Below are positions 1-64,000 of a stretch of DNA of 64,000 nucleotides, in pieces. The stretch lies in the NCBI RefSeq assembly GCF_965641715.1, contig NZ_OZ282453.1, one strand, 5' to 3'. The notes beneath the pieces are model-generated. The model saw nothing but the letters and a program-made list of their open reading frames with translations, made no database searches and was not told the origin of the DNA. Within the stretch, counting starts at the first letter, position 1, and the number at the start of each line of letters is the position of its first letter. Made by a program: the position numbers and the translations under genes. The stretch comes from Escherichia coli (GTDB lineage Bacteria > Pseudomonadota > Gammaproteobacteria > Enterobacterales > Enterobacteriaceae).

Positions 1-6
1 TGTGAA

Positions 7-1515
7 TTACTGCTGCGGAATAGCGGGTACGACCGGAACGTTTAATGCCGGCATTGCAAACATACCAACGAAATCTTCCAGTGGCATTTTCTGCCCATTT
101 AACGTTATCTGACCGTTAGCATATTGCAGGCTGGTGGTGATGGTATTGTCCTGCAAGGTGGTCAGACGGAACATCTGCCCCATTGCTGATGCACCTTCAA
201 CTTGCTGTTTCGCCAGTTTTTTCGCTTGATCTTCCTGATAACCTTCCAGCTTCGCTACCTGAGTCATCAACTCAGTTGCCATATCCACCGGAATGGTCAG
301 TTTCGCATCCAGAGATTTAACCGAACGATCTACTTCCTGCGCCAGCGTTTGCGGCGCTTCTTTAGTCGTTGCCGGATCTTTCAGGAACAGCGACAGATTC
401 AGCGCACTTTCACCCTGACTGTTTTTCCAGCTTAGCGGCGCGATAGTAATCACCGGATCGCCTTTCAACATCAGCGGCAGGGCGCTAAAGAAGGCTTCCG
501 TCACTTTCTCCTGATAAAGTTCGGGATTGTTGGCAATTTCTGGCTGTGCCAGCAGCGCCTGAGTTTGCGCGTTATATTGCTGGCTAAACTGATGCCAGGC
601 TTCACCATCAATCTGGCCGACTTTTAAAGTCAGCTTGCCGCTGCCCAGATCCTGATTCTGTACCTTCAGGCTGTTTAGCGAGTAATCCAGTTGGCTATTG
701 ATCGTTTTACCGTCATTGACCAGATCCGATTTACCGCTGATCTCCATGCCTTCCAGCAGTGCCAGTTCTTTGCCTTCCACTGAAATGGTCATTTTTTCCA
801 GTGACAGTTTTTGGTTTCCTACGCGCTCACCAAAACTTGCCAGCGTGCTGGAACCGTCGGTTTTCAGATTATTAAAGGTCAACTGCACTTTCTGGTTGTA
901 TTCGTTAACTGCGTCTATCCGACCACTTTGCGCCTCCCCGGAAAGGGAGATAGCTTTGCCGTCTCTGTCAGCATTTAACTGGAACTCGCCGCCGCTAAAG
1001 GCGACTTTTTCATCCTTTTGCTCGTAATTCAGTGGCTTGAGCGAAATATCGGAACTGGAATCACCGCTGTAACCAATGCGCGAGTTAATCTCAAAAGGCG
1101 TTTCACCTTTTGCCATATCAAACAGTGGTTTGCTTACTTCGTTATTAACCAGCGTGGTTTGAATTGATGCCATCGACGGGATCAGGTTCAGTTTTTTAAG
1201 CTGGGCAAGGGGGAAGGGACCATGATCAACCGATTCGTTGAAGATGACGCTCTGACCGCTTTTAATCCACGGATTTTCTTTCCCGGCAATGGGTTTCACC
1301 AACAGTTGCAGCTGACTGCTGAATACGCCGCGATGATAGTTTTGATAACTCACTTCCAGGTTGGATTCAGGAGCGGTCAGTTTGAGTTGCGCGTTCGCCT
1401 GCGCGACCATCTCTTCGAGATGGGTTTCAATCTTCTTGCCTGTATACCATGCGCCGCCTGTCCAGACTACGCCTAGCGCAACAATGACGCCTACCGCTAC
1501 CAGCGATTTATTCAT
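7..1515 (-). CDS. ydgA: DUF945-family inner-membrane-associated protein YdgA
   Basis: 502-aa ORF with ATG start and N-terminal hydrophobic segment; length and sequence match recalled K-12 YdgA; position next to manA. Confidence 0.88.
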   Translation of the reverse strand: MNKSLVAVGVIVALGVVWTGGAWYTGKKIETHLEEMVAQANAQLKLTAPESNLEVSYQNYHRGVFSSQLQLLVKPIAGKENPWIKSGQSVIFNESVDHGPFPLAQLKKLNLIPSMASIQTTLVNNEVSKPLFDMAKGETPFEINSRIGYSGDSSSDISLKPLNYEQKDEKVAFSGGEFQLNADRDGKAISLSGEAQSGRIDAVNEYNQKVQLTFNNLKTDGSSTLASFGERVGNQKLSLEKMTISVEGKELALLEGMEISGKSDLVNDGKTINSQLDYSLNSLKVQNQDLGSGKLTLKVGQIDGEAWHQFSQQYNAQTQALLAQPEIANNPELYQEKVTEAFFSALPLMLKGDPVITIAPLSWKNSQGESALNLSLFLKDPATTKEAPQTLAQEVDRSVKSLDAKLTIPVDMATELMTQVAKLEGYQEDQAKKLAKQQVEGASAMGQMFRLTTLQDNTITTSLQYANGQITLNGQKMPLEDFVGMFAMPALNVPVVPAIPQQ

Positions 1516-1615
1516 AATGATTATCCATAAAATGAAATCAGGCGGACTGGCCGCCTGAAGGTGTTATAAGCCTTTAATAAGCTTAGCAAGAGATGTTAAT
1601 TTTTTCAGTAAGCTC

Positions 1616-2791
1616 TTACAGCTTGTTGTAAACACGCGCTAAACGGCCGTGGCCTTTGACAGTCACCGGTGATTCGTTGGCGGCAATAAACGCTGATTCA
1701 CCCGGTTTAAGCTGTAACTGCTGAGAACCTTTACACAGCGTTGCATCGCCTTCGACACAGAACAAAATGGCGGCACTCTGCTGGCTAATGGTGGTTTCTT
1801 TATCACTAAGGTCATGCAGCGAGAAGGCAAAATCATCCACAGGAATCGGGAAGTCCAGTTCTGCGCCTTGTTTCACCGGCTGGGTCAACAACTGGTTAGC
1901 CGGTTTGGCTTCGAACTTCACATTGGCAACCAGTTCCGGAATATCAATGTATTTAGGCGTCAGACCCGCACGCAGCACGTTATCGGAGTTTGCCATCACT
2001 TCCAGCGCCACGCCTTGCAGGTAAGCGTGCGGTGTTTCAGCGAACAGGAACATCGCTTCGCCAGGATTCAATTTCACCACATTCAGCAACAGCGGAGAGA
2101 ACAGGCCGCTGTCATCCGGGTAAAATTCAGAAATTAAACGAATCGTTTGCCACGGTTCACCCTGCTGACTGTCGAGCGCCGATTTTAAAATCGCCAGCGC
2201 GCGGGATTTTTCTTCACCCTGCATATTCAACAGGCTGGCGAACAGTTCGCTTAAACGTTCGGCATCAGGCTGTTGTAAAAAGTGAGCAATCGCCGGATGT
2301 GCACCTGCGACCGGCTGGAGTAGGGAGACAATCTCGGAAAATTCACGAAACGCGTTCATCGCAAGGAAAGGCGTCAGCGCAAAAACCAGCTCAGGCTTGT
2401 GGTTAGGATCTTTATAGTTACGCTCGGCGGCATCCATCGGGATACCTGCGGCATTTTCTTTGGCAAAACCGATTTCAGAATTGTGTTTGTTTGGATGAAC
2501 CTGAATGGAGAGCGGCTGTGCTGCGCATAATACTTTGAACAGGAAAGGCAGTTCGCCAAAGCGTTTGGCAACGGCCTCTCCGAGCAGAGTCGATTTATCA
2601 CTCTCAATCACATCACGCAGTGAAACGATATCTCCGGCGGCATTCTGCACTCGTGAACTGCTTTTCGGATGTGCGCCCATCCACAGCTCGGCCATCGGCT
2701 GGCTGGACGGATTTTCCATACCATAAAGTTCAGTCAACGCCGTTTTGCTGCCCCAGGCATAGTTTTGCACTGAGTTAATGAGTTTTTGCAT
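1616..2791 (-). CDS. manA: mannose-6-phosphate isomerase
   Basis: Six-frame ORF 1616..2869 trimmed to internal Met (MQKLINSVQNYAWGSK...) giving 391 aa, the known ManA length and N-terminus. Confidence 0.93.
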   Translation of the reverse strand: MQKLINSVQNYAWGSKTALTELYGMENPSSQPMAELWMGAHPKSSSRVQNAAGDIVSLRDVIESDKSTLLGEAVAKRFGELPFLFKVLCAAQPLSIQVHPNKHNSEIGFAKENAAGIPMDAAERNYKDPNHKPELVFALTPFLAMNAFREFSEIVSLLQPVAGAHPAIAHFLQQPDAERLSELFASLLNMQGEEKSRALAILKSALDSQQGEPWQTIRLISEFYPDDSGLFSPLLLNVVKLNPGEAMFLFAETPHAYLQGVALEVMANSDNVLRAGLTPKYIDIPELVANVKFEAKPANQLLTQPVKQGAELDFPIPVDDFAFSLHDLSDKETTISQQSAAILFCVEGDATLCKGSQQLQLKPGESAFIAANESPVTVKGHGRLARVYNKL

Positions 2792-2989
2792 GATCAATCC
2801 CTGTTTAAATGTGGAAATTAATCCCGCTATTAAAGCAAGAATCCTACGGGAAGTAACCTGGAGCCGCAAAAAGTCGTACTAGTCTCAGTTTTTGTTAAAA
2901 AAGTGTGTAGGATATTGTTACTCGCTTTTAACAGGGCAACGGAACACCCGCCCAGAGCATAACCAAACCAGGCAGTAAGTGAGAGAACA

Positions 2990-4636
2990 ATGTCAAACAA
3001 ACCCTTTCATTATCAGGCTCCTTTCCCACTCAAAAAAGATGATACCGAGTACTACCTGCTGACCAGCGAACATGTCAGCGTATCTGAATTTGAAGGGCAG
3101 GAGATTTTGAAAGTCGCACCCGAAGCGTTAACTCTGTTGGCGCGTCAGGCGTTTCATGATGCGTCGTTTATGCTGCGTCCGGCTCACCAACAACAGGTGG
3201 CCGACATTCTGCGTGACCCGGAGGCCAGCGAAAATGATAAATATGTGGCGCTGCAATTCCTGCGTAACTCCGACATCGCGGCGAAAGGCGTTCTGCCAAC
3301 CTGTCAAGATACCGGCACCGCGATTATTGTTGGTAAAAAAGGGCAGCGTGTATGGACCGGTGGTGGTGATGAAGCGGCGCTGGCGCGCGGTGTCTATAAC
3401 ACTTATATCGAAGATAATCTGCGCTACTCGCAAAACGCGCCGCTGGATATGTATAAAGAAGTGAATACCGGCACCAATCTGCCAGCGCAGATCGATCTTT
3501 ATGCCGTTGATGGCGACGAATACAAATTCCTCTGTATCGCCAAAGGTGGTGGTTCGGCAAACAAGACGTATCTCTATCAGGAAACCAAAGCGTTACTAAC
3601 GCCCGGAAAACTGAAAAATTACCTGGTTGAGAAGATGCGCACGCTGGGTACGGCGGCCTGTCCTCCGTATCATATTGCGTTCGTTATTGGTGGAACATCT
3701 GCAGAAACGAACCTTAAAACGGTGAAACTGGCTTCCGCTAAATACTATGATGAACTGCCAACGGAAGGGAATGAGCACGGTCAGGCGTTCCGCGATGTGG
3801 AACTGGAAAAAGAATTGCTGATCGAAGCGCAAAATCTTGGTCTGGGTGCGCAGTTTGGTGGTAAATACTTCGCTCACGACATCCGCGTGATTCGCCTGCC
3901 ACGTCACGGCGCATCCTGCCCGGTCGGTATGGGCGTCTCCTGCTCTGCTGACCGTAATATCAAAGCGAAGATCAACCGTCAGGGGATCTGGATCGAAAAA
4001 CTGGAACATAATCCAGGCAAATATATCCCGGAAGAGCTGCGCAAAGCGGGAGAAGGCGAAGCGGTGCGCGTTGACCTTAACCGTCCGATGAAAGAGATCC
4101 TCGCACAGTTGTCGCAGTATCCCGTTTCTACACGCTTATCGCTTAACGGCACGATTATCGTTGGTCGTGATATTGCTCACGCCAAACTGAAAGAGCGGAT
4201 GGATAACGGTGAAGGGCTGCCGCAATACATTAAAGATCATCCGATTTACTACGCGGGTCCGGCCAAAACGCCGGAAGGTTATGCCTCCGGTTCTCTTGGC
4301 CCAACGACCGCCGGACGGATGGATTCTTATGTCGATCAACTGCAAGCGCAGGGCGGAAGTATGATCATGCTGGCGAAAGGCAACCGCAGCCAGCAGGTGA
4401 CGGATGCCTGTAAAAAACACGGCGGCTTCTACCTTGGCAGTATCGGTGGTCCGGCCGCTGTATTGGCGCAGGGAAGTATTAAGAGCCTGGAATGTGTTGA
4501 ATATCCGGAACTGGGAATGGAAGCCATCTGGAAAATTGAAGTGGAAGATTTCCCGGCGTTTATTCTTGTGGATGATAAAGGAAATGACTTCTTTCAGCAG
4601 ATACAACTCACACAATGCACCCGCTGTGTGAAATAA
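2990..4636 (+). CDS. fumA: class I (Fe-S) fumarate hydratase
   Basis: 548-aa [27 protein letters not shown]..., matches recalled FumA length and sequence. Confidence 0.95.
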
Positions 4637-4640
4637 ACAG

Positions 4641-4667
4641 AGCCGCCCTTCGGGGCGGTTTTTTTAC
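4641..4667 (+). terminator. Rho-independent terminator after fumA
   Basis: GC stem gccgccc/gggcggt around a ttcg loop followed by a T-run, immediately after the fumA stop. Confidence 0.6.
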
Positions 4668-4778
4668 ATGGCACGAAAGACCAAATATTTGTTATCAAAT
4701 GGTAAATAATGAGTGAGCTAAAAGTTGCTTAACGAAAGCAAAACAGAAAGAAAAAATTAATCAGGTGAGGAGCAGGCC

Positions 4779-7142
<2,364 letters not shown>

Positions 7143-7183
7143 TATAGCACAGTGGTGGTGACTTGACCACCGTGCGCGTAGTG

Positions 7184-8485
7184 TCAAGCAGAGGTAAATT
7201 GCGGGATGTTATGCCATAACGGCCAGCTAAACGAGAAGCGGGCACCACCCAGTTCGCTGGTGTCACAATTAACCGTACCGCCCATTGCCAGTGCTATAGA
7301 GTGGACAATTGCCAGCCCCAGCCCGCAGCCGCCGGTTGAGCGATCCCGGCTGGGATCGAGGCGAACAAAAGGTTCAAAGATATGTTCGCGGTTTTCTGGG
7401 GCAATCCCTGGGCCATCATCCTCAACAATTAATGTCGCTCTATTCCCCGACAGTAGCAGGCTGGTTTCAACCGTTGAATGACAGTAGCGCAGGGCGTTAT
7501 TGAGCAAATTATCCAGCACGCGCTCCATTAAGCGCATATCCAACGCCGCATAATGGCCTTGCATGAGCGTTTTTATCCGTACCGTTTTATCGGGCGTTAC
7601 TGCCTGAATATCTGCCAGATGCGTTGACAGCCACAACGGCAGGTCTGGTTCGCTAAGATGAAGCTCGTTTTGTGGGCGATCGAGTCGGGCATAAGTCAGC
7701 AGCTCTTCAATTAAAGCTTCAAGTTGACTGATATCACGATTCAACGCCTGGGATTCGGCGGCGCTCAGGTTATCGCTCATCTCCAGTCGATAACGCAGGC
7801 GTACTAACGGTGTTCGCAGTTCGTGAGCGATACCGTCAATAAGCTGTTTTTTGCTGGCAATCAAGGCGTTGATATTGTCCGCCATCTGGTTAAATGCGAT
7901 ACCAAGTCGTTCAAAGCTCGAACCCTCATCAAAGTGGATACGTTCATTGAGATGCCCATCGCCAAATCGTTGCGCCGCTGCTTCCAGTTTTAACATATCC
8001 TGCCAGTGCGGACGCATCCAGATAAACACCGGAAAGGCGAGGGAAATAGCAATAAAAGCGATCAGGGCGATATCCAGCAATCGCATCTGATGGAGGTAAT
8101 AAAGATAAGGAACAGGACCAACTGCCAGCACGTAGTGGCTGCGCGGGATACGCTGCAAAAACGTGTACTGATCGTCCAGGGCGACAATTTCGCCGCCACG
8201 CAGTCGGTGCATGGAAATATCATCAAGATGGTATTTACTCAGTGGCTCGACACGCAGATCGAAAGAGAGATTTAAATCCATCTCTTTTAGCGTCTTACCC
8301 CAGTCGTGTGGGGGGATCTCACGCAATTCGCTGCGCATCAGATACAGCGAACTGTTCATCAAATCATCCAGCGACTGTTTGCCCGCGCGTTCGGCGGTAA
8401 ATTTGTACACCAGCCCAACCAGCAGAGACATCACAAGGAAGCAGACAAACAATAACAGGTAAAACTGGATAAACAGTTTTTTCAT
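7184..8485 (-). CDS. rstB: two-component sensor histidine kinase RstB
   Basis: 433-aa ORF with N-terminal transmembrane segments, H-box (IAHELRTPL) and ATPase motifs; adjacent to rstA. Confidence 0.92.
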   Translation of the reverse strand: MKKLFIQFYLLLFVCFLVMSLLVGLVYKFTAERAGKQSLDDLMNSSLYLMRSELREIPPHDWGKTLKEMDLNLSFDLRVEPLSKYHLDDISMHRLRGGEIVALDDQYTFLQRIPRSHYVLAVGPVPYLYYLHQMRLLDIALIAFIAISLAFPVFIWMRPHWQDMLKLEAAAQRFGDGHLNERIHFDEGSSFERLGIAFNQMADNINALIASKKQLIDGIAHELRTPLVRLRYRLEMSDNLSAAESQALNRDISQLEALIEELLTYARLDRPQNELHLSEPDLPLWLSTHLADIQAVTPDKTVRIKTLMQGHYAALDMRLMERVLDNLLNNALRYCHSTVETSLLLSGNRATLIVEDDGPGIAPENREHIFEPFVRLDPSRDRSTGGCGLGLAIVHSIALAMGGTVNCDTSELGGARFSFSWPLWHNIPQFTSA

Positions 8486-8488
8486 CGC

Positions 8489-9208
8489 TTATTCCCATGC
8501 ATGAGGCGCAAAAAGATAGCCTTTGTTACGCACAGTTTTAATGCGATAAGGTTCTGCGGCGTTATCGAGCAGTTTTTTTCTTAACCGCGAAATAGCCACG
8601 TCCACGCTACGATCCAGTCCGTCATAACTGACGCCGCGTAAATTTTTCAGCAATGCATCGCGGTCCATGATTTGCCCGGCATGGGTAGCTAATTCCCACA
8701 ATAATTCGAAATCAGCTGTCGAGAGCGAGATTTCAGTGTTAGCCAGGGTGACTACGCGGTTGATAGGATCGATGGTCAACGTGCCGAAATGCAGGGCTTT
8801 GTAGGGAGTCAGAGACGTTTCCTGAAGACCTTTGGTCAGTGTGGCTTGCTCATTCTGACGCAAATGCAAACGTAAACGCGCTAGCAAAACAGCAGGGGGC
8901 GTCGTTTTGAGAATATAGTCGCAGGCACCCATTTCCAGTGCCAGGATGTGGTTCATATCGCTATCGAGAGAGGTTAGAAGAACAATCGGTCCAGACCACT
9001 TTGCGCGTAAATCACGACAAATGGTCATGCCGTCCTTGCCTGGTAGCATGATGTCGAGTAACACCAAATCCGGATTTTCTCGCAAAATGGTTTCTTCAGC
9101 CTGGTCGCCGCGCGGCTCTACGGTAACCTGCATATCATGTTTTGCCAGGTACGCGGCAATCAGTGAACCGACTTCCGCATCATCTTCCACAAATACGATA
9201 GTGTTCAT
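8489..9208 (-). CDS. rstA: two-component response regulator RstA (OmpR family)
   Basis: ORF 8489..9268 trimmed to MNTIVFVEDDAEVG... (239 aa); receiver domain plus winged-helix C-terminus. Confidence 0.9.
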   Translation of the reverse strand: MNTIVFVEDDAEVGSLIAAYLAKHDMQVTVEPRGDQAEETILRENPDLVLLDIMLPGKDGMTICRDLRAKWSGPIVLLTSLDSDMNHILALEMGACDYILKTTPPAVLLARLRLHLRQNEQATLTKGLQETSLTPYKALHFGTLTIDPINRVVTLANTEISLSTADFELLWELATHAGQIMDRDALLKNLRGVSYDGLDRSVDVAISRLRKKLLDNAAEPYRIKTVRNKGYLFAPHAWE

Positions 9209-9336
9209 AACATTCACGGTAGATATAAAAACGTCACAATACACCGCGCTGTTTTTACTTACTATCAATCGTTTCTAAACAAGTTTTCATCAGGTATTCT
9301 ACTGATGACTTGTTATGGAAGTGTTAAGGTAAAAAG

Positions 9337-9672
9337 ATGGGGCTGGTAATCAAAGCCGCGCTCGGTGCGCTGGTAGTGCTGTTGATTGGTGTTTTAGCAA
9401 AAACGAAAAATTATTATATCGCCGGGCTGATCCCACTTTTCCCGACCTTTGCGCTCATCGCGCATTATATTGTTGCCAGCGAACGCGGCATTGAAGCCTT
9501 ACGCGCAACCATCATTTTTAGTATGTGGTCGATTATTCCCTATTTTGTTTACCTGGTGTCGCTGTGGTATTTCACCGGAATGATGCGCTTGCCCGCCGCT
9601 TTTGTTGGTTCTGTTGCGTGTTGGGGGATAAGCGCATGGGTGTTGATTATATGCTGGATAAAGCTGCATTAA
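9337..9672 (+). CDS. ydgC: GlpM-family inner membrane protein YdgC
   Basis: 111-aa hydrophobic ORF at the K-12 ydgC position between rstA and folM. Confidence 0.85.
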   Translation: MGLVIKAALGALVVLLIGVLAKTKNYYIAGLIPLFPTFALIAHYIVASERGIEALRATIIFSMWSIIPYFVYLVSLWYFTGMMRLPAAFVGSVACWGISAWVLIICWIKLH

Positions 9673-10391
9673 CGCAGATGACGACCGCCATCAAGTGGGA
9701 AACTGCGTCCGGTGACAAAGCAACTGGTAAGTAAGTAATCGACCAGGTCGATCACTTCTTTCTCGCCAGGCGCGGTTTTCATCAGTGATTTATTCAGCGC
9801 CTGTTGTCGATATTCGGCATCATCATGTTCATTAAACAGGATCAGCGATGGCGCAATAGAATTCACTTTCACTTCCGGTGCCAGCTTGCGGGCAAACGAG
9901 CGGGTCATATTATCCAGTGCCGCTTTGCTTGCAGCATACGCAATATGTTTGTCGCTACCGCGCTCCACCACATAATCGGTAAAGTGAATGATATCGCTGG
10001 CGGCGTGTCCGTGCCCACGCAGTAATCTTTCCAGCGCATGGTTGAGCAGGTATGGGGTATTAACGTGGATCTGCATCATGCAAGCCAGTACGTCGGCCAG
10101 TGGCGCACCCGGTTTTTCCGCCATCCACGCACTGGCGTTATGCAAAATAGCACGCAGACCATGGGTGCTTTTTAGTACTTCATCGGCAAACGCCATCACA
10201 CCGTCGTTGGTCGAAAAATCAGCCTGAATACACTGCGCACCTGCATTAATCAGTCCATCAATGGCTGGATAGTGTGTCCGATAGCTGACAATCACCGGTT
10301 GCTTTTGATTAATGAAATGCCATGCGAGGGCGAGGCCGATGCGACGACCTCCGCCAGTAATTAATATTGGCAAGGGCTGGGTTTTACCCAT
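9669..10391 (-). CDS. folM: dihydromonapterin reductase / dihydrofolate reductase FolM (SDR family)
   Basis: 240-aa ORF with SDR Rossmann motif ITGGGRRIGLA and catalytic YAASKAAL. Confidence 0.9.
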   Translation of the reverse strand: MGKTQPLPILITGGGRRIGLALAWHFINQKQPVIVSYRTHYPAIDGLINAGAQCIQADFSTNDGVMAFADEVLKSTHGLRAILHNASAWMAEKPGAPLADVLACMMQIHVNTPYLLNHALERLLRGHGHAASDIIHFTDYVVERGSDKHIAYAASKAALDNMTRSFARKLAPEVKVNSIAPSLILFNEHDDAEYRQQALNKSLMKTAPGEKEVIDLVDYLLTSCFVTGRSFPLDGGRHLR

Positions 10392-10427
10392 CGTTATCTC
10401 CTTTGCTATCCAACGATGGGATGAACG

Positions 10428-11810
10428 TTATCCCACCAGCATCCAGGTCGCCGGAACTGAGGCAATTAACAGCATGCCAATCAGCACCATTTCCTGACGG
10501 TTCAGTACATTATCATGTGTATGCGTTTTGCGCGCATACAGGAAAACCAGCAGCCCCGGTGCATACAGAACAACGGATAACAGCAAGTGCATTGGACCAG
10601 AGGCGTACAATAACCATAAGCCATAAATGCAGGCACCGACACCTACCGCTTTATGCAGTGGACGGGTTGCGATTTTCAGCAAGAACGCGCCGACCAGGAA
10701 ATAGGGCACCAGAATCATTTCTGAGGCGATGGTCAGCAACGTGTTGTAATCGGAACCGGTCAGCCAGATGAGTACCAGACAAATTTGCACGCAGATGTTG
10801 GTCAGCCACAGTGAAGCGGATGGCGCAGCTTGGGCGTTCTGGCGCGCAAAAATGCGCGGGAATGCTTTATGAGTGGCGGCCAGGAACGGAACTTCTGCCG
10901 CCATGATGGTCCAGCTTAAGTACGCGCCGCAAACGGAAACGATCAAACCGGCAGCGATGATGATTTCGCCCCACGGTCCCATCATTTCCACCATCAGTCC
11001 GGCCATTGACGGGTTACGAATTTCAGCCAGTTCAGGACGTGCCACCACGCCCAGCGAAAGCAGCGTTACCAGCAAATAAACGCCCAGAGCGGAGAGAACC
11101 GCCAGCAGTGTCGCTTTGCCAACATCACGTTTATTACGCGCACGCGCAGAAACAACCACGGCACCTTCCACACCAATGAAAACCCACAGGGTGATCAGCA
11201 TGGTGTTTTTCACCTGTTCCCACACGGGTACGCCAAGTGCAAGTCCGGTGAAGTCGAGCTTGAAGGTATCCAGTTTGAACATCATCATCGCCAGCACAAC
11301 AAACAGACCCAGCGGCAACAATTTTGCCAGTGTCGCCACCAGGTTAATGCTGGCAGCGGTTTGCACTCCGCGCAGGATCAAAAAGTGAACAATCCACAAT
11401 AAAGCCGATGCACCGACGATCGATTGCCAGGTATTACCATCGCCAAACAGGCGCAATTCCGGCGTGTCCGTAAAAAAGCTTAACGCGGAAAAAACGATCA
11501 CCAGATAGGAGACGTTGGCGATGACTGCACACAGCCAGTATCCCCATGCGGAACAAAAGCCGATTAGCTCGCCAAACCCTTCGCGGGCATAGGTAAAGAT
11601 ACCGCCGTCAAGTTCGGGACGAATGCGCGTGAGGATCAGCATGGCAAAGGCCAGCAATAAAATGCCAGCGCCAGTAATACCCCAGCCGATGAGCAGTGCT
11701 GCCGGGCTGGCAACTGCCGCCATATTTTGCGGCAGACTGAAAACACCCGCGCCCAGCATTGAGCTTAATACCAGCGCGGTGAGTGCGCTCAGTCCCAGTT
11801 TCTTTTCCAT
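10428..11810 (-). CDS. ydgI: APC-family amino-acid antiporter (arginine/ornithine antiporter-like) YdgI
   Basis: 460-aa polytopic membrane ORF at the K-12 ydgI position. Confidence 0.87.
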   Translation of the reverse strand: MEKKLGLSALTALVLSSMLGAGVFSLPQNMAAVASPAALLIGWGITGAGILLLAFAMLILTRIRPELDGGIFTYAREGFGELIGFCSAWGYWLCAVIANVSYLVIVFSALSFFTDTPELRLFGDGNTWQSIVGASALLWIVHFLILRGVQTAASINLVATLAKLLPLGLFVVLAMMMFKLDTFKLDFTGLALGVPVWEQVKNTMLITLWVFIGVEGAVVVSARARNKRDVGKATLLAVLSALGVYLLVTLLSLGVVARPELAEIRNPSMAGLMVEMMGPWGEIIIAAGLIVSVCGAYLSWTIMAAEVPFLAATHKAFPRIFARQNAQAAPSASLWLTNICVQICLVLIWLTGSDYNTLLTIASEMILVPYFLVGAFLLKIATRPLHKAVGVGACIYGLWLLYASGPMHLLLSVVLYAPGLLVFLYARKTHTHDNVLNRQEMVLIGMLLIASVPATWMLVG

Positions 11811-11995
11811 CGATATCCAGTGATTAAAACGTGATAAGAAGAATAAATATTAGGGCAAAACGCATAAAAATGGAGTTTGCCACTGAAGCGCGGGATTTTA
11901 CGAAGAGATGTGTCTGCATGCAATGGTCGCGGGGAAATTTGTGACTAAAAATGCGAAAGGCGGCATCAAGCCGCCTTATAGGAGTAACTGAATAG

Positions 11996-12940
11996 TTATT
12001 TATACAGATCTGCGCTGACGGTCAGGTTATTACCACGTTCCTGCCACTGGCGGGTGATGTGGTAATATTTAGCACCTTTCTTCGCGGCACGTTTCGCAAC
12101 CTGATAGGAGACTTCGGTCATGTTGCCGTAGTTGCCAGAGAATTTGATGCTGTCGAACGGGACCATCATCGCTGCTGTCGCTTTGTTCAGTTCTTCGACT
12201 TTAGTGCCGTCCGGGAGCGTGACGGTGTAACGCCCGCCTTTTGATGACTGGGTTTCAAAGAAGCGACCGACTTCAGAACTTGGTGATGCGGTAGTCGCAA
12301 CACCCGGGATCTCAACTTTCTTCGCGGCTTCGCCACCGGCAGCCAGAGCTGCACGTCCTGCTTCGGAATCTGCCGGGATCACATCCGGGCTCTGGACGAT
12401 ACGTTTCTTAGCATCTTTTTTATAGATGAATGCAGTAATACGCTGGTTGCCGCCCTGGTTGGCATCGATTTGACGAACAATGTAGAAAGAGTAGGCACCT
12501 TTCGCTTTTGCCGCTTTGGTGATGGCATCATTGACTTCTGGCTGGCTACGATAGAAGCCCTGGACGGTGACCGTGTCAAACGGTTCAATCAGAACAGCCT
12601 GATCTTTCGGCAGTTCGACAACACCGTTAATTACGCGATTACTTGTTTCTTCTGCTTTTTCAGCATCGGCTTTATAGAGGTCAGCGACCACACGCCAGTT
12701 ACCGCTGTTACCAAAATCAGAAGTGTCGACAACATAAAAAGAGGCGGCACCTTCTTTATCTGCGCGACGAGAAACGGCTTTCACCGCTTCGCCAATAGCA
12801 TTAAAACGACCGGTAACCACTACACGGTCAAAAGGTTTAACCGCTGCCGCTTGCTCCGGTGTCAGTTCTGTTGCTGCGTTAACGGAGAATGCCGTAGCAG
12901 AAAGCAGTGCCGACGCCAGGAGGGTGTTCTTAAGCTTCAT
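11996..12940 (-). CDS. ydgH: periplasmic DUF1471-repeat protein YdgH
   Basis: 314-aa ORF with signal peptide and three internally repeated segments (YSFY/AKYYHITR-type). Confidence 0.87.
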   Translation of the reverse strand: MKLKNTLLASALLSATAFSVNAATELTPEQAAAVKPFDRVVVTGRFNAIGEAVKAVSRRADKEGAASFYVVDTSDFGNSGNWRVVADLYKADAEKAEETSNRVINGVVELPKDQAVLIEPFDTVTVQGFYRSQPEVNDAITKAAKAKGAYSFYIVRQIDANQGGNQRITAFIYKKDAKKRIVQSPDVIPADSEAGRAALAAGGEAAKKVEIPGVATTASPSSEVGRFFETQSSKGGRYTVTLPDGTKVEELNKATAAMMVPFDSIKFSGNYGNMTEVSYQVAKRAAKKGAKYYHITRQWQERGNNLTVSADLYK

Positions 12941-13400
12941 AAAAATAATCCTTCGCCTTGCGCAAACCAGGTACTGGTATTGTTATTAACGAGAAACGTG
13001 GCTGATTATTGCATTTAAACGGTGTAACTGTCTGCGTCATTTTTCATATCACATTCCTTAAGCCAATTTTAATCCTGCTCAAATGACCGTCTATGCTTAA
13101 AAAACAGCCGTATCAGCATCATTACTACTGAAGCAACTGAATTGTATAAGTTAATTTAATGTTAAGTAGTGATTCGTGCCGGGGCGATGTCTCGTTTTAC
13201 CTGACCGTCGAAGACAATTATCAGTCTTTATCCAGCGTTCTAAGGTGTTTATCCCACTATCACGGCTGAATCGTTAATATTTTGCGAGTTCACGCCGAAA
13301 TACTGATTTTTGGCGCTAGATCACAGGCATAATTTTCAGTACGTTATAGGGCGTTTGTTACTAATTTATTTTAACGGAGTAACATTTAGCTCGTACATGA

Positions 13401-14996
<1,596 letters not shown>

Positions 14997-15003
14997 GGGG
15001 TAA

Positions 15004-16395
<1,392 letters not shown>

Positions 16396-16399
16396 CCCT

Positions 16400-16430
16400 G
16401 ACGGCCTCTGCGGAGGCCGTCACTCTTTAT
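16400..16430. terminator. bidirectional hairpin terminator between convergent pntB and tqsA
   Basis: Perfect inverted repeat gacggcctc-tgcg-gaggccgtc followed by T-rich tract, between the two stop codons. Confidence 0.55.
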
Positions 16431-17454
16431 TGAGATCGCTTAACAGAACGGCGATGCTTTGACCTCCCGCTGTTTGTTCAAGCGCAATTTTGACAATAAT
16501 TGTCAACGGCACGGAAAGCAGCATACCCACCGGTCCTAACAACCATCCCCAAAAAATCAACGACAAAAATACCACCAATGTCGAAAGCCCCAGCCCACGT
16601 CCCATGATGCGCGGCTCCAGAATATTACCGAAGACCAGATTAATCAGCAGATATCCCGCCAGCACCAGCAACGCTTCGTAGAAGCCATTAAACACCAGTA
16701 CCTGAGCGATAGGGGGGATTGCCGCGAGAACTGAACCAATATTAGGGATGTAATTAAGCGCAAAGGCCAGCAATCCCCAGACAAAAGCGAAGCGAACATC
16801 GAGTGCGGCGAGCATCGCCCAGGCGACCAGGCCGGTGATGATGCTGATGGCTGTTTTCAGCACCAGATAATGAGACACACTGTCAATCGCGCGTTGAATC
16901 GCCGCCATCCCTTCAACCGGACGCGCCATCATTTGCTGAAATTTTCCGGGCAATTGTGGCACTTCGAGCAGCATAAACAGCACCGTCAGCAGCAATAAAA
17001 ATATTGATGACATGGCATTAGATAACTGCGTCAATAAGTTGGTGAGCAACGTCATCGCCGCGTTCGGATCAATGTAATGCGCCAGTTGGTCAACTGAGAC
17101 GTCAATCCCTACGCGTTGCAACAACGGCTCAAGAGCTTGCAGCGGCGTCATAATAGAGTTGCGATATTGTGGTAACGTCCGCGTCAACTCGTTGAGCGCG
17201 GAACCCAGATAAGCTAACAGCAACACCATAGCCATCACGATGATGGTCATCAAAATCGACACCGCCAGTACACGCGGCACTCGCCAGCGGACCATGTGTT
17301 GCACCAGCGGGTTAAGAATAACAGCAATAAATAATGCGAGAATAAACGGCACGATGATCTCGGCGGCAAAACGGATACCGCAGAGAATAATGACCAGCAT
17401 TCCCAACATAATGACGATTTTTAGGCCATTGAGCGTGATGATCGGCTTTGCCAT
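16420..17454 (-). CDS. tqsA: AI-2 transport protein TqsA (AI-2E family)
   Basis: 344-aa polytopic membrane ORF at the K-12 tqsA (ydgG) position. Confidence 0.9.
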
Positions 17455-17865
17455 GCTTGTCCCCGTTTTTTCTTCCTTTGCTAATAATAATGTCTTTTTC
17501 GCTCCGTCATCATAACGAAAATCAAACCGCTCAGGTAAAGAAGTGAAAATATTTTGAGTTAATTCTTAAGCTATGATACAAATCAGGCGTGTTCAACTAC
17601 CGAGGACAATTATCATCCGCGATGACGAGAAGCAACACTGCGGATAATTGTAATATTATGGACAATTTGTTCAGGACGTTATTTTCTACATTTACCCATC
17701 TTCGTACCTCATCCACTATCTTGCTCGTAGGTGAGCAGCACTGGCGCAACGCGCTTTAGTCCTTTCTTCTGCCAAAGCTTGCCCTATACGCGGGGCTTGA
17801 CCACTTTACTTTGGTTTCGCTGAATTAAGCGAAAATTAGAATAATTCTCTTGCAGGAGAAGGACA

Positions 17866-18231
17866 ATGTATATTTATTGGGTTTTATTAGGTCTGGCTAT
17901 TGCTACAGAAATTACCGGTACGCTGTCCATGAAATGGGCGAGCGTCAGTGAGGGAAATGGCGGCTTTATTTTAATGCTGGTGATGATTTCTCTGTCGTAT
18001 ATATTTCTCTCTTTCGCCGTTAAAAAAATCGCCTTAGGCGTGGCTTATGCGCTGTGGGAAGGTATCGGTATTTTATTTATTACCTTGTTTAGCGTTTTGT
18101 TATTCGACGAAAGTTTATCGCTGATGAAAATTGCCGGGTTAACCACCCTGGTCGCCGGGATAGTGTTGATCAAATCAGGTACCCGTAAAGCGCGTAAACC
18201 TGAACTGGAGGTGAACCATGGCGCAGTTTGA
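17866..18231 (+). CDS. mdtJ: spermidine exporter subunit MdtJ (SMR family)
   Basis: 121-aa four-helix SMR-like ORF; overlaps mdtI start. Confidence 0.92.
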
Positions 18232-18547
18232 ATGGGTTCACGCCGCCTGGCTGGCATTGGCAATCGTGCTGGAAATCGTTGCTAACGTCTTTTTGAAATT
18301 TTCTGACGGCTTTCGTCGCAAAATATTTGGCTTGCTCTCCCTGGCGGCGGTGCTGGCTGCCTTTAGTGCGCTTTCTCAGGCCGTTAAAGGGATCGACTTG
18401 TCTGTCGCTTATGCATTGTGGGGCGGGTTTGGTATTGCCGCCACGTTAGCCGCAGGTTGGATCTTGTTTGGTCAACGGTTAAATCGTAAAGGCTGGATTG
18501 GCCTGGTCTTGCTGTTGGCTGGAATGATCATGGTGAAACTTGCCTGA
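18218..18547 (+). CDS. mdtI: spermidine exporter subunit MdtI (SMR family)
   Basis: 109-aa SMR-like ORF overlapping the mdtJ 3' end. Confidence 0.92.
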
Positions 18548-18554
18548 TGAAGAC

Positions 18555-18585
18555 GCTGCCCGCGCTGTCGGGCAGCGTTTGAACA
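18555..18585. terminator. hairpin terminator between convergent mdtI and ydgD
   Basis: Inverted repeat gctgcccg-cgctgt-cgggcagc followed by gtttgaacattattttt. Confidence 0.5.
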
Positions 18586-19407
18586 TTATTTTTGCGACAG
18601 TTGATCCAGCTTGTCGCGAAAACCGGTAACAGAAATGGCCCGGTTATCGGCGCGCCAGCGATCTTTCGCGGCAGGAGCCGAACTTTGCACCCCAATTAAT
18701 TGCCAGCCGTCATCGGTATGCAACATCAGAGGCGAACCGCTGTCACCCGGCAAGGTATCGCACTGATGTGACATCACCGACGTTTGCGCCCAGCCAGTCA
18801 CTTCACAGTTTTGATGACTGTACAACGTATCGAGATGATCTTCAGGGTATCCTGCCTGAGTCACTTTACGACCTGCCGCTTTTAATGCGGCGGTAAGCGC
18901 GGCTTTATCTCCCTCAAATAACGGCAACGGCGTAATGCCAGAAGGGGGATTACGTAGCACAATCAATCCGAAGTCCCACGGCGCGGCTGCGGGAGGTACA
19001 ATCCAACCATCCCCATCTGCTTTTAACCGCTTTCCCAGTGTCGGATCAACGCGGCCTTCTATGTCGTGGATGTCATAGCGCCAAAGACCTTTATTTGACA
19101 CAAAACGCAGCGCCACTGCTTTATCGGCTTTACCCTTTGGAGGTGTCAATAAACAGTGTCCTGCCGTTAATGCCAGATTGGGTGCAATCAGCGTCGCCGT
19201 ACATAAATTGCCGCTGGCCGTTTCCAGTTGCCCAACCGCATCCCACGGTGATTGGGTCGTGTCATTCACTGGCACACGATCATCATGACCAAAAAACAGG
19301 GTGCTGACCTCATCGTTTGCCGATTTGGCAATGTCTGGTTTATCTGCAAACACAAAAGCAGACGTCAAACTAATTGCACCCAACACTACAGCAATGGTTG
19401 TACGCAT
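18586..19407 (-). CDS. ydgD: putative periplasmic trypsin-like serine peptidase YdgD
   Basis: 273-aa ORF with signal peptide, TAGHC and GDSGSP serine-protease motifs. Confidence 0.88.
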
Positions 19408-19682
19408 ATCACACTCTGGTGGGTAATTATGATTATTAAAAGCAAACCCTCATAAATACTATAGACGGGACGGGATGAAAGTGGGAGTAAAATCAGATAA
19501 CTACAGTCAGGAAAGATAAAAACGGGCGGCAATCAGTGCGCATAAAATAAGGATGATCAGAATGAACTCAAAGCGATAACGGCCCACCATACTACCCTCC
19601 GCTAAAGGCGGTGCTAAACGTTACCCGCTTAGCACCGTAATTTTCAGGCGCGAGGGGGCGCGCCAGCATTACTGTTGAAAAC

Positions 19683-19991
19683 TTACGCTGCGGGTTGTGC
19701 AGCAGGTTTTGCCGGTTGCTGATGGCTGTGTTTCTTGGCGTGTTTCTTCGCTGCCTGCGCTTTTTGTTCAGGGGCTTTCTGTTCAGCTTTCGTATTTTTA
19801 TGATGCTTTTTAGCCGCCTGCGCTTTCTGGGCAGGTGCTGCTTTATGCTGTTTTTTATGATGTGTAGTTTTCGCCGGCGCTGCTTTGGTGGTCGTCGCAG
19901 TCGGAGCAGGTGTGGTCGCAGTCTCTGCAGCAAAGGCGGCAGAAGACAGACCCATAGCAGCGGCAACAACCAGAGCTAATACTTTTTTCAT
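19683..19991 (-). CDS. asr: acid shock protein Asr (Lys/His/Ala-rich periplasmic protein)
   Basis: ORF 19683..20018 trimmed to [21 protein letters not shown]... (102 aa) with SD gaggg 7 nt upstream; internal KAQAAKKH repeats. Confidence 0.88.
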
Positions 19992-20414
19992 TGTCATACC
20001 CTCAATTTGTTTTTTCATTTAACCCCACTGCGGGGCCGTTGAAATAACTATATCCCTGGGAATGGCAGACTTCCGTGAGTGGTTGGTTTCAGCGTGTAAC
20101 GATATGTACAAACGCTGAATAAATTACAGCGTTGATAATAACGTATTGTGACTTAAGGGAAATTTAGCTACCAATAATAGTAGTCTTGATCGGGTTAACT
20201 ATTTTACTACTTACAAAGCGGTAGAATAACTGCGCATCAGTAATAAATGACACACAGCAAAATGAATCCGTTTATTTGGGTACTTATAATCCTGATGACG
20301 CTAGACGCGCTGCGGGAATTGGCTGGCGCTTCGTCTATTTTAGGATGGCTATTAACGTTGGTTTGAGCAGGCAATAAGTCCGGACGGGTATTTACCGCAG
20401 TCCGGACTTATTTT

Positions 20415-21668
20415 TCAGGCGTGCAGACGACGATGCAAACGCGTCCCGACCAGCAGAGCAATGACCAGCATCAGAGCAATAAATGCGCCGACGCCGTTCC
20501 AGCCATAGTTATGCCAGAAAACACCACCCAGCGTCCCGGCAATACTCGACCCCAGATAGTAACTGAACAGATACAGCGAGGAGGCCTGGCCTTTAGCGCG
20601 TTTTGCGCGGGGGCCGATCCAGCTGCTGGCTACTGAGTGGGCTGCGAAGAATCCGGCTGAGAAGAGTAACATTCCGGCAAAGATCAGCCACAGCGAGCTG
20701 AATAAGGTCATCAGTAAACCAAACAGCATAACCCCCGTCGAAAACAACATCACTGGACCACGCCCATAGCGGGTGGTCATGGTTCCGGCTTTGGGTGAGC
20801 TCCATGTACCGGTCAAATAAGCCAGCGATAATAAGCCAACCACGGCCTGACTGACATGCCAGGGGGAGAGCATCAACCGATAGCCGATGTAATTAAACAG
20901 CGTGACGAACGACCCCATCAGCAAAAAGCCTTCTGCGAACAATAACGGTAATCCCCGGTCACGCCAGTGCAGACGAAAGTTGATAAACAACGACTTAGGT
21001 CGCAGCGAAGTCGGGCGAAAATGGCGTGATACCGGGAGGATTTTCCAGAACATCAACGCCGAGGCTAGCGCGAAACAACCGATAGCCGCCAGAGCAATTC
21101 GCCAGTTGAAAAAGTCCGTGAAGACACCACTAATTAAGCGTCCGCTCATGCCGCCAATTGAGTTGCCGCTGATATACAACCCCATCGAAAAGGCCACGAA
21201 ACTGGGATGGATTTCCTCGCTAAGATAAGTCATGCCAACAGCTGCCACGCCACTTAACGAAAGCCCAATCAAGGCGCGCATAATCAAAATGCCGTGCCAG
21301 CTGGTCATCATTGTCGAAAGTAACGTACAAATGGAGGCCAACAGTAGCGCCGTGACCATCACTGGTTTGCGACCAATGGCATCGGATAGGGGGCCAGTAA
21401 ACAGCAAACCAATAGCCAACATCGCCGTGGAAATGGACAGTGAAATACTACTGTTCGCGGGCGTTAAGCCAAACTCCTGCGAAAGCACCGGAAGGATAGG
21501 CTGCACACAATAGAGAAGTGCAAATGTTGCCAGTCCGGCAGAGAACAGCGCCAGGGTGACGCGCATAAATTGCGGCGTACCGCGTTTAATAAATTGATTT
21601 GGCTGAGAAATGCTTTGCTTGTCAGTGTCGCTTGCCGGAGCGCCATCAACAGTTGTAGTACGGCTCAC
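20415..21668 (-). CDS. ynfM: MFS transporter YnfM
   Basis: 417-aa 12-TM MFS-like ORF divergent from LysR-type ynfL. Confidence 0.9.
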   Translation of the reverse strand: MSRTTTVDGAPASDTDKQSISQPNQFIKRGTPQFMRVTLALFSAGLATFALLYCVQPILPVLSQEFGLTPANSSISLSISTAMLAIGLLFTGPLSDAIGRKPVMVTALLLASICTLLSTMMTSWHGILIMRALIGLSLSGVAAVGMTYLSEEIHPSFVAFSMGLYISGNSIGGMSGRLISGVFTDFFNWRIALAAIGCFALASALMFWKILPVSRHFRPTSLRPKSLFINFRLHWRDRGLPLLFAEGFLLMGSFVTLFNYIGYRLMLSPWHVSQAVVGLLSLAYLTGTWSSPKAGTMTTRYGRGPVMLFSTGVMLFGLLMTLFSSLWLIFAGMLLFSAGFFAAHSVASSWIGPRAKRAKGQASSLYLFSYYLGSSIAGTLGGVFWHNYGWNGVGAFIALMLVIALLVGTRLHRRLHA

Positions 21669-21774
21669 TTGAAATCCTTGCTAAATGTGCCTGTGGATCA
21701 GGCTTATACATAGGGTAGGAAAATCGAATTGTTCTGTCTAATATATTAATAATCTCAAATAAGATGTTTTAAAT

Positions 21775-22668
21775 ATGAATATTGAACTTCGTCATCTGCG
21801 TTACTTTGTTGCTGTTGCGGAAGAGCTGCATTTCGGGCGCGCCGCTGCCCGCCTGAATATTTCGCAACCGCCGCTAAGTCAGCAGATTCAGGCGCTGGAG
21901 CAACAAATTGGTGCCCGACTGCTGGCACGAACCAATCGCAGTGTATTGCTGACGGCAGCAGGAAAACAGTTTCTTGCAGATAGTCGGCAAATCCTGTCTA
22001 TGGTGGATGACGCTGCCGCTCGCGCTGAAAGACTGCATCAGGGTGAAGCGGGGGAGTTGCGCATTGGTTTTACTTCGTCGGCTCCTTTTATTCGGGCGGT
22101 GTCCGATACGTTATCGCTGTTTCGCCGAGATTATCCCGATGTCCATTTACAAACCCGCGAAATGAACACTCGCGAGCAAATCGCTCCGCTCATTGAAGGA
22201 ACGCTGGATATGGGATTGCTGCGTAACACAGCGTTACCGGAGACGCTTGAACACGCAGTCATCGTCCATGAACCGCTTATGGCGATGATCCCGCACGATC
22301 ATCCCCTGGCAAATAACCCGAATGTAACGCTGGCTGAACTGGCGAAAGAACCCTTTGTCTTTTTTGATCCGCACGTCGGGACAGGGCTGTATGACGATAT
22401 TCTCGGGCTGATGCGACGTTACCATTTGACGCCCGTCATCACTCAGGAGGTGGGCGAGGCAATGACCATCATCGGTCTGGTTTCCGCCGGTCTGGGTGTT
22501 TCAATTTTGCCTGCGTCATTTAAACGTATTCAGCTCAACGAAATGCGCTGGGTGCCGATTGCTGAAGAGGATGCGGTTTCTGAAATGTGGTTGGTCTGGC
22601 CGAAACATCATGAACAAAGTCCAGCTGCGCGTAACTTTCGTATTCATCTGCTGAATGCTCTCAGGTGA
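21775..22668 (+). CDS. ynfL: LysR-family transcriptional regulator YnfL
   Basis: 297-aa ORF with N-terminal LysR HTH (MNIELRHLRYFVAVAEELHFGRAA); divergent from ynfM. Confidence 0.9.
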   Translation: MNIELRHLRYFVAVAEELHFGRAAARLNISQPPLSQQIQALEQQIGARLLARTNRSVLLTAAGKQFLADSRQILSMVDDAAARAERLHQGEAGELRIGFTSSAPFIRAVSDTLSLFRRDYPDVHLQTREMNTREQIAPLIEGTLDMGLLRNTALPETLEHAVIVHEPLMAMIPHDHPLANNPNVTLAELAKEPFVFFDPHVGTGLYDDILGLMRRYHLTPVITQEVGEAMTIIGLVSAGLGVSILPASFKRIQLNEMRWVPIAEEDAVSEMWLVWPKHHEQSPAARNFRIHLLNALR

Positions 22669-22802
22669 GGGAAATTTCAGCGAAAAAGTCCGAAAAATGT
22701 GCTGTTAATCACATGCCTAAGTAAAAATTTGACGACACGTATTGAAGTGCTTCACCATAGCCTACAGATTATTTCGGAGCGCGAAAATATAGGGAGTATG
22801 CG

Positions 22803-24023
22803 GTGGTTGCTGAAAACCAGCCTGGGCACATTGATCAAATAAAGCAGACCAACGCGGGCGCGGTTTATCGCCTGATTGATCAGCTTGGTCCAGTCTCGCG
22901 TATCGATCTTTCCCGTCTGGCGCAGCTGGCTCCTGCCAGTATCACTAAAATTGTCCGTGAGATGCTCGAAGCACACCTGGTGCAAGAGCTGGAAATCAAA
23001 GAAGCGGGGAACCGTGGCCGTCCGGCGGTGGGGCTGGTGGTTGAAACTGAAGCCTGGCACTATCTTTCTCTGCGCATTAGTCGCGGGGAGATTTTCCTTG
23101 CTCTGCGCGATCTGAGCAGCAAACTGGTGGTGGAAGAGTCGCAGGAACTGGCGTTAAAAGATGACTCGCCATTGCTGGATCGTATCATTTCCCATATCGA
23201 TCAGTTTTTTATCCGCCACCAGAAAAAACTTGAGCGTCTAACTTCGATTGCCATAACCCTGCCGGGAATTATTGATACGGAAAATGGCATTGTACATCGC
23301 ATGCCGTTCTACGAGGATGTAAAAGAGATGCCGCTCGGCGAGGCTCTGGAGCAGCATACCGGCGTTCCGGTTTATATTCAGCATGATATCAGCGCATGGA
23401 CGATGGCAGAGGCCTTGTTTGGTGCCTCACGCGGGGCGCGCGATGTGATTCAGGTGGTTATCGATCACAACGTGGGGGCGGGCGTCATTACCGATGGTCA
23501 TCTGCTACACGCAGGCAGCAGTAGCCTCGTGGAAATAGGCCACACACAGGTCGACCCGTATGGGAAACGTTGTTATTGCGGGAACCACGGCTGCCTCGAA
23601 ACCATCGCCAGTGTGGACAGTATTCTTGAGCTGGCACAGCTGCGTCTCAATCAATCCATGAGCTCGATGTTACATGGGCAACCGTTAACCGTAGACTCAT
23701 TGTGTCAGGCGGCATTGCGCGGCGATCTGCTGGCAAAAGACATCATTACCGGGGTGGGCGCGCATGTAGGGCGCATTCTTGCCATCATGGTGAATTTATT
23801 TAACCCACAAAAAATACTGATTGGCTCACCGTTAAGTAAAGCGGCAGACATCCTCTTCCCGGTCATCTCAGATAGCATCCGTCAGCAGGCCCTTCCTGCG
23901 TATAGTCAGCACATTAGCGTTGAGAGTACTCAGTTTTCTAACCAGGGTACGATGGCAGGCGCTGCGCTGGTAAAAGACGCGATGTATAACGGTTCTTTGT
24001 TGATTCGTCTGTTGCAGGGTTAA
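22803..24023 (+). CDS. mlc: ROK-family global regulator Mlc (DgsA)
   Basis: 406-aa ORF with GTG start; ROK motifs and C-terminal Cys/His zinc site (CYCGNHGC). Confidence 0.92.
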   Translation: MVAENQPGHIDQIKQTNAGAVYRLIDQLGPVSRIDLSRLAQLAPASITKIVREMLEAHLVQELEIKEAGNRGRPAVGLVVETEAWHYLSLRISRGEIFLALRDLSSKLVVEESQELALKDDSPLLDRIISHIDQFFIRHQKKLERLTSIAITLPGIIDTENGIVHRMPFYEDVKEMPLGEALEQHTGVPVYIQHDISAWTMAEALFGASRGARDVIQVVIDHNVGAGVITDGHLLHAGSSSLVEIGHTQVDPYGKRCYCGNHGCLETIASVDSILELAQLRLNQSMSSMLHGQPLTVDSLCQAALRGDLLAKDIITGVGAHVGRILAIMVNLFNPQKILIGSPLSKAADILFPVISDSIRQQALPAYSQHISVESTQFSNQGTMAGAALVKDAMYNGSLLIRLLQG

Positions 24024-24147
24024 CATTTTTTAACTGTTCTACCAAAATTTGCGCTATCTCAATTTGGGCCAGGAAAGCATAACTTAGACTTTCAAGGTTA
24101 ATTATTTTCCTGGTTTATATTTGTGAAGCATAACGGTGGAGTTAGTG

Positions 24148-24843
24148 ATGCTGAAGCGTTTCTTTATTACCGGTACAGACACTTCTGTAGGGAAAACGGT
24201 GGTTTCCCGCGCATTGCTACAAGCGTTAGCCTCCCAGGGAAAAACGGTTGCGGGATATAAACCCGTAGCGAAGGGGAGCAAAGAGACACCCGAAGGGCTG
24301 CGTAATAAAGATGCCCTGGTGTTGCAGAGTGTTTCAACCATCGAACTGCCTTATGAAGCAGTTAATCCTATCGCGTTAAGCGAAGAAGAAAGTAGCGTGG
24401 CGCACAGTTGCCCAATCAATTACACCCTCATTTCAAACGGCCTGGCAAACCTGACCGAAAAAGTCGATCATGTCGTGGTAGAAGGGACTGGCGGCTGGCG
24501 CAGTCTGATGAATGATTTGCGTCCACTCTCTGAATGGGTGGTGCAGGAACAACTGCCGGTGTTGATGGTTGTCGGTATTCAGGAAGGTTGCATTAACCAT
24601 GCACTGCTAACAGCTCAGGCGATTGCCAACGACGGGCTGCCGCTCATTGGCTGGGTGGCTAACCGAATCAACCCAGGACTGGCGCATTATGCGGAAATCA
24701 TTGATGTGCTCGGTAAAAAACTTCCGGCACCGCTCATTGGTGAACTGCCTTATCTGCCGCGCGCCGAACAGCGTGAACTGGGGCAATACATCCGCTTAGC
24801 TATGCTGCGCAGTGTGCTGGCGGTAGATAGAGTCACGGTGTAA
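24148..24843 (+). CDS. ynfK: dethiobiotin synthetase paralog (BioD2)
   Basis: ORF 24136..24843 trimmed to [20 protein letters not shown] (231 aa), with the BioD P-loop GTDTxVGKT. Confidence 0.88.
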
Positions 24844-26052
24844 CGTCCGCGAGATTACCGACGCAATTACGCAGGCAATCAATAAACCGGGGAGTAGCTG
24901 ATACTCCCCGGTCATTTCACATATCATCAACGTCGACATAATCGGCGCGTGCGTGGTTGCCGCCAACAGTGTCGCCATCCCGGTCAATCCGAGTAAAAGC
25001 GTAATTTCTTCGCCATCAGGGAACCATAATCCCAGGCTACGACCATACAACATGCCAATGGCAAGACCGATAAATAGCGTCGGTGTAAAGACACCACCGG
25101 GTGCGCCGGAACCGCTACTCGCCAGCACGGCACACAGTTTACAAAGGAAGATCCCGGCAATGATCATTAACAGTGGCGGGGCGGTTAAAAAGGATTGTAC
25201 GGTGTTATAGCCGTTGCCCCACACTGCAGGTGTGAACAGGGAAAGCAGACCCACGATCAACCCGCCTAGTGCCAGTTGCCAGGGCGGCGCAAGTTTGAGA
25301 CTCACAAATCCACGATGACAGGCGTTCATTAACGTTAATAACAGTGGTCCGCACAGACCTGCCAGCACACCTGTACTGATAATCAGCGCATAGTCACGAG
25401 CCTGAACCGTCACTGAGAGTTGTACGCTGTAGAGTAACGCGTCGCTATGATTAATCAGATTGCTAACCAGCAATGCCACGACGGCGGAAATAATCACCGG
25501 GCCGAGAGAGGCCAACATCATAGTGCCAAACAGCACTTCGGCTATAAATAAACTGCCAGCAAGCGGGGCACGATAGGCCGCAGCCATTCCCGCCGCGGCC
25601 CCACAGGCGATCCATAATTTCCACTCCTGGCGTGGCGTAAAACGTTGGGCAAAACAGGAGGCGGCAAGGGCAGCTAAAAGAATCATCGCACCTTCGCGAC
25701 CAATTGCACTGCCGCTGGTTACTACCAGCAGAGAGGCAAGCGATTTAACCAGGCTTGCTGCGTAATCAAACTGACCATCGGTTTGCAACGCTTCCATGTA
25801 ATCGGTCGGCGCATGAGGGCGTTGCTGGGTAAATTTCTGCCAGCCCATCAACAACAAACCCGCCGCCAGTCCGCCGAGCGCCGGAGTTAGCAGCCGTCGC
25901 CAGGGGGAAAGATTTGTCGCTGCATTGACCAGACTGCCGGAGTCATTATTGAGGAACAACCACTCCAGTAGCAGCATCGCATGGCGAAACCCGGCAACGG
26001 CAAAGGCCGCGAGAATACCGACGACTGTTGCGATAAGCAGACGGCGGAACAT
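24796..26052 (-). CDS. clcB: ClC-family voltage-gated chloride channel ClcB
   Basis: ORF 24796..26112 trimmed to [17 protein letters not shown]... (418 aa); ClC motifs GSGIP-like and GREGP-like (GREGAM). Confidence 0.87.
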
Positions 26053-26246
26053 AGTGCGCAGATCCGGATAGATGTGTAGATGATGCATGAGCAGAAATGG
26101 GCAATGAAACACGGGCGACTATTTTGCGGCAAAAGAGGCCAGCCGCAAAAGCAGTGCGTGCTTTAAGAGATAAAAAAACGTGACACTGTAACGTATTATT
26201 GCCGAATTGCGCGTAATCGTCACCATCCGGCAATATTACGGCAATC

Positions 26247-26861
26247 CTATCGAAACAGCGATTTAACCGCGACAGGAATTAACAGTTGTGATTGCCATTG
26301 CGCCAGCGTTAAGCGAGCCAGTTCACCCAGTGCACGGTAGAAAGGGTGTTCTGCTTTTTCGATAAAAACATCAAGAAAACGTGTTGACCACGGAAAAAGG
26401 TGCCATGCCAGCAATTCTTCGCATTCTGTCTGGCGACCATTCTCCGCCAACCACGCAGCCATCAACAGCAGTGAACCAAAATGATCTTCCGGTTCGTTTT
26501 GCTTCATTTCAAACTGAATGCCTTTCTCGCGCATCCACTGACGAAGTGCCAATGTTGAATCGCCAAACAGCACAGATTCGCGATCCAGCCAGACCGACCC
26601 CCACGGCGGAGACGGCAGTGCCCACGGGCCGACAAACAAACGCTGCCAGGCCTGGGCGTGAGTCTCTTCACACTGTGTCTGAAAAGCCGTCACCAGCGGC
26701 GCTAATGACGCTTCTGGTAGAGGCCACTGAGTTTCCCAGCCGTCACTGGTGAGTACCGCAACCAGAGGTGCGGCTTCAGCACTCTCTGGAGCGTAATAAA
26801 ACAGCGCGCCCAACACGCGCGCCGCGACAGAAAAATTATCTTGCTGTGAAAAATGGGTCAT
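26247..26861 (-). CDS. dmsD: Tat proofreading chaperone DmsD
   Basis: ORF trimmed to MTHFSQQDNFSVAARVLGALFYYAPE... (204 aa), matching recalled DmsD. Confidence 0.9.
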   Translation of the reverse strand: MTHFSQQDNFSVAARVLGALFYYAPESAEAAPLVAVLTSDGWETQWPLPEASLAPLVTAFQTQCEETHAQAWQRLFVGPWALPSPPWGSVWLDRESVLFGDSTLALRQWMREKGIQFEMKQNEPEDHFGSLLLMAAWLAENGRQTECEELLAWHLFPWSTRFLDVFIEKAEHPFYRALGELARLTLAQWQSQLLIPVAVKSLFR

Positions 26862-26903
26862 TCCTAACATCCTGAAATGTGCGGGTTGCCCCGCACTAAT
26901 TTG

Positions 26904-27758
26904 TTAACCTGCAATAGCCATTCCTACCGTCATGTGCAGGCCATAAAAGAGCACACGCCCGATCATCTCACCGCCAAGAATGAGGATTAACCCCAGAATA
27001 AGTCCGGCAACGTGAGGTTCACGGCGACGTATGAGCGGACAAAGCCAGCATCCTAGACCTGCGCATAACAATACCACACGCCAGACCTGTAAGGAGGCGT
27101 AATCTGGTACCAGTGCGCTGGCTTGTTGCACGGATGAGTGAATAGACGACAGAGACAAACCTTGCAGCACAATCACCCCGGCACAAGCGATCAGCGCCAG
27201 AACGCTAATGATGGCAAATGGTGTGGTATTAAATGTAACGCGGGCTGCCCGCAGAATTGCGGCAGCAAGTATTGGACCACTCAACAATACCGTCAGGAAG
27301 AAAGCCAGCGTAGTGTAACCGTTATGCCAGGTTGGCACAGTGTCGATTTGATACACGCAGGTCATCATCCAGACGAAAATGACGCCGAGCGCCATGCTGA
27401 CAAGTAACCAGAGTTTCCCCAACGCTTGCGGCATTTTACCGATGACCGCCACCAGCCACCATAGTCCGCCAACGGCAAAAAATATGGAACCGGCAGCAAT
27501 CTCGTTACTCAGACCAGAAGCTCCGATTCGATTCAGCGAGTTAAACGCCCGCAGTGGCGATCCCAGGTGCATGACAGAGGCAATAAACCCGATGCCCATC
27601 AACAGCCAGAGGAAAAACATGCCACGAACAATGTGCTGACGGTCTGCGTCATTTTTGGCGGCGAACCAGCCAATTCCGCTAACAATCAGCGCGCCTACTA
27701 CGCATTGACCCAATACGGTAAAGATAACCAGTGGCCACTCATGCCATCCATTTCCCAT
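26904..27758 (-). CDS. ynfH: DMSO-reductase-family membrane anchor subunit (DmsC paralog) YnfH
   Basis: Six-frame ORF read through from upstream; trimmed to MGNGWHEWPLVIFTVLGQ... (284 aa), starting 1 nt after the ynfG stop. Confidence 0.9.
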   Translation of the reverse strand: MGNGWHEWPLVIFTVLGQCVVGALIVSGIGWFAAKNDADRQHIVRGMFFLWLLMGIGFIASVMHLGSPLRAFNSLNRIGASGLSNEIAAGSIFFAVGGLWWLVAVIGKMPQALGKLWLLVSMALGVIFVWMMTCVYQIDTVPTWHNGYTTLAFFLTVLLSGPILAAAILRAARVTFNTTPFAIISVLALIACAGVIVLQGLSLSSIHSSVQQASALVPDYASLQVWRVVLLCAGLGCWLCPLIRRREPHVAGLILGLILILGGEMIGRVLFYGLHMTVGMAIAG

Positions 27759-27759
27759 T

Positions 27760-28377
27760 TTACACTTCCTCCGGATTAGCCAGATAACCAGTGGTATTGC
27801 CGGTCGGGCGGCTGTTGGCGTTAGGTTTGATAACGATATTGGGTTTTGTGAAATGCGCGCGCGGCAGTGGCGCGACGGCAGCAAGAGTGCCGTGCTTCTG
27901 GCGCAGCTCTTCAATTGGACCGAACTCAAGTGCACGCAGCGGGCAGGATTCGACACATATGGGTTGTTTCCCCTCGGCGACGCGCGAATAACAACCATCG
28001 CACTTCGTCATGTGCCCTTTTTCAGCATTGTACTGTGGCGCGCCGTACGGACAAGCCATGTGGCAGTAGCGGCAGCCGATACAAACATCTTCATCAACCA
28101 CCACAAAGCCATCTTCACGCTTATGCATTGCGCCGCTGGGGCAGACTTTTGTACATGCGGGGTCATCGCAATGGTTACAGGAGATGGAGAGATAATAAGC
28201 GAACACGTTCTGGTGCCAGACGCCATTATCTTCCTGCCAGTCGCCGCCAGCATATTCATAAATACGGCGGAAACTGACTTCCGGGCCAAGATCTTTAAAA
28301 TCTTTGCACGCCAGTTCGCAGGTTTTACAGCCAGTACAGCGGCTGGAATCGATAAAAAATCCATATTGTGTGGTCAT
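27760..28377 (-). CDS. ynfG: DMSO-reductase-family 4Fe-4S ferredoxin subunit (DmsB paralog) YnfG
   Basis: 205-aa ORF with four CxxCxxCxxxCP ferredoxin clusters. Confidence 0.93.
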   Translation of the reverse strand: MTTQYGFFIDSSRCTGCKTCELACKDFKDLGPEVSFRRIYEYAGGDWQEDNGVWHQNVFAYYLSISCNHCDDPACTKVCPSGAMHKREDGFVVVDEDVCIGCRYCHMACPYGAPQYNAEKGHMTKCDGCYSRVAEGKQPICVESCPLRALEFGPIEELRQKHGTLAAVAPLPRAHFTKPNIVIKPNANSRPTGNTTGYLANPEEV

Positions 28378-28387
28378 GGGCTACTCC

Positions 28388-30811
28388 TTAAACCTTTTCG
28401 ATCTGGACAAGATTGCTGTGCGACGGGTTTCCCTTTGCCAGCGGTGAAGGGCGGTGAGAGGTCAGAATATTGATACTGCCGCCGTGATCGACCCGGTCAC
28501 CAAACATATCCGCTTTAAGCCACGCACCTTGCCCGATGGCGGTAACGCCAGGCAGAATACGCGGAGTCACTTTTGCGGCAATCAGCATTTCTCCATTATT
28601 GTTAAATACCCGCACGGTATCGCCATGACGGATACCGCGAGCCTGAGCATCAATGGGGTTGATCCACACCTCTTGTGGGCAGGCCTGCTGTAACACATCA
28701 ATATTGCCGTAGCTGGAGTGGGTACGTGCTTTGTAGTGGAAGCCCGTTAACTGCAGTGGATAGGTTTTCCGCAGGGGATCGTCCCAGCCATCAAAACCTG
28801 GGGTATACGCAGGAAGGGGATGAATAATTTCATCTTTTTTCAATTCCCAGGTATCTGCAATCTTCGCCAGTCGTTCAGAATAAATTTCGATTTTCCCCGA
28901 AGGTGTTTTCAACGGGTTTGCCTGTGGATCTTCACGGAATGCGCGGAAAGCGACGTAGTGTTCTTCCGGGCATTTTTTCTTAAAGATCCCGGTCGTTTTC
29001 ATCTCCTCGTAGTCGGGCATCTCAGGGTTACGTTCCTTCGTTTTCGCATGGAGATATTTGATCCATTCATGCTGACTGCGACCTTCAGTAAAGGTTTGAT
29101 AAACGTCCGGTCCTAAGCGTTTGGCGACTTCACTCAGCATCCAGTAGATGGGTTTGCGTTCAAATTTTGCTGAGGTTGCGGGTTGGGCGAGGATCACATA
29201 GCCCATATTCCCTGCAGATTCATGAGAGATAAGGTCTTCTTGCTCTGTTGGCATCAGGTCGGGCAACAGGATATCGCAATACTTAGCCGAGGCCGTCATG
29301 AAGTGGTCAATGCCAACAATCATCTCGCACTTGCTGTCATCCTGAAGCACCTCATGGGTGTGATTGATGTCGCCATGTTGATTGATCAATGTGTTACTGG
29401 CGTAGCACCATAAAAACTTGATGGGGACATCCAGTTTTTCTTTTCCACGAACACCATCACGGGTCGCGGTCATTTCCGTACCATGGTCGATGGCATCTGT
29501 CCATGTAAAGACGGAAATCTGCGTTTTAACAGGATTCTCGAGCATCGGGAACCATTCTACCCCCAGATCCCAGCTACCTTCGCGTACGCCTGAGTTGCCG
29601 CCGTTTATGCCGACGTTACCGGTGAGAACGGAAAGCATGGCAATAGCGCGGGATGTTTGCTCGCCGTTGGAATGTCGTTGTGGCCCCCAACCCTGACAAA
29701 TATAAGCAGGTTTTGCTGAACCGATCTCTCGTGCCAACTGGATAATTTTTTCTGCCGGGATGCTGGTGATTTTTGCTGCCCATTCCGGCGTTTTAGCTAT
29801 GCCGTCAGGCCCTTCGCCCAGAATATAGGCTTTATAATGCGCGTTACGTGGTGCGTTGGCGGGCAGCGTTTTTTCATCGTAACCAACACAATATTTGTCG
29901 AGAAATGGCTGATCGACCATGTTTTCAGTAATCAGTACCCAGGCAATCGCACAGGCCAGTGCGCCATCGGTGCCAGGGCGAATGGGCAGCCATTCATCTT
30001 CACGCCCGGCAGCTGTGTCGTTATAACGTGGATCGATGACGATCATGCGTGCGTTTGAACGTTCGCGGGCTTGCTCGACGTAGTAAGTGACACCACCACC
30101 GCTCATCCGCGTTTCTGCCGGGTTATTTCCGAACATAACGACCAGTTTCGTATTGGCGATATCATCCGGGCTGTTGCCATCATTGGCACCGAACATATAA
30201 CTCATTGCGGCACTGATCTGTGCGGTACTGTAGCTGCCATAGCGACTGAGAAAACCACCGCAAGAGTTCATCAGACGGTACGGGACGTTTGAGTTGGTGA
30301 TGTTTCCGCCATCTACACCTGTTCCGTACAGGACATGTACAGCCTCATTGCCGTAATCTTTTAGGATCCGCCGAAGATTATCACTGATGGTATCCAGGGC
30401 TTCGTCCCAACTTATCCGTTCAAATTTACCTTCACCGCGCTTGCCGACGCGCTTCATGGGATATTTCAACCTATCAGGATGATTCATCCGTCGGCGGATA
30501 GAGCGCCCGCGTAAACACGCTCGAACCTGATGATTACCGTAGACGTCGTCACCTGTCGTATCAGACTCCACCCAGTACACGGTGTCATCTTTCACATGCA
30601 AACGTAACAGACAGCGGCTCCCGCAGTTAACGGTGCAGGAACTCCAGACCGCTTTCTCTTCTACCGGAGCCTCTGCCGCCCGGACCATTTGGGAAAATGG
30701 CAGAGTGAAAGCACTGCTTGCCAGCGCAAGACTGCCAAGTGCGGAGGTTTTCATCAGACTTCTACGGCTGATTTCAGCCTTCATGAGCGCCTCTGTGGTA
30801 TGGATTTTCAT
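28388..30811 (-). CDS. ynfF: Tat-exported molybdopterin oxidoreductase catalytic subunit (DmsA paralog) YnfF
   Basis: 807/808-aa ORF with twin-arginine signal (SRRSLMK) and molybdopterin oxidoreductase Cys cluster (CTVNCGSRC); tandem paralog of ynfE. Confidence 0.92.
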   Translation of the reverse strand: MKIHTTEALMKAEISRRSLMKTSALGSLALASSAFTLPFSQMVRAAEAPVEEKAVWSSCTVNCGSRCLLRLHVKDDTVYWVESDTTGDDVYGNHQVRACLRGRSIRRRMNHPDRLKYPMKRVGKRGEGKFERISWDEALDTISDNLRRILKDYGNEAVHVLYGTGVDGGNITNSNVPYRLMNSCGGFLSRYGSYSTAQISAAMSYMFGANDGNSPDDIANTKLVVMFGNNPAETRMSGGGVTYYVEQARERSNARMIVIDPRYNDTAAGREDEWLPIRPGTDGALACAIAWVLITENMVDQPFLDKYCVGYDEKTLPANAPRNAHYKAYILGEGPDGIAKTPEWAAKITSIPAEKIIQLAREIGSAKPAYICQGWGPQRHSNGEQTSRAIAMLSVLTGNVGINGGNSGVREGSWDLGVEWFPMLENPVKTQISVFTWTDAIDHGTEMTATRDGVRGKEKLDVPIKFLWCYASNTLINQHGDINHTHEVLQDDSKCEMIVGIDHFMTASAKYCDILLPDLMPTEQEDLISHESAGNMGYVILAQPATSAKFERKPIYWMLSEVAKRLGPDVYQTFTEGRSQHEWIKYLHAKTKERNPEMPDYEEMKTTGIFKKKCPEEHYVAFRAFREDPQANPLKTPSGKIEIYSERLAKIADTWELKKDEIIHPLPAYTPGFDGWDDPLRKTYPLQLTGFHYKARTHSSYGNIDVLQQACPQEVWINPIDAQARGIRHGDTVRVFNNNGEMLIAAKVTPRILPGVTAIGQGAWLKADMFGDRVDHGGSINILTSHRPSPLAKGNPSHSNLVQIEKV

Positions 30812-30871
30812 CATTACTCACTTATTGCTTTTCAAACAAAATGTCATGCCAGAATTTATGGTTGTAGTGGG

Positions 30872-33298
30872 TTATATTTTTTCGATCTCGACCAGATTCG
30901 TATGCTGCGGGTTTCCCTTCGCCAGTGGTGAAGGGCGCAGAGTGGTTAGCATATTCACACAGCCTCCATGGTCGATTTTATCGCCAGACATATTGGCCTC
31001 GTGCCAGGCTCCCTGGCCCATAGCGCTAACTCCAGGGAGAATACGTGGTGTCACTTTGGCTGGTAGCCGAACTTCGCCACGATGGTTAAACACCCGCACC
31101 ATATCGCCGTTGGCAATCCCACGTTTCTGCGCATCTATAGGGTTGATCCACACCTCCTGACGGCAGGCTGCTTTCAGGACATCAATATTGCCGTAGGTCG
31201 AGTGAGTACGGGATTTGTAATGGAAACCAAACAGTTGCAGTGGGAAGGTTCTACGTTCAGGTGAGTCCCAGCCTTCAAAGGTAGAGGCATAAACTGGCAG
31301 TGGGCTTATCACTTCATCTTTTTCCAGTTCCCAGGTACGGGCAATTTCCGCCAGCTTGCTGGAATAAATTTCAATCTTACCGGAAGGTGTTTTAAGTGGA
31401 TTTGCCTCGGGGTCGTCACGAAATGCTTTGTAGGCGACAAAATGACCATTGGGATCTTTACGCTTATAGATACCCATTTTTTTCAGTTCGTCGTAAGACG
31501 GTAACGCCGGATCTTTGGCAAGCATTTTGGCGTACAGATGTTGTAACCATTGTTCCTGCGTGCGACCTTCTGTGAACTTTTGATAGACGTCAGGTCCAAG
31601 ACGTTTCGCGACTTCACTCAGGATCCAGTAAATCGGTTTGCGTTCGAATTTTTCGCTGGTGACAGGCTGGAGGAAAATGAGATATCCCATGTTACCGGCG
31701 TAGTCGTTAGGAATAATATCTTCCTGCTCAACGGTCATCAGGTCTGGCAGCAGAATGTCGGCATATTTTGCCGATGAGGTCATAAAGTTTTCGATGACCA
31801 CAATCATTTCGCATTTCGATTCGTCCTGCAGAATTTCATGCGTTTTGTTGATGTCAGAATGCTGATTAACCAGGGTATTTCCCGCGTAGTTCCAGATGAA
31901 CTTAATGGGCACATCCAGTTTATCTTTGCCGCGGACGCCGTCGCGGATTGCCGTCATTTGTGGGCCATGATCGATAGCATCTGTCCAGCTGAAGCAGGAA
32001 ATTGACGTTTTGACCGGATTATCCAGCACCGGCAGGCGTTCTATGGTAATGGTATAGGTCGATTCACGCGCGCCACTATTTCCGCCGCTGATGCCGACAT
32101 TGCCCGTCAGAATAGGCAACATAGCAATAGCGCGTGCGGTCAGCTCACCGTTTGCCTGGCGTTGCGGCCCCCAGCCCTGGCAGATATAAGCGGGTTTTGC
32201 TGTGCCAATTTCACGCGCCAGTTTGATGATACGGTCCTCCGGGATACCGGTAATTTGCGAAGCCCACTGCGGCGTTTTCGCTGTTTTATCGTCACCTTCA
32301 CCAAGAATATAGGCTTTATAGTGACCATTTTTGGGGGCATCTGCGGGTAAGGTTTTTTCGTCATAGCCGACGCAGTATTTATCGAGAAAAGGTTGATCAA
32401 CGAGATTTTCGTTAATCAATACCCAGGCAATACCCGCAACCAGCGCGGCATCGGTGCCCGGGCGAATAGGAAGCCATTCGTCTTCACGACCGGCAGCCGT
32501 ATCGGTATATCGCGGATCGATAACAATCATTTTTGCGTTCGATTTTTCGCGCGCTTTTTCAAGAAGATAAGTGATGCCACCGCCGCTCATGCGGGTTTCT
32601 GCTGGGTTGTTACCAAACATCACGACCAGCTTGCTGTTTTCAATATCCGTGGTGCTGTTGCCATCATTACTGCCGTAGGTGTAGGGCATGGCACAGGAAA
32701 TTTGCGCAGTGCTGTAGGAGCCATACTGGTTGAGTGAACCGCCGTAGCAGTTCATCAGGCGTTTGACCGCCGAGGCTGATGGCGAAGAGCGGGTCATATT
32801 GCCGCCAACGATCCCCGAAGAGTACTGAATATATACAGCCTCATTGCCATATTGTTCGACGGTTTTTTTCAGGCTACTGGCGATAGTATCCAGGGCTTCA
32901 TCCCAGCTAATCCGTTCGAATTTGCCTTCACCGCGTTTACCCACGCGTTTCATTGGGTAATTCAAGCGATCGGGATGATTAATACGCCGGCGGATGGAGC
33001 GACCGCGCAAACAGGCGCGTACTTGATGATTGCCATACTCATCGCTGCCGGTGTTGTCAGTTTCCACCCAGGTCACTTCATTATCTTTAACATGTAGACG
33101 AAGTGCACAGCGGCTACCACAGTTGACGGAACAGGCACCCCAGACCACTTTTTCGCGGGCCTGTTGTACCGCTGCTGCTGCACTGCGCAGGGTAAACGGC
33201 AAAGAAAAACCGCCTGCAGCCAGCGCCAGAGAACCTATCGCGGTAGATTTAACGAGTGTTCTGCGGCTGATGCCCACCATTCGGTCATTTTTGGACAT
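30872..33298 (-). CDS. ynfE: Tat-exported selenate/DMSO-reductase-family catalytic subunit (DmsA paralog) YnfE
   Basis: 808-aa ORF with twin-arginine signal (SRRTLVK); highly similar throughout to ynfF. Confidence 0.92.
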   Translation of the reverse strand: MSKNDRMVGISRRTLVKSTAIGSLALAAGGFSLPFTLRSAAAAVQQAREKVVWGACSVNCGSRCALRLHVKDNEVTWVETDNTGSDEYGNHQVRACLRGRSIRRRINHPDRLNYPMKRVGKRGEGKFERISWDEALDTIASSLKKTVEQYGNEAVYIQYSSGIVGGNMTRSSPSASAVKRLMNCYGGSLNQYGSYSTAQISCAMPYTYGSNDGNSTTDIENSKLVVMFGNNPAETRMSGGGITYLLEKAREKSNAKMIVIDPRYTDTAAGREDEWLPIRPGTDAALVAGIAWVLINENLVDQPFLDKYCVGYDEKTLPADAPKNGHYKAYILGEGDDKTAKTPQWASQITGIPEDRIIKLAREIGTAKPAYICQGWGPQRQANGELTARAIAMLPILTGNVGISGGNSGARESTYTITIERLPVLDNPVKTSISCFSWTDAIDHGPQMTAIRDGVRGKDKLDVPIKFIWNYAGNTLVNQHSDINKTHEILQDESKCEMIVVIENFMTSSAKYADILLPDLMTVEQEDIIPNDYAGNMGYLIFLQPVTSEKFERKPIYWILSEVAKRLGPDVYQKFTEGRTQEQWLQHLYAKMLAKDPALPSYDELKKMGIYKRKDPNGHFVAYKAFRDDPEANPLKTPSGKIEIYSSKLAEIARTWELEKDEVISPLPVYASTFEGWDSPERRTFPLQLFGFHYKSRTHSTYGNIDVLKAACRQEVWINPIDAQKRGIANGDMVRVFNHRGEVRLPAKVTPRILPGVSAMGQGAWHEANMSGDKIDHGGCVNMLTTLRPSPLAKGNPQHTNLVEIEKI

Positions 33299-33496
33299 AA
33301 CTCACTCCCTGTTCTTTATCGTTATATAAATGTTTATATATTGAATATTTAGCGCGCTAACAATAGAGGGGGTCTACCCATTTTGGGTTAAGAATTATTA
33401 ATCCACATCAATAGAAGGGTATGAGTAATATGGTGGGATTATGTTGTATGTTCAAATCGCCGGATGTGTCATATCCGGCGTTCAGTCGATAATGTG

Positions 33497-33802
33497 TTAC
33501 TGCGGTTCGGCAGGCGCGCCATCCTGGGTAGACTGCGCGGGAGCAGAGACGTTAGCGCTGGTGGTGCGGGTGTAGAGAATTTTATGCGTATCATTAGCAC
33601 AATGCCCGACGACCTGGGAATCAGGCTGATCAACCTGGTCATTGGGTACAATACTTAACGTGAAGCTGCTTTCGGGTACGCCATTATTGATAATGCGCTG
33701 TGATATATCGCTCTGTATGCGCTCACAGGATCCCGGCGCGGCGAGTACCGCGGGTGAGGCGAGGGCGAGCAGAAGCGCGGCACAGCAGGTTGAGAGTTTC
33801 AT
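33497..33802 (-). CDS. ynfD: small secreted DUF1161 protein YnfD
   Basis: ORF trimmed to MKLSTCCAALLLALASPAVLA... (101 aa) with signal peptide. Confidence 0.85.
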   Translation of the reverse strand: MKLSTCCAALLLALASPAVLAAPGSCERIQSDISQRIINNGVPESSFTLSIVPNDQVDQPDSQVVGHCANDTHKILYTRTTSANVSAPAQSTQDGAPAEPQ

Positions 33803-33909
33803 CATAAGCTCCTTACGCGAAGATAACTTCTTTAAGCATAGCATTTAACGTGTAAAGTACTGTATTTGCTACTATGATTGAGAATCATCTCTACTCTCTG
33901 GTGACTGTT

Positions 33910-34620
33910 GTGAAATACAAATTACTACCATGCTTACTCGCGATATTCCTCACAGGATGTGACCGCACAGAGGTAACACTTTCATTTACCCCTGAGATGG
34001 CCAGTTTCTCTAATGAATTCGATTTTGATCCGCTGCGTGGTCCGGTAAAAGATTTCACTCAGACATTAATGGATGAGCAAGGTGAAGTGACGAAACGTGT
34101 TTCGGGGACTTTGTCGGAAGAAGGCTGTTTTGATTCACTCGAATTACTGGATCTGGAAAATAATACCGTGGTCGCTCTGGTACTGGACGCCAATTATTAT
34201 CGTGATGCCGAGACGCTGGAGAAGAGAGTACGTTTACAGGGAAAATGCCAGCTAGCAGAATTACCTTCTGCCGGGGTGAGTTGGGAAACCGATGATAATG
34301 GCTTCGTGATTAAAGCCAGCAGCAAACAAATGCAGATGGAATATCGCTATGATGATCAGGGTTATCCACTGGGTAAGACCACGAAAAGTAACGACAAAAC
34401 ATTATCTGTCAGCGCCACGCCATCAACGGACCCGATCAAAAAATTAGATTACACAGCGGTTACTTTACTGAATAATCAACGAGTTGGTAATGTAAAACAG
34501 AGCTGTGAATATGACAGTCACGCCAATCCGGTGGACTGTCAGCTGATCATTGTTGATGAAGGAGTAAAACCCGCCGTCGAACGGGTTTACACCATCAAAA
34601 ATACAATCGATTATTATTAA
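33910..34620 (+). CDS. ynfC: UPF0257 lipoprotein YnfC
   Basis: ORF 33874..34620 trimmed to a GTG start giving (M)KYKLLPCLLAIFLTGC (236 aa) with lipobox LTGC; start choice based on recalled K-12 annotation. Confidence 0.8.
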   Translation: MKYKLLPCLLAIFLTGCDRTEVTLSFTPEMASFSNEFDFDPLRGPVKDFTQTLMDEQGEVTKRVSGTLSEEGCFDSLELLDLENNTVVALVLDANYYRDAETLEKRVRLQGKCQLAELPSAGVSWETDDNGFVIKASSKQMQMEYRYDDQGYPLGKTTKSNDKTLSVSATPSTDPIKKLDYTAVTLLNNQRVGNVKQSCEYDSHANPVDCQLIIVDEGVKPAVERVYTIKNTIDYY

Positions 34621-34622
34621 TG

Positions 34623-35183
34623 CTATTGTGCGGTCGGCTTCAGGAGAGTCTGACCCGGTGTTTTGTGCTCTGCCAGATACTGATGCTGGAATATACACAT
34701 GCGAATGGCATTACGATATTGACCATTAATAAAGAACTCATGCATCAATTCACCTTCAACCGTAAAGCCAAGCTTGCGGTAAATGTGAATCGCTTTTTCA
34801 TTCTCTTTATCGACGATCAGATACAGCTTATAGAGATTGAGAACGGTGAAGCCATAGTCCATTGCTAATTTGGCGGCACGGGTTGCCAGACCTTTCCCCT
34901 GATACTCCGGGGAGATAATTATCTGAAATTCTGCGCGGCGATGTACATGGTTAATTTCCACCAACTCCACCAGACCGGCTTTTTCGCCGTCACATTCCAC
35001 CACAAAGCGTCGTTCGCTCTGATCGTGAATATGCTTATCATACAGATCAGAGAGTTCAACAAAGGCTTCGTAGGGTTCCTCAAACCAGTAACGCATCACA
35101 CTGGCGTTATTGTCGAGTTGATGTACATAGCGTAAATCTTCACGCTCCAGCGGGCGTAGCTTAACACTGTGGGCGCTTGGCAT
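34623..35183 (-). CDS. speG: spermidine N1-acetyltransferase
   Basis: 186-aa [33 protein letters not shown]... Confidence 0.93.
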
Positions 35184-35217
35184 AACGTGTCCTTACATTC
35201 CTTAAATCAATAACAGG

Positions 35218-35559
35218 TTAGGGGGTAATAACGCGGCCAGTTCGACGGTCCAGGCAGCGCAAAGTATTTGGCTCCCAGTAGGCATTGATGTTGGCGCTTT
35301 GCTCACATTTATCGCGGTTATCAAAAGCGGCGTCGGCTTTATCCCACTCTTTTTCAGTGCGTTTATTCACTTTCTGGCGCAGATTGCGCGTGTCATTCCA
35401 TTGCTCTTTTTCCATAGCGGCGTGCTGGCGGCTTTGTGCACTGTCGCCAGACTCAATCACCAGTTTGTTAGTTTCGGCATGAACAGTTGTGCTCAATGCC
35501 AGTGCGCAAGGCAGCAGAAAAGCGAGCAGGCCGATTCGTTTGCTGAGAGTGATTTTCAT
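35218..35559 (-). CDS. ynfB: UPF0482 secreted protein YnfB
   Basis: 113-aa ORF with signal peptide at the K-12 ynfB position. Confidence 0.87.
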
Positions 35560-35693
35560 AATTCATTCCCTGTGTGAATGATTAAAGGTGATTCTACACC
35601 ATCCACTGCGGACGCAAAACGTACCAGGAGGGTGTTTATATTGATGATATTATGTCGCCCTATAACTATACATGATGTCAATAAGTGACAAAG

Positions 35694-36020
35694 ATGATTA
35701 AAACAACGTTACTATTTTTTGCTACTGCGCTGTGTGAAATTATTGGATGCTTTCTGCCCTGGTTGTGGTTAAAACGAAACGCCAGTGTCTGGCTGTTGCT
35801 TCCGGCGGGGATTTCACTGGCGCTGTTTGTCTGGTTGTTAACGTTGCATCCTGCGGCGAGTGGGCGTGTTTACGCGGCTTATGGTGGCGTTTATGTCTGC
35901 ACGGCGTTGATGTGGCTGCGCGTTGTGGATGGCGTGAAACTGACTCTTTATGACTGGACGGGTGCGTTGATTGCGCTTTGCGGCATGTTGATCATTGTTG
36001 CGGGCTGGGGGCGCACGTAG
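35694..36020 (+). CDS. ynfA: UPF0060 small membrane protein YnfA
   Basis: ORF 35685..36020 trimmed to [23 protein letters not shown]... (108 aa). Confidence 0.87.
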
Positions 36021-36225
36021 GAACATAAATCCATTTTATCAATAAGATACGAGGAAGTGTCAGCTGACAAAAGGTATTCTATTTCATCTTTTGTCAACCA
36101 TTCACAGTGCAAATATACGCCTTTTTTTGTGATCACTCCGGCTTTTTTCGATCTTCATGCTTGTATGGTAGTAGCTCAGTTGCGTAGATTTCATGCATCA
36201 CGACAAGCGATGCAAGGAATCGAAC

Positions 36226-37440
36226 ATGAAGATCGTAAAGGCTGAAGTTTTTGTTACCTGTCCGGGGCGTAATTTCGTCACATTAAAAATCACCACTGAG
36301 GACGGTATTACGGGCCTTGGGGATGCCACCCTCAATGGACGTGAGCTTTCCGTGGCCTCTTATTTGCAGGATCACCTTTGTCCGCAGCTTATTGGTCGCG
36401 ATGCGCACCGTATCGAAGATATCTGGCAGTTTTTCTATAAAGGTGCTTACTGGCGTCGCGGTCCGGTTACGATGTCGGCCATTTCAGCGGTTGATATGGC
36501 GCTGTGGGATATTAAAGCCAAAGCTGCCAACATGCCGCTTTACCAGTTACTCGGCGGCGCATCTCGTGAAGGGGTGATGGTTTATTGCCATACCACCGGT
36601 CACAGTATTGATGAAGCTCTGGATGATTATGCCCGTCATCAGGAGCTGGGATTCAAAGCCATCCGCGTGCAGTGCGGAATCCCTGGTATGAAAACCACCT
36701 ACGGCATGTCGAAAGGTAAAGGTCTGGCTTATGAACCCGCAACCAAAGGACAGTGGCCGGAAGAGCAGCTGTGGTCGACGGAGAAATACCTCGATTTCAT
36801 GCCGAAATTGTTTGACGCGGTACGTAACAAGTTTGGTTTTAATGAACATTTGCTGCATGACATGCACCATCGCTTAACGCCTATTGAAGCGGCGCGCTTT
36901 GGTAAAAGCATTGAAGATTATCGCATGTTCTGGATGGAAGACCCGACGCCTGCGGAAAACCAGGAATGCTTCCGTCTCATTCGCCAACATACCGTCACAC
37001 CCATCGCAGTGGGTGAAGTCTTCAACAGCATCTGGGACTGCAAACAACTGATTGAAGAGCAACTCATCGATTATATCCGCACCACGCTGACCCATGCAGG
37101 CGGAATTACCGGTATGCGCCGGATTGCCGATTTTGCTTCGCTGTATCAGGTACGTACTGGCTCACACGGTCCTTCCGATTTGTCACCAGTCTGCATGGCT
37201 GCAGCGCTGCACTTTGATCTGTGGGTCCCCAATTTCGGTGTCCAGGAATACATGGGTTATTCCGAACAAATGCTCGAAGTCTTCCCGCACAACTGGACTT
37301 TCGATAACGGCTATATGCATCCGGGAGACAAACCGGGTCTTGGTATCGAATTCGATGAAAAGCTGGCGGCGAAATATCCCTATGAACCTGCTTATCTACC
37401 AGTCGCACGTCTGGAAGATGGCACGCTGTGGAACTGGTAA
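36226..37440 (+). CDS. rspA: starvation-sensing protein RspA (enolase-superfamily mannonate dehydratase-like)
   Basis: ORF 36193..37440 trimmed to [27 protein letters not shown]... (404 aa). Confidence 0.92.
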
Positions 37441-37451
37441 GGAGTAAGATA

Positions 37452-38471
37452 ATGAAAAGCATATTAATTGAAAAACCGAATCAACTGGCGATTGTCGAAC
37501 GTGAAATACCCACCCCGTCAGCGGGTGAAGTACGAGTAAAAGTGAAACTTGCCGGAATTTGTGGTTCAGATAGCCATATTTATCGTGGGCATAATCCTTT
37601 TGCGAAATATCCGCGCGTCATTGGACATGAATTCTTTGGCGTCATTGATGCGGTGGGTGAAGGTGTGGAAAGCGCCAGAGTCGGTGAACGTGTTGCTGTC
37701 GATCCGGTGGACAGCTGTGGTCATTGCTATCCGTGCTCTATAGGTAAGCCGAACGTTTGTACGACACTCGCTGTATTAGGTGTGCACGCTGACGGTGGTT
37801 TCAGTGAATATGCTGTGGTTCCGGCAAAAAATGCGTGGAAAATTCCTGAAGCAGTGGCCGATCAATATGCGGTGATGATCGAACCTTTTACCATTGCGGC
37901 TAACGTAACCGGTCATGGTCAACCGACTGAAAATGATACCGTTCTGGTTTATGGTGCCGGTCCAATCGGCCTGACGATCGTTCAGGTATTAAAAGGCGTC
38001 TATAACGTTAAAAATGTGATTGTTGCCGATCGCATTGATGAACGACTGGAAAAAGCGAAAGAGAGCGGGGCTGACTGGGTGATTAATAACAGCCAGACAC
38101 CGCTTGGCGAGATTTTCGCTGAAAAAGGCATCAAGCCGACATTAATTATTGATGCGGCTTGTCATCCTTCTATCCTGAAAGAGGCCGTAACGCTGGCTTC
38201 TCCAGCGGCACGTATTGTATTGATGGGCTTCTCCAGTGAACCTTCTGAAGTGATTCAGCAAGGAATTACCGGAAAAGAACTCTCTATTTTCTCTTCACGC
38301 TTAAATGCAAATAAATTTCCGGTCGTTATCGACTGGTTAAGTAAAGGGTTAATTAAACCAGAAAAATTAATTACCCATACGTTTGATTTCCAGCATGTTG
38401 CTGATGCCATTAGTTTATTTGAACAGGATCAAAAACATTGCTGCAAAGTCTTACTCACTTTTTCTGAATAA
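37452..38471 (+). CDS. rspB: starvation-sensing zinc-dependent alcohol dehydrogenase RspB
   Basis: ORF 37428..38471 trimmed to MKSILIEKPNQLAIVEREIP... (339 aa); Zn-ADH motifs GHEFFG and GAGPIG. Confidence 0.92.
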   Translation: MKSILIEKPNQLAIVEREIPTPSAGEVRVKVKLAGICGSDSHIYRGHNPFAKYPRVIGHEFFGVIDAVGEGVESARVGERVAVDPVDSCGHCYPCSIGKPNVCTTLAVLGVHADGGFSEYAVVPAKNAWKIPEAVADQYAVMIEPFTIAANVTGHGQPTENDTVLVYGAGPIGLTIVQVLKGVYNVKNVIVADRIDERLEKAKESGADWVINNSQTPLGEIFAEKGIKPTLIIDAACHPSILKEAVTLASPAARIVLMGFSSEPSEVIQQGITGKELSIFSSRLNANKFPVVIDWLSKGLIKPEKLITHTFDFQHVADAISLFEQDQKHCCKVLLTFSE

Positions 38472-38528
38472 TACCAATAACGGCGAGTAAGTAGTACGCA
38501 TCTTACCTCTTTTTTAGAGATAACCATT

Positions 38529-38657
38529 ATGACAATAGAAAAACACGAAAGAAGCACTAAGGATTTGGTGAAAGCAGCAGTATCGGGATGGCTGGGCACT
38601 GCGCTTGAATTTATGGATTTCAAGAGTCATACGTGTCAACTATTTGATAAATATTAA
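38529..38657 (+). pseudogene. ydfJ: 5' remnant of MFS (MHS-family) transporter gene ydfJ, truncated by prophage insertion
   Basis: ATG with RBS followed by MTIEKHERSTKDLVKAAVSGWLGTALEFMDF..., a typical MHS-transporter N-terminus (E-x-x-DF box), then a stop within about 40 codons just before the integrase 3' end. K-12 ydfJ is known to be split by Qin. Confidence 0.6.
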
Positions 38658-38658
38658 A

Positions 38659-39954
38659 TTAATTTTTCATTGCTTCGTTATGGGGCATGGTTGGGGCAAA
38701 CTCGCTTAACTGTGTATTTAACAAAGCTACCTGTGCATTATTGTTTTCAGACATCCATTTTCCGTATACCTGAAATACCATTTGCGCATCTGCATGGCCC
38801 ATCTGGTTTGCTATAAATGCCGGGTTAGCACCAGCTGTCAGCGACCAGCAGGCATAAGTATGTCTCGACTGATATGATTTTCGATGGCGGAGTCCGGCAC
38901 GTTTTATCGCTGCGTCCCACATCTGCCTTATTGAGTCAACGGTAAAATGGTCACCATAATTTTTTACTCTCGCTGACACTTCAGGTTGAAAAACAAAGGT
39001 GCATTTTTGTTTTTCTGTTCTGCCATACTCTCTCAGGTGAACATCAATGATATGCTCTTTGCTCAGTCTCGTTAATGTCATCTGACTCCGGAGAGCGTCG
39101 ATTGCTGGCTTAATAAGATGAATGACCCGATTGGTTCCCGCCTGTGTTTTTGGTACCGTGAAACGGTCTTTTGCTAAATTTCTCCTGATCATCATTGTTC
39201 CATTTTTCAGATCTATGTCCTCCCATCCAAGTGCACACAGCTCACCAGGGCGAATGCCAGTATAAACAGAAACACACCATAAATTTTTTGCTTGCTGATT
39301 TCTGCACGCATCGATAAGACGGATAAATTCCTCCCGCGAAAGAGGATCCGGAATGGTTCTTGATTCCTTTAATGGCGAGATCCCCTTAAACGGATTATCT
39401 GCCAGGTAACCGTTATCAACACCAAACTGGAACACGGCGTTAAGATTTGTCATGTAATTATTTACAGTTACAGCCGATCTCCCTGGTTGTGTAACAATAT
39501 AGTTACTTTTGGGGATCTGGTATCCAGTCAGTAGCTCTTTACGAACCTCCAGTAATTTTTCTTTATTAATCGATGAGGCAAGATTTTTTTCACCGATTAT
39601 GCTCAGGATATTTTTGATGACGGCACGGTATGTGTTGAGTGATGTTTTGGCGACTTCAGTTTCTTTCAGTGCCAGAAATTTTTCAGCCAGTTCTTTTATG
39701 GTTAAATCTTGTCGGGCCTCACCAAATTTTTCCAGATTGCGTGAGGAGGGAAACTGTTTTGCATAGTCGAAAACACCAGTTTTTATTGCGTAACAAACAG
39801 AGGCGCGTAGTTCACCTGCAACGCGCCTGTTTTTTGCTGTGTCAGGAACCCCCAGATTTTCCCTGACTCTTACGCCTTTATAAACAAACCAGATACGTAA
39901 TTTCCCTCCATGGTTTTCCACGCCTGTCGGATATTTCATTTCAACTTCTCTCAT
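38659..39954 (-). CDS. intQ: prophage tyrosine integrase (P4-type), apparently intact
   Basis: 431-aa ORF with C-terminal tyrosine-recombinase catalytic region (R...HxxR...Y, e.g. SRHTYACWS and YGKW); first gene inside the prophage. Start may be Met6 (39939). Confidence 0.9.
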   Translation of the reverse strand: MREVEMKYPTGVENHGGKLRIWFVYKGVRVRENLGVPDTAKNRRVAGELRASVCYAIKTGVFDYAKQFPSSRNLEKFGEARQDLTIKELAEKFLALKETEVAKTSLNTYRAVIKNILSIIGEKNLASSINKEKLLEVRKELLTGYQIPKSNYIVTQPGRSAVTVNNYMTNLNAVFQFGVDNGYLADNPFKGISPLKESRTIPDPLSREEFIRLIDACRNQQAKNLWCVSVYTGIRPGELCALGWEDIDLKNGTMMIRRNLAKDRFTVPKTQAGTNRVIHLIKPAIDALRSQMTLTRLSKEHIIDVHLREYGRTEKQKCTFVFQPEVSARVKNYGDHFTVDSIRQMWDAAIKRAGLRHRKSYQSRHTYACWSLTAGANPAFIANQMGHADAQMVFQVYGKWMSENNNAQVALLNTQLSEFAPTMPHNEAMKN

Positions 39955-39973
39955 TAGTTAGTGTGGCTTTTAG

Positions 39974-40225
39974 TCAAGTAAGATGACGTCTTGGTCTCGC
40001 TGATGCCTGGCGCTCAATCCAGCGATCAATTTCTTCCAGGTTGTAAAAGCATGGACTGTTATCCCATGGCATACCGTCATGAGCGACATGCTTATATTCC
40101 CTTCCTTCCATAAACGATTTTTCCCGGGCCTTTTTTAACGTACCTTTTTTTATTCCTTTCAGCGCAATTAACTGCTCTTCGGATACCCATTTGCCGGGAG
40201 AGACAATCATGATTACTTCGCTCAT
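39974..40225 (-). CDS. excisionase-like small DNA-binding protein
   Basis: 83-aa basic ORF immediately upstream of int in the same orientation; classic Xis position. Confidence 0.65.
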   Translation of the reverse strand: MSEVIMIVSPGKWVSEEQLIALKGIKKGTLKKAREKSFMEGREYKHVAHDGMPWDNSPCFYNLEEIDRWIERQASARPRRHLT

Positions 40226-40297
40226 CGATTTCTTTATCTCTTACATCAGACGAGCGCCGGTTGCAGAATACCAGTCACAACCGGCGACAGTTGAACA

Positions 40298-42769
40298 TTA
40301 AGAATCAGCCTGACTCGGGATCAGTTTTTGCCAGATAACTGAAACGTATTTTGCCTGGTAACGGGCGTCATCAAGTGCATTATGGCGCTCACCTTCGAAT
40401 GGAATAGCCGTTCTGGCATCGAAATCTATGGCTTTCCCCAGCTCAACGATTGTGCGTACATCGCGATCGTTGTAGTAACGCCACGGGCAGGGGATCCCCT
40501 GCCGTTCGTATGAACGGCGCAAAATCGTGTTGTCGAAGTTGGCTCCATTTCCCCAAACCTGAACAAATAATTCACCGGAGTTTTCGTCGATAAATTCCCG
40601 CAATTGTAACAGTGCATCATCTAACGGGATTTCATCGGTCATAATGGCAGATTGTGCTTCGCGTGATTGCTTAAGCCACCATTTAATGGTGTCCCGATCA
40701 ATGACTCCGCCAGCAGTTTCCAGATCGATAGTCTTACTAAATTCCGGTCCTATATCTCCGGTTTGCGGATCGAAAAATATTGCACCTATTGAGATGATCG
40801 GTGCATCAGGATTTTTTCCCATGGTTTCAAGGTCGATCATTAGATGGTCACACGTCCTGCTGGTGGATGTGATTTCGTGATGACCGTTCACCTTAATTGA
40901 GTGATCTGCCGTCTCGCCAGTTTCATTATCGCTATTGTGATGCTGATTGCCGCCAGTGTTCTCCTTGTGTGGATGTTCAGCGCCTTCCATTTCCTCCGGA
41001 TCATCTTCCTGAACTTCAACCTGATACTCTTCATCGAATGTTTCTTGGTATGTTGCGTCGCCCATCACCGCGCCACAATCAGGGCAGTTGCCGCCGCCAG
41101 TCTGACCGCAGGCGGTGCAGACTTTTTCCACTTCCTGTTGCGCCACTGGTTCAGGCTGTTTCGTTTCTGGCTCGTTTTGTAACGCATTTGGGCTGTTTTG
41201 TTCCGCTTTTTGGTAGTTCCGTTCCGATTCATGCTGGTTCTGGTTCACAGAATCGCGGGTCTGGATCCCCTTAACCCATTTCGGATCATTCGGGTCACTA
41301 ATCCCTTCAACAAATTCACCATGTGATGCAGCAAGCAACTTATCGGCGTCAGGCTGGCTGATATTGGCTGCCTGCATAATTTTGTTTACTTCGTCAGCGG
41401 TAACTTTTATCGGCTCTGGTTGTTCTGAATCTTCAGCGGTATCTACATTTTGCGGTAAGCCCGTGTATGTGCCATTTTTTCGGGCAAAATATTCTTCTTT
41501 TGTGATTTCAGTGGCGCCAGCAGCCAGTGCCTTATCCAGACCAGAAAGTTTGTTTGCGCGACCGTATTTTTCTCCGTCCTTATCTGCGAAGAGGAAATAG
41601 AACGGCCCCTCACGCTCTACAGATGGTTCAGCTTCCGGCGCGGTTTCATTTTTTGGGATATCAGATACCTCAGTTTCCACTGCATCAGTTTGTGTTTCTG
41701 ATGACTGGAGAACATCAACAGTGCCCAGGTCTGTTTCTTCATTCTCAAACACGCCCTTTGTCGTCAGGTATTCGCAGATATATTTGTTCAGTGCTACGGG
41801 ATCTTTGTGAATGTCGATCGGACGCTCACGGACAAGGCCAAAAATAGTTTGGCGGTCGTAGCGAAGGGCATCAGGCTGTTTGCGCATTGATGCCGAGATA
41901 CGCTTCCAGTCTTCGCGGTCGTTGTCGATAACTTCTTTTTTTGCCCAGCGATGGATGCTGCCGTCAATGTTTCCGGCATCCACATCACCAGGCCAGAGAG
42001 CGTAGGCCAGTTCGTCATCCAGTGTTTTCCATGTCTGCTTGTATTCGCGATGAATGGCAGCAATGACCGGGCTGATTTTTCCTGTTGAATTTTCAGTGTA
42101 CTGTTGATTGGCTCTGGCGCGGGCGAGATCAACAACAGACGTGTATTTTCCGGTTTCCTTGCGTTCACCTTCGCGACGTTTTTTCCAGATGCGCATCTCT
42201 GCCTGAATTTCGGGCCATTTAGCACCAGGAATACATTTATGCTTAACCCACCCAATGGCGTGCAACTTAAGCTCCGGATACATGGCGTTAACTTCTGGCA
42301 TTTTCATCAACGCTTCAACGATATGTCCGTCGAATGTTGCCATGTCTTCCTGCAACAATTCCTGTGCGCTAATAACCATATCAACGGTGATGTTTTCACA
42401 TGTGTCGAACTTAACCATGACAGCGTTCTGTACTTCAGGGGCCAGCTTGTCAAAAGTGACGTTCATCGGATCGGATTCAGTCTCAACCGGGACAAAAGAA
42501 GCTGACTCCTCATCCCAGCGGTTTTCCTGCATATATTCAGCATCCCATGAATCGAGGGCAGGGCGGGGTATGCCAGGTTTATCCTCGCAGACAATAAATT
42601 TATAAGCGCAGTCCTGAGCAGCCGGATAATGTTCCAGGAACTGCCAGTGAAATTTTGCTCGAGCACGGCGTTCGTCGCCAGCTTCAATGGCTGTGGCTAC
42701 AGCCACAGCGCCTTCTTCCCTTGTTGCCAGTTCGTCAGGAATAGCGGCGCAAATAAAGACTTTACTCAT
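40298..42769 (-). CDS. large prophage early-left protein with C-terminal DEDDh (DnaQ-like) 3'-5' exonuclease domain; full-length counterpart of K-12 ydfE-region pseudogene
   Basis: 823-aa ORF; C-terminal roughly 180 aa carry exonuclease motifs (MIDLETMG, WGNGANFD, HNALDDA); central acidic region and CxxC...CxxC zinc-ribbon-like motif (CTACG...CPDCG); occupies the exo/recombination slot between xis and the dicB operon. Confidence 0.7.
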   Translation of the reverse strand: MSKVFICAAIPDELATREEGAVAVATAIEAGDERRARAKFHWQFLEHYPAAQDCAYKFIVCEDKPGIPRPALDSWDAEYMQENRWDEESASFVPVETESDPMNVTFDKLAPEVQNAVMVKFDTCENITVDMVISAQELLQEDMATFDGHIVEALMKMPEVNAMYPELKLHAIGWVKHKCIPGAKWPEIQAEMRIWKKRREGERKETGKYTSVVDLARARANQQYTENSTGKISPVIAAIHREYKQTWKTLDDELAYALWPGDVDAGNIDGSIHRWAKKEVIDNDREDWKRISASMRKQPDALRYDRQTIFGLVRERPIDIHKDPVALNKYICEYLTTKGVFENEETDLGTVDVLQSSETQTDAVETEVSDIPKNETAPEAEPSVEREGPFYFLFADKDGEKYGRANKLSGLDKALAAGATEITKEEYFARKNGTYTGLPQNVDTAEDSEQPEPIKVTADEVNKIMQAANISQPDADKLLAASHGEFVEGISDPNDPKWVKGIQTRDSVNQNQHESERNYQKAEQNSPNALQNEPETKQPEPVAQQEVEKVCTACGQTGGGNCPDCGAVMGDATYQETFDEEYQVEVQEDDPEEMEGAEHPHKENTGGNQHHNSDNETGETADHSIKVNGHHEITSTSRTCDHLMIDLETMGKNPDAPIISIGAIFFDPQTGDIGPEFSKTIDLETAGGVIDRDTIKWWLKQSREAQSAIMTDEIPLDDALLQLREFIDENSGELFVQVWGNGANFDNTILRRSYERQGIPCPWRYYNDRDVRTIVELGKAIDFDARTAIPFEGERHNALDDARYQAKYVSVIWQKLIPSQADS

Positions 42770-42862
42770 TTTGTTTTAACCTCATGACAGATTTAAGGAT
42801 GAACAAATCCCTGCCATTGCTGGCATATAAGAATGAAACCGGATATTTATTACGGAACTGTT

Positions 42863-43054
42863 TTAAAGACCTGCCGGGATTTCGATATTATCCTGGTGAA
42901 TAACTTTATCGACCGGGTAACAGTTACCGGGAATTTTCTGTTCGGTTGCTGCAGTCATACACTCCTGCATTGTCCTGTGAACACTGTCTGCAATATCAAC
43001 TGGCTCTCCGGAAACAAGAAAAGCTGTCAGAACAAGCGCAAATGCTGAATTCAT
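42863..43054 (-). CDS. ydfD: small secreted/membrane protein YdfD-like (dicB operon)
   Basis: ORF trimmed to MNSAFALVLTAFLVSGEPVD... (63 aa); start ATG overlaps the dicB stop as ATGA. Confidence 0.75.
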   Translation of the reverse strand: MNSAFALVLTAFLVSGEPVDIADSVHRTMQECMTAATEQKIPGNCYPVDKVIHQDNIEIPAGL

Positions 43055-43239
43055 TGTGTACATCCTTTTGGCATCAGACGTAAACGAGCCAGCATTGAAA
43101 CAATGCATATTTTATTTAATAGCTCCCGTTCTTGTTTTCTCTTGTTAATGGCATCTTCAGTAAATACAGGGTTACTGATAGTGACACCAATTTCAAAACA
43201 ACCTTCAGACGTATTAACGTTTGGTAATAACGTTTTCAT
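43051..43239 (-). CDS. dicB: cell division inhibitor DicB
   Basis: Internal Met of ORF 43051..43344 gives 62 aa, MKTLLPNVNTSEGCFEIGVTISNPVFTEDAINKRKQERELLNKICIVSMLARLRLMPKG..., matching recalled DicB. Confidence 0.88.
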   Translation of the reverse strand: MKTLLPNVNTSEGCFEIGVTISNPVFTEDAINKRKQERELLNKICIVSMLARLRLMPKGCTQ

Positions 43240-43413
43240 TATCGCGTCCTCAACAATGAATTTTGTGATGCAGTGCCTGGTGCCTCCAGGTGACGTTAAC
43301 CAGTTAACAATTAACGCCGGATACAGAGAATCCACCCATAACACTGTTTTTGGTTTTAACTGTTCCGCGTGCGCTTAGCCGCATTCACCGCATCACAAAA
43401 TTCACTTTAAAAA

Positions 43414-43466
43414 CGGCGGCAGAGCAGTCACGGAGTAAAACTGATACCGCCAAACGTCACCAGAAA
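43414..43466 (-). ncRNA. dicF: DicF small regulatory RNA (ftsZ-targeting)
   Basis: Reverse complement reads tttctggtgacgtttggcggtatcagttttactccgtgactgctctgccgcc, essentially identical to recalled 53-nt DicF, followed by a T-run; lies just upstream of dicB. Confidence 0.85.
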
Positions 43467-43910
43467 ATTGATAACAGAGGGCGTTGCAGCGGGGTTGTCA
43501 CTTAAGCGTATGGTCAACCTGACAACTCGGTGTCCTCAACGGGGAAGGAATAACCCCGCCATACTTACCGCCGCGCCATTTCGCGGGTTGCCACAACCGG
43601 AAGCGCACGGTCGAATTAAATTTAACGACACCGTACAGTGAGACGAACTTCGCCGTGCGCTTTCGTGTTGTGTGCCTGCTTTTAACCACGTCAGGCGAGG
43701 TGGTATCCTTCTTATCCAGAATAACCAAGAAGGAAATCTATATGACTAAAGAAGAATTTGTCTCTTATATTTTTGATAAAACGGTTGAAATGTATGCCGC
43801 TACTTACGGGTCCTGTAATCCTCTGAATAAACCAGAGGGGAAAGATGATTTCGACAAAATTTACCGCTTCTTGGAGGACCGCTATATCAAAAGGTTAGAG
43901 GACGCAGGGA

Positions 43911-44288
43911 TCAAATCCCCAGTGAAGTCACCATTGTCCTGAGAACTTGCAGGACGTCATGATCGTAACTTCCATCCAAACCGCGACGGCAAATTGCTTC
44001 TCGTATTACCGGAAGCAGTTCGCTGGAAATCTCGGTGCATATTTCACCTGATAATACGCCTGGCTCAAGTGAGAATATTGGTGAACTTACGGTCTTGGTC
44101 TCGACAGTTTCAGAGTCAGTGCCAACATTATAAAGCTCAACGAAAGCGGTCTTGATTTTCCGGGCCAGATCTTTTGCTGGCTCGCTTGCAATATCTTTCC
44201 CGATTTCTCGCAGCACAGAATGCAATGTATGAGCTGCTGTTTTCTGTACATCAGACGGTAAATCTTTAAATTCCATCGTCAGCCTCAT
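43911..44288 (-). CDS. hypothetical protein in the ydfB/ydfC position of the dicB operon
   Basis: 125-aa ORF whose start overlaps the ydfA stop (ATGA); K-12 has two short genes (ydfB, ydfC) here. Confidence 0.5.
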   Translation of the reverse strand: MRLTMEFKDLPSDVQKTAAHTLHSVLREIGKDIASEPAKDLARKIKTAFVELYNVGTDSETVETKTVSSPIFSLEPGVLSGEICTEISSELLPVIREAICRRGLDGSYDHDVLQVLRTMVTSLGI

Positions 44289-44440
44289 CAGTCAGTGTTT
44301 CTGGCTAACCAGCAACGCGCGCCAGATTCGGTTTTAAACGTTTTGCTTTTGGTATATGTCATCGCGGTGAACGTACCGTCCTGGTTGGGGAACACGCCAC
44401 ATACCAGAGATTCGCTGTTGCCAAGATCGATAGTATCCAT
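44288..44440 (-). CDS. ydfA: DUF1391 small protein YdfA-like
   Basis: Internal Met of ORF 44288..44596 gives 50 aa, MDTIDLGNSESLVCGVFPNQDGTFTAMTYTKSKTFKTESGARCWLARNTD; first gene of the early-left operon. Confidence 0.7.
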   Translation of the reverse strand: MDTIDLGNSESLVCGVFPNQDGTFTAMTYTKSKTFKTESGARCWLARNTD

Positions 44441-44632
44441 GCTGACCTCATTTCCCCTTAACGCCGGGGTAGCGGAACTGTTTGCTGAGAACACCGTGCG
44501 GTGTCTTGATGGAAGTAATTTAGTTTTCTCATTATTTTTCGTCAAGGTTTTTTTATGAGAAAACTCAAGTATTGGCGCAAGATAAAGCCAATACATTGAA
44601 ATGTAAGGCTTTAAAATTTTGTGAAGGGATGA

Positions 44633-45040
44633 TTATTGATGCTTGTTGCGTTTGCGAGCCTCTAATAGCTCGGTGAACAGGCGATTAAAATTCTCAACGC
44701 GGGCGCGGAGTTCGCTGAGTTGTGCTTGTTGCTCTGATTTAGGAAGTGCGCGATACAAACGCAGCATCTCTAACTCATCTTCCGATAAGTCTAAGGCACT
44801 ATCGAGTGAAACAGGGGGAGCTGGTGTTTTGTCCTCGTCGCCAAACAGTATCCAGGTTGGTGAACATTGCAATACCTCGGCGAGGCGATGCAAATTTTGC
44901 CCGCGCGGGGCTGTATGGTCACTTTCCCATAATGAAATTGATGAGCCAGATACGCCAGCAGCTTTGCTTAAACCGTTTTGACTTAAGCCTACCTGCTTAC
45001 GTCTTTCTCTAATGCGTTGACCTAAAGTTTTCTCGTTCAT
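44633..45040 (-). CDS. dicA: prophage repressor, DicA-like (XRE-family HTH)
   Basis: ORF trimmed to MNEKTLGQRIRERRK... (135 aa); HTH QNGLSKAAGVSGSSISLWE; C-terminal half ...LQCSPTWILFGDEDK... matches recalled DicA closely. Confidence 0.85.
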   Translation of the reverse strand: MNEKTLGQRIRERRKQVGLSQNGLSKAAGVSGSSISLWESDHTAPRGQNLHRLAEVLQCSPTWILFGDEDKTPAPPVSLDSALDLSEDELEMLRLYRALPKSEQQAQLSELRARVENFNRLFTELLEARKRNKHQ

Positions 45041-45117
45041 ATTTAGATATCTTAATAACCCTTGACTTGAGATTCCTTGAGTGATTAGCATTGAGAAAAC
45101 TCAATATTGGAGGTGCG
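45041..45117. promoter_or_regulatory. divergent immunity promoter/operator region between dicA-like and dicC-like genes
   Basis: 77-bp intergenic region with perfect palindrome attgag-aaaa-ctcaat (about 45090..45105) and repeated cttgag elements, SD ggagg for the rightward gene. Confidence 0.5.
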
Positions 45118-45345
45118 ATGTTTAAATCAGACGTAATTAATTTTTACGGTACGAAAGCCAAAGTAGCGAAAGCTGCTGGCGTTGACCCATCTGCTGTTTC
45201 TCAATGGCAAGAGCTGGTTCCTGAAGGTCGCGCGATGCGTCTACAGGAGGCATCTGGCGGCGAGCTTCTGTATGATCCCAAGGTTTATGACGAATATCGT
45301 AAGACGAAGCGGGCGGGGCGGTTGAACAATGAAAATCACTCCTGA
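45118..45345 (+). CDS. dicC: Cro-like regulator, DicC-like
   Basis: 75-aa ORF from ATG 45118 (six-frame ORF began at an upstream TTG) with strong SD ggagg; divergent from the repressor. Confidence 0.8.
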   Translation: MFKSDVINFYGTKAKVAKAAGVDPSAVSQWQELVPEGRAMRLQEASGGELLYDPKVYDEYRKTKRAGRLNNENHS

Positions 45346-45850
45346 ACAGGCTCGTGAGGCTCTGGATGCCTGGATATGTCGACCAGGAATGACACAGGAG
45401 CAGGCGACGATATTAATCACTGAAGCATTCTGGGCTTTGAAAGAGCGCCCGAACATCGATGTTCAGCGTGTCACAGATGAAGGTGGCGCGGTTGATCAGC
45501 GAGCGCTTGGCGTTAATCGAGTGAAGATATTCGAACGCTGGAAGGCTATCGACACTAGGGATAAGCGTGAAAAGTTCACGGCGCTAGTGCCTGCAATTAT
45601 GGAGGCTATCCGGATTAATGATTTCAGGTTGTATCGTGAAATTAGTGACGGAAAAAGCATCACGTACATGATCGCCGGGTTAAACAAAGAATATGGCGAT
45701 GTGGTGGAGTCCGGACTGCTTTTTGCTGATCCTGCCGTAGTGGATCGTGAAACTGACGAACTTATAGAAAAAGCAATTGCTTTCAAACTTGCGTATCGAC
45801 AGCAATACCAACAAAAAGCTGGATGGAATTATGAGCCTTCTTTTTGCTGA
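45329..45850 (+). CDS. YdaT-like prophage early protein
   Basis: 173-aa ORF directly after the cro-like gene, the position YdaT occupies in Rac-type prophages; weak recalled similarity only. Confidence 0.55.
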   Translation: MKITPEQAREALDAWICRPGMTQEQATILITEAFWALKERPNIDVQRVTDEGGAVDQRALGVNRVKIFERWKAIDTRDKREKFTALVPAIMEAIRINDFRLYREISDGKSITYMIAGLNKEYGDVVESGLLFADPAVVDRETDELIEKAIAFKLAYRQQYQQKAGWNYEPSFC

Positions 45851-46796
45851 ACGCCCACTGGTTATAAACACACAGCTTGCGATGAAGATTGGCTTAAATG
45901 AAGCCATTGTGTTGCAGCAGTTGCATTACTGGTTGAGAGATACCAATTCCGGCATGGAATGTGATGGTGTTCGCTGGATTTACAACACAACGGAACAATG
46001 GCTGGAACAGTTCCCATTCTGGTCAGAGTCAACGTTAAAGCGCGCGTTTGCAAGTCTGAAAACGCTGGGGCTTTTGCGTTGTGAAAAGCTCAATAAATCA
46101 AAGCGCGATATGACCAATTTCTACACGATCAACTACGGGAGCGAGCTTTTAGATGGTGGCAAATTGAGCGAATCCATCGGTTTAAAATGCGCCGCTCCAT
46201 CAGGTCAAAATGACACGATGGAAGAGGTCAAAATGAAACGCTCCATTGGTTCAAAACGACCCAATGTCATCGGGTCAAAATGGCCTGATGATCTTACAGA
46301 GAATACAACAGAGATTACTACAGAGAATAAAAACACTTTTCGTCCGGAAGCTTCGCAACCGGACCCGCAGACCGCTGAACAGGATTTTTTAACCCGGAAC
46401 CCCGACGCGGTTGTGTTTAGTGCGAAAAAACGCCAGTGGGGTAGCAGGGAGGATTTGGCGTGTGCGCAGTGGATTTGGGGGCGGATCGTGAACCTTTACG
46501 AACAGGCTGCCAGCGACGATGGAGAGATCATGCGACCAAAAGAGCCTAACTGGACAGCCTGGGCCAATGACGTGCGCACAATGCGGATGCTGGATGGCAG
46601 AAGCCACAGACAAATTTGCGAAATGTTTGGTCGGGTACAGCGAGATCAATTCTGGGTAAAAAACATCATGAGCCCGTCAAAACTCCGCGAAAAATGGGAC
46701 GAACTGGTCATCCGCCTGGGACGTTCACCTGTACAGCGTTGTATGAATCATATTTCTGAACCGGATACAGAAATTCCGCCTGGTTTCAGAGGATAA
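45831..46796 (+). CDS. phage replication initiation protein (O-like / DNA-binding replication protein)
   Basis: ORF 45777..46796 trimmed to ATG at 45831 (MSLLFAERPLVINTQLAMKIGLNEAIVLQQLHYWL...), overlapping the upstream stop; N-terminal HTH-like segment; position after cro/ydaT. Confidence 0.6.
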   Translation: MSLLFAERPLVINTQLAMKIGLNEAIVLQQLHYWLRDTNSGMECDGVRWIYNTTEQWLEQFPFWSESTLKRAFASLKTLGLLRCEKLNKSKRDMTNFYTINYGSELLDGGKLSESIGLKCAAPSGQNDTMEEVKMKRSIGSKRPNVIGSKWPDDLTENTTEITTENKNTFRPEASQPDPQTAEQDFLTRNPDAVVFSAKKRQWGSREDLACAQWIWGRIVNLYEQAASDDGEIMRPKEPNWTAWANDVRTMRMLDGRSHRQICEMFGRVQRDQFWVKNIMSPSKLREKWDELVIRLGRSPVQRCMNHISEPDTEIPPGFRG

Positions 46797-46836
46797 GTTT
46801 TGATTTCAGGTCATGAGGTAATTTTAAGGGGGACTT

Positions 46837-47238
46837 GTGGCAAAAGTTTTTACACAAGAAGAGCGGGAAAAAATTAAAGGGCAGGTGGTGGAACTCGTGC
46901 GCCAGAGCGGTCGTGAGACGTTACGGCAACTGGAAGCTAAAACAGGTGCGACTAGATATCTGATGAGCGTTCTTGCCAGAGAGCTGGTAGCCAGTGGCGA
47001 TGTATACAACTCCGGCTACGGGTTATTCCCGTCTGAACAGGCGCGTAAGGACTGGCAAAACGCCCGCAAAAAACTATCGAGGGCAAAGGTGAAGAAAACA
47101 GCTGTGGTTGATCCGGACCTTATCTGGTCGTTACCTGATGGAGAAATACGTCGCTACGACAGTCGCCTAAACATAATCTGTCGCGAGTGCCGGATGAGTG
47201 AAGTTATGCAGCGCATACTGGCATTTTATCAGGGATAA
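46837..47238 (+). CDS. hypothetical protein, possible winged-helix DNA-binding protein
   Basis: 133-aa ORF with GTG start preceded by strong SD (taaggggg); segment TLRQLEAKTGATRYLMSVLARELVASGDVY resembles a wHTH. Confidence 0.5.
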   Translation: MAKVFTQEEREKIKGQVVELVRQSGRETLRQLEAKTGATRYLMSVLARELVASGDVYNSGYGLFPSEQARKDWQNARKKLSRAKVKKTAVVDPDLIWSLPDGEIRRYDSRLNIICRECRMSEVMQRILAFYQG

Positions 47239-47611
47239 TGTTAGGTATTTTAGACGTTACTAGATTAAAAAGCATTAGTTCAGGAGTGAATTGACATTCT
47301 CATTTTTCATGGCACAGGGTAGATCTGGCGTGGTTGTCCGCTTTGTGCCAAGAGCGGACGTTGGTATGCAAGAGCCCTCCAAAAGTTGATGGTTGGTTTG
47401 CAGGGGGGCTTAAAGAAACTGCACTTATCAAGTTGAAGTTCTGTATTCAGCGAAATCGTAGCACTCTGACGATAAGTAACTCCGGTACTCCGCTCTTCGA
47501 TGAAGAACCAGAGTAATCCCCCCGAAAAACCAGCGCATCAAAATTGGATCTTCAGCGGTAGCTTATCGGCTATCGGAAGTACAGGTGTGGATTCGTGGTG
47601 AATTGCTTTGA

Positions 47612-47646
47612 TAATAAACGATTAATACGGAAAAACGTATTAATCA
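47612..47646 (-). terminator. hairpin terminator downstream of the 449-aa orphan gene
   Basis: Perfect inverted repeat attaatacg-gaaaaa-cgtattaat about 30 nt past the stop, followed on the transcribed strand by a U-rich stretch. Confidence 0.5.
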
Positions 47647-55358: not shown

Positions 55359-55609
55359 CTCTTCAATTACTATATCTCATTCATAGCAAACTGACAGATT
55401 TGATGATGTTCTATATACGAAACCTGTGATGTCAAGTCTGAGCTAATACAAATAAACATAATATCAGAGAAATACATTTTATTAGCTCGCTACGGCGAGC
55501 TTTTTATATTGCATCGTCTCCAGCATATATATCAATTAAGGCTCTGATTGATGTGTCTGGAGGCCTACACATAATAACTATGCCATCCGTTCCGTGCGGA
55601 GGTGAGGCT

Positions 55610-55825
55610 ATGAAATCCATGGACAAAATTTCAACAGGTATTGCCTACGGCACCTCCGCAGGCAGTGTTGGCTACTGGTTTTTACAGCTGCTCGATAAAG
55701 TCACGCCCTCACAGTGGGCAGCAATAGGTGTGCTGGGTAGCCTGGTATTTGGCCTGCTGACGTACCTGACAAATCTTTATTTCAAGATTAAAGAAGACAG
55801 GCGTAAGGCTGCGAGAGGAGAGTAA
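55610..55825 (+). CDS. essQ: class II holin (EssD/EssQ-like) with dual-start motif
   Basis: Six-frame ORF 55553..55825 trimmed to [29 protein letters not shown]... (71 aa) after SD ggagg; two TM segments; Met-Lys-x-Met dual start. Confidence 0.85.
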
Positions 55826-55829
55826 TCCA

Positions 55830-56137
55830 ATGACTCAAGACTATGAACTGGTTGTGAAAGGAGTCCGTAATTTTGAGAATAAAGTTACGGTAACTGTAGC
55901 CTTACAGGACAAAGAACGCTTTGACGGTGAAATTTTTGGCCTGGATGTCGCCATGGACCGTGTTGAAGGAGCTGCGCTGGAGTTTTATGAGGCAGCAGCC
56001 AGAATGAGCGTCCGGCAAGTCTTCCTGGAAGTAGCAGAAAAATTGTCAGAAAAAGTTGAGTCTTATCTGCAGCATCAGTACTCCTTTAAGATTGAAAATC
56101 CTGCCAATAAGCACGAGCGTCCTCATCATAAATATCT

Positions 56138-56141
<4 letters not shown>
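55830..56141 (+). CDS. ydfR: DUF1327 prophage protein YdfR-like
   Basis: 103-aa ORF between holin and endolysin, the position and length of ydfR in Qin. Confidence 0.65.
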
Positions 56142-57165
<1,024 letters not shown>

Positions 57166-57528
57166 ATTAATATTAAATCGGATTATTTTTAGCGCTGAAT
57201 GTGAAATTTAAATAAAAAGGACTCTTCCATGAGTCAAAATCCTTGAAATCTTAAGGGTAAGATAAAAGGTCATTAGACAGAATGACACGTTTTATTAATA
57301 AATAAAGCTATTGTTTCATTCGTGTGTTTTTCTTTACAAAAGTAATCCTTGCTATGGTTGGTTAATCATGCGTTAATGGTGTTCTGGTTTGTTACAAAAT
57401 TATCTGAAGCAGTCATTGTTATAATTTTATTATTTGTACCTCTTGAGATTTCCTTGTTGGTTTTTCTCTCTGATATTTTTTTTCGGACCATTCTGCCCAA
57501 GGGCTAACTTCTTCAAAAGGTAATAATG

Positions 57529-57741
57529 ATGTCTAACAAAATGACTGGTTTAGTGAAATGGTTTAACCCTGAAAAAGGTTTTGGTTTCATCACGCCGAAA
57601 GATGGTAGCAAAGATGTGTTTGTGCATTTCTCAGCTATTCAGAGCAACGATTTCAAAACGTTAACTGAGAATCAGGAAGTCGAATTTGGTATTGAGAACG
57701 GACCTAAAGGCCCTGCAGCTGTTCATGTAGTGGCACTTTGA
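57529..57741 (+). CDS. cspI: cold-shock-domain protein CspI-like
   Basis: 70-aa [38 protein letters not shown]... with RNP1/RNP2 motifs; long AT-rich 5' UTR typical of csp genes. Confidence 0.9.
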
Positions 57742-57944
57742 GGTAGAAAATATTACAAACCATATTCACTTTAGATGCCCGTGTTGCCATGGTTCTCAGT
57801 ATAGAACATCATCTTTTGATGTTTCTGACAGAAATCCTTTCGGGGCAAAATGTATCTTTTGTAAATCAATGATGATTACATTTGATAATATTTCACAATA
57901 CTTAAATGTTAGCCATCTGTCGTTAGATTTAAGAAAGTGAAAAT

Positions 57945-57970
57945 GAAGGCTCCTTCGGGAGCTTTTTTGC
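57945..57970 (+). terminator. Rho-independent terminator downstream of cspI
   Basis: gctcc-ttcg-ggagc hairpin followed by ttttttgc. Confidence 0.5.
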
Positions 57971-57973
57971 TTA

Positions 57974-58243
57974 GTGTCTAGTCGATGGATACTCACATAT
58001 TACGGTAACATTATGAAAAAAATAATAGTTTTTTTTAACTCTGAACCAGCAATGGTAGTGCCAGTGATGACCGGAGTTAACACCATCATGCGTGAATATC
58101 CAAATGGCGAAACAACACACCTCACTGTAATGGCTGCAGGGTTTCCATCTCTGACCGGAGATCATAAAGTCATTTATGTAGCAGCGGATCGACATGTAAC
58201 TTCAGAAGAAATTCTGGAAGCAGCAATGAGACTCTTGAATTGA
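57974..58243 (+). CDS. hypothetical small protein
   Basis: 89-aa six-frame ORF; real start may be the internal MKKIIVFF...; no recognisable motif. Confidence 0.35.
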   Translation: MSSRWILTYYGNIMKKIIVFFNSEPAMVVPVMTGVNTIMREYPNGETTHLTVMAAGFPSLTGDHKVIYVAADRHVTSEEILEAAMRLLN

Positions 58244-58412
58244 TTTGATTCTAATGCATTGATAATAAATGATAATCATCTTTATCTGTTTGTGTGAAAT
58301 TTAGACCGTCGTATGTTGATTATTGCGATGTTTCATCTTATCTTTTATACGTTTGCTCCATATAATTGACACTACTGTGTACCAGGACAGTCATAACAGA
58401 CTAAAAGAGGAA

Positions 58413-58589
58413 ATGATGAACATTGAAGAGTTAAAAACAAAAACAGAAGCAGATATTTCTGAATATATAACAAAAAAAATCATTGAGCTTAAGAAAAAGA
58501 CTGGGAAAGAAGTTACCAGTATCCAGTTTACTGCACGGGAAAAAATGACTGGTCTTGAAAGCTATGATATCAAGATTGATTTAATCTAG
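58413..58589 (+). CDS. gnsB: GnsA/GnsB-family small protein
   Basis: Internal Met of ORF 58323..58589 after SD agagga gives MMNIEELKTKTEADISEYITKKIIELKKKTGKEVTSIQFTAREKMTGLESYDIKIDLI, matching recalled GnsB-type sequence. Confidence 0.72.
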   Translation: MMNIEELKTKTEADISEYITKKIIELKKKTGKEVTSIQFTAREKMTGLESYDIKIDLI

Positions 58590-58884
58590 CATGTTTATAG
58601 TATTAGCATCAATTTCTCATCAGATGCTATTCAACAATACAAATTACCCATAAACCTCGTTTTTACGGGGTTTTGTTATATTTAAACATTACCGAATAGA
58701 TATAAATCTCGATTGTCGATGGTATTGGTTGTGTGACAATACCTAGTCTTTCCGGTATGCCTGAAGAGAATACAAACGACAGATTATGTAAGGGAAACGC
58801 GCTGAAACTTTCACTCTTTCATGCTGAGTGATTTGACGTTATATTTTTAGCCGCAAGTGAAGAGCAAACGAATGGAGCGACAAA

Positions 58885-59091
58885 ATGCATAAAGATCAAT
58901 ACACTGATGCCCCCTCCCAGGAGCAGGTTCGTGTAAAAACTATGCTTAATAGCACCATTTCGATGGGTTACCCGGATGTTGTAATTGCATGTATAGAACA
59001 TCAAGTATCTCTGGAAGCATTCAGGGCAATTGAGGCCGCGTTAGTAAAGCACGATAAGAATACGAAGGATTATTCCCTGGTGGTTGACTGA
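58885..59091 (+). CDS. hypothetical small protein
   Basis: 68-aa ORF with ATG; no assignment. Confidence 0.4.
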
Positions 59092-59439
59092 TCACCATAA
59101 CTGCTAACCATTCTGACCATTTCACAAGTGACAGAGTCAATATCGTATTCTGTCACTGTAAGGCTAATACAGTACTGCAATTCAACTACAGCAATGCCTC
59201 GTATTTAGGTGAATTTACAATATCGTCCAGTTCGGATGCCGGCTGCATTTCTGAAGATAAGGCATTTCGGTTCGCGTATTTTCCCCTCATGCTCGTCAGT
59301 CCTGCGCGTAGTAAGAAACAGGACACTCACACTAATTTGTGTGGGCATGCTGTGATGTCCTTCTGAATTATCCCCATGCCATTATGTAACGCTCTGTTTC
59401 AGATGCTCGTCACGGTTGTCAGGCTGTCGGGTCCTCCCA

Positions 59440-59520
59440 GTGGGGGTCCCTGCCACGGGGCGGGAGCGTCGCGGAAAAAGGCTAGTTTTTGAAATTTTAT
59501 TCGTCATCACCACTACTTTA
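59440..59520. other. candidate cos site (cosN plus terminase-binding region), lambda-like
   Basis: ccACGGGGCGGGAGCGTCGCGG...TTTTTGAAATTTTATTCGTCATCAC parallels recalled lambda cosN/cosB (ACGGGGCGGCGACCTCGCGG...TTTATGAAAATTTTCCGG...TTCGTCATAAC), about 170 bp upstream of the small terminase gene. Confidence 0.55.
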
Positions 59521-59643
59521 ATTGATTGATATTACAGTGGTTTTATTTTTATGGTGTCGATTCTGATTGTTTTTTGTTCATCACTAACACCGTTTGCCTA
59601 AAGTTGTTCGCAAGATGCATGTTTAAAACATTCTGGAGCGGGT

Positions 59644-60138
59644 ATGGATCGAGAGTTAAAAAATCTGACGCTGAATATCAGTCAACTGGCGGCATTGTCA
59701 GGTGTACATCGCCAGACTGCTGCGGCAAGGCTGCAAAATCTACCCGTTGCAGGGGGGCATGAAAGCAACCTCAAGCTTTATCGGGTGGTTGATATTGTGT
59801 CGGCATTTCTGGCATTACCACCGCCGGTTGCAGAAGGCGAAATGGACGCGCATGAGCGCAAAGCCTGGTATCAGTCTGAACGTGAGCGTCTTAAGTTCGA
59901 ACAGGAAACGGCACAACTCATTCCGGCCAGTGATGTCAGACGGGAATTTGCCATCTGGGCAAAAGCGGTCGTGCAGGTGCTGGAGACATTACCGGATATT
60001 CTTGAACGTGACTGCGGTCTGCAGCCTGCCGCTGTGAGCCGTGTTCAGTCCATTATTGATGATCTGCGCGATCAGATAGCCCTGCGGGTGACTGAAGCAG
60101 GTGCGGATGATGAGGAGGAATTACAGCAGGAGGAGTAA
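59644..60138 (+). CDS. terminase small subunit (Nu1/NohA-like)
   Basis: 164-aa ORF with N-terminal HTH-like segment, immediately upstream of and overlapping the large terminase start. Confidence 0.8.
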   Translation: MDRELKNLTLNISQLAALSGVHRQTAAARLQNLPVAGGHESNLKLYRVVDIVSAFLALPPPVAEGEMDAHERKAWYQSERERLKFEQETAQLIPASDVRREFAIWAKAVVQVLETLPDILERDCGLQPAAVSRVQSIIDDLRDQIALRVTEAGADDEEELQQEE

Positions 60139-62240
60139 TGCTGAATCAGGAAACCGCAAAGGCAGCACGAACCGATTCAGGTTATATCCTTCGCGCACCG
60201 AGACGAATGCGGGTTGCTGATGCCGTTGCTCAGTATATGCGGGTGCCTATGGGGGCAGGGAACTCAGTCCCGTGGGATCCGCTGGTGGCACCGTATGTTA
60301 TTGAGCCTATGAACTGCCTGGCCTCGCGTGAATACGACGCAGTGATATTTGTTGGCCCGGCACGAACCGGCAAGACTATCGGCCTGATTGACGGCTGGGT
60401 GATTTACAACGTGATTTGCGATCCTGCTGATATGCTGATCATTCAGATGACGGAGGAAAAAGCCCGCGAACACTCCAAAAAACGACTCGCCAGAACGTTT
60501 CGCGTCAGCCCGGAAGTGGTCAGTCGCCTGAGTCCGAACAAAAATGACAACAACGTTTATGACAGAACATTCCTTGCTGGCAACTACCTGAAAATCGGCT
60601 GGCCGTCAGTCAATATCATGTCTTCATCAGATTATAAATGCGTGGCGCTGACGGATTATGACCGTTTTCCGGAAGATATTGATGGTGAGGGGGATGCCTT
60701 CTCTCTTGCCTCAAAACGTACCACCACATTTATGTCCAGTGGTATGACGCTGGTGGAGAGTTCCCCCGGCAGGGATGTGAAGGATGTGAAATGGCGACGG
60801 ACTTCACCGCATGAGGCTCCACCAACCACGGGGATCCTGTCGCTCTATAACCGTGGCGATCGCCGTCGCTGGTACTGGCCCTGTCCACACTGTGGTGAGT
60901 ATTTTCAGCCCTGCGGCGATGTGGTTGCTGGTTTCCGTGATATTGCCGATCCTGTGCTGGCAAGTGAGGCGGCTTATATTCAGTGTCCTTGCTGTTCAGG
61001 ACGGATTTTGCCTGAACAAAAACGCGAGCTGAACGGACGTGGGGTCTGGTTACGGGATGGTGAATCCATCAATGCAGATGGCAGTCGTTATGGTGATCCC
61101 CGGCGTTCACGTATTGCGTCATTCTGGATGGAGGGTCCGGCAGCTGCTTATCAGACACTCTCGCAACTCGTTTACAAACTGCTTACTGCAGAACAGGAAT
61201 ACGAGACAACCGGAAGTGAAGAGACACTCAAGACGGTTATCAATACCGACTGGGGATTACCTTATCTTCCCCGCGCCAGCATGGAGCAACGAAAAAGTGA
61301 ATTGCTTGAGCAGCGGGCAGAGCCAGTTCCTTCCCGCAGTGTGCCGGATGGCGTTAATTTCCTTGTGGCGACAGTGGATGTGCAGGCGGGACGTCATCGC
61401 CGTTTTGTGGTTCAGGTAACGGGCTATGGCAGCCGTGGCGAACGCTGGATTATTGATCGTTACAACATCACGCAGTCATTGCGCGGTGACAGCGACGGGG
61501 AGAGCCAGCGAATTGATCCGGCCAGCTATCCGGAAGACTGGGATGTCCTGCTGACGGATGTTTTTCATAAAAGCTGGCCGCTGGCCTCCGATCCTTCTCA
61601 ACAAATGCGACTGATGGCAATGGCGGTGGACTCCGGCGGTGAAGACGGGGTCACTGATAATGCCTATAAATTCTGGCGTCGTTGCCGTCGTGATGGCCTT
61701 GGTAAACGTATTTACCTGTTTAAGGGTGACAGCATCCGGCGCGCAAAACTGATCAGCCGTACATTCCCTGATAACACCGGACGAACGGGCCGCCGGGCGC
61801 AGGCCGCAGGTGATGTGCCGCTCTGGCTTCTTCAGACGGATGCCCTGAAAGACCGGGTGAATAACGCGTTATGGCGTGACTCGCCAGGTCCCGGCTATGT
61901 GCATTTCCCTGACTGGCTGGGGAGCTGGTTTTACGACGAACTGACGTATGAAGAGCGGAGCAGTGACGGGAAATGGAGTAAGCCGGGTCGCGGTGCCAAC
62001 GAAGCTTTTGACCTGATGGTGTATGCCGAGGCTCTGGTCATTCTGCATGGATACGAAAAGATCCGCTGGCCGGATGCACCGGAGTGGGCGAGCCGGGAAA
62101 CCTGGCTGGAGTGTGTCCCGGACAGTACCGAACCGTCACCCACACCGGAACCGGTATCCACGCCTGTTAAAAAACAAAAACGGAAGAAAACAGTAACTGA
62201 CGATGTTAACCCCTGGCTGACTTCCGGAGGATGGTTATGA
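60138..62240 (+). CDS. terminase large subunit (lambda gpA family)
   Basis: 700-aa ORF with Walker A-like VGPARTGKT and C-terminal nuclease/ATPase region; start overlaps the small-subunit stop. Confidence 0.9.
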   Translation: MLNQETAKAARTDSGYILRAPRRMRVADAVAQYMRVPMGAGNSVPWDPLVAPYVIEPMNCLASREYDAVIFVGPARTGKTIGLIDGWVIYNVICDPADMLIIQMTEEKAREHSKKRLARTFRVSPEVVSRLSPNKNDNNVYDRTFLAGNYLKIGWPSVNIMSSSDYKCVALTDYDRFPEDIDGEGDAFSLASKRTTTFMSSGMTLVESSPGRDVKDVKWRRTSPHEAPPTTGILSLYNRGDRRRWYWPCPHCGEYFQPCGDVVAGFRDIADPVLASEAAYIQCPCCSGRILPEQKRELNGRGVWLRDGESINADGSRYGDPRRSRIASFWMEGPAAAYQTLSQLVYKLLTAEQEYETTGSEETLKTVINTDWGLPYLPRASMEQRKSELLEQRAEPVPSRSVPDGVNFLVATVDVQAGRHRRFVVQVTGYGSRGERWIIDRYNITQSLRGDSDGESQRIDPASYPEDWDVLLTDVFHKSWPLASDPSQQMRLMAMAVDSGGEDGVTDNAYKFWRRCRRDGLGKRIYLFKGDSIRRAKLISRTFPDNTGRTGRRAQAAGDVPLWLLQTDALKDRVNNALWRDSPGPGYVHFPDWLGSWFYDELTYEERSSDGKWSKPGRGANEAFDLMVYAEALVILHGYEKIRWPDAPEWASRETWLECVPDSTEPSPTPEPVSTPVKKQKRKKTVTDDVNPWLTSGGWL

Positions 62241-62449
62241 ACCAGAATGATATCGAAGCCATGATTCAGCGTTATACGGAAGCTGAAATGGCGGTGCTGG
62301 ACGGAAAATCCGTCACCTTTAATGGTCAGCAGATGACCATGGAAAACTTATCTGAGATCCGGCAGGGACGGCAGGAGTGGGAGCGCCGCCTTGCGGCTCT
62401 GATTACACGACGACGGGGGCATCCCGGGTACCGGCTGGCGAGGTTCTGA
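62237..62449 (+). CDS. head-tail joining / head completion protein (gpW-like)
   Basis: About 70-aa ORF between terminase and portal, ending ...RRRGHPGYRLARF like lambda gpW; start at second ATG after SD ggagg. Confidence 0.7.
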   Translation: MNQNDIEAMIQRYTEAEMAVLDGKSVTFNGQQMTMENLSEIRQGRQEWERRLAALITRRRGHPGYRLARF

Positions 62450-63957
62450 TGGCAATTCTTGATGATGTGATTGGCGTTTTTTCACCAGGATGGAAAGCGG
62501 CAAGGCTGCGTTCCCGTGCGGTGATCCAGGCTTATGAGGCCGTAAAAACGACACGGACACACAAAGCCCGGCGGGAAAACCGAACTGCCGACCAGTTAAG
62601 CCAGTACGGGGCCGTGTCGTTACGTGAGCAGGCCCGTTACCTTGATAACAACCACGATCTGGTTATTGGTGTATTTGACAAGCTGGAAGAACGGGTGGTG
62701 GGGAAAAACGGGATTATTGTCGAGCCACATCCGGTATTACGCAATGGGGCCATTGCCCGTGATCTGGCAGCGGAGATACGCACCCGATGGAGTGAATGGT
62801 CTGTCAGTCCGGAAGTCACCGGGCAGTTTACCCGTCCGATGCTGGAACGTCTGATGCTGCGTACCTGGCTGCGCGATGGTGAGGTGTTTGCCCAGATGGT
62901 TTCCGGGCGCATAAACAGCCTGACGCCTTCTGCCGGTGTTCATTTCTGGCTGGAGGCGCTCGAGCCGGACTTTATTCCCATGACCAGTGATGAGAGCAAC
63001 AGGCTGAATCAGGGCGTGTTTGTTGATGACTGGGGGCGTCCCGAAAAATATCTGGTGTATAAAAGCCGTCCCGTATCCGGGCGGCAGATGGAAACCAAAG
63101 AAGTGGATGCAGAGCGAATGCTGCATCTTAAATTTGTTCGCCGTCTGCACCAGATGCGCGGGACGTCTTTGTTGTCCGGTGTGCTGATCCGCCTCAGTGC
63201 CCTGAAAGAGTATGAAGATTCTGAGCTGACTGCAGCAAGGATCGCCGCTGCTCTGGGGATGTACATCCGGAAAGGCGACGGGCAGAGCTATGAACCGGAT
63301 GGTAATGGCAGCAAGGAGAATGAACGCGAGCTTACCATTCAGCCAGGCATTATTTACGACGATCTGAAACCCGGCGAAGAAATCGGAATGGTGAAGTCGG
63401 ATCGTCCCAATCCTAACCTTGAAACTTTTCGTAATGGTCAGTTGCGTGCCGTGGCGGCGGGCAGTCGTCTGAGTTTTTCCAGTACGGCACGCAACTATAA
63501 CGGCACTTACAGCGCCCAGCGTCAGGAGCTGGTTGAATCCACTGATGGCTACCTGATCCTGCAGGACTGGTTTATTGGTGCCGTCACCCGCCCGATGTAT
63601 CGTGCCTGGCTGAAACAGGCTGTGGCATCCGGTGTTATCAGGCTACCTCGCGATCTTGACCGTTCTTCACTGTATACCGCGGTGTATTCCGGACCGGTGA
63701 TGCCGTGGATTGACCCTGTTAAGGAGGCTGAGGCCTGGAAAATTCAGATTCGTGGTGGAGCGGCGACAGAATCAGACTGGGTACGTGCAGGTGGTCGTAA
63801 TCCGGATGATGTCAAACGTCGGCGCAAGGCCGAAATTGATGAAAACCGCAAGCTGGATCTGGTATTTGATACCGATCCGGCCAGTGATAAAGGAGGCAGC
63901 AGTGCCGCAACGAAACGACAGGAGCCGCAGCACACCGACGACCAGTCCGAAGAATAA
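62449..63957 (+). CDS. portal protein (lambda gpB family)
   Basis: Six-frame ORF 62377..63957 trimmed to MAILDDVIGVF... (about 502 aa), start overlapping the gpW-like stop; acidic C-terminal tail. Confidence 0.88.
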   Translation: MAILDDVIGVFSPGWKAARLRSRAVIQAYEAVKTTRTHKARRENRTADQLSQYGAVSLREQARYLDNNHDLVIGVFDKLEERVVGKNGIIVEPHPVLRNGAIARDLAAEIRTRWSEWSVSPEVTGQFTRPMLERLMLRTWLRDGEVFAQMVSGRINSLTPSAGVHFWLEALEPDFIPMTSDESNRLNQGVFVDDWGRPEKYLVYKSRPVSGRQMETKEVDAERMLHLKFVRRLHQMRGTSLLSGVLIRLSALKEYEDSELTAARIAAALGMYIRKGDGQSYEPDGNGSKENERELTIQPGIIYDDLKPGEEIGMVKSDRPNPNLETFRNGQLRAVAAGSRLSFSSTARNYNGTYSAQRQELVESTDGYLILQDWFIGAVTRPMYRAWLKQAVASGVIRLPRDLDRSSLYTAVYSGPVMPWIDPVKEAEAWKIQIRGGAATESDWVRAGGRNPDDVKRRRKAEIDENRKLDLVFDTDPASDKGGSSAATKRQEPQHTDDQSEE

Positions 63958-64000
63958 TTCCTGGTTCAGGATGCAGGCAGGTCACCAGAGTGACGCGGAT

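Follow-up and report, generated by a model that had tools for sequence, protein, structure and literature searches.

This study investigated whether a short repetitive gene in a 64,000-nucleotide stretch of Escherichia coli DNA (hereafter, the window) is a locus in which the number of repeats changes often and strains routinely differ, or one in which such changes are rare. A preliminary description of the window, made from the sequence alone, had identified the gene as the acid shock gene asr, placed it at 19683-19991, and described its coding sequence (CDS) as dominated by repeats of Lys, Ala, His, and Gln (KAQAAKKH units), overlapped by long spurious open reading frames (ORFs) on both strands, and prone to repeat-number variation. 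The results revealed that the locus is almost certainly the chromosomal gene asr, located at the head of the asr-ydgU (samT) operon, with rare gain and loss of repeat units. The gene, its regulation by RstA and PhoB, and its function as a disordered periplasmic chaperone have already been published; the naturally occurring one-, two-, and three-unit alleles and the origin of the over-long Asr entries in databases are minor new facts.

Identity and context of the asr gene

The product of the ORF at 19683-19991 (minus strand) matched the Pfam profile PF06392 (Asr) over residues 22-102 at 46.6 bits, compared with a cut-off of 24.9, and the NCBIfam equivalog NF033636 ('acid resistance repetitive basic protein Asr') at 99.9 bits, compared with a cut-off of 50. 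We searched the asr DNA against a survey set of 5426 complete E. coli genomes and obtained a match of 98-100% identity in 5422 of them; the feature at the matched locus was annotated asr in all 40 listed records, a sample spread over the full ranking. The DNA was 99.7% identical to asr of E. coli K-12, and the two proteins, which are equal in length, repeats, neighbors, and promoter boxes, differed at a single residue (A25 in the window, T25 in K-12), without any difference of substance. The copy in strain 214-4 was 100% identical to the window allele (the ETATT form). Aligning the K-12 annotation to the window revealed the same neighbors as in K-12, namely ynfM, a small ORF, asr, ydgU, ydgD (ORF at 18586-19407), mdtI, and mdtJ, and the order ynfM-asr-ydgU-ydgD, with ydgU downstream of asr, was also found in E. 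fergusonii.

All the sequence-level features that define the Asr family were present, including the profiles, the basic repeats, the export signal, the context, and the promoter boxes, and no evidence against the identification was found. The Pfam and NCBIfam profiles, the RefSeq annotation, and the synteny confirmed the gene name given in the preliminary description, the coordinates of which were exact.

Several peculiarities were observed in individual genomes. Four genomes yielded no asr match, at least one complete genome had two asr places, and one of the 5426 asr places in the complete-genome search lay on a record classed as a plasmid. In E. coli ET450, mdtJ, three genes away from asr, was annotated as frameshifted (4523-4889 of the fetched locus).

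Composition, export signal, and start codon

Lys, Ala, His, and Gln constitute 66% of the 102-aa precursor and 72% of the 81-aa mature part, and the dominance of these residues was thus as described earlier. With Thr and Pro included, the proportion in the mature part reaches 94%; Lys accounts for 21% and His for 10% of this part, compared with 4% for acidic residues. We assigned a Sec-type signal peptide by inspection (Table 1), after which the mature part begins with AETATT, and the N-terminus is conserved across homologues.

A canonical Shine-Dalgarno sequence has been stated for each gene of the asr operon (PMC13425233), and the one preceding asr in the window is listed in Table 1. An in-frame ATG is also present at 20018 (minus strand; region 20004-20018), 27 nt upstream of the asr start, from which a 111-aa ORF (MKKQIEGMT...) can be read. 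Some database entries use this upstream ATG, and RefSeq uses the ATG at 19991. The upstream ATG is probably not the asr start because the corresponding codon is CTG in E. fergusonii.

Repeat architecture

The motif QKAQAAKKH occurs exactly twice in the protein, at residues 55 and 76, and the two copies are 21 aa (63 nt) apart. The KAQAAKKH units noted earlier are therefore present, their number being exactly two, and they lie inside a degenerate 63-nt repeat (Table 1). The conserved 36-nt DNA cores of the two units are 78% identical, the full 63-nt units are 57% identical, and the longest in-register identity is the 11-nt sequence AAAGCGCAGGC. The 12-nt tandem was the only array reported by TRF, which returned none for the 63-nt unit. 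Further small repeats comprised one pair spaced 15 nt and one pair spaced 21 nt. A near-perfect tandem tract, which is a feature of contingency loci, was not found at asr.

Table 1. Features of the asr locus in the window (positions are those of the window)
Feature	Position	Strand	Basis or remark
asr CDS, 102 aa plus stop	19683..19991	minus	ORF, Pfam and NCBIfam profiles, RefSeq annotation
Sec-type signal peptide, codons 1-21 (MKK, hydrophobic core, AFA then A)	19929..19991	minus	Read from the sequence
Direct repeat pair spaced 21 nt, Thr/Pro/Ala-rich N-terminal part	19891..19930		Site of the MS1665 21-nt deletion (TATTPAP)
63-nt repeat unit 1	19764..19826	minus	Segment lost in UC4224 and duplicated in O157:H7 M1300706002
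63-nt repeat unit 2	19701..19763	minus	Full-length identity to unit 1, 57%
AAAGCGCAGGC, first copy of the 11-nt identity	19816..19826	minus	Position of the unit loss and gain events
AAAGCGCAGGC, second copy of the 11-nt identity	19753..19763	minus	Sequence comparison
12-nt tandem AAGAAACACGCC / AAGAAACACAGC (KKHA KKHS)	19725..19748	minus	TRF array 19723-19753, 2.5 copies
A6 run, codons 2-3	19983..19988	minus	A5 in strain O177:H21
A6 run (HHKKQH)	19851..19856	minus	Main frameshift site in database proteins (HHKNSIKQ...)
A5 run	19807..19811	minus	A6 in APEC IMT5155
125-aa ORF, other frame of the coding strand, extending 91 nt past the asr stop	19592..19969	minus	Spurious; frame entered by frameshift alleles
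94-aa antisense ORF	19695..19979	plus	Spurious, compositional
Shine-Dalgarno sequence GAGGG	19999..20003	minus	7 nt before the ATG at 19991
Candidate -10 hexamer TATAGT, asr promoter	20047..20052	minus	Read from the sequence; position fits the box coordinates of PMC9026648
Candidate PhoB box CTCACGGAAGTCTGCCAT, overlapping the -35 region	20062..20079	minus	Placed from spacing, by inspection
RstA box TACATATCGTTACA	20095..20108	minus	Exact match to the pattern TACANNTNGTTACA
ydgU / samT, 27-aa membrane peptide	19507..19590	minus	Translation MVGRYRFEFILIILILCALIAARFYLS; RefSeq annotation; co-transcribed with asr (PMC13425233)

Length alleles among complete E. coli genomes

In 39 of the 40 sampled records, which were spread over the full ranking, asr was exactly 309 nt long. 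In the 40th, from strain ZYB39, the gene was interrupted by an IS66-family element. This ISCro1-like element (tnpA-tnpB-transposase) occupies 235-3250 of the locus fetched from NZ_CP098234.1, its window equivalent is at about 19740, and the PGAP annotation retains a 360-nt 'asr' extending into the end of the IS.

We then searched the 5426 genomes with probes spanning every hypothetical in-frame deletion or duplication junction with microhomology. The junction probes had longer spacers and were trimmed to share no 28-nt word with any known normal allele; an earlier set had produced 1,700 low-identity matches, which arose from 28-nt seeds made by SNPs and from alignments across short N spacers. 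The IS junction of ZYB39, which served as the positive control, was recovered by the probes; its control probe also matched unrelated IS ends.

Four in-frame length alleles were found, all of them at direct repeats, and each was checked by fetching and aligning the locus. The loss of one 63-nt unit results in a gene of 246 nt (81 aa) with a single QKAQAAKKH motif in UC4224, UC4315, and UC4316, and the gain of one such unit results in a gene of 372 nt (123 aa) with three motifs in O157:H7 M1300706002, 6535WT, and 6535NalR. The junction of both 63-nt events lies inside the 11-nt identity. Two motifs are retained in the remaining alleles, one of 297 nt (98 aa) that lost one 12-nt tandem copy (KKHA) and occurs in 10 genomes with a K-12-like haplotype, including 14EC001, and one of 288 nt (95 aa) that lost 21 nt (TATTPAP) and occurs in MS1665. 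The carriers of the 12-nt deletion differ from each other and from K-12 by 1-5 SNPs per 6 kb of flanking sequence.

Repeat-mediated length variants were carried by 17 of 5422 genomes (0.3%), representing at least four events; the 17 genomes are a lower bound, the probe panel being sensitive to indels with at least 4-5 nt of junction microhomology in sequences near the window allele. The number of the main 21-aa unit was altered in 6 of the 5422. A follow-up probe panel revealed no further length allele in the 5426 genomes. Only one record fell below 95% identity in the genome search, which is consistent with the 21-nt gap of MS1665 (288/309 = 93%); the occurrence of a single such record speaks against many single-alignment gaps longer than about 15 nt.

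Two groups of probe matches were rejected as noise. The four residual matches of the follow-up panel each covered 28 nt on one side of the probe and were attributed to SNPs. The 63-nt probes also produced 194 matches at 94% identity, and the genes of EA2 (matched by the deletion probe) and LF82 (matched by the duplication probe) were both of the normal 309 nt.

If the length variants were assembly or sequencing artefacts, they would not be real alleles. The homopolymer frameshifts of asr do resemble typical sequencing errors and are common among proteins from draft and metagenome assemblies. The 63-, 21-, and 12-nt changes, however, are in-frame, far shorter than any read, and clean at the nucleotide level; the 63-nt loss and the 63-nt gain were each found in 3 separate finished assemblies and the 12-nt loss in 10, and the length variants carry RefSeq protein accessions of their own. 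An artefactual origin is thus very unlikely, and we regard the four length variants as real alleles.

Rate of repeat-number change

The question then is whether asr is a hypervariable locus of the contingency type. The finding of alleles with one, two, and three units within E. coli, together with the 12-nt and 21-nt repeat-mediated deletions, would be in keeping with such a locus, and between genera the motif count also ranges from 1 to 3: the QKAQAAKKH core occurs once in Yersinia and Brenneria corticis, twice in E. coli, E. fergusonii, and some Serratia, and three times in Pectobacterium aroidearum and a Serratia-like protein from a metagenome. Within E. coli, however, the unit number differed in only 6 and the length in only 17 of 5422 genomes, and each 63-nt variant was found in three isolates that are related to one another (the UC4224 series and the 6535/M1300706002 O157:H7 series). 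Furthermore, the diverged 63-nt units, with no more than 11 nt of uninterrupted identity and no TRF array, are unlike perfect tandem tracts. Frequent differences in repeat number between strains, the second feature of contingency loci, were not found either. Frequent repeat-number change at this gene is accordingly very improbable. With both class-defining features tested and absent, asr is not a contingency locus; its repeats evolve by unit gain and loss, and they do so slowly.

The same comparison bears on the proneness to repeat-number variation claimed in the preliminary description, which had proposed comparing the repeat copy number among strains. Across the 5426 genomes, an identical structure in all strains was not seen. 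The claim holds in kind, since one-, two-, and three-unit alleles exist, but not in degree.

The phase-variable simple-sequence loci of Haemophilus and Neisseria similarly contain an intragenic repeat with gain and loss of units between strains. In contrast to these contingency loci, asr has two diverged copies that undergo rare, in-frame changes (0.3%) and exhibits no on/off switching.

Alternative reading frames and chimeric Asr entries

Apart from the 125-aa and 94-aa ORFs (Table 1), two further plus-strand ORFs of 38 and 45 aa lie over asr. Inside the CDS, the uninterrupted lengths of the two long alternative frames are 97 and 98 codons. After the codons of the mature part were shuffled, the same two frames remained open for at least 90 codons in 2000 of 2000 shuffles; such openness of two alternative frames was seen in 8 of 261 in-frame segments of 309 nt taken from the remaining long ORFs of the window. 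The 103 codons of asr contain T at 5 first and 9 second positions, and both frames are open because this codon set is almost devoid of T at positions 1 and 2.

We considered whether either the 125-aa sense or the 94-aa antisense ORF is a real overlapping gene. Both are long, double openness is uncommon in the window, and frameshift alleles continue into the 125-aa frame; the shuffles nevertheless indicate that no selection is needed to keep the two frames open. In E. fergusonii, stops interrupt the sense alternative frame, the longest run of which is 59 codons, and the products of both frames lack a family signature of their own. RefSeq annotates nothing at either frame, and the database proteins that contain the alternative-frame sequence are solely fusions to the Asr N-terminus. 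The probability of an overlapping gene is therefore minimal. Both long ORFs are spurious, as had been noted earlier, and the shuffle test identified them as compositional.

Many E. coli 'Asr' entries of differing length (94 to 141 aa) were retrieved in the protein search. Nine public E. coli proteins, 110-141 aa in length and in some cases named 'Asr' by their source, consist of the Asr N-terminus fused to the 125-aa alternative frame. An interpretation of the long 'Asr' entries (132/141 aa) as repeat expansions was rejected; they are one-base frameshifts that read to the stop at 19592. Most of the chimeras originate from draft and metagenome assemblies, and homopolymer frameshifts in asr were found in two of the 5426 complete genomes, O177:H21 and APEC IMT5155. 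The gene of O177:H21 has been re-called from Met13 and so lacks most of the signal peptide, and that of APEC IMT5155 is annotated as a frameshifted pseudogene.

These results revealed that the composition of asr keeps another frame open for 125 codons, and that single-base shifts at the A5 and A6 runs generate long chimeras that are still labelled Asr. Because of these frameshift chimeras, length differences of Asr in protein databases should not be read as repeat expansion.

Exact look-ups in a large protein collection returned no full-length E. coli Asr, whether of 102 or 111 aa, of the K-12 or the window allele, or of the four length variants. Because the canonical protein is absent, an Asr length census from this collection is unusable. 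The collection does contain frameshifted or truncated Asr forms and the E. fergusonii orthologue. Low-complexity filtering is a possible cause of the absence of full-length Asr.

Promoter and operon

The asr promoter has been reported to contain an RstA box at -77 to -55 and a PhoB box at -39 to -22 (PMC9026648). We identified an RstA box in the window (Table 1), and its pattern TACANNTNGTTACA had only one other site in the 64 kb, with 1 mismatch. The spacing of this box, the candidate PhoB box, and the TATAGT hexamer agrees with the reported positions. A generic sigma-70 scan detected no asr promoter, as expected for an activator-dependent promoter, and Rfam returned no RNA family in 19000-20800.

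In a previous study, asr and ydgU/samT were described as an RstA-dependent operon, in which SamT binds the kinase RstB in a negative feedback and Asr has a positive effect at neutral pH (PMC13425233). The 92-nt spacer between the two genes contains an inverted repeat with 12-nt arms (CGGTGCTAAACG / CGCTTAGCACCG) at 19609-19637 and a G+C-rich palindrome (GGCGCGAGGGGGCGCGCC) at 19646-19663, both without a T tract. These structures could be attenuating or processing elements that set the asr:samT ratio.

The small ORF between asr and ynfM, at 20247-20366 (plus strand), encodes 39 aa (MTHSKMNPFIWVLIILMTLD...) and is annotated by RefSeq as a 'KPN_01571 family protein'. Its called length varies by genome (120, 105, or 72 nt).

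Discussion

The Asr proteins of E. fergusonii, Yersinia, Serratia, Pectobacterium, Brenneria, and Salmonella have, as in E. coli, a signal peptide, a basic Lys/Ala/His/Gln composition, and the invariant core QKAQAAKKH. The spacing of the units differs, being 23 aa in E. fergusonii Asr and 21 aa in the Asr of the window.

At pH 4.4, asr accounts for about 2% of Ribo-seq footprints and is among the most strongly induced genes (roughly 1000-fold), and its product has been characterized as an intrinsically disordered chaperone/aggregase of the periplasm with a supporting role in outer-membrane integrity (PMC10746267). According to the literature, HdeA and HdeB, similar to Asr, protect periplasmic proteins at low pH; they have no sequence relationship with Asr. 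HdeA and HdeB fold as dimers and unfold when the pH falls, whereas Asr has been described as constitutively disordered and charge-driven (PMC10746267).

On the basis of these reports and the features described here, we propose that low pH or limiting phosphate would lead RstA and PhoB to activate the asr promoter, and that the 102-aa precursor would be exported through its Sec signal peptide. The mature protein, strongly basic and presumably intrinsically disordered, is built around the two 21-aa units carrying QKAQAAKKH; in the periplasm it would act, as the literature indicates, as a charge-dependent chaperone/aggregase that, in acid, protects envelope proteins and the integrity of the outer membrane. 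The repeats appear to be old and have diverged at the DNA level, and the rare gains and losses of units probably arise through slippage or through illegitimate recombination at short stretches of identity (11, 9, and 9 nt). The slowness of this process probably reflects the shortness of the uninterrupted identity between the copies, which would not sustain homologous recombination efficiently.

The alleles with one, two, and three units belong to the lineage of the cheese isolate UC4224, typical E. coli, and an O157:H7 lineage, respectively. We consider it unlikely that they are functional variants under lineage-specific selection rather than neutral noise. A 21-aa unit contributes roughly six Lys and two or three His; if the alleles are indeed functional, the number of units would tune the net charge of Asr and possibly its processing. 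The natural one-, two-, and three-unit alleles provide ready material for testing net charge in a disordered chaperone.

Follow-up and report, generated by a model that had tools for sequence, protein, structure and literature searches.

Tandem paralogs ynfE and ynfF of Escherichia coli: diverged molybdoenzyme genes that evolve independently, with rare in-register hybrids in other genomes

The window, a 64,000-nt stretch of Escherichia coli DNA (RefSeq assembly GCF_965641715.1, contig NZ_OZ282453.1), carries on its minus strand two open reading frames of 808 codons each, at exactly 28388..30814 and 30872..33298. They are the first two genes of an operon with the following features:

30872..33298, minus strand: ynfE, 808 aa, molybdopterin catalytic subunit with predicted Tat export; heads the ynfEFGH-dmsD operon
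30815..30871, minus strand: ynfE-ynfF intergenic spacer, 57 nt (60 nt with the RefSeq ynfF ATG)
28388..30814, minus strand: ynfF, paralogous catalytic subunit, 808-aa maximal open reading frame
27760..28377, minus strand: ynfG, four-cluster iron-sulfur electron-transfer subunit (DmsB paralog); TIGR02951 (DMSO_dmsB) 264.8 bits, cutoff 214.1
26904..27758, minus strand: ynfH, membrane anchor and quinol-oxidising subunit (DmsC paralog); coordinates from the colinear RefSeq locus
26247..26861, minus strand: dmsD, Tat proofreading chaperone; RefSeq length 615 nt

The starts of ynfE and ynfF lie 2,484 nt apart, with a gap of 57 nt between the genes. RefSeq places the start of ynfF at the second ATG, one codon downstream of the maximal start, which yields a protein of 807 aa encoded at 28388..30811. 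The first-pass annotation had described two adjacent 808-codon genes with near-parallel proteins, twin-arginine signals and the same order of motifs, and had named them ynfE and ynfF, and all of this was borne out. BLASTP aligned the two products over 801 aa with 70.9% identity and 85.5% positives. The product of 30872..33298 scored 1796.8 bits with the NCBIfam model NF041885 (selenate_YnfE; cutoff 1675) and the product of 28388..30814 scored 1774.7 bits with NF041884 (selenate_YnfF; cutoff 1650), and each stayed below the cutoff of the other model (1482.6 bits for YnfF with NF041885, 1477.5 bits for YnfE with NF041884). The names therefore stand, with no evidence against them, but the order is that of the minus strand, with ynfE at the higher coordinates coming first. 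Both proteins also passed the cutoff of 778 bits for the dmsA_ynfE subfamily TIGR02166 (YnfE 1399, YnfF 1286 bits), and they share the Pfam order PF04879 (Molybdop_Fe4S4), PF00384 (Molybdopterin) and PF01568 (Molydop_binding) as well as a C-x3-C-x3-C cysteine group, which begins at aa 56 in YnfE and at aa 60 in YnfF; this domain order is that of type II Mo-bisMGD enzymes. Both are predicted Tat substrates: near the N-terminus each has a motif of the form S/T-R-R-x-F/L-L/V/M-K with a hydrophobic stretch after it, namely SRRTLVK at aa 11 in YnfE and SRRSLMK at aa 16 in YnfF.

Co-oriented genes for A-A'-B-C subunits and a chaperone mark the locus as an operon, in which YnfG and DmsD were recognised by models and ynfH by RefSeq colinearity. 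Syntenic RefSeq loci are likewise annotated with ynfG, and Pfam PF04976 (DmsC) matches ynfH in related loci. A 364-aa open reading frame at 26904..27998, for which NCBIfam gave no match, is an over-extension of ynfH into ynfG. The 207-aa open reading frame at 26247..26870 matched NF008632 for dmsD over aa 4-207 with 346.8 bits (cutoff 162). DmsD binds the signal peptides of YnfE and YnfF, and also that of DmsA (PMC5203670). Two papers, PMC5203670 and PMC12096835, present ynfEFGH as a selenate/tellurate reductase on the strength of published genetics (Guymer 2009, Fujita 2021, Lubitz & Weiner 2003). By analogy with this literature YnfE and YnfF of the window are probably its catalytic subunits, each with a molybdopterin cofactor and a [4Fe-4S] cluster, which would act together with YnfG and YnfH and be matured by DmsD.

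The setting is that of an ordinary E. coli chromosome, with E. coli core genes on both flanks, and the pair consists of already known, textbook-annotated paralogs. The locus is 99.4% identical to the RefSeq-annotated ynfE-ynfF of E. coli, the window allele being nearest to those of bovine and primate isolates (99.2-99.4%), and neither gene is disrupted or chimeric. In a set of 5,426 complete genomes of E. coli, 5,126 (about 95%) contain 80% or more of the stretch that spans the two genes.

The first-pass annotation had described the two genes as a direct repeat of about 2.4 kb. The tandem layout is as described, but the similarity of the DNA was overstated. BLASTN aligned 2,290 nt of ynfE and ynfF with 71.0% identity (E = 0), and a codon-based alignment gave 69.7%, with identities of 79, 84 and 47% at codon positions 1, 2 and 3. 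The estimated dN was 0.21 and dS 1.5-2.3, so that synonymous sites are saturated. The longest identical run shared by the two genes measures 18 nt in the window (15-20 nt in nine other strains), and the window pair has no k-mer in common at k of 19 or above. YnfE and YnfF of Salmonella are likewise 71% identical (PMC5203670), which argues that the duplication is old and that the copies have not been homogenised. We therefore regard the two genes as tandem paralogs that arose long ago when a dmsA-like gene was duplicated, a view that forms part of the explanation in which we place high confidence below.

At this divergence, with runs of at most 18 nt and no shared 19-mer, reads and assembly k-mers are unique to one gene or the other. 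The expected trouble for read mapping and assembly does not arise, and at 70% identity the pair is no mapping, assembly or gene-conversion hazard. The same figures bear on recombination. We counted a pair as an ordinary RecA substrate only if its longest unbroken identical run reached the length of the minimal efficient processing segment and its overall identity was high. In E. coli this segment is reportedly about 23-27 bp, a figure attributed to work of Shen and Huang in 1986. With identical runs that reach only 18 nt here and 15-20 nt in the nine other strains, and an overall identity of 69-71%, the pair is too diverged to act as such a substrate. The first-pass annotation had itself named identity too low for homologous recombination as the observation that would count against its reading, and this is essentially the situation at the locus.

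Gene conversion, the second process that had been proposed, left no trace in the strains compared. Among 10 diverse E. coli genomes, identity within each paralog was 96.9-99.8%, whereas ynfE and ynfF were 68-70% identical to one another in every strain. No conversion tracts were detected in these 10 genomes, where the longest run matching the other paralog covered at most 3 of 732 diagnostic sites; a scan of this size would overlook conversion that is very rare or confined to very short tracts. In none of the 10 strains were the paralogs closer to each other than to their orthologs, nor were tracts swapped between them. ynfE and ynfF thus evolve independently, without concerted evolution.

The suggestion to look for chimeric alleles in other E. 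coli genomes proved fruitful, at low frequency. Using a query of the joined flanks, we found 10 of the 5,426 complete genomes in which the flanks lie exactly 2,427 nt apart and enclose a single in-frame, in-register gene with the 5' part of ynfE and the 3' part of ynfF. These represent two events. One junction lies in an 8-nt identical tract, AACGGCGA, at ynfE nt 1146, where all 782 informative sites fit a single switch from ynfE to ynfF, and the other in a 14-nt identical tract, AACCCGGCAGAAAC, at ynfE nt 690, where the same is true of all 764 informative sites. These breakpoints were mapped with near-parental alleles (strains CAVP773 and CX21), which were chosen by the ynfE part and the flank, as ranking over the whole locus was confounded by the extension of megablast alignments into the paralogous part. 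With the alleles of the window as parents, mapping left scattered misfits and a 5-nt tract; both disappeared with the near-parental alleles, so that the misfits reflect ordinary polymorphism and not mosaicism. Draft genomes contributed two further independent hybrids, with junctions in a tract of 9 nt at ynfE nt 1020 and in a tract of about 6 nt at ynfE nt 1287, the latter length being uncertain because its parental alleles are only approximated, with misfits at 21 of 766 sites.

One of the hybrids, here called type 1, recurs. Eight complete genomes, which trace to NIH, to an Alberta meat plant and to Virginia as three separate sources, share an identical stretch of 7.8 kb at its locus, the exact protein was found on 68 contigs, and it is fixed in a built-environment lineage, the 'naturalized' wastewater/meat-plant ST399. 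Because it scores below the cutoffs of both the YnfE and the YnfF model it is named generically, which annotators should bear in mind. Tandem paralogs are a classic site of assembly collapse, and the hybrids might accordingly be collapsed repeats rather than real alleles. We consider this extremely improbable: assemblers have no basis for collapse between copies that lack common k-mers from 19 nt upwards, the type-1 locus and protein recur as just described, both draft hybrids are present in the NCBI as well as in the independent Logan assembly of their samples, and the junctions are clean, in frame and consist of a single switch.

The rarity of the hybrids bears on the reading closest to that of the first-pass annotation, in which the two genes recombine actively, by frequent crossing-over or conversion, and are similar enough to disturb mapping and assembly. 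The paralogs are indeed in tandem, in the same orientation and of equal length, and in-register hybrids do exist in other genomes. This reading is nevertheless very unlikely in view of the 70% identity and the short runs, the absence of conversion tracts in the 10 genomes, the equal divergence of the Salmonella pair, and the restriction of hybrids to two events among the complete genomes. The reciprocal product, a triplication with an F/E hybrid between ynfE and ynfF, would contain a second copy of the junction between the genes. A query composed of the ynfE 3' end, the spacer and the ynfF 5' end matched 5,305 places in 5,293 records, with at most two per genome, so that no more than 12 candidate genomes could hold a second copy of this junction. 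Even this is an upper bound, as IS insertions explain at least some of the cases; an insertion between ynfE and ynfF, as in CAVP773, mimics the signal of a double junction. Of the unequal recombination that had been proposed, what stands is the rare in-register hybrid in other genomes; ordinary homologous recombination does not, nor does any such event in this window.

Unequal recombination between ynfE and ynfF takes place on rare occasions, deleting 2,484 nt and leaving one in-frame hybrid whose junction lies in an identical tract of 6-14 nt. It might proceed through short homology (RecA-independent, of the replication-slippage or template-switch type) or through homeologous recombination, and would be guided by the in-register similarity of 70%. 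From the four events we infer that hybrids arise by one of these routes and not by classical RecA crossing-over. A narrower proposal is that they stem from RecA-dependent homeologous recombination, for instance in transient mismatch-repair-deficient mutators, rather than from RecA-independent slippage or template switching. In four further deletion alleles the register is lost and the microhomology amounts to 0-5 nt; three of these fuse ynfE with ynfF, and the fourth fuses ynfE with ynfG. The four hybrids, unlike the three deletions that fuse ynfE with ynfF, keep the exact register, which suggests pairing over extended similarity, and the junctions fall in locally better-matched stretches, with 80-82% identity within 25 nt on either side. 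The tracts of 6-14 nt are, however, shorter than the processing segment mentioned above, and for tandem repeats lying close together Lovett et al. reportedly documented in 2002 that short homologies can recombine without RecA. We regard the RecA-dependent variant as rather unlikely.

All four junctions lie within ynfE nt 690-1287, in the central third of the gene, and this clustering may stem from selection for hybrids that function and not from the mechanism. Taken further, the hybrids, which stem from at least four independent events, could be gene fusions that recur, function and are possibly under selection, and not just rare accidents, which we find unlikely. If true, they would amount to a set of natural domain swaps bearing on substrate specificity in DmsA-family molybdoenzymes and to a field example of productive recombination at only 70% identity. 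The explanation that we favor with high confidence is that of ancient paralogs that evolve independently and give rare in-register hybrids at short identical tracts. For the ynfE/ynfF pair its practical message is negative and matters little for this window, and the junctions of 6-14 nt may be of use in studies of recombination between diverged repeats.

The closest known counterpart is the pair of E. coli K-12, ynfE (b1587) and ynfF (b1588), where gene order, lengths and family-model matches are the same as in the window, as are the flanks, with ynfD upstream and ynfG, ynfH, dmsD and clcB downstream. The central 1,257 nt of the window across the ynfE-ynfF junction are 98.6% identical to K-12-type genomes, and the differences are only allelic; within either paralog, E. 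coli strains differ by at most about 3%. The selenate reductase operon ynfEFGH-dmsD of Salmonella enterica (STM1499/STM1498) is the same operon as that of the window, and its DmsD likewise binds both signal peptides; there selenate reduction is ascribed mainly to YnfE, with only a small share for YnfF (PMC5203670). DmsA of DmsABC shares with YnfE and YnfF the subfamily TIGR02166, the domains, Tat export and the chaperone, but both proteins stay below the cutoff of 1600 bits of the DmsA-specific model (YnfE 1345, YnfF 1321 bits), and dmsA, unlike ynfE and ynfF, sits elsewhere in the chromosome. As for the hybrids, they resemble the RecA-independent tandem-repeat deletions reportedly studied by Lovett and co-workers in that a single period, here 2,484 nt, is deleted between tandem direct copies and the junctions lie in short identical tracts, whereas ynfE and ynfF by far exceed, in both length and divergence, the repeats usually employed in such experiments.

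The window has two 808-codon open reading frames on the minus strand; as the operon lies on that strand, the upstream frame is ynfE and the other ynfF:

30872..33298, minus strand, ynfE: 1796.8 bits with the NCBIfam YnfE model (cutoff 1675), YnfF model failed
28388..30814, minus strand, ynfF: 1774.7 bits with the NCBIfam YnfF model (cutoff 1650), YnfE model failed

Both products scored far over the cutoff of the dmsA_ynfE subfamily and under the DmsA-specific one, and downstream of ynfF NCBIfam recognised YnfG (TIGR02951) and DmsD (NF008632). YnfE and YnfF have three Pfam domains in identical order, a C-x3-C-x3-C cysteine group, and the twin-arginine motifs SRRTLVK and SRRSLMK, respectively. 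The 4,911-nt ynfEF stretch matched annotated ynfE-ynfF of E. coli chromosomes in RefSeq at up to 99.4% identity, and at least 80% of it was present in 5,126 of 5,426 complete genomes. The best-match locus is colinear with the window (ynfM-ynfL-mlc-bioD-clcB-dmsD-ynfH-ynfG-ynfF-ynfE-ynfD-ynfC-speG-ynfB-ynfA-rspAB), and K-12 MG1655 has the same order. The positions, gene names, twin-arginine signals and common motif order of the first-pass annotation were all borne out by these data, and the pair is an already known, ordinary feature in the window. Its length of 808 codons for each gene holds for the maximal ORFs but not for ynfF at the RefSeq and K-12 start: the maximal ORF opens with MMK at 30814, and these annotations use the second ATG (807 aa; window 30811-30814). 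A 364-aa ORF at 26904-27998 on the minus strand has no NCBIfam match and consists of ynfH (284 aa, 26904..27758) plus an upstream extension that reads through ynfG in a different frame. Core E. coli chromosome (fumA/C, pntAB, ydgA and others) makes up the left 25 kb. The right 25 kb (about 38500-63500), directly past rspB, are a lambdoid prophage with site-specific integrase, exonuclease, terminase large subunit and portal genes, at least 80% of which is common to only 97 of the 5,426 genomes; strain XJ34 has an integrase at the corresponding position.

Homology between the copies does extend over the proposed direct repeat of some 2.4 kb, but their DNA is not nearly identical. The two genes are 71.0% identical by BLASTN (2,290 nt) and 69.7% in a codon alignment, and their proteins 70.9% by BLASTP (801 aa). 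Identity at codon positions 1, 2 and 3 is 79%, 84% and 47%, and four-fold degenerate sites are 41% identical, with 27% expected from composition; dN is 0.21 and dS, at 1.5-2.3, is saturated. Windows of 100 nt range from 48 to 83% identity, the longest identical run is 18 nt, and there are no k-mers in common at k ≥ 19. With such divergence, a read of ordinary length or an assembly k-mer belongs to one copy only, and the anticipated trouble in mapping and assembly is not supported.

Chimeric alleles, which the first-pass annotation proposed to look for, do occur in other E. coli, in ten of the 5,426 complete genomes and in two draft genomes. We joined 2,200 nt from each flank of ynfEF into one query, which gives a single joined match only when at least 2.2 kb are absent between the flanks. 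Such a match was obtained in 15 genomes, ten of which had a flank spacing of exactly 2,427 nt, the length of one gene. These ten encode two distinct 808-aa proteins: type 1 (WP_104457354.1; ECONIH4, six '0H' strains and CAVP776) and type 2 (WP_256683566.1; JCC-EE 7 and FELIX_MS533), found by exact-sequence look-up on 68 and two contigs, respectively. Among 40 cluster members listed there were two further 808-aa hybrids with different breakpoints, each from a draft genome in which it is the sole gene from ynfD to ynfG, and each recovered again in an independent assembly of its sample. Near-parental alleles served to map the junctions: for type 1 those of CAVP773, which matches the hybrid locus at 100% over the ynfE part and its flank, and for type 2 those of K-12. 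All informative sites (782/782 in type 1, 764/764 in type 2) fit one switch from ynfE to ynfF, and both types are in register and in frame. The junctions are as follows:

Type 1: within the 8-nt tract AACGGCGA, after ynfE nt 1146 (about aa 382), window position about 32153
Type 2: within the 14-nt tract AACCCGGCAGAAAC, after ynfE nt 690 (about aa 230), window position about 32609
Third hybrid: 9-nt tract AAAACGCCG, after ynfE nt 1020, window position about 32279
Fourth hybrid: tract of about 6 nt, after ynfE nt 1287 (parents approximate), window position about 32012

There are thus four independent in-register events. The type-1 protein falls just under both specific NCBIfam cutoffs (YnfF model 1642.9 versus 1650, YnfE model 1615.7 versus 1675) and is therefore named only 'DmsA/YnfE/YnfF family' (loci L002, L005 and L006, 2701-5127). 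Type 2 passes the YnfF cutoff; the NCBI pipeline names it YnfF, yet its residues 1-230, including the Tat signal peptide, are those of YnfE. PMC11169474 places ECONIH4 and the 0H strains in ST399, which it describes as a 'naturalized' lineage of wastewater and meat plants, and mentions neither ynf genes nor selenate. The hybrids are intact ORFs, and one of them persists in a lineage with isolates from two continents. These alleles are a feature of other genomes and not of the window, a minor oddity that may not have been reported before.

Of the seven ynfE-to-ynfF deletion alleles found in this analysis, four are in exact register, and with about 2,400 possible offsets this cannot be chance. 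Were an open frame the only thing under selection, any offset divisible by three would do, so alignment of the two copies along their extended 70% similarity must have directed the in-register events. The junction tracts are on the longer side of those available (in K-12, 8% of identical positions lie in runs of at least 14 nt and about a third in runs of at least 8 nt). The main alternative, homeologous recombination by RecA in cells deficient in mismatch repair, is weakened by tract length: efficient RecA-dependent exchange is usually reported to need 23-27 bp (Shen & Huang 1986), and the tracts of 14, 9, 8 and about 6 nt are all well under this figure. The route that we favour is thus slippage or template switching independent of RecA, which is reported to act at tandem copies (Bzymek & Lovett 2001; Lovett et al. 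2002) and would yield such hybrids from homeologous ones. No reciprocal triplication was found: 12 genomes at most had a second copy of the junction of ynfE end, spacer and ynfF start, and IS insertions mimic this signal. The suggested unequal recombination thus survives in a weak, rare and non-classical form in other genomes, but not in the window.

Four other deletion alleles are out of register, with junction microhomology of 0-5 nt (ynfE:1070 to ynfG:15, ynfE:1221 to ynfF:6, ynfE:1497 to ynfF:185 and ynfE:834 to ynfF:282), and so the locus also suffers ordinary illegitimate deletions. A large lineage, including Ecol_276 (NZ_CP018953.1, L020 1628-3197) and AZ 191 (NZ_CP184114.1, L011), has, beside an intact ynfE, a ynfF that has decayed to a pseudogene and lacks two internal segments (ynfF nt 716 to 1298 and 2071 to 2346); AZ 191 has the ynfE:834 to ynfF:282 deletion in addition. 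This lineage made up eight of 60 evenly spaced matches to the ynfE-ynfF junction, all at 96.8% identity and with ynfF annotated just 'molybdopterin-dependent oxidoreductase'. About 100 complete genomes are without ynfE-ynfF-ynfG and most of ynfH (equivalent to window about 26990..33467); the missing segment begins 169 nt before the start codon of ynfE and ends at ynfH nt 669, with a 3-nt overlap. As the junction is identical in A0 34/86 (L014) and Z1323CEC0015 (L015) despite differing DmsD and YnfD proteins, it suggests either that one old deletion has spread by recombination or that the event has recurred. Both genes are also frequent IS targets: in CAVP773 (L008 4041-5203) an IS3 between them rewrites the YnfE C-terminus, CX21 (ST635; L009 1-5151 and 11936-13755) has IS66 and IS30 in ynfF alongside an inversion, and other lineages have IS1203, ISEc52, IS1 or IS110.

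The gene conversion suggested by the first-pass annotation left no sign at 732 consensus-differing sites in ten diverse E. coli (the window, XJ34, K-12, CAVP773, O157:H7 PA20, LI60C3, SFAD3, 2016C-3878, Ecol_276 and A39). Identity within each paralog was 96.9-99.8%, identity between them 68-70% in all ten strains, and no allele had the state of the other paralog at more than three consecutive sites, which fits scattered polymorphism. The function of the window pair is predicted from the literature on ynfEFGH-dmsD, which encodes selenate reductase and whose DmsD binds the signal peptides of DmsA, YnfE and YnfF (PMC5203670); E. coli YnfE and YnfF are described as paralogs of DmsA that belong to the selenate/tellurate reductase YnfEFGH (PMC12096835, citing Lubitz & Weiner 2003; Fujita et al. 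2021). In Salmonella YnfE is the main catalytic subunit for selenate, with a small contribution of YnfF, and in Salmonella enterica the two are 71% identical (PMC5203670), equal to the figure for the window pair; together with the saturated dS, this means that the duplication is older than the Escherichia-Salmonella split and that no homogenisation of the copies has followed.

Follow-up and report, generated by a model that had tools for sequence, protein, structure and literature searches.

The left attachment site of an apparently intact lambda-like prophage inside the Escherichia coli transporter gene ydfJ

The 64,000-nucleotide stretch of E. coli DNA analysed here (contig NZ_OZ282453.1 of assembly GCF_965641715.1; hereafter, the window) carries, inside the transporter gene ydfJ, the left end (attL) of a lambda-like prophage that appears to be intact. 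Judged from its sequence, the region represents the attL of a lambdoid prophage of the Qin/mEp460_ev081 type, and we consider it very probable that this prophage is competent for excision, and probably inducible, rather than a decayed remnant. In the map of open reading frames (ORFs), rspA and rspB are followed by a 42-aa ORF, a convergent 431-aa ORF, an 83-aa ORF, and an 823-aa ORF (Table 1).

Table 1. Coordinates of the features at the ydfJ junction and of the adjoining prophage (positions in the window)
Feature	Position	Strand	Basis or remark
rspA	36193-37440	+	ORF map
rspB, Zn-dependent oxidoreductase, chromosomal, directly upstream of ydfJ	37452..38471	+	ORF; 1020-nt rspB annotated in near-identical genomes and in K-12
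Hybrid short ORF, 42 aa	38529..38657	+	ydfJ codons 1-31 plus 11 phage-derived codons (KSHTCQLFDKY and stop)
Bacterial part of ydfJ, start codon to end of core	38529..38621	+	Identical to uninterrupted alleles (alignments, blastn)
att core of attL, TTATGGATTTC, 11 bp	38611..38621		Sole stretch common to attB, attL, attR, and attP
Left 25.4 kb of an mEp460_ev081-like (full-length Qin-type) lambdoid prophage	38611..64000		Continues past the end of the window
P' arm of the attachment site	38622..38700		Identical to attP of mEp460_ev081; overlaps the 3' end of int
int, tyrosine integrase, 426 aa, intact	38659..39939	-	ORF, Pfam, PHROGs, alignments
Two candidate arm-type Int-binding sites, TGGGGCA twice, 11-bp spacing	38681-38687, 38692-38698	+	Inferred assignment
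xis, excisionase (DUF1233 / phrog_539), 83 aa, intact	39974..40225	-	ORF, Pfam, PHROGs
Exonuclease gene (ydfE homologue), 823 aa, full length, first early-left gene after xis	40298..42769	-	ORF, Pfam

The initial annotation had taken the 42-aa ORF for the N-terminus of an MHS transporter, ydfJ, that runs into phage DNA and terminates close to the 3' end of the integrase gene, and comparison with intact alleles bore out both statements. Codons 1–31 of the ORF, which derive from ydfJ, read MTIEKHERSTKDLVKAAVSGWLGTALEFMDF; all 31 residues, and all 93 nucleotides, are identical to those of the 455-aa YdfJ of strain M217 (WP_000151243.1), whose uninterrupted gene is annotated as 'MHS family MFS transporter YdfJ'. 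In a blastn comparison of this intact gene with the window, nucleotides 1–96 of ydfJ corresponded to positions 38529–38624; this was the sole match, the remainder of ydfJ being absent from the window, and phage DNA begins at position 38622. Joining the left flank of the window, up to the 11-mer that it shares with K-12, to the K-12 ydfJ body gave an open frame of 455 codons, and this chimera was 100% identical to uninterrupted ydfJ alleles and contiguous in 2011 of 5426 complete E. coli genomes. The 42-aa ORF had no match in Pfam, for which it is too short to score, and its origin from ydfJ was therefore settled by the DNA comparison with intact alleles. Its stop codon (38655–38657) and that of int (38659–38661) are convergent, with a single base between them. 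The same hybrid ORF is present in K-12 as ynfP, which has 36 aa and ends in KSHAC, whereas the product in the window continues beyond KSHTC for another six residues. The difference in length (42 versus 36 aa) is due to one SNP, a C/T difference by which the CAA codon of the window is a TAA stop in ynfP.

Alignment to an uninterrupted ydfJ allele, which had been proposed as the way to fix the exact junction and the core repeat, defined both. The core was delimited by a four-way alignment of attB (M217), attL (the window and strain Z1322HEC0002), attR (Z1322HEC0002 and K-12), and attP (the free phages mEp460_ev081 and Tritos). To the left of the core attL is the same as attB, and to the right it is identical to attP across the whole aligned arm, with attR as the reciprocal product; these precise relationships among the four sites hold in the relatives. 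The core lies within the interval of about 38.60–38.66 kb to which attL had originally been assigned. A search for a second copy of TTATGGATTTC within the window found none, the occurrence at 38611–38621 being the only one. This single copy, together with the blastn match confined to nucleotides 1–96 of ydfJ, agrees with the earlier placement of attR and the 3' part of ydfJ beyond the end of the window.

The core covers codons 28–31 of ydfJ. As the ATG of Met29 lies within it, the 'YdfJ' of K-12 is annotated as a protein of 427 aa that starts inside the core; the K-12 gene has lost 28 codons and its promoter (PMC6379469). Around the core, an imperfect extension of the form TGAAT(T)TATGGATTTC[C/A]AG can be drawn, which comprises 19 bp in attB (TGAATTTATGGATTTCCAG) and 18 bp in attP (TGAATTATGGATTTCAAG). 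A longer core was considered on this basis and rejected, strict identity being limited to 11 bp, whereas similarity beyond this is obtained only by allowing for a 1-nt indel on the left side and one C/A mismatch on the right side. The 19/18-bp extension fits, in an agreement of length only, the '18- or 19-bp att sequence' given for the ydfJ prophages of STEC in the legend to S7 Fig of Nakamura et al. 2021 (PMC8112680).

The integrase frame is open, with neither a stop nor a frameshift. An upstream in-frame ATG at position 39954 extends it to 431 aa, whereas in RefSeq and in the phage records int begins with the second ATG, at 39939, which gives 426 aa. The 426-aa protein aligns end to end and without gaps with annotated integrases of the same length. 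It is 100% identical to WP_000876974.1, annotated in close relatives as a site-specific integrase, and shares 99.3% identity with the Ints of four sequenced phages (mEp460_ev081, Tritos, HannyBb, and PhiR42_1). Pfam assigns the catalytic domain to PF00589 (Phage_integrase; E = 2.3e-18; 67 bits against a cutoff of 27.1) and the N-terminal region to PF12167 (Arm-DNA-bind_2; residues 9–72 of the 431-aa ORF; E = 5.7e-24), with sub-threshold matches for the core-binding (SAM-like) domain to PF14659 (20.7 bits; cutoff, 22.6) and PF13102 (20.8 bits; cutoff, 22.3). In PHROGs, the protein belongs to phrog_1, integrase (E = 1.7e-76). Alignment to the Int of Tn1549 (6emy) located the catalytic residues R230, K264, R359, and H382 and the nucleophile Y392 (426-aa numbering), and placed a tyrosine (Tyr356, in SYQSRHT) at the His-II position. 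The possibility that this substitution of the second catalytic histidine marks a dead integrase was rejected; the tyrosine is invariant across the Int subfamily, including the Ints of mEp460_ev081, the Stx phage VT1-Sakai, and the Stx2d-converting phage Stx2_112808, and is hence a trait of the family and not a lesion. Three residues differ from the Int of mEp460_ev081 (I229V, H300Y, and Q310H), and these are polymorphisms; Ile229 is also present in Stx-phage Ints including that of VT1-Sakai.

Directly upstream of int, at a distance of 34 bp from its start, lies xis. The predicted excisionase matches PF06806 with an E-value of 1.6e-31 over positions 1–69 of the 70 in the profile, and is 100% identical to Xis of mEp460_ev081. 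The description of both genes as full length was thus sustained, Int by its gap-free alignment over 426 aa and Xis by its identity to the phage protein, and the residue-for-residue match of Int to full-length annotated integrases leaves no room for the frameshifts that the initial annotation had named as grounds for doubt.

Repeats near attP were surveyed with a view to the arm-type sites of Int. Several families (D3–D5 and I1–I3) are short two-copy matches, and only the tandem pairs of TGGGRCA stood out on genome-wide counting. This heptamer is depleted in the 45.9-kb phage genome (5 copies against about 14 expected), and yet four of the five copies, all in the same orientation, are grouped around the core in two tandem pairs of 11-bp spacing, the one at 137 and 126 bp before it and the other at 60 and 71 bp beyond it; the two pairs lie at 24624–24641 and 24831–24848 of the phage sequence. 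In an integrated relative, one pair is found at attL and the other at attR. The prophage part of the window contains only the two copies listed in Table 1, and this pair (38681–38698) sits inside the last codons of int. We propose the TGGGRCA tandem pairs as candidate arm-type sites of Int.

In the mechanism that these elements suggest, the phage tyrosine integrase, with its N-terminal arm-binding domain, would recombine attP with the TTATGGATTTC core in ydfJ. On integration, attL retains the ydfJ promoter together with codons 1–31, to which 11 phage codons are joined, and the transporter body is displaced to attR, which would lie beyond the window at a distance of about 45 kb. With its 5' part split from the transporter body, ydfJ would accordingly be inactive as long as the prophage is present, and the action of Int and Xis on attL and attR would restore the gene. 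At the far end, the expected sequence would be ...CACCTGTGAA-TTATGGATTTC-CAGTTATATTCGC..., followed by ydfJ codons 32–455. The competence for excision is deduced from the full-length int and xis, the identity of the P' arm to that of the free phage, and the retention of all genes expected within the window. That excision is still possible is therefore plausible, and the near-identity to an isolated viable phage strengthens the case, although an intact sequence is no proof of activity. For another prophage at the same locus, attP has been amplified by PCR from strain O26:H11 11368, according to the legend to S7 Fig of PMC8112680, from which it follows that this prophage excises.

Of an expected length of about 45.6 kb, 25.4 kb falls within the window; attR and the P arm, as well as the head and tail genes that come after portal, do not. 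From positions 38622 to 59577, the match to mEp460_ev081 is a single collinear piece (20,956 bp; 98.7% identity), and the rest of the window passes through cos and reaches terS, terL, and the portal gene. Every one of the 33 mEp460_ev081 genes that this 25.4 kb should contain was found, in the same order as in the phage and at full length, with no stop or gap. This part of the prophage comprises int-xis-exo-ydfD-dicB-DicF, immunity and replication genes, PD-T7-1, hokD/sok, rem, ydfU-rusA-Q, tRNAs, lysis genes, csp genes, and terS-terL-portal. The gene set of Qin and mEp460_ev081 is accordingly found here (dicB-ydfD-DicF, dicA/dicC-like immunity genes, hokD/sok, rem, ydfU, Q, essD-ydfR-rrrQ-rzpQ, cspI, and gnsB). 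The 823-aa protein next to xis is a Rv2179c-like 3'-5' exonuclease by Pfam. At the protein level, the genes are mostly 99–100% identical to those of mEp460_ev081, whereas exo, ydfD, and dicB reach only 89–92%. These three form a patch on the minus strand (40298–43335) that adjoins int-xis and has genes of 99–100% identity on both sides, and the pattern marks it as an apparent recombinational mosaic patch.

Several further elements were observed in the same part of the prophage. An ORF of 449 aa (47673–49022, minus strand) had no match in Pfam and matches over its full length the PADLOC model of PD-T7-1 (E = 4e-157), a single-gene anti-phage defence system; like a moron, the gene lies in the opposite orientation, with the replication module on one side and hokD/sok on the other, and it occurs in mEp460_ev081 at 99.6% identity and, annotated as a 'hypothetical protein', in RefSeq relatives. 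TolA C-terminal domains (PF06519) are encoded by two adjacent ORFs on the plus strand, at 54384–54812 (E = 2e-23) and 54963–55358 (E = 1e-14), which are situated between the lysis genes and the region of the Q antiterminator and tRNAs and share only about 28% identity. Proteins of this kind might serve as decoys against Tol-dependent phages or colicins. Downstream of Q are two tRNA genes on the plus strand (53134–53209 and 53310–53386), one with the anticodon CAT, assigned to Met by ARAGORN and to tRNA-Ile in RefSeq relatives, and the other a tRNA-Arg(TCT). The Rfam matches above the gathering score inside the prophage were the DicF sRNA (43414–43465, minus strand; 72.5 bits), the sok antitoxin RNA adjoining hokD (49597–49771, plus strand; 115 bits), the STnc100 sRNA (54083–54273, plus strand), and a cspA-type thermoregulator leader upstream of cspI (57371–57787, plus strand).

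In comparison with K-12, the junction occupies the same chromosomal site, with the same core and rspB-ynfP flank, and is nearly identical to the intQ side of Qin. The order in K-12 is rspA-rspB-ynfP-intQ (pseudogene)-IS2E-ydfE (pseudogene)...Qin...ydfJ-ydfI, and dicB, ydfD, DicF, hokD, rem, ydfU, lysis genes, and csp genes are shared with the window. In contrast, Qin of K-12 is 20.5 kb long, has an N-terminally truncated intQ beside IS2E, a ydfE pseudogene, and no annotated xis, and is missing most morphogenesis genes, whereas the window has full-length int, xis, exo, terminase, and portal genes. Specifically, K-12 intQ aligns from about residue 41, and thus lacks about 40 N-terminal residues, which make up most of the arm-binding domain; together with its flag as a pseudogene, this supports the earlier statement that the K-12 integrase is a pseudogene in a decayed remnant. 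Also among the closest known systems is mEp460_ev081 (LR597641.1), a functional temperate phage from infant faeces that carries dicB, dicF, dicAC, and rem (PMC10448788; PMC10910852) and is in effect a live Qin. Apart from being integrated, the copy in the window departs from it in the exo-ydfD-dicB patch and in the three Int residues described above, with the DNA identity, the 33 genes, and the attP sequence to the right of the core being shared. The prophages of STEC termed PPydfJ (Nakamura et al. 2021; PMC8112680) are likewise lambda-like and integrated in ydfJ; they are often clustered, with T3SS effector loci and secondary attB sites. Phage lambda itself resembles the system in having a heterobivalent tyrosine recombinase with arm-binding and catalytic domains, an adjacent xis, and a short core flanked by arms, of which the P' arm lies against int. 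It differs in the Int subfamily (PF12167 arm domain and tyrosine at His-II in the window), in the type of Xis (DUF1233 in the window), and in the core; moreover, attB in the present case is intragenic, its use inactivating the target gene, and the arm sites are predicted only.

The implied contrast with K-12 holds for the integrase, which is truncated there and intact here, but the unusualness of the feature was overstated. Of 5426 complete E. coli genomes, 2351 (~43%) carry the int-xis junction, and ydfJ is uninterrupted in 2011 (~37%); the junction was counted by coverage, not by reading frame, at a minimum of 80% of a 2-kb query, which a K-12-type truncation cannot reach. The feature is an ordinary one, and the ydfJ site, the att sequence, the decay of Qin in K-12, and a viable Qin-like phage have all been published.

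Despite its intact int and xis, the prophage could be grounded (cryptic) by defects beyond the window, such as loss or mutation of attR or the P arm, disruption of head or tail genes, or an IS insertion, such that precise excision fails or no particles are formed. Many prophages at the ydfJ site are degraded or rearranged, Qin of K-12 being an example; their sizes range from 11 to 97 kb with frequent intQ mutations (PMC6379469), and IS-inactivated integrases have been described in strain PV15-279 (PMC8112680). We nevertheless regard grounding as unlikely, while allowing it a real chance, for the visible part is fully intact and 98.7–100% identical to a viable phage, and the closest complete genomes (99.7%) carry a full-length prophage of 45.6 kb with ydfJ' at attR. 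In the closest of these, the prophage at ydfJ has full head and tail genes together with pinQ and ydfK, and attR carries the ydfJ 3' part. The chromosomal flank (14000–38620; ynfE/F ... rspAB) reached a best identity of 99.3% among the 5,426 complete E. coli genomes, against 99.7% for the prophage, and the host lineage apparently has no representative among them. With a best flank identity of only 99.3%, the far end of the prophage can be deduced from relatives only, and not with certainty.

It is also conceivable, but improbable, that this attL is the leftmost junction of a tandem prophage cluster, or the product of an inversion at ydfJ, in which case its partner would belong to another prophage. 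STEC strains with two to four prophages clustered at ydfJ are documented, as are ompW–ydfJ inversions (PMC8112680), and prophages of up to 97 kb have been reported at this locus (PMC6379469). The six closest complete genomes, however, each show one contiguous match, and the one that was examined has a single prophage of 45.6 kb; furthermore, neither effector-gene loci nor the secondary attB features of the STEC clusters were found in the visible 25.4 kb.

The gene ydfJ lies between rspAB and ydfI, which we take to form an acid-sugar catabolic cluster of the L-gulonate type around it. On this background, one may speculate that the prophage acts as a reversible switch of the 'active lysogeny' kind, in which regulated excision by Int and Xis without lysis would restore ydfJ under certain conditions. 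The hybrid 42-aa YnfP-like peptide, expressed from the ydfJ promoter convergently into the 3' end of int and the P' arm sites, might then couple host metabolism to int expression or to the occupancy of attL, with the TGGGRCA pairs as previously undescribed arm sites. We give this scenario very little credence. Finally, the notion that the short ORF is not derived from ydfJ, or that int conceals a frameshift, is refuted for practical purposes by the identity of 31/31 codons and 93/93 nucleotides to the intact gene, seen in both the chimera and blastn comparisons, and by the gap-free alignment of Int.

Taken as the attL of an excision-competent prophage, the junction has little significance beyond its correct annotation; it bounds a probably active prophage that would inactivate ydfJ. 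The exact 11-bp core and the intact int and xis make simple PCR assays of excision possible, and the copy in the window provides a clean, full-length reference for the decay of Qin in K-12. Of interest for the phenotype of the host is the cargo that the prophage carries, comprising the DicB/DicF division inhibitors, hokD/sok, the PD-T7-1 anti-phage defence gene, and the TolA-domain proteins.

Follow-up and report, generated by a model that had tools for sequence, protein, structure and literature searches.

A variant dicBF operon of a Qin-type Escherichia coli prophage with an unrelated cassette between ydfA and the DicF leader

A block of small genes within a 64-kb stretch of E. coli DNA, referred to here as the window, raises two related questions. 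The first is whether the block represents the dicBF operon that has been studied in the K-12 prophage Qin, and the second is what occupies the place held in K-12 by ydfB and ydfC. The first question has a simple answer. The locus is a dicBF operon of the well-studied kind, carried by a Qin-type E. coli prophage; it is ordinary, already known, and already annotated in hundreds of genomes. The second question leads to a variant form of this operon. Based on the evidence described below, the region is very probably an early-left operon of the PL type, from a lambdoid prophage of the Qin family that is apparently intact and located beside rspB; a cassette unrelated to ydfB and ydfC occupies the slot that separates ydfA from the DicF leader.

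The dicBF block lies on the minus strand, and ydfA, DicF, dicB and ydfD can all be identified and are intact. Leftward from 45040 (-), the order is a repressor gene, a control region that places 192 bp between the repressor and ydfA, ydfA itself, the ORF that fills the slot, an untranslated leader, DicF, dicB, ydfD, a hairpin and an exonuclease gene. The order, the strand logic, the ATGA overlap of dicB and ydfD and the site adjoining rspB are all shared with the Qin dicBF locus of K-12 (ydfABC-dicF-dicB-ydfDE). In blastn comparisons with Qin of NC_000913, the segment from the leader to the part of ydfE at the K-12 IS2 insertion point (window 43683..42003) is 98% identical, ydfA with its 5' UTR (44514..44297) is 90% identical, and the distal half of cro together with the next gene (45608..45217) is 97.7% identical. 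The same comparisons revealed no counterpart for the immunity core (45217..44514) and no match across the slot (44297..43683). Because the immunity core and the slot between ydfA and the leader lack K-12 counterparts, the locus is best described as a mosaic of the K-12 operon in which two segments have been swapped. Specifically, the immunity region from 44514 to 45217 is exchanged relative to Qin, and where K-12 has ydfB and ydfC the window instead possesses an unrelated gene of 121 aa and a convergent gene of 66 aa. In addition, the ydfE exonuclease, xis and int are intact in the window, while in Qin of K-12 they are affected by the IS2 interruption.

The DicF sRNA (43466..43414, -) is 53 nt long and is followed by a U-run that forms part of a leaky intrinsic terminator. 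It matches Rfam RF00039 over the full model with a score of 72.5 bits, compared to a gathering score of 48 (E=5e-15). Of its 53 nt, 52 are identical to K-12 dicF, and the sole change is the replacement of C by G at the last base, which is unpaired and lies outside the terminator stem. Since positions 1-52 are unchanged, the pairing regions are those of K-12, and the folds predicted by ViennaRNA for the two alleles are alike. The description of DicF as recognisable nearly base for base, given by the first-pass annotation, therefore agrees with the alignment, and no divergence in the pairing regions was found. The untranslated leader upstream of DicF (43467..43683, -) was delimited by alignment with K-12 and is nearly invariant from about 43655 downstream. 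Over the interval 43683..43240, the identity to K-12 is 94.4% overall, with gaps at the 5' edge. A match to STnc100 between dicF and dicB scored 34.5 against a gathering score of 47, below the cutoff, and is not claimed.

The gene for the cell-division inhibitor DicB (43239..43051, -; 62 aa) was identified by Pfam PF05358 (DicB, E=3e-40), by NCBIfam NF049927 (CellDivInhibDicB, 132 bits compared to an equivalog-level cutoff of 100) and by its identity to the K-12 protein, from which it differs only by A61T (61/62 aa, 98.4%). The next gene, ydfD (43054..42863, -; 63 aa), contains DUF1482 (E=1.5e-23) and encodes a lysis protein according to its K-12 counterpart, with which it shares 60/63 aa (95%). 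The start of ydfD overlaps the stop of dicB in the sequence ATGA at 43054..43051, exactly the K-12 arrangement. Alignment with K-12 detected no frameshifts in either gene, so that DicB and YdfD are intact as originally described. More broadly, the proposal of a complete and intact dicB-operon module held up at the level of sequence, given a stretch from the leader through dicF and dicB to ydfD that is 98% identical to K-12 and free of frameshifts. The promoter-proximal gene ydfA (44440..44288, -; 50 aa) is a DUF1391 member (PF07151, E=4e-27) preceded by a GAGG Shine-Dalgarno sequence, and is 88% identical to its K-12 counterpart at the amino acid level and 90% at the nucleotide level. On the 3' side of ydfD, a promoter and terminator scan identified a weak terminator-like hairpin (42812..42825, -) followed by GGGATTTGTT, whose position is consistent with the end of the ydfA to ydfD transcript known from K-12. 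The intact exonuclease gene then follows (42769..40298, -), encoding an 823-aa protein with an Rv2179c-like 3'-5' exonuclease domain. It corresponds to the K-12 pseudogene ydfE in full-length form, and from here the early-left operon continues toward xis and int.

In K-12, division inhibition, ManYZ-dependent phage resistance and YdfD-mediated lysis have all been demonstrated for dicBF (PMC5069750, PMC6832061, PMC8835842, PMC10448788). DicF represses ftsZ, xylR and pykA (PMC5069750) and is released from the polycistronic RNA at sites in the leader for RNase III, which yields a 190-nt species, and for RNase E, which yields the 53-nt species (PMC10448788). DicB binds MinC, stops Z-ring formation through ZipA and inhibits ManYZ; as a result of its expression, cells are about 100-fold resistant to lambda and 434, with phi80 unaffected (PMC6832061). 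YdfD is a lysis protein whose target is the IspG step of the MEP isoprenoid pathway (PMC8835842). Given the near-identity of the sequences, it seems reasonable to carry the functions of K-12 DicF, DicB and YdfD over to the allele in the window.

The control region differs more from K-12. The repressor gene (44633..45040, -) encodes a DicA-like HTH protein of 135 aa, recognised by Pfam HTH_3 and annotated by PGAP in identical genomes. The protein shares 57% identity with K-12 DicA (blastp) and possesses no S24 peptidase domain. Because the identity to DicA is only 57%, the immunity specificity is expected to differ from that of K-12. The divergent gene next to the repressor encodes a P22_Cro domain, with a C-terminal half that resembles that of DicC, the Cro-like regulator of K-12, and an N-terminal half that is different. 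A PL-type promoter is predicted at 44545..44517 (-), within an element spanning 44517..44568, with a -35 hexamer TTGACG (44545..44540), a 17-nt spacer and a -10 hexamer TAAATT (44522..44517); homology to K-12 begins at 44514, just past this -10. Around the promoter, a putative operator 13-mer, TGAGAAAACTCAA, occurs in a recurrent pattern. Exact copies in the 64-kb window are found at 44556..44568 and 45092..45104, an inverted copy with one mismatch lies at 44531..44519, and beyond these three copies the window contains no site with fewer than three mismatches. The two leftward copies lie on either side of the -35 hexamer of the PL-type promoter, with an overlap onto its -10, and the rightward copy directly adjoins the -10 of a TTGACT/TAGCAT site that precedes cro, the position of PR. 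The repeats themselves suggest that these copies are operators of the repressor. By analogy with dicBp and DicA of K-12, the predicted promoter would serve as the PL-type promoter of the operon, and the lambdoid OL/OR arrangement of DicA, DicC and dicBp is common to the window, with a different specificity (PMC10448788).

The slot contains an open frame of 125 codons (44288..43911, -) between ydfA and the DicF leader. The initial reading of the block included two ATGA couplings. That of dicB and ydfD is present, but the junction of ydfA with the ORF at 44288 reads TGATG (44290..44286), a 1-nt overlap of stop and start, and the ATG at 44288 lacks a Shine-Dalgarno sequence. The next ATG in this frame, at 44276, follows a GAGG with a spacer of 6 nt, and the NCBI annotation pipeline PGAP takes it as the start in identical genomes. 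The gene probably starts at this codon and would then extend over 44276..43911 (-) and encode a protein of 121 aa (WP_001320327.1, phrog_33007), or 125 aa if the ATG at 44288 were used. A second gene, of 66 aa, is located on the opposite strand (43742..43942, +; WP_000159335.1, phrog_34441). It is annotated by PGAP and in a phage record and is preceded by an AAGGA Shine-Dalgarno sequence. The two genes are convergent, and their 3' ends overlap by 32 nt. The first-pass annotation listed a single ORF in the slot and missed this second, convergent gene. No canonical intrinsic terminator was found 3' of the 66-aa gene, and the ydfBC slot of K-12 contains no analogous antisense ORF with an ATG start.

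The ATG of the 66-aa gene is preceded, at a distance of about 25-35 nt, by a conserved motif that resembles an extended -10, TGGTATCCT, at approximately 43709..43717 as read off the alignment. The corresponding consensus, GGTG(G/A)TA(T/C)CCTT, is kept in 5/5 aligned contexts and reads as an extended -10 (TGnTAyCCT), which suggests that the gene may possess a private promoter. The protein family retains a length of 65-66 aa down to 54% identity and an invariant N-terminus, MT(K/N)EEFV.YIFDKTVE. An AF2 model predicts a two-helix hairpin (pLDDT 79.5), for which Foldseek detected no match with E<1 in the PDB. The 121-aa protein is modular, with an N-module at residues 1-52, a linker, and a C-module at residues 71-121, approximately. 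The N-module matches several other PHROGs and also occurs at the start of numerous small proteins whose C-termini are unrelated. The C-module is found as a stand-alone protein in a Cedecea prophage and with other N-termini in further prophages. In the AF2 model, residues 53-80 are predicted to form a disordered linker of 28 residues, and the model as a whole (pLDDT 62) is too weak for a structure search. Searches of Pfam, NCBIfam and PADLOC returned no family for either cassette protein and no match to known defence or toxin-antitoxin systems. Single-sequence and profile searches of 5.8 billion proteins, as well as phmmer against 1.84 billion representatives, placed the relatives of both proteins only in small unannotated families of the Enterobacterales. 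The only near-match of the cassette proteins to a described family was to an archaeal histone model (E=0.047), well below the cutoff of that model, and was ignored.

Two overlapping ORFs of this size raise the concern that only one of them, either the 66-aa or the 121-aa frame, is a real gene. Values of dN/dS are 0.10-0.26 for the 66-aa family in ten pairwise comparisons and 0.27-0.54 for the 121-aa family, and both genes are under purifying selection. The signal is weaker for the 121-aa gene, whose structural model is also of low confidence and interrupted by the disordered linker, and both families are tiny and unannotated. These points would favor a single gene. However, the two frames share just 32 nt, which leaves most of each unconstrained by the other. 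Moreover, the constraint on the 66-aa family holds to 54% identity with hardly any change in length, each of the two modules of the 121-aa protein is kept in independent contexts, and both genes are preceded by Shine-Dalgarno sequences. It is therefore unlikely that only one of the two is real, and both ORFs appear to be genes.

The variant operon is not confined to the window. Over 37660..50301, the window and E. coli P15-385 (STEC) are 99.8% identical; in that strain, full-length genes for exonuclease, excisionase and integrase come after the operon, the last adjoining rspB at the Qin attachment site. Escherichia phage mEp460_ev081 (LR597641.1), a free phage genome, matches 38606..59577 at 98.7% identity, and within this interval the 1.85-kb operon block is 98.5% identical; the late genes of the window beyond about 59.6 kb differ from those of this phage. 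BL21(DE3) matches the window at 99.8% identity over 44523..42272. BL21(DE3), P15-385 and mEp460_ev081 thus share the same variant operon with its cassette at 98.5-100% identity, and in all of them both cassette genes are annotated as hypothetical proteins. In BL21(DE3), the exonuclease is truncated and the integrase frameshifted. In the window, the prophage is apparently intact, although the end of the window cuts through it.

These comparisons bear on whether the dicBF block could be a decayed relic without function, a common description of the cryptic Qin. For a long time, defective prophages were the sole known source of dicBF, and a 2016 study reported no phage genome with a match to DicB or DicF (PMC5069750). 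This reading is nevertheless very unlikely to apply here. All genes of the operon are intact, full-length genes for the exonuclease, xis and int are present, in contrast to K-12 and BL21, and the near-identical block in mEp460_ev081 is found in the record of a phage isolate. In addition, approximately 60 phage records match part of the dicBF block. The occurrence of a dicBF variant in an apparently intact prophage, with an early region close to that of a sequenced phage isolate, updates the view that the operon is restricted to defective prophages.

The relationship of the slot to ydfB and ydfC can be addressed more directly. The first-pass annotation had proposed that the ORF is a fused ydfB/ydfC, of which K-12 would carry a split version. 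Similarity was absent at the DNA, protein and profile levels, and a fusion of ydfB and ydfC was rejected. Specifically, blastn found no match across the slot, the best tblastn hit of the 125-aa product in the K-12 ydfA-dicF interval had E=1.4, and hhalign of a profile of 13 sequences from the ORF family gave probabilities of 0.1% and 0.2% with YdfB and YdfC, respectively. The PHROGs families are disjoint as well, with the ORF in phrog_33007, YdfB in phrog_2061 and YdfC in phrog_1744. That K-12 ydfB and ydfC are split halves of an ancestral gene preserved as the 125-aa ORF is thus barely credible, since only the shared position between ydfA and the DicF leader and a length of 125 aa near the sum of YdfB and YdfC (42 + 72 aa) speak for it, while ydfB and ydfC are two separate annotated genes in several phages and in the 2,298 of 5,426 complete E. 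coli genomes that carry the K-12-type pair, and the ORF resembles a fusion of other modules, one known from small phage proteins and the other from the stand-alone protein of Cedecea. Judged from these comparisons, the slot content is a non-homologous replacement by an alternative cassette.

Among the same 5,426 complete genomes, the cassette is present in 391, including BL21(DE3), and it is also found in the isolated phage mEp460_ev081. The dicF leader is far more widespread, with 11,329 places in 4,720 of the genomes. Many dicF loci vary in the slot, so ydfB and ydfC are not essential to the dicBF family. This slot is a hot-spot of recombination. The presence of the cassette in BL21 deserves mention because this standard expression host carries it in place of the K-12 ydfBC, with an uncharacterised small antisense gene inside the operon. 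Because the BL21 operon holds this antisense gene, results on the regulation of dicBF in K-12 may not transfer to it unchanged.

By analogy with the experiments in K-12, one can outline for the window how the operon would be regulated, how its RNA would be processed and what its products would do. The DicA-like repressor would bind the 13-bp operators at the promoter at 44545..44517 as well as the copy at the divergent cro promoter. Because it possesses no self-cleavage domain, an antirepressor presumably relieves the repression. Rem, a homologue of which is encoded at 50138..50389, is a candidate; in K-12, Rem derepresses dicBp (PMC10448788). Upon derepression, a polycistronic RNA would be transcribed leftward through ydfA and the 121-aa gene and then through the long leader, from which RNase III and RNase E would free DicF. 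Read-through of the DicF terminator would allow expression of dicB and the translationally coupled ydfD, followed by the exonuclease, xis and int. As for the products, DicF would repress ftsZ and other mRNAs, DicB would redirect MinC to midcell and block ManYZ, and YdfD would cause lysis. The 66-aa gene, convergent to this early-left operon, would be self-promoted. Since it could interfere with read-through, the output of DicF and DicB may differ from that in K-12.

The two parts of the cassette also travel outside dicBF. The C-module and the 66-aa gene occur together and convergently in all contexts seen, in lambdoid prophages with or without dicB. At four loci (L005, L008, L009 and L010), the pair lies directly after the repressor gene at the head of a leftward operon that contains neither ydfA nor dicB, and at two others (L006 and L007) it is flanked by cro and a cII-like gene. 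No DicF reached the Rfam gathering score in related loci that have the cassette but no dicB. In every case seen, the 66-aa gene runs antisense to the early operon and is located just after the first gene or genes of that operon, at PL in the window and in four other prophage types; in Cedecea it is found at PR, between cro and cII. This consistent antisense placement would allow a role either in lysogens or in transcription interference. A tentative and rather improbable proposal is that lambdoid prophages share a portable two-gene module composed of the C-module and the 66-aa gene, in which the 66-aa gene encodes a factor expressed in the lysogen or acts as a brake through convergent transcription. 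As a brake, convergent transcription of the 66-aa gene would limit leaky read-through from PL into the toxic dicF-dicB-ydfD segment.

The PL operon of lambda offers a parallel for this arrangement. It encodes the division inhibitor Kil, and sieB lies antisense inside the PL region; the counterpart in Rac is kilR/sieB. As in the window, these are early-left operons controlled by a CI-type repressor, with an inhibitor of host division aboard and a small antisense gene that could be self-promoted in the lysogen. The lambda and Rac operons have no sequence relationship to that of the window. Lambda also encodes N, a transcription-antitermination factor, and no N-type antiterminator gene was found in the slot. 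SieB of lambda is membrane-bound, whereas the 66-aa protein looks soluble in its model, with two predicted amphipathic helices.

The early region of the prophage carries a reversed gene (window 47673..49022, minus strand) that opposes its neighbours within the rightward early and replication region. The PADLOC model PD-T7-1 covers its 449-aa product from end to end (E=4e-157), and no Pfam domain was found in this product. The gene represents a known single-gene anti-phage defense system, which the prophage bears as an accessory gene, or moron.

The immunity core (window 44514..45217) has been exchanged relative to K-12. The window repressor shares 57% identity with DicA of K-12 Qin. Cro is nearly identical to its K-12 counterpart in the C-terminal half and different in the N-terminal half. 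One border of this mosaic lies at the PL transcription start and the other within cro. Further along, an 83-aa homologue of the Rem antirepressor (window 50138..50389, plus strand) lies beside a copy of hokD (window ~49766..49921, plus strand). In strain P15-385, which is 99.8% identical here, PGAP flags this hokD copy as a pseudogene with an internal stop.

A conserved 66-aa gene (window 43742..43942, plus strand) lies antisense to the dicBF operon and goes unmentioned in the first-pass annotation of this operon. In all examined contexts the gene is antisense to an early operon, either that of PL (five prophage types) or that of PR (Cedecea), and in every one the C-module of the 121-aa cassette protein is convergent with it.

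Within the spacer between dicF and dicB, Rfam matched the Salmonella sRNA STnc100 (window 43207..43416, minus strand; E=9e-5) at 34.5 bits, below the threshold of 47. The match takes in a conserved CACCUGGAGGCACCAGGCAC hairpin. The stretch, which is identical in K-12, may be a homologous leader element. Related cassette prophages without dicB have a tRNA gene within the long leader downstream of the cassette (L005 ~4257..4329; L009 ~3968..4040). Just 3' of the cassette, the L005 leader also contains a DicF-like GGCGG...CCGCCCUUUUU terminator hairpin, which falls below the Rfam DicF threshold. In the related prophages, C4 antisense RNA and isrK, both identified with Rfam (L008 7625..7813 and L006 759..846), adjoin Phage_ASH/pRha antirepressor-type genes, and together these constitute a P1/P7-style secondary immunity system.

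Finally, the window encodes a full-length, 823-aa exonuclease (window 40298..42769, minus strand) with an Rv2179c-like 3'-5' exonuclease domain at its C-terminal end. The ydfE of K-12 is a remnant of this gene truncated by IS2, and the BL21 version has an internal deletion.

Follow-up and report, generated by a model that had tools for sequence, protein, structure and literature searches.

A 66-codon open reading frame (ORF) lies opposite to the dicB operon of an Escherichia coli prophage, and the question that it raises is whether it is a gene at all and, if so, what a gene in this orientation might do. The DNA analysed is a stretch of 64,000 nucleotides (hereafter the window), which holds a lambdoid, mEp460-like prophage. 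On the minus strand of this prophage, the gene for a CI-like repressor (about 44633-45040) is followed by the early-left operon, whose first gene is a ydfA-like DUF1391 gene (44288-44440). The operon continues through the gene Ybl81 (43911-44276), the sRNA DicF (43414-43465; Rfam RF00039, 72.5 bits, E 6e-15) and the cell-division inhibitor gene dicB (43051-43239), after which ydfD and the gene for an 823-aa exonuclease follow in transcription order. The ORF is on the plus strand, opposite to dicB, DicF and the other early-left genes.

A small coding sequence under purifying selection

The frame (43742-43942) starts with the ATG at 43742-43744 and ends with the TGA at 43940-43942, giving 66 codons and a stop. 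The predicted protein begins MTKEEFVSYIFDKTVEMYAATYGSCNPLNKPEGKDD and ends SPLS. Directly 5′ of the ATG is aagaaggaaatctat (43727-43741), in which the Shine-Dalgarno (SD) region AAGAAGGA (43727-43734) has an AAGGA core (43730-43734) located 7 nt from the ATG. The start, the strong SD and the frame opposite the dicB operon are thus as a sequence-only reading of this DNA had described them. By itself, such a combination is not rare, as the window contains 135 ATG-initiated ORFs that reach 66 codons or more, and 18 of these have a strong SD core. It is conservation that lifts this ORF above chance.

Protein searches identified full-length homologues of 65-66 aa with 89, 88, 73, 57 and 54% identity. 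A further homologue, 42% identical and 73 aa long, retains the same motifs (MTxE[EQ]FVxY[IV]FDK[TA]V ... FD[KR]xY[RC]FL ... L.D). The ATG and SD are retained in all copies. The sequence-only reading had left open whether this was a genuine convergent small gene, and had named frame conservation and dN/dS in homologous prophages as one way to tell. The frame proved to be conserved in those prophages, and dN/dS calculated by the Nei-Gojobori method was 0.08-0.41 in every pair with at least 8 differences. In a six-frame control, the +1 frame of the small gene was the sole frame free of stops. Its pN/pS was 0.2-0.46, and most control frames had values of about 0.7-3.9. Low pN/pS was also found for the antisense frame that shares wobble positions with the gene, which contains 2-6 stops, and, in the closest pair (the window and the prophage L024), for two further frames, each again with 2-6 stops. 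Synonymous changes were saturated while pN was only 0.17-0.31. The 16 N-terminal residues are invariant, and their codons differ at third positions between genera (TTT/TTC, GTC/GTG, ATT/ATC, GTT/GTA). These third-position changes indicate that the constraint in this part of the gene, which overlaps no other gene, is on the protein rather than on an RNA or DNA element.

The small gene is already known, as an annotated hypothetical protein and a member of a described phage protein family. PGAP annotates exactly this coding sequence in BL21(DE3) (ECD_RS08100, hypothetical protein WP_000159335.1) and also in a strain identical to the window over a 951-bp query, and the gene is annotated in phage mEp460_ev081. 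The protein matches PHROG 34441 ("unknown function") with an E-value of 1.5e-50, residues 1-66 aligning to profile positions 1-66. Among 5426 complete E. coli genomes, the ORF with its leader was found in 397, and every copy was at least 95% identical. Some part of a wider query that includes DicF (43350-44300) was matched in 4589 genomes. An HMM search of 1.84 billion proteins placed the family in 13 clusters at 50% identity. Scanning genome contigs for diverse homologues returned one locus. A degenerate DNA pattern used on metagenome contigs was too loose, with four true copies, all near-identical, among at least 120 matches listed. Our search of the literature found no transcription start site, ribosome footprint or peptide for the gene.

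From the pattern of substitutions, we conclude that this is very probably a real protein-coding gene under purifying selection at the amino acid level. What is annotated as a "hypothetical protein" in BL21(DE3), in REL606 and in about 7% of complete E. coli genomes would then be a real gene under selection. As an uncharacterised accessory gene of a prophage it is ordinary, and not a new kind of element.

The small gene travels with a convergent partner

The 3′ end of the small gene overlaps that of the minus-strand gene Ybl81 (43911-44276; 121 aa, PHROG 33007) over 32 nt (43911-43942). In two IMG/VR prophages (L024 and L027), nucleotide homology to the window is confined to 43655-44276, an interval that comprises the 3′ arm of the long hairpin that precedes DicF, the region upstream of the ORF, the ORF itself and Ybl81. 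Homology to a Cedecea prophage (L003) is narrower still (43720-44033) and covers the ORF and the last 40 or so codons of Ybl81. Sequence comparison thus defines a mobile two-gene cassette of roughly 620 bp, about 43655-44276, which replaces the ydfB-ydfC genes of the K-12 prophage Qin. Base composition showed no deviation and no sign of foreign origin.

The cassette was found in nine distinct contexts, in all of which the small gene is directed against the early operon and its partner reads with it. In the window, in BL21 and in mEp460_ev081, it follows the repressor and the first pL genes and precedes DicF-dicB. Elsewhere it is located before kilR-ydaE (Salmonella, L155 and L156), before YfdP/DUF2303 genes (Enterobacter asburiae, L154), before a tRNA (prophages L005 and L006) or between cro and a CP76/cII-like gene (Cedecea, L003 and L004). 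Since the cassette occurs before kilR, before a tRNA and between cro and a cII-like gene, the small gene is not tied to DicF.

In every context examined, an opposite-strand gene ends within the 3′ end of the small gene. All but the most distant copy have a homologous partner C-terminal domain (...ELLPVIREAI.RRGLDG.YDH.VLQVLRTMVTSLG.), which in the window corresponds to roughly 43914-44063. In L030, the most distant copy, the partner is a 63-aa protein in the same geometry, whose similarity to the C-domain is uncertain. For the C-domain, pN/pS was 0.2-0.6 in most pairs, pointing to purifying selection. All 23 viral contigs that encode it carry the small gene or a remnant: the gene is intact in 17, lacks the first six codons in five and is reduced to the last 15 codons in one. 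The one copy without the first six codons that was inspected has an IS1 junction at this point. A profile search with the partner C-domain gave no matches.

Residues 1-55 of Ybl81 (encoded within 43914-44276, minus strand) match PHROGs 9419, 1363, 2151 and 6937, whose functions are unassigned. Given these matches to several families, the N-terminal third of Ybl81 is a shuffled N-domain common to different first genes of early-left operons, and the C-domain alone travels with the small gene. The Cedecea partner (L003, 3568-3912, minus strand) is reduced to the C-domain and has its own AGGAGA SD. As the usual stop is missing, its frame continues for about 56 codons past that point and spans the entire small gene on the opposite strand. 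This extension is probably due to chance, because other copies have stops there.

Disrupted alleles of the small gene also occur. IS1 is inserted after about codon 15 in L028 (about 5046), L029 (about 2002) and L170-L174 (about 2785). In these alleles both junctions were seen and the partner stays intact. The Shigella sonnei-type truncated proteins P0006 and P0007 seem to derive from these alleles. The remnant in L029 is close to the isrK and C4 antisense RNA genes. In L160 (2671), 362 bp equivalent to 43531-43892 of the window are deleted. Little of the small gene is left, its upstream region and the long hairpin are gone, and the DicF precursor is partly lost, so that the 3′ end of the partner gene is joined almost directly to DicF. 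The existence of IS1-disrupted and deleted alleles indicates that the small gene is dispensable for the host.

The gene lies upstream of the DicF precursor

The left boundary of the cassette is a long hairpin in the early-left transcript (43591-43672, minus strand), with a folding energy of -38.3 kcal/mol and a z-score of -3.74. When sequences from different loci were compared by eye, its arms showed compensatory changes and its apical loop was variable. DicF is processed from the polycistronic dicBp transcript; a 190-nt species owes its 5′ end to RNase III and a 53-nt species to RNase E (Ragunathan et al. 2023, PMC10448788). Measured from the 3′ end of DicF, 190 nt reach back to about 43603, within the long hairpin. 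Judged by these lengths, the hairpin is suitably placed for the RNase III cut behind the 190-nt pre-DicF.

Alignment to the K-12 prophage Qin showed near-identity only from DicF up to about window position 43669. The shared part thus comprises the long hairpin (43591-43672) and the 190-nt pre-DicF, and beyond it K-12 carries ydfC and ydfB, which are unrelated to the cassette in the window. There is no counterpart of the small gene in K-12, and no homology to ydfB, ydfC, ydaG, ydaF, sieB, kilR or dicB was detected. The sequence-only reading had placed the ORF in the region that in K-12 is the untranslated DicF precursor. This placement does not hold, as homology to K-12 ends at about 43669 and the ORF starts at 43742. 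By alignment, the small gene is instead upstream of the 190-nt pre-DicF, in a segment absent from K-12, and its mRNA would be antisense only to the long polycistronic transcript. The earlier proposal that it would be transcribed against the DicF precursor would accordingly hold for complementarity to the polycistronic early-left RNA, from which DicF is processed, and not for the 190-nt pre-DicF. At many dicF loci outside K-12, an antisense gene belonging to another cassette thus stands just upstream of the hairpin preceding DicF. This difference is relevant wherever findings on DicF/DicB regulation in K-12 are applied to B strains or pathogens.

Several other features were noted around DicF and further along the prophage. 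A promoter-like site in the dicF-dicB spacer (43304-43331, plus strand; TTAACA-16-GAGAAT, 9 of 12 consensus positions) would, if active, transcribe antisense through DicF. The RAST annotation of mEp460_ev081 includes a 51-aa ORF at the equivalent of 43350-43505 (plus strand), which is probably spurious. The DicF-dicB spacer and dicB leader (43207-43416, minus strand) gave a sub-threshold match to STnc100 (34.5 bits, E 1e-4), and a full STnc100 copy (114 bits) is located at 54083-54273 (plus strand) in the late region of the same prophage. The ranges 49597-49771, 53134-53383 and 57371-57787 hold a sok antitoxin RNA (hok/sok module), two tRNA genes and a cspA-type thermoregulator leader.

Upstream hairpins and a putative promoter

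Two potential hairpins precede the small gene on the plus strand. The upstream one, ACCAC-N10-GTGGT (43685-43704), is conserved just ahead of the other (43706-43734), in which TCCTTCTT (43706-43713) pairs with the SD (43727-43734). This SD-pairing stem has seven pairs, includes one C-G to U-A compensatory change, and is itself conserved around a variable loop. The region folds with a minimum free energy of -17.9 kcal/mol (z-score -2.55), and both stems are conserved among copies that are 54-100% identical. The spacing between arms is variable, which argues for RNA stems rather than protein operators. As to the strand on which the SD-pairing stem forms, G-U pairs slightly favour the plus strand (84 versus 75 of 91 cells) and folding energies are mixed. 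Overall, the stem forms about equally well on either strand.

A putative promoter (43682-43709, plus strand) overlaps both stems. It consists of TTAACC (43682-43687), a 16-nt spacer and the extended -10 element TGGTATCCT (43701-43709), and the TGnTAnnnT pattern of the latter is kept in all diverged copies. The site has 8 of 12 consensus positions, below the threshold of 9 of 12 used in our scan, and it is plausible as a weak extended -10 promoter. A scan for intrinsic terminators after 43942 found none.

The word GAGAAAACTCAA occurs in the intergenic regions on the pL side (44557-44568) and the pR side (45093-45104), followed by GTATTGG or TATTGG, and these repeats are probably operators of the CI-like repressor. 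The region upstream of the small gene shares no 8-mer with the pL and pR operator regions, and GAGAAAACTCAA is absent near the small gene. The lack of shared operator words fits expression independent of the repressor.

Predicted structure of the protein

AlphaFold2, run with nine sequences, predicted helices at residues 3-25 and 31-54 and a disordered tail (mean pLDDT 77.6). Its sequence is hydrophilic: 12 residues are acidic, 11 are basic, and there is no hydrophobic span. The protein is predicted to be a soluble, roughly neutral helical hairpin of 66 aa. A Foldseek search of the model against BFVD and PDB returned nothing with an E-value below 2. For neither the small protein nor its partner did sequence searches of Pfam, NCBIfam, PADLOC and PDB return a significant hit, and no PADLOC defence-system model was matched. 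The disordered C-terminal tail (..PVKSPLS) is near-invariant, and it coincides with the conserved ..TMVTSLG codons of the partner. Because of this overlap, the conservation of the tail may be borrowed from the partner.

We also considered a hok-like type I toxin. This was rejected, since the protein is hydrophilic with two amphipathic helices and Rfam identified no antitoxin RNA here.

A fused chain of the small protein, a linker and the partner C-domain was modelled with AlphaFold from seven sequences, which makes for a weak test. The model (pLDDT 49, pTM 0.32) contained no confident contact between the small protein and the C-domain.

What the small gene may do

The best overall explanation, which we hold with modest confidence, is that this is a genuine lambdoid-prophage gene, whose product is an accessory protein of a mobile cassette expressed in the lysogen. 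A mechanism can be outlined only tentatively. The gene would be transcribed constitutively from its own weak extended -10 promoter, TGGTATCCT, which lacks the repressor operator words, so the lysogen, in which pL is off, would produce the protein. After induction, converging transcription from pL would shut the gene down. The protein would most likely bind another protein and serve an accessory, "moron" function for the lysogen, for example by modulating its partner protein or by acting on a superinfecting phage or a host target, in the manner of other accessory genes found in this slot. As a side effect, transcription of the gene and its mRNA would oppose read-through from pL towards dicF-dicB. 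If formed on the plus strand, the SD-pairing stem could keep longer transcripts translationally silent. With a start about 7 nt downstream of the -10 element, the native mRNA would begin beyond the anti-SD arm, so that masking would affect only longer read-through RNAs.

The least probable alternative, to which we give very little credence, is a chance ORF whose conservation reflects constraint on the opposite strand (the DicF precursor and the 3′ end of the partner) or recent common descent. ORFs of this size are common, all E. coli copies are at least 95% identical, and the last 11 codons, which encode the tail predicted to be disordered, overlap the conserved C-terminus of the partner. Against this, the frame, its length, the ATG and the SD are kept in other genera at 42-73% identity and in loci without DicF; stops interrupt every other frame; and neither the saturated synonymous change at a pN of 0.17-0.31 nor the third-position differences in the invariant N-terminal 16 codons, which overlap no other gene, are accounted for. 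On this comparative evidence the idea appears close to refuted. A main function at the RNA level is a less remote alternative, which we nevertheless regard as unlikely. In this case the convergent promoter and antisense transcript would dampen leaky early-operon read-through into toxic genes (dicF-dicB, or kilR in Salmonella) through colliding polymerases and through double-stranded RNA formed with the early transcript, and the protein would be secondary. Such a role would agree with the orientation against the early operon in all nine distinct contexts, with the 3′ overlap and missing terminator, by which the transcript must run antisense into the partner gene, with the adjoining hairpin whose position fits the published RNase III cut, and with the presence of another convergent gene at the same place in Rac. 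However, amino acid-level purifying selection at saturated synonymous change indicates that the protein itself is maintained, and in Cedecea and in L005 and L006 no known toxic gene is located downstream.

We consider it similarly improbable that the small protein and the Ybl81 C-domain form a two-component system, as antidote and effector or as regulator and target, in a toxin-antitoxin-like or exclusion module. On this view, the lysogen would produce the small protein, and its partner would appear only after derepression. The strict co-occurrence of the two genes, which move as one unit, purifying selection on both, and their opposite inferred expression programmes are what such a system would lead one to expect. 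Yet the physical overlap of the 3′ ends could alone explain the co-occurrence, the partner is intact in alleles whose small gene is interrupted by IS1, the fused-chain model is not confident, and PADLOC, Pfam and NCBIfam gave no matches. More speculative again is the idea that the small gene and a Ybl81-type partner constitute an undescribed convergent "lock" module or act in sieB-like phage exclusion, which we think doubtful. If a lock were involved, the small protein, antisense transcription and the SD-masking hairpin would together silence the partner protein, dicF-dicB and kilR until induction. The explanation that we prefer remains that of an accessory protein made in the lysogen.

Comparison with known systems

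In size (63 aa), in its two long antiparallel helices and in its floppy C-terminal tail, the Rop/Rom protein of ColE1 resembles the predicted small protein. The two have no sequence relation, however, and Rop/Rom structures ranked only 20 and 33 in the PDB fold search, with E-values above 7. As far as the model goes, the resemblance is generic.

Morons are independently transcribed accessory genes located between phage genes, a concept that arose from comparisons of HK97 and HK022. Like a moron, the small accessory gene is present or absent between homologous prophages, lies inside a mosaic cassette, has a putative promoter of its own and opposes the flanking operon. It differs in that it travels with an operon-strand partner gene, shows no deviation in base composition and is not followed by a terminator. 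Given the last point, it is not a textbook self-contained moron.

The ydfB-ydfC pair of K-12 Qin occupies the same interval, between ydfA and the hairpin preceding DicF. In contrast to the small gene, ydfB and ydfC are operon-strand genes; they are unrelated in sequence to the cassette, and no antisense gene is found there.

The closest positional parallel is sieB of the Rac prophage, a superinfection exclusion gene that is also found in lambda and P22. The order in K-12 Rac is racR (-), ydaG (-), ydaF/DUF1391 (-), sieB (+) in tail-to-tail orientation, the sRNA kilS (-) and kilR (-). That in the window is repressor (-), DUF1391 (-), Ybl81 (-), the small gene (+), again tail-to-tail, DicF (-) and dicB (-). 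Both plus-strand genes therefore have the same position and orientation in a lambdoid early-left operon. Their products differ, as SieB is a hydrophobic protein of 162 aa and the small protein a predicted soluble helical hairpin of 66 aa; there is no sequence similarity beyond a 9-residue chance match (E 1.6), and no significant Pfam family. The small gene thus fills the "sieB slot" while being unrelated to SieB. The parallel extends to the neighbours: Rac (L033, K-12, 2906-3660) and the window (43414-43942) each combine a convergent gene with an sRNA (kilS or DicF) and an FtsZ-directed division inhibitor (kilR or dicB), and the parts compared are unrelated in sequence, the DUF1391 gene excepted. 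With its strict conservation and its place in the sieB position, the tail-to-tail pair offers functional work on prophage accessory proteins a small but reasonable target.

Follow-up and report, generated by a model that had tools for sequence, protein, structure and literature searches.

A lambda-type cos site of the mEp460 family in an Escherichia coli prophage at the Qin locus

A lambda-type cos site lies just upstream of the terminase genes of a prophage in the window, which here means the whole 64-kb stretch of E. coli DNA that was analysed. Judged by its sequence the site is real but already known, being the ordinary cos of an mEp460-family packaging module. The initial annotation had proposed such a site for positions 59440-59520, and this is borne out by a cosQ heptamer, a lambda-like cosN, an A/T tract, repeats, an IHF consensus and the TerS-TerL gene pair that follows (Table 1). 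Very probably it belongs to a lambdoid prophage of full length that occupies the Qin locus and carries a packaging module of the mEp460/phi458/Ayreon type.

Table 1. Elements of the cos region and the packaging genes downstream of it; bp numbers count from the predicted left end
Feature	Position	Strand	Evidence
cosQ heptamer GGGTCCT, packaging-termination element	59429..59435	+	identical to the lambda heptamer
cosN, ACG/GGGCGGGAGCGT/CGCGG	59455..59474	+	left half and flanks identical to lambda
AT-rich A5/T5 tract AAAAAGGCTAGTTTTTGAAATTTTAT, bp 18-42, counterpart of lambda I2	59475..59499	+	read from sequence
Candidate R3 (putative TerS-binding repeat) TTCGTCATCACCACT, bp 43-57	59500..59514	+	direct-repeat partner of 59574-59584
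IHF consensus TATCAATCAATTA, counterpart of I1	59519..59531	-	perfect WATCAANNNNTTR match, between the R3 and R2 candidates
Candidate R2, conserved block ATGGTGTCGAT, possibly an inverted R element	59551..59561	-	conserved position
Conserved block GGTGTCGAT inside the R2 candidate	59553-59561		alignment
Candidate R1 TTGTTCATCACTAAC	59574..59588	+	direct repeat of R3
TerS, 164 aa, DUF1441 family	59644..60138	+	Pfam DUF1441 E = 2.7e-41; PHROG 141 terminase small subunit E = 7e-74
TerL, 700 aa, gpA family	60138..62240	+	Pfam GpA_ATPase E = 4.8e-71, GpA_nuclease E = 1.1e-85
Head-tail adaptor, gpW-like, 70 aa	62237..62449	+	PHROG 118 head-tail adaptor E = 8.5e-37
Portal protein, 502 aa, lambda family, complete in the window	62449..63957	+	Pfam Phage_portal_2 E = 6.4e-82

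Elements of the cos site and the comparison with lambda

The GC-rich patch reads ACGGGGCGGGAGCGTCGCGG at 59455-59474 and contains the putative 12-nt end GGGCGGGAGCGT at 59458-59469. By analogy with lambda, the top strand would be nicked after 59457 and the bottom strand after 59469, leaving these 12 nt as a 5' overhang. In an ungapped alignment the joined ends of lambda (NC_001416) read GGGTCCT-N23-ACG/GGGCGGCGACCT/CGCGG and the window reads GGGTCCT-N22-ACG/GGGCGGGAGCGT/CGCGG, and the distance from the start of cosQ to the predicted nick is 29 nt in the window versus 30 nt in lambda. The two 12-mers differ at bp 7, 8, 9 and 11 and nowhere else, the left half GGGCGG and the nick-flanking CG/CG being those of lambda. 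The lambda end given in the initial annotation is the correct one and the end in the window is indeed different; the alignment with the lambda cos that had been suggested as a check returned matches at cosQ, the cosN left half and the CG flanks. Window and lambda have in common cosQ, the frame ACG/GGGCGG......T/CGCGG, an AT-rich tract after cosN and candidate R-type repeats around an IHF consensus. They differ in the symmetry of cosN, where 10 of 16 bp are symmetric in lambda and 8 of 16 in the window.

Lambda-like phages are defined by 12-nt 5' ends similar to those of lambda (Feiss et al., PMC4669245). Across this group cosQ and the CG dinucleotides flanking the nicks are conserved and bp 7-12 commonly vary, in N15 at bp 9 and 12 and in Gifsy-1 at bp 8, 9 and 11 (PMC4669245). 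The window follows the same pattern: all variation in cosN is confined to bp 7-12 and leaves its left half and CG flanks unchanged, a 7-bp cosQ lies about 30 bp 5' of the top-strand nick, and TerS and a gpA-family TerL are encoded directly downstream (59644, 60138). The composite motif GGGTCCT-N15-30-CGGGGCGG has a single match in the 64-kb window. A search of published full texts for the exact 12-mer gave matches only in two unrelated eukaryotic papers. In the 32 nt 5' of cosN in IMG/VR (at least 122 occurrences), GGGTCCT stands at the same position in nearly all common variants, and one upstream variant with at least 3 occurrences has GGCTCCT instead. The cosQ heptamer and the IHF consensus had both been overlooked in the initial annotation.

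The A/T tract directly after cosN is kept across phages with a DUF1441-family TerS in the alignment described below; lambda I2 lies at about bp 18-50 (PMC4856287). The candidate R3 is placed close to the R3 sites of lambda (bp 50-65) and N15 (bp 48-60; PMC9026076). Repeats beside cosN had been noted before, which holds in part: TTCGTCATCAC is present as a single exact copy at 59500-59510, and its second copy, TTGTTCATCAC at 59574-59584, is imperfect and lies beyond 59440-59520. In a repeat search the R3 and R1 candidates come out as a 24-nt direct repeat with 71% identity, 74 nt apart. Lambda has the string TTCGTCATAAC at bp 67-77, just right of R3 and outside R3 at bp 50-65 (PMC9026076), and a similar string stands at bp 43-53 of the window; the lambda string is probably what prompted the comparison of the repeats with lambda in the initial annotation.

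The IHF consensus between the R3 and R2 candidates is a perfect match, to be read against 10 observed and 3.3 expected consensus matches in the 64-kb window; it is also retained in phi458, CP-1639 and Chris1. Another perfect IHF consensus is found at 38637-38649 (minus strand), just beyond the 3' end of the integrase gene and near the junction of prophage and chromosome, and is plausibly an att-arm IHF site. Across 45 distinct close relatives in IMG/VR (type A), cosQ GGGTCCT (100% conserved), cosN, the R3 core TCGTCATCACCAC, TTGAT of the IHF consensus and GTGTCGAT are invariant. The spacers vary, among them the NNNN spacer of the IHF consensus.

The assignment of 59551-59561 as R2 is tentative, its match to R3/R1 being weak; the block is 100% conserved in the type-A relatives. 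A GTGTCGA(A/T) block is kept there in the window, phi458, PhiR47_1, CP-1639, Chris1 and Gifsy-2, and VT1-Sakai and Fels-1 have at the R2 position GATGATGAT, the inverse of their own R3. Together these eight phages with a DUF1441-family TerS make up the alignment, and they share one order of elements. A cosQ-like GGT(C/A)CTCC is followed by cosN, then by AAAAAGGC..TTTTTG..TTTTAT and by a CATCA(C/T)CA block at the R3 position, which is kept even in the more distant phages. TAA-N4-TTGAT (IHF) comes next, then GTGTCGA(A/T) or GATGATGAT, and finally TTTTTTGTTC(A/G)(T/A)CA at the R1 position, where TTGTTC(A/G)(T/A)CA(C/T) is found in 8 of the 8 aligned phages.

An R3-I1-R2-R1 plan has been described for lambda, 21, phi80 and Gifsy-1 (PMC9026076). 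On the alignment, the order in the DUF1441 phages appears to match this plan but with different R sequences. In the window itself the R3 and R1 positions are occupied by direct repeats with a perfect IHF consensus between them, and the match at R2 is weak. Its candidate R elements are of the TCATCAC type and 74 nt apart, whereas those of lambda are of the CGTTTCC type with about 100 nt from R3 to R1 in the lambda left end. Between 59470 and 59643 a CGTTTCC(G/T)TTCT-like element is absent. To our knowledge the R sites of DUF1441-type TerS proteins have not been mapped experimentally. This type of TerS is widespread and occurs in Gifsy-2, VT1-Sakai, mEp460 and cdtI.

Packaging genes and relatives of the module

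The claim that terminase, gpW and portal are intact is confirmed, as the open reading frames of TerS, TerL, the W-like adaptor and the portal are all complete, the last ending at 63957. The TerS start codon follows the predicted nick by 186 nt (190 nt in lambda). TerS is 99-100% identical to the TerS proteins of mEp460, Ayreon, phi458, mEp460_ev081, mEp460_4F5 and vB_EcoS-569R4. By BLASTP no similarity to lambda Nu1 was detected, and the Phage_Nu1 Pfam model, which lambda Nu1 and the Gifsy-1 TerS match at about 1e-100, gave no match in the window TerS at a cut-off as loose as E <= 10. A sequence search of the PDB with TerS gave nothing relevant. In the AlphaFold (AF2) model (mean pLDDT 74.7) an N-terminal strand-helix-helix-loop-strand-helix arrangement is followed by long helices. 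Foldseek returned weak matches to this model, all with E >= 0.2, the best being chain 6hn7_B of 6hn7, the Rpp/TerS 'Hijacking the Hijackers' entry of the PDB, followed by winged HTHs of the MerR type. The model is compatible with an N-terminal winged HTH and with a Nu1-like DNA-binding domain but proves neither.

TerL aligns with lambda gpA along almost its whole length at 25% identity, and its open reading frame has the same length as that of the phi458 TerL. The Walker A motif GPARTGKT aligns with that of gpA, as do the acidic motifs (VDVQ with IDSQ, VDSGG with WDTGG, NEAFD with NEALD), all of which presumably correspond to the catalytic residues of lambda. The adaptor gene is annotated as Ad1/W in related phages, and the portal gene is as long as the portal genes of phi458 and of the prophage in CP148581.

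By analogy with lambda, the module may work as follows. Dimers of TerS, with its putative N-terminal HTH, would bind the TCATCAC-type R repeats of cosB, while IHF would bend the DNA at the consensus between R3 and R2. Anchored in this way, the gpA-family TerL would nick cosN at positions 12 bp apart and produce the 12-nt 5' overhang GGGCGGGAGCGT. The terminase complex would remain on the end bearing cosB and dock on the portal, and DNA would then be translocated rightward until the next cosQ (GGGTCCT) and cosN terminate packaging. The sequence anatomy, synteny, conservation and identity to viable phages are shown directly, whereas the nick positions, the binding of TerS to the R elements and the binding of IHF are steps that we infer.

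The site and its genes are found nearly unchanged in known phages. The GenBank records of phages cdtI (AB285204) and Tritos (OV696610) start at exactly GGGCGGGAGCGT, as GGGCGGGAGCGTCGCGGAAAAAGGCTAGTTTTT, and the Tritos record ends in ...CCTGCCACG, its cosN being identical to that of the window. Tritos makes virions and is a plaque isolate (PMC9928086). From the predicted left end into the portal gene and on to the window end (59458-64000), DNA identity is 98.6-99% over 4.4-4.5 kb to mEp460, mEp460_4F5, mEp460_ev081, Ayreon, phi458 and vB_EcoS-569R4, the matches of phi458 and 569R4 spanning exactly 4543 bp. The window thus has the near-identical cos, TerS, TerL, adaptor and portal of an mEp460-type packaging module. 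Spontaneous induction and plaque formation are described for the siphovirus phi458 (PMC9701743). Its cosN is identical to that of the window, and the cores of its R3 and IHF elements, its R2 block and its R1 do not differ either. Across the phages of this group a few point differences from the window lie in the spacers, at 59498, 59514-59516, 59523-59524 and 59563. The phage phi458 differs in its early region, immunity and integration site, with lambda-like O/P, CI/CII and Gam, whereas the prophage in the window has a Qin/Rac-like early region.

The module is also common in E. coli. Of 5426 complete E. coli genomes, 1463, about a quarter, contain the 221-bp cos region at a coverage of at least 80%, and 1057 records reach an identity of at least 95%. 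The exact cosN 25-mer was found in at least 120 IMG/VR contigs. Among the matches listed, none had the nick at the first base of the stored stretch. Many of the contig identifiers resemble those of isolate genomes, and therefore these matches are probably prophage fragments; the scan bears on prevalence and cassette diversity, not on physical ends.

More distant relatives show which parts of the site vary. Gifsy-2, Fels-1, VT1-Sakai, CP-1639, mEp213, LLS and Chris1 have DUF1441 TerS proteins with 40-65% identity to that of the window. The phages of this kind keep the same order of cos elements with a CATCATCA-like R3, the IHF consensus and a TTGTTC(A/G) R1, but differ from the window in the right half of cosN and in the R sequences. 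For LLS a 12-nt cohesive end, GGGCGGCGCGCT, is given in the record, and the Salmonella and Citrobacter members have GGTACTC at cosQ instead of GGTCCTC. For Cr-LKS3 a 9-nt overhang has been reported (PMC9303873). The TerS of this phage is 40% identical to the window TerS over 79% of the query, and the length of the overhang can differ in this lineage, which counts against the 12-nt prediction.

Gifsy-1 of Salmonella, which is counted among the lambda-like phages with 12-nt ends (Feiss, PMC4669245), has the end GGGCGGCAGCGT, in direct reading one base away from that of the window, at position 7. The near-identical end suggested a packaging module of the Gifsy-1 type. However, this was ruled out by the Nu1-family TerS and the lambda/21-type head module of Gifsy-1, whose cosB is unrelated to that of the window.

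The cosB-TerS cassette and packaging specificity

Comparison with cdtI and Tritos points to a cassette that is exchanged behind a constant cosN. Counted from the left end, window and cdtI agree in every one of the first 33 bp (100%), and the right end of Tritos, with its cosQ, shares 91% identity with the window. Similarity to these two phages (91-100%) extends over cosQ, cosN and the A/T tract, ends sharply at 59491 (bp 34) and restarts at codon 34 of TerL (60237), and from there through the portal gene the identity is 91-92%. In between, cdtI and Tritos carry a different cassette consisting of cosB, TerS (41.7% identity) and the first 33 codons of TerL. From this break in similarity between 59491 and 60237 it follows that the exchanged unit is cosB, TerS and the TerL N-terminus. 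In IMG/VR the exact cosN 25-mer is joined to three types of cosB, with about 54 occurrences of the mEp460 type, about 36 of the cdtI type and about 18 of the PhiR47 type among the matches listed.

Judging from lambda/21 hybrids, cosB, TerS and the TerL N-terminus together are the expected unit of specificity; in lambda the Nu1-binding domain is at the gpA N-terminus. It is a tentative reading, and one we hold at somewhat below even, that one cosQ-cosN of the GGGCGGGAGCGT type serves at least three such cassettes (mEp460, cdtI/Tritos and PhiR47) with mutually exclusive specificities in E. coli prophages. If the cassettes do exclude each other, they would show the smallest unit that determines specificity in the DUF1441 TerS family, as yet uncharacterised, and co-resident prophages could terminate packaging at each other's cos but initiate only at their own.

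The initial annotation had suggested that the prophage may package DNA with its own cos specificity, which it tied to the altered 12-nt end. The specificity does probably differ from that of lambda, as read from the DUF1441 TerS and the TCATCAC-type R elements, but through cosB and TerS and not through the 12-mer, and it would be common to the mEp460 group and not peculiar to this prophage. Compared with the group of lambda, 21 and Gifsy-1, the window TerS is of the DUF1441 family and not of the Phage_Nu1 family, and the repeats are of the TCATCAC type and not the lambda-like R1-R3. That the altered end itself gives a private packaging specificity is very unlikely, even though 4 of its 12 positions are unlike lambda. 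All four changes fall within bp 7-12, the naturally variable right half, where changes had no measurable effect on cos cleavage, and the terminases of lambda and N15 show no cosN specificity (PMC4669245). Packaging specificity has instead been located in cosB/TerS (PMC4669245; PMC9026076). In addition, three different cosB/TerS types occur behind one and the same cosN. The variation of the 12-mer stays within the known natural pattern, and the Gifsy-1 end, one base off, goes with a Nu1-type TerS; as a determinant of specificity the 12-mer is not plausible.

One IMG/VR contig (IMGVR_UViG_2541047735_000008, 10.5 kb) carries two copies of the window cosN, 3.3 kb apart, within 3388-10526. There a D5-like primase-helicase and an SSB are followed by a cos with cdtI-type cosB, an open reading frame for a ClpP-protease/capsid fusion, a lambda gpI-like open reading frame and the second cos, which has a TCATCATCATC-type R3 and is followed by TerS and TerL. 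Between the first cos and the ClpP-protease/capsid fusion no terminase open reading frame of at least 70 aa was found. The arrangement could be a satellite beside a prophage, a rearranged prophage or a misassembly.

The prophage at the Qin locus

The prophage lies at the Qin locus of the E. coli chromosome, adjoining rspB, with an intact integrase gene at 38659-39954. A Qin/Rac-like early region is followed by Q, the lysis genes, cspI and gnsB and then by cos. Strain Z1322HEC0002 (CP148581) has a 99.7% identical prophage of about 45.7 kb, which continues beyond the portal with a protease/capsid fusion, tail genes, J, lom, a tail fibre gene and pinQ up to ydfJ; for comparison, the genome of mEp460 has 44.5 kb and that of cdtI 47.0 kb. 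The contrast that had been drawn with K-12 Qin holds: at the same locus in K-12 the integrase is a pseudogene, nohA and stfQ are fused and the whole segment from TerL to J is gone, whereas here the genes from TerS to the portal are intact.

Two phage-borne tRNA genes are located 3' of the Q antiterminator gene, at 53134-53209 and 53310-53386. ARAGORN assigns them as tRNA-Met (CAT) and tRNA-Arg (TCT), but RefSeq calls the CAT one tRNA-Ile in CP148581, and it is presumably a lysidine-modified tRNA-Ile2. An open reading frame of 449 aa (47673-49022, minus strand) between the replication genes and hokD matches PHROG 8571 only and adjoins an HTH pseudogene fragment in CP148581; possibly its product is that of a moron or serves in defence.

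Several other explanations of the site were considered. A chance GC-rich patch without function is extremely improbable: the individual motifs are short, but the composite cosQ-cosN motif was found in 0 of 100 dinucleotide-preserving shuffles, and phages and the 1463 E. coli genomes alike keep its position and synteny. Just as remote is the cos of a PICI or other satellite that borrows the terminase of a helper. The cosQ and cosN of PICIs are nearly identical to those of their lambda-like helper phages (PMC9026076). A satellite cos, however, is expected beside an rpp-type gene and lacks terminase and structural genes of its own, whereas here TerS, TerL, adaptor and portal follow, with no rpp gene there. 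The site also stands in late-gene synteny after the lysis genes, and the near-identical relative is a prophage of about 45 kb. Headful (pac) packaging was ruled out by the gpA-family TerL and the conserved cosQ and cosN.

It is a substantial possibility, if less than an even one, that cos and the packaging genes are intact in an unproductive prophage, locked in, non-inducible or defective elsewhere, with the cos as a silent relic. The window stops at the portal and the head and tail genes of this strain lie beyond 64000. The repressor is a short DicA-like HTH protein (152-aa ORF at 44633-45091, minus strand; 135 aa as annotated in the relative) whose PHROG matches are transcriptional regulators and repressors; judging from these matches and its length, it probably has no room for a LexA-like cleavage domain. 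In the replication region (45831-47238) an O-like initiator is directly followed by a DUF977/Ren-like gene, with no P/DnaC-like loader recognised there, and in CP148581 a fragmentary HTH pseudogene follows. K-12 Qin, at the same locus, is defective. However, integrase, excisionase, Q, holin, lysozyme, an Rz-like protein, TerS, TerL, adaptor and portal are all encoded in full length in the window, and the 99.7% identical prophage of CP148581 has a complete set of head and tail genes and, with about 45.7 kb, a packageable size. The short DicA-like repressor and the lack of a recognisable P/DnaC-type loader bear on inducibility by mitomycin C.

Beyond annotation the cos finding matters little, the module being very common and already known. 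It does mark this prophage, unlike the Qin remnant of K-12, as one whose cos and terminase module is complete and of the same type as in viable phages. This helps to assess whether release of phage, or mobilisation of satellites that bear a cos, may be expected from the strain.
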